DNA of 24,666 nt, from positions 37,935 to 62,600 of the forward strand of contig JAQGDQ010001103.1 of assembly GCA_030141605.1 (NCBI GenBank), in the 5' to 3' direction. Below the pieces are notes generated by a model. The model was not told the origin of the DNA. It worked only from the letters and a program-made list of their open reading frames with translations, and ran no database searches. The position numbers and the translations under genes are program-made. This document shows, piece by piece, positions 1 through 24,666 of the stretch (positions are counted from its first letter, which is position 1; each line of letters begins with the position of its first letter). The stretch is from Tubiluchus corallicola. Its lineage: Eukaryota > Animalia > Priapulida.

Positions 1-155
1 GGAGGTAATTCTATCGCTTGTTTGCGCTGGCTGTTCGCTTGTTGCTTGCTTGTTTGCGCCTGCTGTTTATATATTGTTTGATTGCATCTTACGAACCATT
101 TGCCATAAGTATCTACTGTCGAGACATTGATTTGCCTCTTGTCAGAACGAATGTC

Positions 156-757
156 GATTCCAAGGAATCCAGAAACAGCACGTTGAATTCTGTTGCTTGA
201 AATTATTTTCCACCACTTCATATTTTTCATTTCGTTACTAGAGGTGTGCGTTGAATGTTTGACTTCGATTTGCACGAGTTTTTTTAGTTCAAATTCGAAT
301 GATACCAAGAAATCCAGAAAGAGCACATCAAATTCTGTTGCTTGAAATTACTTTTCTAACTTTCCTGCTTTTCATTTCATTACTAGGGGTCAACATCGAG
401 CGTTTGATTTCAATTTGAATAAGTTTTTTTAGTTGAAATTCGATTCGAAGTTCGAAGCTAAAATTTAAATATAAATTCGAATAATTCAGCTCTTTAGCCA
501 CATACATTCCTTATCATTAAAATGTTTGAAACTTCATGCAATTAGCACAGTTTAGCTGTGATTTCTGTGCACAATTAGTGATTTTACTGCAGAAAAAAAT
601 CGAACAATATCATAATCTCTGTAAGACCGCTTTTCACTGGTGGTTCGAAAATCTTTCAAACAGAGTTCGAGTTTGTACTAAAATTCGATTCGAATTCGAA
701 CTGTCACAAATTCGATTCTATTTGATTTCGCTTTCTGGTAGAGAATGCCGAGCCCTA
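156..757. mobile_element. Probable non-autonomous hAT-like DNA transposon remnant (right end), containing a diverged ~145-bp internal duplication
   Basis: Ends in gaatgccgagcccta (743-757; reverse complement TAGGGCTCGGCATTC, a hAT-type TAGGG terminus). Many (aa)ttcga subterminal motifs. 156-300 and 301-445 are diverged direct copies. Left terminus and TSD not identified. Confidence 0.45.
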
Positions 758-921
758 TTTATTGCCGTTTTTTTTTGTCAAAGTGCGTTCGCTGTCGTGA
801 CGCTAAAGTTGTTGCTGGGGTGTTTTGGGGAGAACCAACAACCGACATTGGCAGGTTTATCAGACTGTTTTTGAAGTTGCGATGTTCATGTTAAACATAT
901 GAAATCACTGGATGAAAACTG

Positions 922-1038
922 GGTTTAACTTTGCGATCTGTATTTTACTGAAAATCATAATCTCATAGTCAGTCCACATTGGTTTAACTTTGCAATCTGT
1001 ATTGTATTCGAAATCATTGTCTCATAGTCAATCCACAT
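922..1038. repeat. Two-copy ~59-bp tandem duplication (intronic)
   Basis: ggtttaactttgc(g/a)atctgtatt...tctcatagtca(g/a)tccacat occurs at 922 and 981. Confidence 0.8.
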
Positions 1039-1560
1039 ATACACGAAAATGGTAAACATAATCAACAGTAGTAAACAAAAGTTAAAATAAATCCATCAGG
1101 CAATATATCATGGCAGCTGAGTCAAAACGTTATTATGACCACATCACTGTTTAAGCCTATTGCTTGTCCTCTAATCTTGCTACCAAGTGTGAAAAACTAC
1201 TACATTCACAGATAAGCCCAGTAACCCAGTTCCATACAATCATATAATAGTAGCAAGCACATACATATATTGGAAACTTCCAAGTGTACAAACAGATGGC
1301 AGCACTGACTTAGTGGTAATGAAAAACAAAAGTTTAAAACTACAGATCAAAATTATTAAGAAACTGTAAATTAAATGCTTGTATCAGCGACACAGATACT
1401 ACATTTGAGAAAAAACTCAAGTCGATGCGTTGCAAATTACGGATTTCTTTAGACTCTACAAGCGCTTATGCATTCAGAATTACAGAACTCAAGCATCTGC
1501 GGCATTCATAAGTTTTAAAAGTTTGCTAGTGACTTTGTAAGTTGTTTTCTGTCATTTCAG

Positions 1561-1716
1561 TTGATTGCAAACGTGAAGTGTCTGGGCGACGGTTGCGCGG
1601 CCATTCAGTCGCAAACCTGTAAAATCTTCGACTCCGAATATTTGCTGGAACCGCTCGACACCACCACATTCAGTTTGCTGGGAAATTTCTTCATTTCCGA
1701 AGGAAAACCGGGAAAG
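1561..1716 (+). CDS. C11orf54: Ester hydrolase C11orf54 homolog (DUF1907), internal coding exon; upstream exons not identified in the window
   Basis: Acceptor tttcag ends at 1560 and donor gtgagt starts at 1717; 156 bp, phase 0. Encodes LIANVKC...FSLLGNFFISEGKPGK, matching the family motif LLANLFASEGQPGK. Confidence 0.9.
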
Positions 1717-1815
1717 GTGAGTGAAGTTTATTGCTAGTAAATGTTGCGGTAACTCGTTTATTACGAAATTTTGAACTGAAAGTGCATGTTTGTGCTAAAA
1801 GGATATTGGGATGCA

Positions 1816-2336
1816 TCGTATTGCAAGGTTAATATCGTGATACGTGTCGTATTGCAAGGTTAGTATTGTGATACGTATCGTATTGCAAGGTTAATATCGT
1901 GATACGTGTCGTATTGCAAGGTTAATATCGTGATACGTGTCGTATTGCAAGGTTAATATCGTGATACGTGTCGTATTGCAAGGTTAGTATTGTGATACGT
2001 GTCGTATTGCAAGGTTAATATCGTGATACGTGTCGTATTGCAAGGTTAGTATTGTGATACGTGTCGTATTGCAAGGTTAATATCGTGATACGTGTCGTAT
2101 TGCAAGGTTAATATCGTGATACGTGTCGTATTGCAAGGTTAATATCGTGATACGTGTCGTATTGCAAGGTTAGTATTGTGATACGTGTCGTATTGCAAGG
2201 TTAATATCGTGATACGTGTCGTATTGCAAGGTTAGTATTGTGATACGTATCGTATCGTAGGTTAGTATCGTGATACGTATCGTATTGCAAGGTTAGTATC
2301 GTGATATGTATCGTATTGCAAGGATAGTATCGTATT
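1816..2336. repeat. Intronic 31-bp minisatellite, about 17 copies
   Basis: Unit tcgtattgcaaggtta(a/g)tat(c/t)gtgatacgt(g/a), with two interspersed variants. Confidence 0.95.
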
Positions 2337-2424
2337 GTGACTCAGGTGTGTCGTTACACCTATCAGTGACTCAGGTGTGTCGTTACACCTATCAGTGACT
2401 CAGGTGTGTCGTTACACCAATCAG
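2337..2424. repeat. 29-bp tandem repeat, 3 copies, next to the splice acceptor
   Basis: gtgactcaggtgtgtcgttacacctatca x3; each copy has a small ggtgt/acacc hairpin. Confidence 0.9.
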
Positions 2425-2444
2425 TTACAGTGTTTTTTTCACAG

Positions 2445-2594
2445 GTTCTCGAGGTGAAAGCGCGGAAGAGGAAAGGACCAGAGAACCTCATCTCTTGCAT
2501 GCGCAAGTCACTAGCTAGTCATTACGGCTCGGATTCCATCGGTCTCGGAGGTGTTTTTGTGATTGAGACGGGCAAAGCTAAGATACACGTAATG
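2445..2594 (+). CDS. C11orf54: Ester hydrolase C11orf54 homolog, internal coding exon
   Basis: Acceptor ttttttcacag and donor gtcagt; 150 bp. Encodes VLEVKARKRKGPENLISCMRKSLASHYG...GLGGVFVIETGKAKIHVM. Confidence 0.93.
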
Positions 2595-3274
2595 GTCAGT
2601 ATTAGCGGTCAGTGTTAAAAATTCTGGTACAGTAATTCTCGTAATGGAGTAATAAGACTTTTCACAGTTATTCTTTACGCAGGTAAAGTATAGCGCAGCG
2701 ACGAGTTTTAACTACAAGCGTCACGTGACGTGTAAAGCAAAACCGCCTGCATCTGTTCAGTAACTTCAGTTGTTTTACGTGGTCTTTGCTTAATTTTGCA
2801 TTAGACTGTGCATAGAGTGATTTACTAGCAGGATCTTGCTTGGAAACAAGAAAAAATGAACTAGGTAAAGCTGTAGCTAGCTGTTAAAACTGTTACTATT
2901 GCAACAGCATGGAGTGTGAGGCATTGTCAAGTTTTCACTTCTTGTATAGAAAGTTTTACCTGGCATTTGACTTTACAGAGCTTCACAACATTGTTGTGTT
3001 ATTTCTATATGTGGCATGAGTAGCTTACCTGCATTCTATTGTGTTTATGGCGAAGTTTTATTCTTCCAAATAAGCAGTCTGTCAGCACATACCTTTTGAG
3101 TTCTTCATATTGTCTGGTACACTTGACCTTTGACCTTTTTACGATCATCATCAATGTTGTGAGAAGAACATAGAAGTTGTGAAAAGGTTTATTGCTCCTT
3201 TAGCACTAAGTACTGTTGAATTTTTCTACACTAGTTGCCATTAGCCATTTTGCCATTAGCATTTGCTTTTTCAG

Positions 3275-3391
3275 CCTGATTTCAGTACGGAGCCGTTGGA
3301 CAGCGACGAAGACGTGAACAACTGGTTGAAGTTCTTCGACATGTCCGCACCTCTTGTCTGTCTCACCGGTGAATGTGTGTCGCACGATCCG
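3275..3391 (+). CDS. C11orf54: Ester hydrolase C11orf54 homolog, internal coding exon
   Basis: Acceptor tttttcag and donor gtaagt; 117 bp. Encodes PDFSTEPLDSDEDVNNWLKFFDMSAPLVCL...SHDP. Confidence 0.93.
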
Positions 3392-4035
3392 GTAAGTTAT
3401 GCTATTCTAATTAGCGTTTTTGTGGATGCGCCCAGCCCAGGTAAAGAAACGGCAAAAATCAGTATTGAACTGAGCGATAGACCTGCAATTTATTAAAATA
3501 ACAGATCACGAAAAGTGCTTAAGAACGTGCTAAAGGTTATTACTATTTAGACAAAATGAAAAGTTAGATTTAAGAAGACTGAAACACGTTTTATTACTTC
3601 ATGATTCTAGAGATTTGAAACAATTCTAACCAATTTAAACTATTAACTAATCATTAAAGTAGATGGTGACTTACATTTACTGGTGACAACTTTGGCTTGA
3701 AAATACAACTAGTGACTGTTAAATTGTAACAGAATAGACAAAGCAATGCAAGTATCACCAAACGGCATGATCAGCATAGCGGCAACAGAAAATGTAACTA
3801 CGTGTAAAAACAAGTGTGATTGATAGGTGGCGTATACTACTAAAGCTTCGGTCACATGACTAAGCCTGACTAACCTATCCACCTTTTTACTTATTACCTT
3901 GAGACTGTAGTTACCAATGAAATGGAACTGTGCTTTTACGTATAAAGATACACTATTTAGTTGTCTGTTTGGTTTACTCTGAATTCCATAACTGTGCGTT
4001 TCTTAAGAATGTTAAGCTTAAAGATGCCTTTTCAG

Positions 4036-4200
4036 GGCCTTGACCTGAGAGTGGAGCACACCCATTGTTTCAGTCGCCATGGAGACGGCGGTCATTACCA
4101 CTACGACACCACCCCGGACGTGGTCTCCTATCACGGCTACTTCAATCTTGCCGACATTCTGTACAGGATCGATCGACCGCCAAGTACGATCAAGTACTGA
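4036..4200 (+). CDS. C11orf54: Ester hydrolase C11orf54 homolog, terminal coding exon with the zinc-binding histidines
   Basis: Acceptor cttttcag. Encodes GLDLRVEHTHCFSRHGDGGHYHYDTTPD, the family signature HxH...GGHYH. TGA at 4198-4200. Confidence 0.95.
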   Translation, partial: GLDLRVEHTHCFSRHGDGGHYHYDTTPDVVSYHGYFNLADILYRIDRPPSTIKY

Positions 4201-4225
4201 CCAAGTACGCATTGGTCGTGATTAA

Positions 4226-4396
4226 CCCTTAAAAGCGTAGAAGTTGCTCAATGTCTGCTTTCTTTTCTACCTTTTTCTGCGGAAAACGTCGGAATTTACC
4301 AGTAATATTTACCATATCAAATTGTTATTGTGTAACAAATTGAAATTATATTAAAATTTCTGCTAAAATTGTTAATGTTTAACCTGTTTTTAAGGG
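4226..4396. mobile_element. piggyBac-like MITE (171 bp)
   Basis: TTAA duplication at 4222-4225 and 4397-4400 flanks 9-bp inverted termini cccttaaaa / ttttaaggg. Confidence 0.7.
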
Positions 4397-4506
4397 TTAA
4401 GGATCAATACATTTTATTGTTTTTCTCACTACTTCTTTCTCTTGCTTTTATGTATTCATCACAATCTAAAGGTGTTGGTGACATTCGACAAAAAAGTGGG
4501 TAACAG

Positions 4507-4747
4507 CAGGGATTTTACCGAAACCGAATTTTCGGTTCGGTTTGCCGACAGTTGCAGTTTCGGTCAAGTTTCGGTTTCGGTGAAATTTATCAAGTTTCAC
4601 AGCGGAAATTTCCGATAATTTTCTTCAACATTTTTCTAAAGTTTTACTAGTATTTATCCAACTTTTTTCTCCTAGATGTCAAATTCTGGTGAAAAATCTT
4701 GGCTAAAATAGTTCAAATAAAGTGAAAATTTCGTTTACATAACAGTT
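4507..4747. mobile_element. One end of a hAT-like non-autonomous element, truncated
   Basis: Starts CAGGGATTTTACCGAAACCGAA, followed by clustered ccgaa/ttcgg subterminal motifs (4518-4582). Matching end not found; right boundary approximate. Confidence 0.45.
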
Positions 4748-4763
4748 TGTGACGTGCTTTTCA

Positions 4764-5105
4764 CATCAGCGCACGCGCAGTAACCCCGCCCGTACGCGTA
4801 GTCGATCGGGACACCCACCCCCATCATATAGCGCTGGTGGCCGGTATCGCATCAGCGCACGCGCAGTAACCCCCCCGCCCGTACGCGTAGTCGATCGGTA
4901 CACCCACCCCCATCATATAGCACTGGTGGCCGGTATCGCATCAGCGCACGCGCAGTAACCCCGCTCGTACGCGTAGTCGATCGGGACACCCACCCCCATC
5001 ATATAGCGCTGGTGGCCGGTATCGCATCAGCGCATGCGCAGTAACCCCGCCCGTACTCGTAGTCGATCGGGACACCCACCCCCATCATATAGCACTGGTG
5101 CCCGG
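4764..5105. repeat. GC/CpG-rich ~86-bp tandem repeat, 4 copies
   Basis: Unit catcagcgcacgcgcagtaaccccgcccgtacgcgtagtcgatcgggacacccacccccatcatatagcgctggtggccggtatcg. Confidence 0.95.
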
Positions 5106-5119
5106 TGTCCTGATCGACA

Positions 5120-5701
5120 CCCAGCTTGCATAATTGTTTTGCAGATAACATATTAACCAAATGCTGACACTCTGCTAAATGCCAAACATCAGGCGCGGTC
5201 ACTTCTTGACCACCTATACCGCTGCTCTCCAGTAAGGAGATTAGGCAGTTGTCCGAGATTAGTTGAGGAAGTCATGATCGTTTGTGTTTTCTCTCCTCTA
5301 ACATAGTTTTCATCTATCACGTATGTGGTACCTGTATAAACCCCCATCTGTTGCATATCTAAATCACCTTGTGAAGAATACTTCTTCATACCGACATAAC
5401 CTGACTTCAGACATAACCTGGCTTCAGACGTAACCCGGCTTCACACATAACCTGGCTTCAGACGTAACCTGGCTTCAGACATAACCTGGCTTCATCCACT
5501 TAATAGGAACAGACATTACATTCTTCCAACATAGCATGAAGATCTTTGTGAGTTTTAAAACACACTTTAAACAGCTCCATGAATTTGCACCAATAATTCA
5601 GTCAGTAAGCAAACAAAGATCAATGAAATGCCCGATATTATACCTGAAAGAGCCAATCAATGCATTTTATCCATGTAATCATGATTAGCTATTCTTTCTC
5701 T
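5120..5701 (-). pseudogene. Phenuivirus/phlebovirus-like glycoprotein EVE, 3' part: Gn membrane anchor, cytoplasmic tail and probable Gc signal peptide
   Basis: Manual translation gives RERIANHDYMDKMH*LALSGIISGISLIFVCLL (TM), a frameshift, CLKCVLKLTKIFMLCWK..., ORF 5189-5389, then PRLMFGI*QSVSIWLICYLQNNYAS (signal-like). It joins the 6401+ segment in frame once the LINE is removed. Confidence 0.65.
5393..5494. repeat. 17-bp minisatellite, 6 copies, inside the Gn-like EVE
   Basis: gacataacctggcttca x6 with minor variants. Confidence 0.95.
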
Positions 5702-6398
5702 AGAATTAGAATTAGTTTATTCACCGTAATGATTTCACATAACATAAGTAGGCAACGATAACTATATAACTAACGAAATTAAAATTTAACTACAAAACAA
5801 AAAAATCATATACAGAGGGCAAATTTCTTTACCGAATCAACAAAAATATCGCGTTTTAATGTAGGGGCACAATAGTTCTTCACTCATACGTCTTAACACA
5901 TCTCCAACAATATTTCATTAACGACGTTAAATTTGGGGAGTGCATAAGGTTACAAATGCTAGAAAAGTTCAACTCAGAATGTTCAATTCGTAAATTTTCT
6001 GTCACCGGACATCTCAATAAGACGTGGGCTTCTGTTTGAACCTCTTCCCCACATGTACATAATCTGTCTTCTCTCGGTATTCTGGACCAACGTCCGGTTT
6101 CTATCATGAGATTAGGCGATGACGTCCTAAGTCTGGTAAATTCAACTCTTTGGTAGTCCGGGATTTCAGATTCCATATCATTATAGACTTTATGAGGTTC
6201 TAAACATGGGTTGAGTTCTAAAAATGTCAAAAGAACTTTTGCCGGAACATCGTCTTTGATATCAGTAGAAAGGATTTTTTGGAGGTACTTGTATCCTTTG
6301 GTATTGTTAGTTTTACATAAATTCCAAACAAACATAAATGGATCGTCCACCATACCAGTTCTTTGACTTATCAGTTTCAATAGCAAATTTCTTTGTGA
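5702..6398 (-). mobile_element. 5'-truncated non-LTR retrotransposon (CR1/L2-group-like): ORF2 C-terminus and 3' UTR
   Basis: ORF 5880-6428 carries RLRTSSPNLMIETGRW...RLCTC...EAHVLLRCP, the C-terminal motif typical of these LINE ORF2s. The minus-strand 3' end has AATAAA then a short (attcta)n tail. CT dinucleotide at both junctions (5700-5701, 6399-6400). Confidence 0.85.
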
Positions 6399-6400
6399 CT

Positions 6401-7215
6401 GCATAAGAAGCAGGTGACATAAGCACATGTATCAAAATCATTACAAGATGCATCAAAAATAATGGGTTCACTATTCTTAGCCTTATGCAACTTAGCTTTC
6501 ACATGGCCTGCAGTTAAGAACATAGATGGTTGGAACATTACAGGAACTATCTGAGATGTTATTGCTCCATGTATGTAACCTACTTTTCTTACACACCTCA
6601 TACATTCCACCCTCAAAAGTTGGAGCAAAAATCTTAACACCGTTGGATAAGCACGAAACTGAACATCTATCACATTTAGCATCTGTTTTATCATCTTCTG
6701 ATAATAATTTTCTTCCAACTAAAACATTAGTTGTACCAATGCAGTGAGGAACTATCATTTTCGTTCCTGTCTTCATAGTCATAACACTGGTGCTGCATTT
6801 TAATGCACAATAACAGTTAGATCCAGAAGTTCCAGGAGGATATAATATAAATTGCCAACACAGCCACCTGCTTTGCAAACACTATCAGAGCATAATCCAC
6901 AACATAAGAAATTAATCAGATCTTTTGTGTCTTGTTTCATGATTATTGTGTGTTCACTTGAGAACCATATAACATCTTGTCCAGTTATATATAACAGTTT
7001 TTAATATCTATTAATTTCATCATCACAATCTTTCAATTTCTTACCAGCAACTGAGCATAAACCTGGATCATTCCATAAGTTCTTTAAATCATCATAATTA
7101 TCCCGACATGTCATGTCTTGATAATATCTAGTAGATAAAAAGTGACTTCATTTTTTTACAAGCTACCAACCAAGGCAATTGGCAAAGATGTAGAAATCTT
7201 CACAATTGCTCTTCA
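6401..7215 (-). pseudogene. Phenuivirus/phlebovirus-like Gn (G1) ectodomain EVE with stops and frameshifts
   Basis: Ordered motifs YYQDMTC, GLCSVAGKKLKDCD, NFLC, CVGN, NCYCALKCSTSVMTMKTGTKMIVPHCIGTTNVLVGRKL, CDRCSVSCLSNGV, CNDFDTCAYVTCFLC. These parallel recalled RVFV Gn motifs: LQDLFC, GVCEVGVQALKKCD, SFVC, CTGD, NAYC...PLCVGYERVVVKREL, CxxCxxxCxxxG, Cx5Cx4Cx2C. Confidence 0.8.
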
Positions 7216-8714
7216 GACTTCCTTCCAGAACGCTCTTGCATTTCTATGTCTTCTTCTTTTCCCAGCTTCCTATTCTTCAGCTTCATCATTATTAGCCTGT
7301 ACAAAATCCATAGAATCAATGCATTAACTTCAATAAACGTAGCTACTGTCATCAGCCACAGCCAGTCCTTGGCAGAGGAGTAATCTTCATACCAATGAAG
7401 AGGTTCTATCTCGTGGTGGGAGATCAGGAGGGCGTGGGTCTTGTTTATTAAAGCGTTTATTTCATCCGTGTAGCTGGTTAGGTTGTGACTCTCTAGCTTT
7501 GGAATCCAGCTTTCGATTCGATGGAGAGTGTCACTACAACGGAGGAAATAGCCCGGTAAGTGATACTCTTTAACTTTTTTGCATGTCAAAACCAAGCTAG
7601 AGTTCTTAGGTATTGTTCTTTCTGATACTCCTGTGTAAGTGGACACAGTTCTTAAGGAGTAACTAGCTTGTTTTTGAACCAACCAACCGCCCATGAGTGT
7701 TACAACGCCCCAGCTTTCAGGTGACCTCTCATATTTTACAGATTTATCAAAAGGCTGTGTCTCCAGGTAATTTGGGCAAATAACGACATTAAGATCCTGA
7801 CATGTTCCAGGAGGGATGATCTTAATATCACTGACGCCTAAAATCATACTAAAAGGATTCCCATGGATTACCCAGGTCCCTCCCTTAACTACAGGAACAT
7901 TCCTTGTTTTGACATGTACCTTTCCTGGCGCTTGGACAATTTCTCTTACGTTGACCAACATCCATAATGTCTTTGGCTCGGATTTAATCACGATGGCTCG
8001 ACTAGCACCATAGGATAGAGGGATACTATGGCTAGAATTTGACATAAGGTGATGGAATTGAGTAGGACTGATTAAAAGGGGGTCTATTTTAGATGATGTA
8101 ATGGATTTTAATCCATGTCCATATCGAATCGAGTTAAGGTAATCGTGAAGGCTTGTCATATCGTTGGAATGCACCACCAATAGCTTTTGAACATTTGCAT
8201 CTATCCTACCCACAAACCTTTCTAGTTTTTCAAGGTTATGTCCCAGAATTCTTATTTCTTTGTTTGCTACTTCTATCTCATGTTTTATAACTCCTTGATT
8301 GTTTCTCAGTTCGCTCATCTTTCTATTAAGTGAATTGATCTCAGCTCTATTTGTAGCTCCTAACGCTAGGGCAGCTGTAGCCTCTGCCATTGCTGCGCCA
8401 GATACAATTAGACCCAAGAATCTTTTTTTCCGGTTGCCGTCAGTCGAGGAGTTGTCTAGGTTTGGATCTTTGAAGAGGTCATAATGGATATCCCAGGCGT
8501 AAGTCATATCAACCTTTACCACTTTATATGACTGTGTCACCTGATATCCGATGGGTTTGGGGTCGGTGATTATAATTCCGTAAGAGGCTAATGCATCCTG
8601 ATGTTTATAAATAATCTCTTGGGATAGCTGCGGAATAATGCTATTCACGCTTACTATGGTTCCGTGTGCAACGGTTAAGAGAGAAGAAATGGTTATGATA
8701 GTGTAGTAATCCAT
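7200..8714 (-). CDS. Open class I viral fusion glycoprotein (paramyxo/pneumovirus F-like; also resembles errantivirus/baculovirus F-type env), ~504 aa
   Basis: ATG at 8714 and signal peptide MDYYTIITISSLLTVAHG. Furin site RKKR followed by hydrophobic fusion peptide FLGLIVSGAAMAEATAALALG. Long heptad repeat, IDPLLISPTQF motif, CQDLNVVIC, HR2-like segment with N-glycan sequons, Trp-rich pre-TM, TM and basic tail. Intronless. Confidence 0.88.
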   Translation of the reverse strand: MDYYTIITISSLLTVAHGTIVSVNSIIPQLSQEIIYKHQDALASYGIIITDPKPIGYQVTQSYKVVKVDMTYAWDIHYDLFKDPNLDNSSTDGNRKKRFLGLIVSGAAMAEATAALALGATNRAEINSLNRKMSELRNNQGVIKHEIEVANKEIRILGHNLEKLERFVGRIDANVQKLLVVHSNDMTSLHDYLNSIRYGHGLKSITSSKIDPLLISPTQFHHLMSNSSHSIPLSYGASRAIVIKSEPKTLWMLVNVREIVQAPGKVHVKTRNVPVVKGGTWVIHGNPFSMILGVSDIKIIPPGTCQDLNVVICPNYLETQPFDKSVKYERSPESWGVVTLMGGWLVQKQASYSLRTVSTYTGVSERTIPKNSSLVLTCKKVKEYHLPGYFLRCSDTLHRIESWIPKLESHNLTSYTDEINALINKTHALLISHHEIEPLHWYEDYSSAKDWLWLMTVATFIEVNALILWILYRLIMMKLKNRKLGKEEDIEMQERSGRKSEEQL

Positions 8715-9003
8715 TTTGACTTCCACATCGCTTTGTCATCGCTTTACCACATGTGCAATTGCCATACGTGTAGATCTGATTTGATACATCACATTTCTCT
8801 ACATACAATCAGGGTTCTGTTAGATCTATGGCAACTAATGATCCATAGCAACTCTTAGGTTCACAGTGGTAAGCGATGGGATCTTGGGGCTTAACCGAAC
8901 AATGCTTTAACAAGGCTCTTCTTAGATTCTCAGTCTCATTATACATGTGTCTGATTGAGAGACATGCAACAGCATGAATCAAGATTATCAACACTTGAAA
9001 CAT
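8641..9003 (-). pseudogene. Small secreted Cys-rich viral-like protein (~120 codons) with one in-frame TGA, overlapping the start of the F-like gene
   Basis: Signal peptide MFQVLIILIHAVAC and NET sequon. After TGA (8809-8811) the frame continues LYVEKCDVSNQIYTYGNCTCGKAMTKRCG... to TAG at 8641-8643. Confidence 0.55.
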
Positions 9004-9005
9004 CT

Positions 9006-9167
9006 TCACTGTAATAGTATCTCAGTGTTTGCAGGCATCTTTGTGTGCGTTCTTCTTGTTTGTGTTCTATCGCAAAATATGCCACATAACGCACATTTTA
9101 ATTCTCTACGAACTAGCCAAATGTCAGTGTGCAGTTTCATTTGTGTTGTTGTGGCAATACTTTTGTG
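9006..9167 (-). other. Probable 3' remnant of an upstream viral ORF
   Basis: Open frame ...MKLHTDIWLVRRELKCALCGIFCDRT...EILLQ* whose TGA lies 2 nt before the ATG at 9003. Confidence 0.35.
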
Positions 9168-9589
9168 CTAATGGAGATTAATTAGTTAATGAATTCCCGA
9201 CTACGAGAGCTTCGGTCGAAGCTGTAACGATGAATCCCAGGTCGACCTTGATCCACGAAATACGCGCTGTGAAGTAGATCTTTATCTCCCTAGTTTTCTA
9301 GCACGGCTCTGCAGTAAGCCTTTTCAGTGTGATGATGTTCTGTGCCTGGCTGAAAATATATATTTATATAATGAACGGTAGTTAAATGTAGACTAATAAC
9401 AAGATTCGCTAGAAATACTAATGTTTAGCACGCCTCTGCAATAAACCTATATTCTTATCTCATTACACGTGTGACTAATGATGACTTATCTCGTTTGTTT
9501 GCTCGGATAACAGTAATTCCATTTGGTAGCTGCAGGCGTGACCAGTTTAAGAATACAATGTTAAGCAGTTGTTAACAGTTTCAGATGAT

Positions 9590-10840
9590 TTAAGATGTTA
9601 AAACTATGTGCTTTTCTTGCTCCCATGTTACTTTCGCCATTGTTATAACAGCCCAATTTTCCATTTGTTCCGTTGCCGCCAATGTCCATGGTAGTTCAAC
9701 AGGGTATAGGAATCTCATGTGATTGGCTGTGGCCCAATTTGAAATAACACGTCACCTTTCAACTTCCTCCAAATATGGGGCTTGCCCATCCCAATGTTGA
9801 GTAATATCTCTCGGCGCGTTATATTCTTGTAAGTACCACTGCCAACGACAGTCCCTCGGCCCAGGTCTAACAGGTGTTCCAGTAAAGCCCTCTGCCCTTT
9901 TAGTGTCCATCGTGTATATCTTGATACCTCTAGCCGGTTTAACTGGCTGTGTTCCTCTATACAGAGAATAAGGTCTTCCAAGGACACTGCCTGGTTCAAC
10001 TGTTACGGGTTTCTCTAGAGCATCCTCCATCTCTTTAGCAGAATACGGACTGTTCGGATCTCTAAAGAGAACCAAAGCATTCAGTCCGATATTCAAAGCT
10101 CTTGTATCTATTATAGTGTGATCATCGCCCGAAGTAAAGTACGATATAGGATTTAGCCTAATACCTATACTCCACTTCCAGCGGTAATCAACTACCGTGC
10201 CCAGAACACATCGCCATATACCCTGGAAGCTTTCCACTCCGATTGCGTACAATTCACATCCTTTTCGAACCACTGACTCACCGCTATCGGCTGTTAGTAG
10301 GTTTTCCTGCATTTCATCTAAAATGAAATGCTTCTCCACCTACTCTTCCAACCACTTCTACCACCGTCTCCCCAGGCTTCCTATCACGGACTACATTATC
10401 CAAAACCTGTTTGATTGACTGTGACTTGAAGTGGTTGGCCATTTCCAGCAAAAATTGGCGTGCAATCAGAGGGGCTGATAGAACAACTTGGTCCATATCC
10501 ATTCCTTTCTGTATCATGGCGTGGGTTTGTTCCATCTGCTCCGAAAAGCCACTCTTTGGGTTGGATGTCTCGGCCCCCACTACTCCAAAGTCTATGGCTA
10601 AACCAGCCACCCCGATTATCATAGCAACTATTCCAACTCTCCGATACCCCATCATAAAGGTGATGTATCCAAGAGCGACAATAGCCACATACGATATCCA
10701 TTCTGACACATTGAGTAACCTAGACAATCTGCTGCCAATAGCTGTAAGCCCATCCATCGCTGCATGGCCTATATTGGAAAAGAATCCACCGGTGTGGCGC
10801 TGCACAACGCCCAAACCTTTGTCCGTCCATTTGCCAGCCT
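9590..10840 (-). pseudogene. Flavivirus-like polyprotein EVE: E stem-anchor, signalase site and NS1-like region (frameshift near 10320-10340, premature stop at 9752)
   Basis: GGFFSNIGHAA amphipathic stem, two TM helices with a short basic loop (EWISYVAIVALGYITFMMGYRRVGIVAMIIGVAGL), and VVGA/E cleavage at 10572/10571. Compare recalled YFV GGFFTSVGKG...SWITKV...LGVGA/D. Downstream KGC..C..G and LYRGTQPV weakly resemble NS1 GC..KCG.G and YQRGTHPF. Confidence 0.6.
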
Positions 10841-13800
10841 TCTGGGAACATTTCTGTCGATTTTTTTTGCCTAATGCATGGTCTCCTTGGTACATCAGAC
10901 AGATGCACGTACAAACCTTATTCCACACCACACCAACGAAATAAAAAGATTTGGTTATTTTTGAGTCTTCTGGGTCTTCTGAATTGAAAATTGCCATTAT
11001 AGCCTGGCATAAAACAATCACAAAATGGCTCTTTAAGTTGTCAGAACAAAACCTGTCATTTTCAATAAACTCTGGGAACATTCCTGTTGCTTTTTTGCAT
11101 AATGCATGGTCTCCTTCATACATCAGACAGATGCAAGTACAAACCTTATTCCACATCTGGAGATTTGTAATAGTCTCCACGGTACGTAAGATTGATGCAA
11201 ATGCAAACTTTATTCCATTTCCGGGGATTTGTAATAGTCTCCATGGTGCGTAAGATTGATGCAACTGCAAACGTTCTTCCACATCCGGAGCTTTGTAATA
11301 GCCTCCACGGTACATAAGATTGATGATGCAAGTGCAAACCTTATTCCACATCTGGAGATTTGTAATTGTCTCCATGGTACGTAAGATTAATGCAAATGCA
11401 AACCTTATTCCACATCTGGAGATTTGTATTAGTCTCCATGGTACATAAGCTTGATGAAAATGCAAACCTTACTCTACATCCAGAGATTTGCAATCCCTAG
11501 AGGTTTACCTGGTATTTCTAAAACAAGAGACATGTCTAGTGAAATATCCGGAGATTTGTAATAGTCTCCACGGTACGTAAGATTGATGCAAATTCAAGCC
11601 TTATTCCACATCCGGAGATTGTAATAGTCTCTGTTGTACATCAGACGGATGCATGTACAAACCTTATTCCACACCACACCAACGAAATTAAAAGATTTGG
11701 TTATTTTTGAGTCTTCCGAGTCTTCTGAGTTGAAAATTGCATTTATAGCCAAGCATAAAACAATCACAAAATGGCTCTTGAAGTTGTCAGAACAAAACCT
11801 GTCATTTTCAATAAACTCTGGGAACATTCCTGTTGCTTTTTTGCATAATGCATGGTCTCCTTCATACATCAGACAGATGCAAGTACAAACCTTATTCCAC
11901 ATCTGGAGATTTGTAATAGTCTCCATGGTACGTAAGATTGATGCAAATGCAAACTTTATTCCATTTCCGGGGATTTGTAATAGTCTCCATGGTGCGTAAG
12001 ATTGATGCAAATGCAAACCTTACTCTACATCCAGAGATTTGCAATCCCTAGAGGTTTACCTGGTATTTCTAAAACAGGAGACATGTCTAGTGAAATATCC
12101 GGAGATTTGTAATAGTCTCCACGGTACGTAAGATTTGTGCACGTACAAACCTTATTCCACACCACACCAACAAAATAAAAAGATTTGATTATTTTTGAGT
12201 CTTCCGAATCTTCTGAGTTTAAAATTGCATTTATAGCCTGGCATAAAACAATCACAAAATGGCTCTTGAAGTTGTCAGAACAAAACCTGTCATTTTCAAT
12301 AAACTCTGGGAACATTCCTGTTGCGTTTTTGCATAATGCATGGTCTCCTTCATACATCAGACAGATGCAAGTGCAAACCTTATTCCACATCTGGAGATTT
12401 GTAATAGTCTCCATGGTACGTAAGATTGATGCAAATGCAAACGTTCTTCCACATCCGGAGCTTTGTAATAGCCTCCACGGTACATAAGATTGATGATGCA
12501 AGTGCAAACCTTATTCCACATCTGGAGATTTGTAATTGTCTCCATGGTACGTAAGATTAATGCAAATGCAAACCTTATTCCACATCTGGAGATTTGTATT
12601 AGTCTCCATGGTACATAAGATTGATGAAAATGCAAACCTTACTCTACATCCAGAGATTTGCAATCCCTAGAGGTTTACCTGGTATTTCTAAAACAAGAGA
12701 CATGTCTAGTGAAATATCCGGAGATTTGTAATAGTCTCCACGGTACGTAAGATTGATGCAAATTCAAGCCTTATTCCACATCCGGAGATTGTAATAGTCT
12801 CTGTTGTACATCAGACGGATGCATGTACAAACCTTATTCCACACCACACCAACGAAATTAAAAGATTTGGTTATTTTTGAGTCTTCCGAGTCTTCTGAGT
12901 TGAAAATTGCATTTATAGCCAGGCATAAAACAATCACAAAATGGCTCTTTAAGTTGTCAGAACAAAACCTGTCATTTTCAATAAACTCTGGGAACATTCC
13001 TGTTGCTTTTTTGCATAATGCATGGTCTCCTTCATACATCAGACAGATGCAAGTACAAACCTTATTCCACATCTGGAGATTTGTAATAGTCTCCACGGTA
13101 CGTAAGATTGATGCAAATGCAAACTTTATTCCATTTCCGGGGATTTGTAATAGTCTCCATGGTGCGTAAGATTGATGCAAATGCAAACCTTACTCTACAT
13201 CCAGAGATTTGCAATCCCTAGAGGTTTACCTGGTATTTCTAAAACAGGAGACATGTCTAGTGAAATATCCGGAGATTTGTAATAGTCTCCACGGTACGTA
13301 AGATTTGTGCACGTACAAACCTTATTCCACACCACACCAACAAAATAAAAAGATTTGATTATTTTCGAGTCTTCCGAATCTTCTGAGTTTAAAATTGCAT
13401 TTATAGCCTGGCATAAAACAATCACAAAATGGCTCTTGAAGTTGTCAGAACAAAACCTGTCATTTTCAATAAACTCTGGGAACATTCCTGTTGCGTTTTT
13501 GCATAATGCATGGTCTCCTTCATACATCAGACAGATGCAAGTGCAAACCTTATTCCACATCTGGAGATTTGTAATAGTCTCCATGGTACGTAAGATTGAT
13601 GCAAATGCAAACGTTCTTCCACATCCGGAGCTTTGTAATAGCCTCCACGGTACATAAGATTGATGATGCAAGTGCAAACCTTATTCCACATCTGGAGATT
13701 TGTAATTGTCTCCATGGTACGCAAGATTGATGCAAATGCAAACCTTATTCCACATCTAGAGATTTGTATTAGTCTCCCTGGTACGTAAGATTAATGCAAA

Positions 13801-16800
13801 TGCAAACTTTATTCCACATCTGGAGATTTGTATTAGTCTCCATGGTACATAAGATTGATGCAAATGCAAACCTTACTCTACATTCAGAGATTTGCAATCC
13901 CTAGAGGTTTACCTGGTATTTCTAAAACAAGAGACATGTCTAGTGAAATATCCGGAGATTTGTAATAGTCTCCACGGTACGTAAGATTGATGCAAATTCA
14001 AGCCTTATTCCACATCCGGAGATTGTAATAGTCTCTGTTGTACATCAGACGGATGCATGTACAAACCTTATTCCACACCACACCAACGAAATTAAAAGAT
14101 TTGGTTATTTTTGAGTCTTCCGAGTCTTCTGAGTTGAAAATTGCATTTATAGCCAAGCATAAAACAATCACAAAATGGCTCTTGAAGTTGTCAGAACAAA
14201 ACCTGTCATTTTCAATAAACTCTGGGAACATTTCTGTCGATTTTTTTTGCCTAATGCATGGTCTCCTTGGTACATCAGACAGATGCACGTACAAACCTTA
14301 TTCCACACCACACCAACGAAATAAAAAGATTTGGTTATTTTTGAGTCTTCCGAGTTTTCTGAGTTGAAAATTGCCATTATAGCCAGGCATAAAACAATCA
14401 CAAAATGGCTCTTTAAGTTGTCAGAACAAAACCTGTCATTTTCAATAAACTCTGGGAACATTCCTGTTGCGTTTTTGCATAATGCATTTTCTCCTTGGTA
14501 CATCAGACAGATGCACGTACAAACCTTATTCCACACCACCAACGAAATTAAAAGATTTGGTTATTTTTGAGTCTTCCGAGTCTTCTGAGTTGAAAATTGC
14601 ATTTATAGCCAGGCATAAAACAATCACAAAATGGCTCTTGAAGTTGTCAGAACAAAACCTGTCATTTTCAATAAACTCTGGGAACATTCCTGTCGCTTTT
14701 TGGCCTAATGCATGGTCTCCTTGGTACATCAGATGGATGTAAGTGCAAACCTTATTCCAATCCGGAGATTTGTAATAGTCTCCATGGTACATCAGACAGA
14801 TGCACGTACAAACCTTATTCCACAGCACACCAACGAAATAAAAAGATTTGGTTATTTTTGAGTCTTCCGAGTCTTCTGAGTTGAAAATTGCCATTATAGC
14901 CAGGCATAAAACAATCACAACATGGCTTTTTAAGTTGTCAGAACAAAACCTGTCATTTTCAATAAACTCTGGGAACATTCCTGTCGCTTTTGTGCCTAAT
15001 GCATGGTCCTTGGTACATCAGATGGATGCAAATGCAAACCTTATTCCACATTCGGAGATTTTTAATAGTCTCCATGGTACGTAAGATTGATGCAAATGCA
15101 AACTTTATTCCACTTCCGGAGATTTGTAATAGCCTCCATGGTACGTTAGATTGATGCAAATTCAAACCTTATTCCACATCCGGAGCTTTGTAGTAGCCTC
15201 CACGGCACATAAGATTGATGATGCAAGTGCAAACCTTGTTCCACATCCGGAGATTTGTAATCCCTAGAGGTTCACCTGGTACTTCTAAAACAGGAGACAT
15301 CTAATAAAATCTCCAGAGATTTGTGATAGTCTCCGTGGTACATCAGATTTATGCACGTACAAACCTTATTCCACACCACACCAACAAAATAAAAAGATTT
15401 GATTATTTTTGAGTCTTCCGAATCTTCTGAGTTTAAAATTGCATTTATAGCCTGGCATAAAACAATCACAAAATGGCTCCTTAAGTTGTCAGAACAAAAC
15501 CTGTCATTTTCAATAAACTCTGGGAACATTCCTGTTGCTTTTTTGCGTAATGCATGGTCTCCTTCATACATCAGACAGATGCAAGTGCAAACCTTATTCC
15601 ACATCTGGAGATTTGTAATAGTCTCCATGGTACGTAAGATTGATGCAAATGCAAACGTTCTTCCACATCCGGAGCTTTGTAATAGCCTCCACGGTACATA
15701 AGATTGATGATGCAAGTGCAAACCTTATTCCACATCTGGAGATTTGTATTAGTCTCCATGGTACATAACATTGATGCAAATGCAAACCTTACTCTACATC
15801 CAGAGATTTGCAATCCCTAGAGGTTTACCTGGTATTTCTAAAACAAGAGACATGTCTAGTGAAATATCCGGAGATTTGTAATAGTCTCCACGGTACGTAA
15901 GATTGATGCAAATGCAAGCCTTATTCCACATCCGGAGATTGTAATAGTCTCTGTTGTACATCAGACGGATGCACGTACAAACCTTATTCCGCACCACACC
16001 AACGAAATAAAAAGATTTGGTTATTTTTGAGTCTTCCGAGTCTTCTGAGTTGAAAATTGCCATTATAGCCAGGCATAAAACAATCACAAAATGGCTCTTT
16101 AAGTTGTCAGAACAAAACCTGTCATTTTCAATAAACTCTGGGAACATTCCTGTTGCTTTTTTGCATAATGCATGGTCTCCTTCATACATCAGACAGATGC
16201 AAGTACAAACCTTATTCCACATCTGGAGATTTGTAATAGTCTCCATGGTACGTAAGATTGATGCAAATGCAAACTTTATTCCATTTCCGGGGATTTGTAA
16301 TAGTCTCCATGGTGCGTAAGATTGATGCAAATGCAAACCTTACTCTACATCCAGAGATTTGCAATCCCTAGAGGTTTACCTGGTATTTCTAAAACAGGAG
16401 ACATGTCTAGTGAAATATCCGGAGATTTGTAATAGTCTCCACGGTACGTAAGATTGATGCAAATGCAAGCCTTATTCCACATCCGGAGATTGTAATAGTC
16501 TCTGTTGTACATCAGACGGATGCACGTACAAACCTTATTCCACACCACACCAACGAAATTAAAAGATTTGGTTATTTTTGAGTCTTCCGAGTCTTCTGAG
16601 TTGAAAATTGCATTTATAACCAGGCATAAAACAATCACAAAATGGCTCTTGAAGTTGTCAGAACAAAACCTGTCATTTTCAATAAACTCTGGGAACATTC
16701 CTGTCGCTTTTTTGCCTAATGCATGGTCTCCTTGGTACATCAGATGGATGTAAGTGCAAACCTTATTCCAATCCGGAGATTTGTAATAGTCTCCATGGTA

Positions 16801-19800
16801 CATCAGACAGATGCACGTACAAACCTTATTCCACACCACACCAACGAAATAAAAAGATTTGGTTATTTTTGAGTCTTCCGAGTCTTCTGAGTTGAAAATT
16901 GCCATTATAGCCAGGCATAAAACAATCACAAAATGGCTCTTTAAGTTGTCAGAACAAAACCTGTCATTTTCAATAAACTCTGGGAACATTCCTGTTGCGT
17001 TTTTGCATAATGCATTTTCTCCTTGGTACATCAGACAGATGCACGTACAAACCTTATTCCACACCACCAACGAAATTAAAAGATTTGGTTATTTTTGAGT
17101 CTTCCGAGTCTTCTGAGTTGAAAATTGCATTTATAGCCAGGCATAAAACAATCACAAAATGGCTCTTGAAGTTGTCAGAACAAAACCTGTCATTTTCAAT
17201 AAACTCTGGGAACATTCCTGTCGCTTTTTGGCCTAATGCATGGTCTCCTTGGTACATCAGATGGATGTAAGTGCAAACCTTATTCCAATCCGGAGATTTG
17301 TAATAGTCTCCATGGTACATCAGACAGATGCACGTACAAACCTTATTCCACAGCACACCAACGAAATAAAAAGATTTGGTTATTTTTGAGTCTTCCGAGT
17401 CTTCTGAGTTGAAAATTGCCATTATAGCCAGGCATAAAACAATCACAACATGGCTTTTTAAGTTGTCAGAACAAAACCTGTCATTTTCAATAAACTCTGG
17501 GAACATTCCTGTCGCTTTTGTGCCTAATGCATGGTCCTTGGTACATCAGATGGATGCAAATGCAAACCTTATTCCACATTCGGAGATTTTTAATAGTCTC
17601 CATGGTACGTAAGATTGATGCAAATGCAAACTTTATTCCACTTCCGGAGATTTGTAATAGCCTCCATGGTACGTTAGATTGATGCAAATTCAAACCTTAT
17701 TCCACATCCGGAGCTTTGTAGTAGCCTCCACGGCACATAAGATTGATGATGCAAGTGCAAACCTTGTTCCACATCCGGAGATTTGTAATCCCTAGAGGTT
17801 CACCTGGTACTTCTAAAACAGGAGACATCTAATAAAATCTCCAGAGATTTGTGATAGTCTCCGTGGTACATCAGATTTATGCACGTACAAACCTTATTCC
17901 ACACCACACCAACAAAATAAAAAGATTTGATTATTTTTGAGTCTTCCGAATCTTCTGAGTTTAAAATTGCATTTATAGCCTGGCATAAAACAATCACAAA
18001 ATGGCTCCTTAAGTTGTCAGAACAAAACCTGTCATTTTCAATAAACTCTGGGAACATTCCTGTTGCTTTTTTGCGTAATGCATGGTCTCCTTCATACATC
18101 AGACAGATGCAAGTGCAAACCTTATTCCACATCTGGAGATTTGTAATAGTCTCCATGGTACGTAAGATTGATGCAAATGCAAACATTCTTCCACATCCGG
18201 AGCTTTGTAATAGCCTCCACGGTACATAAGATTGATGATGCAAGTGCAAACCTTATTCCACATCTGGAGATTTGTATTAGTCTCCATGGTACATAACATT
18301 GATGCAAATGCAAACCTTACTCTACATCCAGAGATTTGCAATCCCTAGAGGTTTACCTGGTATTTCTAAAACAAGAGACATGTCTAGTGAAATATCCGGA
18401 GATTTGTAATAGTCTCCACGGTACGTAAGATTGATGCAAATGCAAGCCTTATTCCACATCCGGAGATTGTAATAGTCTCTGTTGTACATCAGACGGATGC
18501 ACGTACAAACCTTATTCCGCACCACACCAACGAAATAAAAAGATTTGGTTATTTTTGAGTCTTCCGAGTCTTCTGAGTTGAAAATTGCCATTATAGCCAG
18601 GCATAAAACAATCACAAAATGGCTCTTTAAGTTGTCAGAACAAAACCTGTCATTTTCAATAAACTCTGGGAACATTCCTGTTGCTTTTTTGCATAATGCA
18701 TGGTCTCCTTCATACATCAGACAGATGCAAGTACAAACCTTATTCCACATCTGGAGATTTGTAATAGTCTCCATGGTACGTAAGATTGATGCAAATGCAA
18801 ACTTTATTCCATTTCCGGGGATTTGTAATAGTCTCCATGGTGCGTAAGATTGATGCAAATGCAAACCTTACTCTACATCCAGAGATTTGCAATCCCTAGA
18901 GGTTTACCTGGTATTTCTAAAACAGGAGACATGTCTAGTGAAATATCCGGAGATTTGTAATAGTCTCCACGGTACGCAAGATTGATGCAAATGCAAGCCT
19001 TATTCCACATCCGGAGATTGTAATAGTGTCTGTTGTACATCAGACGGATGCACGTACAAACCGTATTCCACACCACACCAACGAAATTAAAAGATTTGGT
19101 TATTTTTGAGTCTTCCGAGTCTTCTGAGTTGAAAATTGCATTTATAACCAGGCATTAAACAATCACAAAATGGCTCTTGAAGTTGTCAGAACAAAACCTG
19201 TCATTTTCAATAAACTCTGGGAACATTCCTGTCGCTTTTTGGCCTAATGCATGGTCTCCTTGGTACATCAGATGGATGTAAGTGCAAACCTTATTCCAAT
19301 CCGGAGATTTGTAATAGTCTCCATGGTACATCAGACAGATGCACGTACAAACCTTATTCCACAGCACACCAACGAAATAAAAAGATTTGGTTATTTTTGA
19401 GTCTTCCGAGTCTTCTGAGTTGAAAATTGCCATTATAGCCAGGCATAAAACAATCACAACATGGCTTTTTAAGTTGTCAGAACAAAACCTGTCATTTTCA
19501 ATAAACTCTGGGAACATTCCTGTCGCTTTTGTGCCTAATGCATGGTCTCCTTGGTACATCAGATGGATGCAAATGCAAACCTTATTCCACATTCGGAGAT
19601 TTTTAATAGTCTCCATGGTACGTAAGATTGATGCAAATGCAAACTTTATTCCACTTCCGGAGATTTGTAATAGCCTCCATGGTACGTTAGATTGATGCAA
19701 ATTCAAACCTTATTCCACATCCGGAGCTTTGTAGTAGCCTCCACGGCACATAAGATTGATGATGCAAGTGCAAACCTTATTCCACATCCGGAGATTTGTA

Positions 19801-21946
19801 ATCCCTAGAGGTTCACCTGGTACTTCTAAAACAGGAGACGTCTAATAAAATCTCCAGAGATTTGTGATAGTCTCCGTGGTACATCAGATTTATGCATGTA
19901 CAAACCTTATTCCACACCACACCAACGAAATTAAAAGATTTGGTTATTTTTGAGTCTTCCGAGTCTTCTGAGTTGAAAATTGCATTTATAACCAGGCATT
20001 AAACAATCACAAAATGGCTCTTGAAGTTGTCAGAACAAAACCTGTCATTTTCAATAAACTCTGGGAACATTCCTGTCGCTTTTTTGCGTAATGCATGGTC
20101 TCCTTCATACATCAGACAGATGCAAGTGCAAACCTTATTCCACATCTGGAGATTTGTAATAGTCTCCATGGTACGTAAGATTAATGCAAATGCAAACGTT
20201 CTTCCACATCCGGAGCTTTGTAATAGCCTCCACGGTACATAAGATTGATGATGCAAGTGCAAACCTTATTCCACATCTGGAGATTTGTATTAGTCTCCAT
20301 GGTACATAACATTGATGCAAATGCAAACCTTACTCTACATCCAGAGATTTGCAATCCCTAGAGGTTTACCTGGTATTTCTAAAACAAGAGACATGTCTAG
20401 TGAAATATCCGGAGATTTGTAATAGTCTCCACGGTACGTAAGATTGATGCAAATTCAAGCCTTATTCCACATCCGGAGATTGTAATAGTCTCTGTTGTAC
20501 ATCAGACGGATGCATGTACAAACCTTATTCCACACCACACCAACGAAATTAAAAGATTTGGTTATTTTTGAGTCTTCCGAGTCTTCTGAGTTGAAAATTG
20601 CATTTATAGCCAGGCATAAAACAATCACAAAATGGCTCTTGAAGTTGTCAGAACAAAACCTGTCATTTTCAATAAACTCTGGGAACATTCCTGTCACTTT
20701 TGTGCCTAATGCATGGTCTCCTTGGTACATCAGATGGATGCAAATGCAAACCTTATTCCACATTCGGAGATTTTTAATAGTCTCCACGGTACGTAAGATT
20801 GATGCAAATGCAAACTTTATTCCACATCCGGAGCTTTGTAATAGCCTCCATGGTACGTTAGATTGATGCAAATTCAAACCTTATTCCACATCCGGCGCTT
20901 TGTAGTAGTCTCCACGGCACATAAGATTGATGATGCAAGTGCAAACCTTATTCCACATCTGGAGATTTGTAATTGTCTCCATGGTACGCAAGATTGATGC
21001 AAATGCAAACCTTGCTCTACATCCAGAGATTTGTAATCCCTAGAGGTTTAACTGGTATTTCTAAAACAGGAGACATGTCTAGTGAAATATCCGGAGATTT
21101 GTAATAGTCTCCACGGTACGTAAGATTGATGCAAATGCAAACCTTATTCCACATCCGGAGATTGTAATAGTCTCCATGGTACATCAGACAGATGCACGTA
21201 CAAACCTTATTCCACACCACACCAACGAAATAAAAAGATTTGGTTATTTTTGAGTCTTCTGAGTCTTCTGAGTTGAAAATTGCATTTATACCCTTTCATA
21301 AAACAATCACAAAATGACCCTTGAAGTTTTCAGAACAAAACCTGTCATTTTCAATAAACTCTGGGAACATTCCTGTCGCTTTTTTGCCTAATGCATGGTC
21401 TCCTTGGTACATCAGATGGATGCAAATGCAAACCTTATTCCATATCCGGAGAGGTGTAAAAGTCTCCATGGTACATCAGACAGATGCACGTACAAACCTT
21501 ATTCCACACCACACCAACAAAATAAAAAGATTTGGTTATTTTTGAGTCTTCCGAGTCTTCTGAGTTGAAAATTGCATTTATAGCCTGGCATAAAACAATC
21601 ACAAAATGGCTCTTTAAGTTTTCAGAACAAAACCTGTCATTTTCAATAAACTCTGGGCACATTCCTGTCGCTTTTTTGCCTAATGCATGGTCTCCTTGGT
21701 ACATCAGATGGATGCAAATGCAAACCTTATTCCATATCCGGAGAGGTGTAATAGTCTCCTTGGTACATCAGACAGATACACGTACAAACCTTATTCCACA
21801 TCCGGAGATTTGTAATAGTCACCACGGTACGTAAGATTGATGCAAATACAAACCTTACTCTACACCCAGAGAATTGTAATCCCTAGAGGCTTACCTGGCA
21901 TTTCTAAACAGGAGATATGTCTAGTGAAATATCTGGAGATTTGTAA
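10841..21946. repeat. ~11.1-kb complex satellite with 64-, ~68- and ~229-bp monomers and higher-order repeats
   Basis: Core 64-mer tccggagatttgtaatagtctccatggtacgtaagattgatgcaaatgcaaaccttattccaca (starts 11156, 11220, 11284). 68-bp variant at 11479-11546. Long unit at 14041, 14271, 14499. Near-identical ORFs recur at offsets of 1170 and 2528 bp. Confidence 0.97.
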
Positions 21947-21990
21947 ATATTGTATTTCTAAATATAACAATATAGTAGCAATGCACTCAC

Positions 21991-22192
21991 TCTGGCCGAC
22001 TAAGTCTACGTTTGCAAATTCGACCAACATCAAACATGCCCCCCCCCCGTGAAACCTAGGAGCGACAATAGCAGCTATAAGAGCTTTTCCTTTTGATGTT
22101 GCCGCTCTTATCGTAGCCGGCATGCCAGCATTGTTCAATTTGTCCTATTCAGCATGTTTCCTTCTCTATCACATTCGTTAAAGTAGAAGCAC
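21991..22192 (-). pseudogene. Decayed exon encoding an EGF-like domain
   Basis: Minus-strand acceptor tttttttcgtttcag and donor gtgagt. Translation C*IGQIEQCWHAG...SYSCYCR, then a frameshift to PRFHGGGAC, resembles the EGF pattern C..G...YxCxCxxGFxGxxC. Contains stops. Confidence 0.5.
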
Positions 22193-22261
22193 CTGAAACG
22201 AAAAAAATAAACACATTTCAACTTTCAGACATAAATTTGTATTGTTGTAATTGCTTAATCT

Positions 22262-22673
22262 TTATTCACACGTAATTTGTGCAGTATCGGTATCGGTAAA
22301 GTCTGAAATGTGCAGCCGTTGCAACTTTAACCATTTGGTTTGTTTATATGAGGTACTTCCATTAGCAAAATCTCGGAACCTCAGTAATGCACAATATAAT
22401 AAATTGCAGCCACTCGAACAACTTTTGACAACAAAAATGATAGTTTAATGGTGCTCATTCATTCTGAATACCAATGTGTGCCGATTCATTGAGTTTTGAC
22501 TTTCTGTATCACTGGAACGCTCAGTAATCCATGATGCAGTAAAGTCATCTGACTCACATTTCTGCTGTTAACAACTTGGATATTTGTTCTTTTATCTGAA
22601 TTCTATTTTCTCACACCTTTCTTCAATACCAGGAGTAAAATTAATAGTCTTGTTTGTATAGTGGTAGTACTTA
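22262..22673 (-). pseudogene. Decayed intronless ORF remnant of unknown function, cut off by the LTR
   Basis: One frame reads KYYHYTNKTINFTPG...CESDDFTASWITE...SCSSGCNLLYC...QITCE* with three internal stops. The final TAA is part of AATAAA. Confidence 0.3.
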
Positions 22674-23157
22674 TGAAGGTGACAGTAGCTGTTTATTGGC
22701 GCGAGGTGATGACAAAGCTATAAGATCTGGATTAATGACGACTAACACGTTTATTTCATAATATCATATTATATAAGAGTAAACATATAGCTATGCCAAG
22801 CCCCTGACCTGTCCAGCCTCCTTTCCTGAGATCCTAACCTGATCTGATCTCACTAGCTGACTTCTCCGAATTCCTGGCTTCCTGCTTGGCGTCAGGCTGA
22901 TGGCACACGCACGGGGAAAATGGGCATTGCACTGGCGCCAGACTGACTGTCCAGAATGGCTACTTCCATATTCGGGATTCTTAGTGGAGAGGCCATCACG
23001 TGACTGCTGCACCTTAATCTCGTGTTCAGCAGTCTGGCTTCCTAGGCGTCCTTTCTAGATATGTAACATATTTAATTATCAAACCACTAATCATATAACA
23101 TCTTTAATTACCGAACCATTAATCATTAGATATTTAACATTTTACCGATTCTCTTCA
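22674..23157 (-). mobile_element. 3' LTR (484 bp) of an LTR retrotransposon, probably Ty3/Gypsy
   Basis: Inverted termini TGAAG...CTTCA. Polypurine tract GAAAGGGAGGAG immediately precedes the minus-strand TG (23158-23169). Minus-strand AATAAA signals near 22692 and 22750. Confidence 0.75.
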
Positions 23158-23270
23158 CTCCTCCCTTTCTAGAAAGAAATTAATTCCCTCGGGGCTGGCA
23201 GGTTAAACTTGAACGTTAAAGTACATGGCATTAAATCTTTATCATATACATCAGCTAAAATATATGGCAT

Positions 23271-23371
23271 AAAATACATGGCATTAAATATCCATCCTAC
23301 ATTAAAATACATGACATTAAATATCCATCCTACATTAAAATACATGGCATTAAATATCCATCCTACATTAA
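23271..23371. repeat. 33-bp tandem repeat, 3 copies
   Basis: aaaatacatg(g/a)cattaaatatccatcctacatt x3, with degenerate copies upstream. Confidence 0.9.
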
Positions 23372-24158
23372 ATATTTGAAATTACTATAATCTGCTTTAC
23401 TATATCTAGGCAACCTGAATGCATTCTTGTGAGTATGGAAGCATGAGACGCGCTGCGCCCTTATATTAAGGTTACAACATTTTACAACACTGATAAGCAT
23501 GATTACGTGCGAATGTCTAGATTAAGCCTCTATATGCTGAGGTAATTATTATCTTTGCTGATTACATTATTCAAGGCTTCAGCAACATACATCATGGTTC
23601 AGTGTATATAATATCATTATGATAAACATTTTTCCTTACAATACTATAGTATCATTATGACCAAATCATCATGAGAAACATTTTTCCTTAAAATACTATA
23701 ATATCATTAATATCATTACCAAGTTAATATCCTTAATATCATTACCAATTTAATATCATTATGATGAACAGTTTTCTTTAAAATATCATTAATATCATAA
23801 TACAGTATATTATCCTAACGTTCATCATCATAGATCATAGTTTTAATCGTCATCATTATCTTTATTAGATATAGCTATACTAATAATAATTTTTTTTTGT
23901 TTTTCTTTAAGCACCCTTAGTTTAAGACACACAAGTTCACATCAATTACTTTGTATAACACATATCATGAGTTCAAAGTTCGAGGTACAAAGTTCATCAA
24001 GGTTTAAAGTATGTGTATATGCAAAGTTCATCAATGTTCAAAGTACGAGTATATTTTTAAACATATATTCAAGACACACACGAGTTCACATCTCATGAGT
24101 TCAAAATACATATCGTGAGTTCAAAATACACATCATAGGAGTTTAGAGTTCGTCAAAG

Positions 24159-24340
24159 TTCAAAATACAATCATTCAAAATACAAATCATGAATTCAAAA
24201 TACAAATGACAAATCAGAATTCAAAATACAATCATTCAAAATACAAATCATGAATTCAAAATACAGATGACAAATCGGAATTCAAAATACAATCATTCAA
24301 AATACAAATCCGTGAATTCAAAATACAAATTACAAATCAT
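24159..24340. repeat. 61-bp tandem repeat, 3 copies, built from ttcaaaataca subunits
   Basis: caaaatacaatcattc recurs at 24161, 24222 and 24283. Confidence 0.9.
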
Positions 24341-24348
24341 TCTCTACA

Positions 24349-24666
24349 TTATTCATTCTCTTCCCTTAGTTGAAAGTAAGCGTTTTGATCAGGGGTCAAT
24401 TGTGACGACTGGAGACGTGTCGCAAATGCAATTATAGCTTGATATAATGCCTGGAAATTGCTTTGAGCCGCCATTTGTGAGGTAAATCTGGAGGGCCATG
24501 TCATGGCAATCTCGTGGTTAAATCTTTGTATCCACATGGAGTGAAAAATAGCCACTTGATCAGGTCTCTCTAAGTTGAGACAACTTGAGTCATACAGTAA
24601 AATATTCGTTAATATTTCTAATTCGTTTTGAGATGGTCGGACTAACATAATAGCTTGTGCAGTTCT
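24349..24666 (-). CDS. C-terminal part of an unidentified ORF, likely the last ORF of the LTR element; 5'-partial
   Basis: The frame is open from the window edge (RTAQAIMLVRPS...) to the stop at 24349. No recognisable domain. Confidence 0.45.
   Translation of the reverse strand, partial: RTAQAIMLVRPSQNELEILTNILLYDSSCLNLERPDQVAIFHSMWIQRFNHEIAMTWPSRFTSQMAAQSNFQALYQAIIAFATRLQSSQLTPDQNAYFQLREENE

Follow-up and report, generated by a model that had tools for sequence, protein, structure and literature searches.

In Aedes mosquitoes, read-through core piRNA clusters are described as beginning directly behind a host gene and as holding antisense viral fragments of several families, and functional clusters are reported to be enriched for placement behind a gene end (bioRxiv 10.1101/2022.08.22.504762). 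Unidirectional EVE/TE clusters have also been described in Aag2 cells (bioRxiv 10.1101/127498). A related case is odin of Chaoborus americanus, a tandem viral gene reported to be transcribed solely in antisense (PMC6620529). In a mollusc, negative-strand 5'U small RNAs arise from a probable EVE, and other non-arthropods have putative EVEs that yield piRNA-like reads (PMC6085071). Across animals, Ty3/gypsy errantiviruses are also described as having F-type envelopes (PMC13524379).

Here we describe a mosaic of envelope-type pieces that lies behind a host DUF1907 gene in a 24,666-nucleotide stretch of Tubiluchus corallicola DNA (the window). The mosaic is real. None of the titles listed by our literature search appeared to describe such a locus, which does not by itself establish absence from print.

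A mosaic of minus-strand pieces behind a host DUF1907 gene

The host gene is represented by its last four visible exons (1561..4200, plus strand: 1561-1716, 2445-2594, 3275-3391 and 4036-4200), whose borders, read off the sequence, are GT/AG. It was identified through Pfam PF08925 (E 2.2e-19), and is of the C11orf54 type, to use the name given when the window was read from its letters only (hereafter the sequence-only reading). All assigned pieces downstream of it, namely Gn, the F cassette, the E-like piece and the LINE-like end, share the minus strand, show no intron signs and are antisense to this spliced, plus-strand gene. The sequence-only reading had described every piece as minus-strand and intronless, and this holds for the assigned ones. 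From the host stop codon at 4200 to the first assigned piece there are about 1.3 kb; the candidate poly(A) signals of the host gene, ATTAAA at 4350 and AATAAA at 4716, both precede the first viral piece.

Repeats lie on both sides of the mosaic. An 86-bp GC-rich tandem repeat (4764..5106, four copies by TRF) belongs to a multi-copy family, with a bin depth of 2961 in X1 compared with ~165 for single-copy DNA. It is followed by a single-copy, purine-rich minus-strand piece (5120..5392; bin depth 164), to which we give no assignment: it has no Pfam match, and none to phlebovirus M or flavivirus profiles. The mosaic had been thought to begin here, yet this claimed left end resembles neither Gn nor flavivirus proteins. 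A 17-bp tandem repeat (5393..5494, six copies by TRF) lies at the end of the probable Gn tail. At the other border, the viral fragment joins an 11-kb satellite (10840..21900), built of a 64-bp unit and higher-order repeats, in mid-unit, and contigs from two studies bridge the junction at 10840.

Consistent with the sequence-only reading, no polymerase or nucleocapsid match was found in Pfam among the 13+4+3 pieces scanned; an Rfam search returned 0 matches. The LTR element that had been listed was not recovered, there being no Pfam match for it and no paired LTR within the window. A trial of 5002-5271 as flavivirus NS5 failed, the best of 246 tiles reaching only E 0.76.

A broken Gn-like gene, probably split by a LINE-like end

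A broken phenuivirus-type Gn ectodomain, with frame changes and in-frame stops, occupies 6404..7220 on the minus strand, its upstream border lying near 7170-7260. Within it, 6495-6881 matches Pfam PF07243 (Phlebovirus_G1) with E 4.4e-8 and 32.4 bits, compared with a gathering cut-off of 25. As a reference we used L077, a natural phlebovirus M locus and the sole one of 13 Gc-motif-scan loci with the motif in its longest frame; 12 of the 13 were dropped. On the L077 M polyprotein, 6818-7132 aligns to residues 300-368 (z 6.5, 0/300 shuffles) and 6495-6881 to residues 430-519 (z 5.7, 0/300 shuffles). Two of the six Gn-region pieces are significant and collinear, and the other four are not significant alone. 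The Pfam match above cut-off and the collinear alignment thus bear out the Gn-like gene first proposed from the letters; a PDB comparison of the ectodomain adds a weak match to an envelopment polyprotein (E 0.07). The locus shares the cysteine pattern and the ectodomain piece order of phlebovirus Gn (PF07243, L077), and differs in its low identity, its broken state and the lack of a downstream Gc match: none was found in 5002-5271 or 5192-5440, and the Gn fragment stops in the 17-bp repeat. Homologue searches with the Gn piece found no relatives, including no related IMG/VR contig.

The probable distal part of Gn, comprising a spacer, a transmembrane segment and a basic tail, lies at 5481..5701 on the minus strand and contains one stop and a frame change. 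Here 5481-5597 falls on the Gn tail of L077 (residues 599-624), and the joint score of 6404-6598, 5570-5701 and 5481-5597 against L077 was reached by 44 of 2000 shuffles; none of these three distal pieces is significant alone, and one aligned out of register. Between the two parts lies a LINE-like 3' end (5703..6403, minus strand; ORF 5880-6431) with a CCHC-type knuckle, AATAAA at 5716 and a short tandem tail. The CCHC motif is what leads us to presume a LINE, a label to which Pfam and PDB give no support. The element has multi-copy depth, public contigs end at 5712 and 6373, and it probably sits inside the Gn-like gene and splits it. A 12-bp repeat at 5819/6383 was considered as a target-site duplication and rejected, both copies lying within the multi-copy cover.

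An intact class I fusion ORF

Adjoining the Gn-like gene is an intact class I fusion-like ORF of 504 aa (7200..8714, minus strand). It lies in a 511-codon stop-free run, whereas the longest such run across 300 shuffles was 196. The ORF carries a signal peptide, an RKKR site, right after it a hydrophobic stretch that resembles a fusion peptide, and a predicted heptad helix, and hydropathy and motifs further gave five N-glycan sites and one C-terminal transmembrane segment. The sequence-only reading had called this cassette paramyxo-type F. Length and features uphold a class I fusion ORF; the paramyxo-type lineage was not sustained, the match to PF00523 reaching 15.3 bits, under the gathering cut-off of 29.8. 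In paramyxovirus F, a cysteine in F2 makes the F2-F1 disulfide. This cysteine is absent from the ORF, whose four cysteines (305, 313, 378 and 393) all lie downstream of the cleavage site.

By ESM Atlas language-model features, the ORF scores 0.97 to PF00523 F0 clusters (222 of 256 features common) and 0.92-0.96 to Baculo_F and gypsy env clusters, at an Atlas recognition value of 1803, which is under the guide value of 2300. Its cleavage and fusion-peptide region aligns to henipavirus F in the PDB at E 0.05-0.09. Searching 1.84 billion representative proteins at E up to 0.001 returned 0 relatives, and neither IMG/VR nor the JGI metagenomes held a related contig. The ORF records a class I fusion lineage without a relative among those representative proteins, and it should be useful for the tree of F-type fusogens.

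It is possible that the ORF is a retrotransposon env. With the errantivirus F-type env, as described in PMC13524379, it shares the signal peptide, furin site, fusion peptide, helical stalk and transmembrane anchor. In contrast, an errantivirus env follows gag and pol within an LTR-bounded element, and neither such neighbors nor an LTR pair were found for the ORF in the window; it may be a detached env fragment. Also unlike errantivirus env, its upstream neighbor is a small secreted-type ORF (8644..9003, minus strand), whose cysteine-rich translation begins like a signal peptide and is interrupted by one internal stop; this neighbor overlaps the F start by 71 nt and found no match in a Pfam search.

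Amplification of the F unit

Depth in public contigs revealed an amplified unit of ~1.4 kb (7221..8626), which covers F codons ~30-498 and is new beyond the sequence-only reading. Its depth is 1210 in X1 and 40-62 in X3, that is, 7.3 and 5.0 times that of single-copy contigs, and in X1 the viral pieces other than F have single-copy depth. A back-joint that links 8626 to 7221 reaches depth 1220 in X1 and indicates a head-to-tail order. In X3, contigs end at 7221 and 8622; the end at 8622 implies that the joint departs from the window at 8623, and hence that the unit measures 1406 or 1407 bp, so that it may or may not repeat in frame. The unit likely forms a head-to-tail array, or a circle, of which the window shows one copy. 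Missing cover in X5 and X6, and over 6553-6916 in X3, was not counted as evidence.

The F letters differ from the window at 0 positions over 1163 bp in X1 and at 1 over 1401 bp in X3, and the F and E-like pieces occur in two studies with a few differing letters, which is consistent with inherited DNA. These data bear on the idea that F has been domesticated, acting as a fusogen or receptor-blocking protein made from the minus strand, with amplification raising the protein dose. The open 504-codon frame, which includes a signal peptide, a cleavage site and a membrane anchor, would suit such a protein, as would the scarcity of differing letters. However, the repeated unit lacks a start codon and signal peptide because it begins near codon 30, and the near-identical copies appear to be young, so that selection is not needed to account for the open frame. 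Nor did any searched collection yield a homologue, and we regard domestication as very improbable.

A polyprotein-like fragment with an E-stem-like start

The fragment at 9593..10838 (minus strand) is polyprotein-like, with an amphipathic stem, two hydrophobic segments and a signalase-like site; its start is E-stem-like, and its downstream part of ~330 aa contains one frame change and one stop. It had been labeled flavivirus E/NS1. We compared it with a profile built from 59 of 63 scanned loci, leaving out the four without a polyprotein >3000 aa. The stem piece was the best of 110 pieces against this profile of 59 flaviviruses, but at E 0.08; hhalign of the stem piece to the E stem gave E 0.015, with 2 of 60 shuffles equally high. 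For the downstream part, hhalign gave no profile match to NS1, 57 of 60 shuffles scoring equally high. Flavivirus NS1 is described as having 12 conserved cysteines (PMC4645344), and we counted 12-13 in 56 of 59 natural NS1, the other three not being locatable, compared with 3 in the downstream part. With a borderline E stem, a negative NS1 and 3 cysteines against 12, the label is mostly unsupported.

The fragment has no Pfam or PDB match. No homologue was found for the stem piece, including in IMG/VR, or for 9755-10339, where one search was limited to proteins of 343-2000 aa and so missed full polyproteins. No tamanavirus-like genome was identified among the flavivirus-type genomes compared, and six contigs of 9-66 kb came out of another motif scan, which was aimed at flavi-like genomes of greater distance. 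Two single-sequence AlphaFold models, with pLDDT 35 and 28, were unusable; searching with their folds yielded no match at E up to 0.001, and for the model at 28, a trial of the NS1 fold, such a search is meaningless.

Unequal decay and composition

The Gn-like gene has several frame changes and stops, the E-like piece one of each, and F is intact. CpG observed/expected is 0.17 in Gn and 0.55-0.66 in F and the E-like piece, and G content is 0.27-0.31 in the E-like piece versus 0.20-0.21. Because decay and composition differ between the pieces, these observations favor their gain by serial capture.

One insertion might instead have brought everything, either as a single virus or retroelement with several envelope genes or as a mobile element that collects them. 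The pieces do abut; the cysteine-rich ORF overlaps the F start as in a compact genome, with a composition common to both, and the Gn-like frame may extend into the F tail (a weak alignment up to 7258). Such an origin sits poorly with decay and composition so different among Gn, F and E-like pieces, with the lack of adjoining terminal repeats or gag/pol matches, and with the single-copy depth of the non-F pieces in X1; IMG/VR had no related contig for the four pieces tried, and the JGI metagenomes none for F. We consider a single insertion improbable. The envelope-collecting mobile element, which the sequence-only reading had offered as its own alternative, meets the same absence of terminal repeats, single-copy non-F pieces and unequal decay.

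Serial capture, then, is what the data favor, and at least two unrelated envelope families are present; of the three unrelated virus types first claimed, the third was not borne out, its NS1 part being negative. Either of the established families could derive from a retrotransposon env. Nematode BEL/Pao elements carry a Gn/Gc-type env and are another possible source for the Gn-like gene.

Discussion

By analogy with Aedes, we propose that serially captured antisense envelope pieces are made into antisense piRNAs by read-through from the DUF1907 gene, a proposal whose prospects we judge to be evenly balanced. Fragments of envelope genes would have been captured one after another as reverse-transcribed copies, presumably by the reverse transcriptase of a retroelement, with Gn perhaps the oldest capture and F the youngest. 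Transcription past the end of the DUF1907 gene would then yield antisense piRNAs from the pieces, and the F array would increase the amount of small RNA directed against F, an effect also proposed for the tandem antisense element odin. Such small RNAs may be aimed at an RNA virus with an envelope or at a retrotransposon that carries an env. A bolder version seems to us rather unlikely: a trap that captured a fusion gene from a so far unsampled lineage of enveloped viruses, recently amplified head-to-tail, possibly via circular cDNA, as a dose-raising inherited antiviral memory, beside a very distant flavi-like envelope fragment.

As to the earlier interpretation, the anatomy matches that of the Aedes clusters, serial capture is supported by unequal decay and composition, and the third virus type was not borne out. 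Against the proposal stand the negative NS1 test and the candidate poly(A) signals of the host gene (4350 and 4716), which lie ahead of the first viral piece. In addition, ~6 kb of pieces with an adjacent 11-kb satellite suggest a low-constraint pile-up region.

Neutral pile-up beside this satellite is the main rival, possible rather than probable in our view: viral and transposon pieces would have gathered in a low-constraint gap between gene and satellite, their strand reflecting chance or the loss of sense inserts, and no product would be made. Four independent inserts would all be antisense with a chance of 1 in 16, and four or five would share one strand, whichever it is, with a chance of 0.06-0.125, which is modestly unlikely; independent inserts are few, and these odds are weak. 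The satellite shares the stretch with the 86-bp and 17-bp arrays, tandem amplification runs throughout the window and Gn is badly decayed, all as expected of neutral accumulation. Less in keeping with it, the envelope-type pieces are all found within 5 kb, immediately past a gene end, a placement described as enriched in functional Aedes clusters, and both studies in which the locus occurs show amplification of the F unit.

If small RNAs confirm the proposed piRNA production, the locus would offer a small and testable example of how viral envelope genes are trapped by read-through at a gene end, and its amplified F unit could be used to ask whether the copy number of a captured gene follows piRNA dose. 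If no small RNAs are made, the locus amounts to a commonplace accumulation of endogenous viral fragments.

Comparison with known loci

Like the Aedes clusters, as far as these are described, the locus appears to begin just past a host gene and holds antisense, virus-like fragments from at least two envelope families together with a co-oriented retroelement piece; a glycoprotein-gene skew similar to that seen here is reported for some virus families in Aedes. In contrast, it spans only ~6 kb, and its small-RNA output is a proposal. It has a LINE-like end where the Aedes clusters are described as having dense LTR pieces between fragments, and its source lineages, unlike those reported for Aedes, have no close database relatives.

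The F unit resembles odin, as described in PMC6620529, in being a captured viral gene in head-to-tail copies and in having shown up at first as a contig whose two ends match. The two differ in content, odin being the nucleoprotein of a bunyavirus, for which a cognate virus is known, and the F unit a class I fusion gene, and in form, odin being reported as linear by exonuclease and the F unit being a likely tandem array or possibly a circle. Set beside these systems, the locus appears to be of a kind already known from mosquitoes, with one unusual fusogen.

An intact, amplified class I fusion gene

What sets this locus apart is a class I fusion gene, both orphan and intact, together with an amplification of it that the window does not show. 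The minus-strand F ORF, running from 8714 to 7200, is intact over 504 aa, the longest run across 300 shuffles being 196 codons. It carries a predicted signal peptide, basic cleavage site, fusion-peptide-like stretch and C-terminal anchor. The fusion-peptide-like stretch aligns to henipavirus F (E 0.05-0.09), and the ESM Atlas gave the ORF scores of 0.97 to F0 clusters and 0.92-0.96 to clusters of baculovirus-F and gypsy env, though its recognition value lay under the tool's guide value. The sequence-only reading had called this cassette a paramyxo-type F. Its class I features held, and on paper the product would be a class I fusogen; membership of the Paramyxoviridae is unsupported, as the ORF falls below the PF00523 cut-off in Pfam, has four cysteines only, and showed no relative (E up to 0.001) in a search of 1,835,955,588 representatives or in further homologue searches. 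F-type env is described as widespread in errantiviruses, where its diversity spans that of the viral F families (PMC13524379).

Four runs from two studies, none recorded as RNA, contain the stretch, and four of the six public sequencing runs listed were compared as contigs. The F and E-like pieces are found in X1, which may be the source sample, and in X3, and differ little from the window in either: the F unit by 0/1163 letters (X1) and 1/1401 (X3), the E-like region by 4/1621 and 5/1142, respectively. Contigs in both runs bridge the junction between the E-like fragment and the satellite. At the Gn-F border the contig span reaches just 30 letters into the F side, and 9259-9284 is crossed by no single listed contig; both joins are therefore contig-consistent, without formal bridging.

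The F unit (7221 to about 8626) reaches a depth of 1210 in X1 and 40-62 in X3, or 7.3x and 5.0x that of single-copy contigs, summed contig depth not being equal to copy number, and the contigs flanking it are at single depth. Among the joints listed, X1 has one of depth 1220 leading from 8626 back to 7221, and among the ends listed, X3 contigs terminate at both of these positions. The data are read most simply as several near-identical copies lying head to tail at this locus, of which the window shows one; a circle, or an array elsewhere, is the alternative. The unit lacks both start codon and signal peptide, and it seems highly improbable that the F gene represents a domesticated fusogen, intact though its ORF is. 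Although the two long contigs in 9101-9464 stand at depths of 153 and 187, with a break at 9259-9284, the X1 bin depth over this interval is 1206. The F cassette and the E-like fragment are probably separated by a short multi-copy piece.

A disrupted Gn-like gene and a membrane-polyprotein fragment

The Gn-like gene that had been proposed was borne out: 6495-6881 exceeds the Phlebovirus_G1 cut-off in Pfam. Against L077, a locus encoding a natural phlebovirus M polyprotein, 6818-7132 aligned to residues 300-368 and 6495-6881 to residues 430-519, each scoring above all 300 shuffles; none of four further Gn-region pieces was individually significant. The gene is disrupted by frame changes and stops, and a multi-copy 3' end lies at about 5703-6403, which we take to be LINE-like from its CCHC motif, a label that Pfam and PDB searches did not support. 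Past this end, 5701-5481 resembles the Gn anchor and tail. When three pieces were scored jointly, 44 of 2000 shuffles scored as high and one piece was out of register; a Gn-like gene split by the LINE-like end is therefore likely, short of proof. No Gc was found after the Gn-like piece, and 5120-5392, left unassigned, matched no Pfam, phlebovirus M or flavivirus profile.

The fragment at 9593-10838 had been read as flavivirus E/NS1. Flavivirus comparisons used 63 loci fetched by NS5 motif, 59 of them with full polyproteins. In the profile search 10317-10850 fell on the E stem, the best of 110 pieces yet with an E of 0.08 only; a second comparison by hhalign gave E 0.015, with 2/60 shuffles equally high. 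The E stem thus stays borderline. The NS1 label was not borne out: beyond the signalase-like site there was no NS1 match, 57/60 shuffles scoring as high, and this part has 3 cysteines, versus 12-13 in 56 of the 59 natural NS1 sequences (PMC4645344 gives 12 conserved cysteines). Pfam, PDB, Atlas and fold searches with the fragment were blank or uninformative. By its sequence it is best described as a putative membrane-polyprotein fragment, source unassigned; a distant flavi-like virus is a possible source, because no tamanavirus-like genome was recognised in the test set.

Arrangement behind the host gene

The window is animal genomic DNA. Position 4200 is the end of its spliced, plus-strand DUF1907-family gene (Pfam E 2.2e-19), past which candidate poly(A) signals occur at 4350 and 4716. 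The gene is followed 3' by an 86-bp repeat, the 5.7-kb envelope stretch, an 11-kb satellite and a right-end element. In the satellite (10840-21900) a basic unit of 64 bp recurs, with higher-order periodicities of 226, 291, 488, 551 and 618 bp; long ORFs inside it were rejected as repeat artefacts. The right-end element (22700-24666), previously taken for an LTR element, could not be upheld as such, its class being unconfirmed because it has neither a Pfam match nor paired LTRs within the window. It contains a 105-codon minus-strand frame extending past the window edge, a purine tract near 23160-23176 and AT-rich repeats.

Very high-copy short elements occupy 2700-3160 in a host intron and 4500-4760 just past the gene end, where X1 bins reach depths of 719,000 and 14,600, respectively. 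The host intron at 1816-2425 holds tandem repeats of 31 bp (17 copies) and 29 bp (3 copies), the 29-bp unit duplicating the sequence immediately before the splice acceptor at 2444. Over the host exon region 2434-2594, runs X5 and X6, labelled as the same species as X1, nevertheless differ in ~10-14% of letters, which may point to either a paralogue or a cryptic species.

A candidate read-through piRNA trap

Decay is heavy in the Gn piece, light in the E-like piece and absent from F, and base composition differs among the three. These differences favor separate captures over one insertion, in keeping with the serial capture proposed earlier. They also argue against a single composite virus or element, which we consider improbable even though a small cysteine-rich ORF with one stop (8644-9003) overlaps the F ORF start, an arrangement that we judge closer to a compact virus genome than to a pol-env junction.

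As the sequence-only reading had noted, the pieces are co-oriented, all antisense to the DUF1907 gene. For four independent inserts the chance of this is 1 in 16, so that the shared strand is suggestive only. Neutral accumulation beside the satellite, the main rival reading, is rather unlikely. We hypothesize that the envelope-type pieces were captured separately, one by one, behind the host gene end, and that read-through of the DUF1907 gene would yield antisense piRNAs against them. We give this reading of the locus, as a read-through piRNA trap, an even chance. Overall, the earlier observation is partly confirmed and its interpretation partly supported.

Related arrangements have been described: unidirectional EVE/TE clusters, and glycoprotein-skewed capture, in Aedes Aag2 cells (10.1101/127498), a tandem, antisense-only viral gene in Chaoborus (PMC6620529), and a probable EVE in a mollusc that gives rise to negative-strand 1U small RNAs (PMC6085071). 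In Aedes, core piRNA clusters are read-through products that start at a gene end and capture antisense fragments from viruses of several families (10.1101/2022.08.22.504762). The Tubiluchus locus has this layout and, if it yields piRNAs, would be of this already known kind.

Follow-up and report, generated by a model that had tools for sequence, protein, structure and literature searches.

A fusogen-like open reading frame of F type, intact among decayed neighbours, in the genome of the priapulid Tubiluchus corallicola

The minus strand of a 24,666-nucleotide stretch of Tubiluchus corallicola DNA (the window) carries an intact open reading frame of 504 amino acids, here called the F ORF, which is likely an F-type class I fusogen of viral origin, judging from its sequence. 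Its neighbours are broken, and in public contigs the greater part of it is joined head to tail with the frame kept. The reading we prefer, to which we give about an even chance, is that the F ORF is a piece of viral sequence, either young or of separate derivation, which lies in an unstable tract of endogenous virus and is intact without host use; its intactness is likely due to young age or separate acquisition, not to use by the host. The features of the window are as follows.

2445..4200, plus strand: last three exons of a spliced host gene with DUF1907 (PF08925, E 1.7e-12, 7e-11 and 7.2e-21)
4761..5516: two small tandem arrays (86 bp x4 and 17 bp x6) on the tract's left edge
5712..6402, minus strand: high-copy LINE-like fragment that interrupts the Gn-like ORF at ~6400, recognised from depth and loose ends
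6353..7126, minus strand: remains of a phenuivirus Gn-like ORF, broken into three collinear pieces whose frames shift (PF07243 and a phlebovirus M profile)
7200..8714, minus strand: intact F-type class I fusogen-like ORF, 504 aa
7221..8626: F unit, joined head to tail in public contigs; 1406 bp plus one extra letter make 1407 bp or 469 codons, from codon 30 to 498
8641..9003, minus strand: small, Cys-rich ORF-like stretch with a signal peptide, 120 codons with one stop, its end overlapping the F start
9602..10913, minus strand: orphan ORF remnants with one frameshift and one stop, and a double hydrophobic anchor at ~10800-10575
10841..21946: higher-order tandem array of 11 kb (periods 64, 226, 291 and 488 bp), with blocks of up to 2.8 kb at 99% identity

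The F ORF runs without a stop from an ATG at 8714 to a stop codon at 7200, whereas shuffling the bases of the window 100 times produced open frames of 186 codons at most. Hydropathy peaks at residues ~3-27, 98-121 and 450-479. A predicted signal peptide (~1-18) is followed by a short F2, one furin-type cleavage site (RKKR, 95-98) abutting FLGLIVSG, a fusion peptide (~99-120), a heptad repeat (~119-200, with 75% hydrophobic a/d positions), a beta-rich head, a transmembrane segment (~452-478) and a tail; N-glycosylation sequons number five and cysteines four. Signal peptide, basic cleavage site, fusion peptide, heptad repeat and anchor thus stand in the order of PF00523 proteins, with a weak second heptad repeat (50% at best). 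The first-pass annotation had described an open frame of about 504 codons with these same elements, and the frame, hydropathy and motif scans confirmed it. An intact ORF is likewise a property of domesticated envelope genes of the syncytin/Iris type.

That annotation had also recognised the layout of paramyxovirus and pneumovirus F, a reading that profiles, ORF ranking, shuffles and the ESM Atlas all support. Pfam Fusion_gly (PF00523) matched residues 87-117 at 15.3 bits (E 0.006), under the gathering cut-off of 29.8, and the best five PDB sequence matches were henipavirus-type F proteins (E 0.05-0.09). By hhalign against 30 F proteins, residues 38-129 aligned with a probability of 88 and an E of 2.8e-6. 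The F-profile score was 15.0 bits, compared with at most 5.9 for residue shuffles and at most 8.8 for block shuffles, maxima taken over the scores reported for 363 of 500 residue shuffles and 392 of 500 block shuffles. When 219 ORFs from 34 paramyxovirus and pneumovirus reference loci, 31 of whose frames were confirmed as PF00523, were ranked against the F ORF, the top 27 were all F-type frames; 25 of these (532-574 aa) had been checked as PF00523, and the other two were longer F-type frames outside that check. The nearest ESM Atlas clusters were paramyxovirus F0 (0.97, with 222 of 256 features in common), followed by Baculo_F, gypsy and rotifer clusters, the last two at 0.92; the recognition value of 1803 lies in the weak range of a scale on which scores are strong from 2300.

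Set against PF00523 F0 proteins, the F ORF shares the signal peptide, short F2, basic cleavage site, N-terminal fusion peptide, heptad repeat, C-terminal anchor and the profile over residues 38-129, but it has four cysteines where F has a mean of 12.8, stays under the Pfam cut-off and is chromosomal. Identity to paramyxovirus and pneumovirus F is 12-18%. At this level the alignment is uncertain, and in it the F ORF keeps two of ten conserved F cysteine columns, C305 and C313 aligning with invariant F cysteines; no cysteine precedes residue 305, and since F2 has none, an F1-F2 disulfide would be absent. Homologs were found neither in 5.8 billion proteins (at E 1e-3, and at E 10 for residues 60-330) nor among 1.84 billion protein representatives, nor in viral and metagenome contigs, IMG/VR included, the last search seeing close relatives only. 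The element tables in the supplement of PMC13524379 could hold a relative. Because no relative appears among the 1.84 billion representatives and the usual F disulfide pattern is absent, the F ORF would widen the known range of class I fusogens and point to a virus or element of animals that has so far escaped sampling. It would likely work like a class I F fusogen, but should not be filed as an F of Paramyxoviridae or Pneumoviridae.

Structure prediction, which the first-pass annotation had proposed as a check, gave a mixed outcome. A single-sequence AlphaFold model was unusable (pLDDT 35), and Foldseek matches from it are meaningless. With a borrowed alignment of 30 F proteins the model reached a pLDDT of 58.9 (head strands 74-88) and matched F best (Foldseek E 6e-12; VIA Z 9.8, rmsd 8.2, 263 aligned); since the alignment is itself F, the model leans to F by construction, and the match is circular and signifies compatibility only. 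This F-biased model also matched F-like folds in many invertebrate viruses, including a bunya-like virus, lispiviruses, chuviruses and mesoniviruses. The trimer prediction scored 0.73, and one of three controls scored 0.54.

The neighbours of the F ORF are of another kind. About 75 bp past the F stop begins the Gn-like ORF, which matches PF07243 (E 4.4e-8, 32.4 bits, cut-off 25) and, in its pieces, a purpose-built phlebovirus M profile (E 7.5e-8, 2.3e-10 and 2.3e-5) made from only 10 phlebovirus-type sequences. It is collinear with the middle and C-terminal part of phlebovirus Gn, so that the downstream neighbour of the F ORF has the Gn homology of a phenuivirus M segment. Unlike phenuivirus Gn and the Gn-Gc env of Atlas virus, it is broken, split by the LINE-like fragment and without a detected Gc: no Gc-profile match was obtained at 4760-5700, and the best Gc-region score in the window was 8.4 bits against 8.6 for reversed controls (10-sequence profile). 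No homologs of the Gn-like piece were found in the sequence collections searched. The small ORF at 8641-9003 had no Pfam, PDB or homolog match, and a 195-aa upstream ORF had no homologs in the protein, viral and metagenome collections searched; the remnants at 9602..10913 are nevertheless likely viral.

It had been claimed at first that the flanking viral ORFs carry stops or frameshifts. This holds for the Gn-like ORF with its shifting frames, for the small ORF with one stop and for the remnants at 10913-9602 with a frameshift and a stop, but not for the stop-free frame at 5880-6431, which belongs to a host repeat: its depth in X1, one of the public contig sets described below, is 2600-5600, it has no Pfam match, and from its C-terminal motif we take it to be LINE-like. 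It was accordingly rejected as a viral ORF. Two other candidate readings lacked profile support. The stretch 22144-9600, considered as a flavivirus prM-E-NS1 region, matched 58 reference polyproteins best at 10796-10575, a non-significant stem-anchor match with 3.8 bits (E 0.66), while reversed controls reach 6.2; the marine flavi-like viruses of PMC9854234, a source consulted in part, carry no weight here. At 24349-24666 a minus-strand frame runs off the right window end and may be the next piece of the tract; it had no homolog match, and a profile of 31 N proteins gave no support for a phenuivirus nucleoprotein.

Repeats are plentiful around these remnants. The large array at 10841-21946 combines old 64-bp monomers (~70% alike) with recent 2.8-kb blocks (99%) and runs on from the ORF remnant; it is apparently a satellite born from coding-like sequence. 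Further short tandem arrays lie on both sides, at 1816-2425 and 23064-24339, with periods of 31, 29, 33, 26 and 61 bp. Between the upstream remnants and the small ORF, a short high-copy host repeat occupies 9253-9346, and one of the X1 contigs passes straight over 9212-9446. A comparison of the window with Rfam gave no family.

Judged by the spliced DUF1907 gene that the F tract adjoins, which we take to be C11orf54-like, the host locus is that of an animal. Public contigs come from six listed runs, four of which, from two studies, cover the stretch; X1, X3, X5 and X6 were compared. The assembly may itself have been built from X1, and depth in contigs should not be read as a number of copies. 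The unique parts of the DUF1907 gene served as the single-copy control, with a depth of 151-197 in X1. Its introns at 2742-2975 and 3054-3209 contain repeats at depths of up to 2.3 million in X1, against ~170 for unique DNA, from what must be a very abundant short element.

In the window the F unit is single. In X1, 7221-8622 has a depth of 1210-1311 and the F flanks 153-187, a ratio of 7.1-7.7; in one contig 8626 leads back into 7221 through one added letter, and the depth of this joint is 1220. X3, from the other study, has the same joint, with a unit depth of 40-62 and flanks of 9-14 (ratio 3.5-5.5); the joint depth of 164 in X3 is at odds with that unit depth. The 1407-bp unit keeps the frame, by eye without a stop at the joint, and omits both the signal peptide and the stop codon. 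Because the F flanks match the host gene in depth, and because overlapping X1 contigs span the stretch between the repeat at 6373 and 10850, the F ORF appears to be integrated in host DNA. A tandem array between the same two flanks fits the X1 depths, and a circle is also possible; the window may represent a collapsed or unamplified allele. Back-splicing was rejected by eye as the source of the joint, the run being likely DNA and the joint not matching the nearest GT/AG sites. No RNA run covering 6400-10800 is among the runs listed, which we do not take as absence, and the same applies to the X3 gap at 6410-7121.

Whether the open frame reflects selection was approached through lesions and CpG. 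By eye, seven lesions were counted over 815 codons of the neighbours. Had all the ORFs the same age and evolved neutrally, 504 intact codons would have P ~0.013 (range 0.0004-0.10), so that, for a joint arrival, the F frame is more intact than the lesions next to it lead one to expect. At codon position 3 before G, C/(C+T) was 23/63 in F and 2/53 in the Gn-like and small ORFs (p 1e-5), while in the control, position 3 before non-G, the values were 88/191 and 47/127 (p 0.13). Compared with the two upstream ORFs (p 0.11), or with the small ORF by itself (p 0.13), the contrast fell short of significance. Host CpG is not depleted (0.88-1.04), which points to an invertebrate host. Because F has kept synonymous CpGs, which selection on the protein would not protect, it is likely younger than its neighbours or from another donor; the difference may reflect donor bias and not age. 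Between the purifying selection and younger insertion first offered as causes, the CpG contrast fits a younger or separate insertion, and the one point for selection is the intactness itself (P ~0.01). X3 differs from the window at two F positions, both non-synonymous, and in the upstream ORFs three of four differences change an amino acid, which is too few for dN/dS.

These results bear directly on the suggestion of a co-opted envelope gene with which the locus was first annotated. The host might use F as a fusogen or entry-blocker from a single-copy allele, or as an in-frame poly-F repeat under selected amplification. F alone among the long ORFs is intact while its neighbours are broken, and it retains a signal peptide, a furin site, a fusion peptide and a membrane anchor. 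The stretch that is amplified falls inside the ORF and preserves its reading frame, the joint is identical in both studies, and there is a precedent in Iris, the domesticated F-type env of Drosophila (PMC1262188, consulted in part). A domesticated envelope gene is, on the other hand, expected at a stable single-copy locus, whereas X1 and X3 have raised depth and the joint; because the unit omits the signal peptide and the stop, amplified alleles would not make a normal fusogen. Tandem amplification is moreover common across the window, both F variants are non-synonymous (n=2), and the synonymous CpGs lost in the neighbours are not of a kind that protein-level selection preserves. Like Iris, the F ORF is an F-type envelope gene without pol, but it keeps its cleavage site and sits among decayed viral remnants, while Iris, as far as the consulted part of its description goes, is at least 25 million years old, expressed, endowed with orthologs and apparently without a cleavage site (PMC1262188). 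The head-to-tail unit in two studies and the CpG contrast leave co-option without positive support beyond the open frame, and we regard it as quite improbable.

Alternatively, the F ORF might be the env, an extra ORF, in a large LTR retroelement, with gag-pol either deleted or situated past the right window end and the Gn-like ORF as a second captured env. There is ample precedent in the parts of the literature consulted: F-type env is widespread in Ty3/gypsy elements across animals (PMC13524379) and occurs in rotifer LTR elements (PMC5408684), and a hookworm element, Atlas virus, has a phenuivirus-like Gn-Gc env (PMC9094657). The gypsy and rotifer clusters of the ESM Atlas and the ORF running off at 24349-24666 would fit as well. 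As described in those sources, errantivirus and rotifer env share with F a chromosomal F-like ORF, a furin site, a fusion peptide and an animal genome, a likeness of description and not of direct sequence comparison. The F tract differs in its Gn-like neighbour, its single-copy flanks and its lack of gag-pol and LTRs in the window (PMC13524379; PMC5408684). The window holds no pol-sized ORF, no LTR-like repeat pair flanking the tract and no Pfam match to reverse transcriptase or integrase in nine minus-strand frames over 4700-7230, 8700-11000 and 21700-24666, as the first-pass annotation had anticipated in stating that no pol is adjacent; viral F clusters also outrank gypsy env in the ESM Atlas. 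Since the flanks are at single-copy depth and only the internal F unit is raised, F is not part of an active, dispersed multicopy LTR family, the case named at the outset as refuting co-option. An LTR origin therefore seems quite unlikely to us.

A third alternative derives the whole tract from one unknown enveloped virus or viral RNA, with an F-type fusogen, a Gn-like protein and further membrane proteins tightly packed and integrated once, the F ORF having stayed open by chance or under some selection. The pieces all share one strand, with the small secreted ORF running into the F start and the Gn-like ORF beginning no more than ~75 bp past F. The Gn-like match ends before any Gc, as if F had taken over Gc's fusogen role; the F-like folds noted above in bunya-like and other invertebrate viruses, obtained with the F-biased model, agree with such a genome. 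Yet the synonymous CpG use of F is unlike that of its two neighbours, the window searches detected no polymerase or nucleoprotein, IMG/VR and metagenome contigs contain no such virus within reach of a search for close relatives, and an intact F has P ~0.01 under shared age and neutrality. Nor is the genome that of a paramyxovirus: in the order N-P-M-F-HN-L, F stands between M and HN/G, whereas here its neighbour is Gn-like, and tblastn of the 219 ORFs from the 34 reference loci found no similarity to paramyxovirus N, P, M, HN/G or L in the window (best E 0.048). We judge a single-virus origin unlikely. In a bolder version, which we consider very unlikely, an undescribed animal virus would pair a class I F with a Gn-like attachment protein in place of Gc, and the host would amplify F in frame such that each RKKR with its fusion peptide becomes an internal signal-anchor and many-unit, fusion-dead F ectodomains block entry of the parent virus.

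If F is instead a young or separate piece, as we prefer, the tract would have formed by reverse transcription and integration of viral RNA pieces, with all pieces on one strand as in piRNA-type endogenous-virus clusters, and would be prone to tandem duplication. The F unit would be its most recent duplication, an amplification that fits the habit of the tract because the window holds many other tandem arrays. At the locus, only the first copy of the array would carry a signal peptide and only the last a stop, and any host use would more probably be as a small-RNA template. From the single-copy form, a product behaving as known F proteins do would undergo cleavage after RKKR, form a trimer, insert the fusion peptide and fold anew into a helical bundle. 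Against this reading, the overlap of F with the small ORF and its closeness to the Gn-like ORF look like one compact genome and not separate insertions; the amplified unit lies wholly inside one intact ORF with the frame kept, which a randomly placed unit would do with ~1% chance (a post hoc figure); and intactness has P ~0.013 if all neighbours arrived together.

Each part of the tract is covered by known kinds: F-type env in retroelements, duplicated virus insertions, Gn-Gc env and domesticated F-type env. Duplicated RNA-virus insertions near retroelements and piRNA clusters are described in the consulted part of PMC6580184, with near-identical duplicates at 46% in Aedes aegypti. The tract resembles these in having virus-derived structural-gene pieces beside a non-LTR retroelement, but its F ORF is full-length and intact and its duplication is head to tail and in frame (PMC6580184). 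The apparent novelties are how extremely the sequence has diverged, that the disulfide pattern is lost, that an F adjoins a Gn-like gene and that a unit is joined head to tail in frame; our literature search, mostly without subscription papers, found no virus with F beside Gn and no in-frame amplified F element. An F directly before a Gn-like gene hints at an unusual glycoprotein pairing. If the locus is neutral, it warns against inferring domestication from an env that is intact while its neighbours have decayed, and the in-frame joint offers a cheap discriminator, by PCR or long reads, between neutral instability and selected amplification.

Some further contigs deserve mention. X5 and X6, which bear the same species label, differ from the window at many host-exon positions, and of 5520-10850 they cover only repeats or nothing, a gap not taken as absence. 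At 3304-4426, X5 (guessed to be DNA) has host exons at one depth with 59 differences in ~390 bases, much as a transcript from a divergent lineage would look. The match of one X3 contig is confined to 8254-8312, and at both ends the contig runs on unlike the window; it may be a diverged F relative, and X1 has no extra depth there. At 7460-7500 the X1 contigs break, and their summed depth is ~100-200 higher over 7300-7655, perhaps from a variant or partial copy among the repeats.
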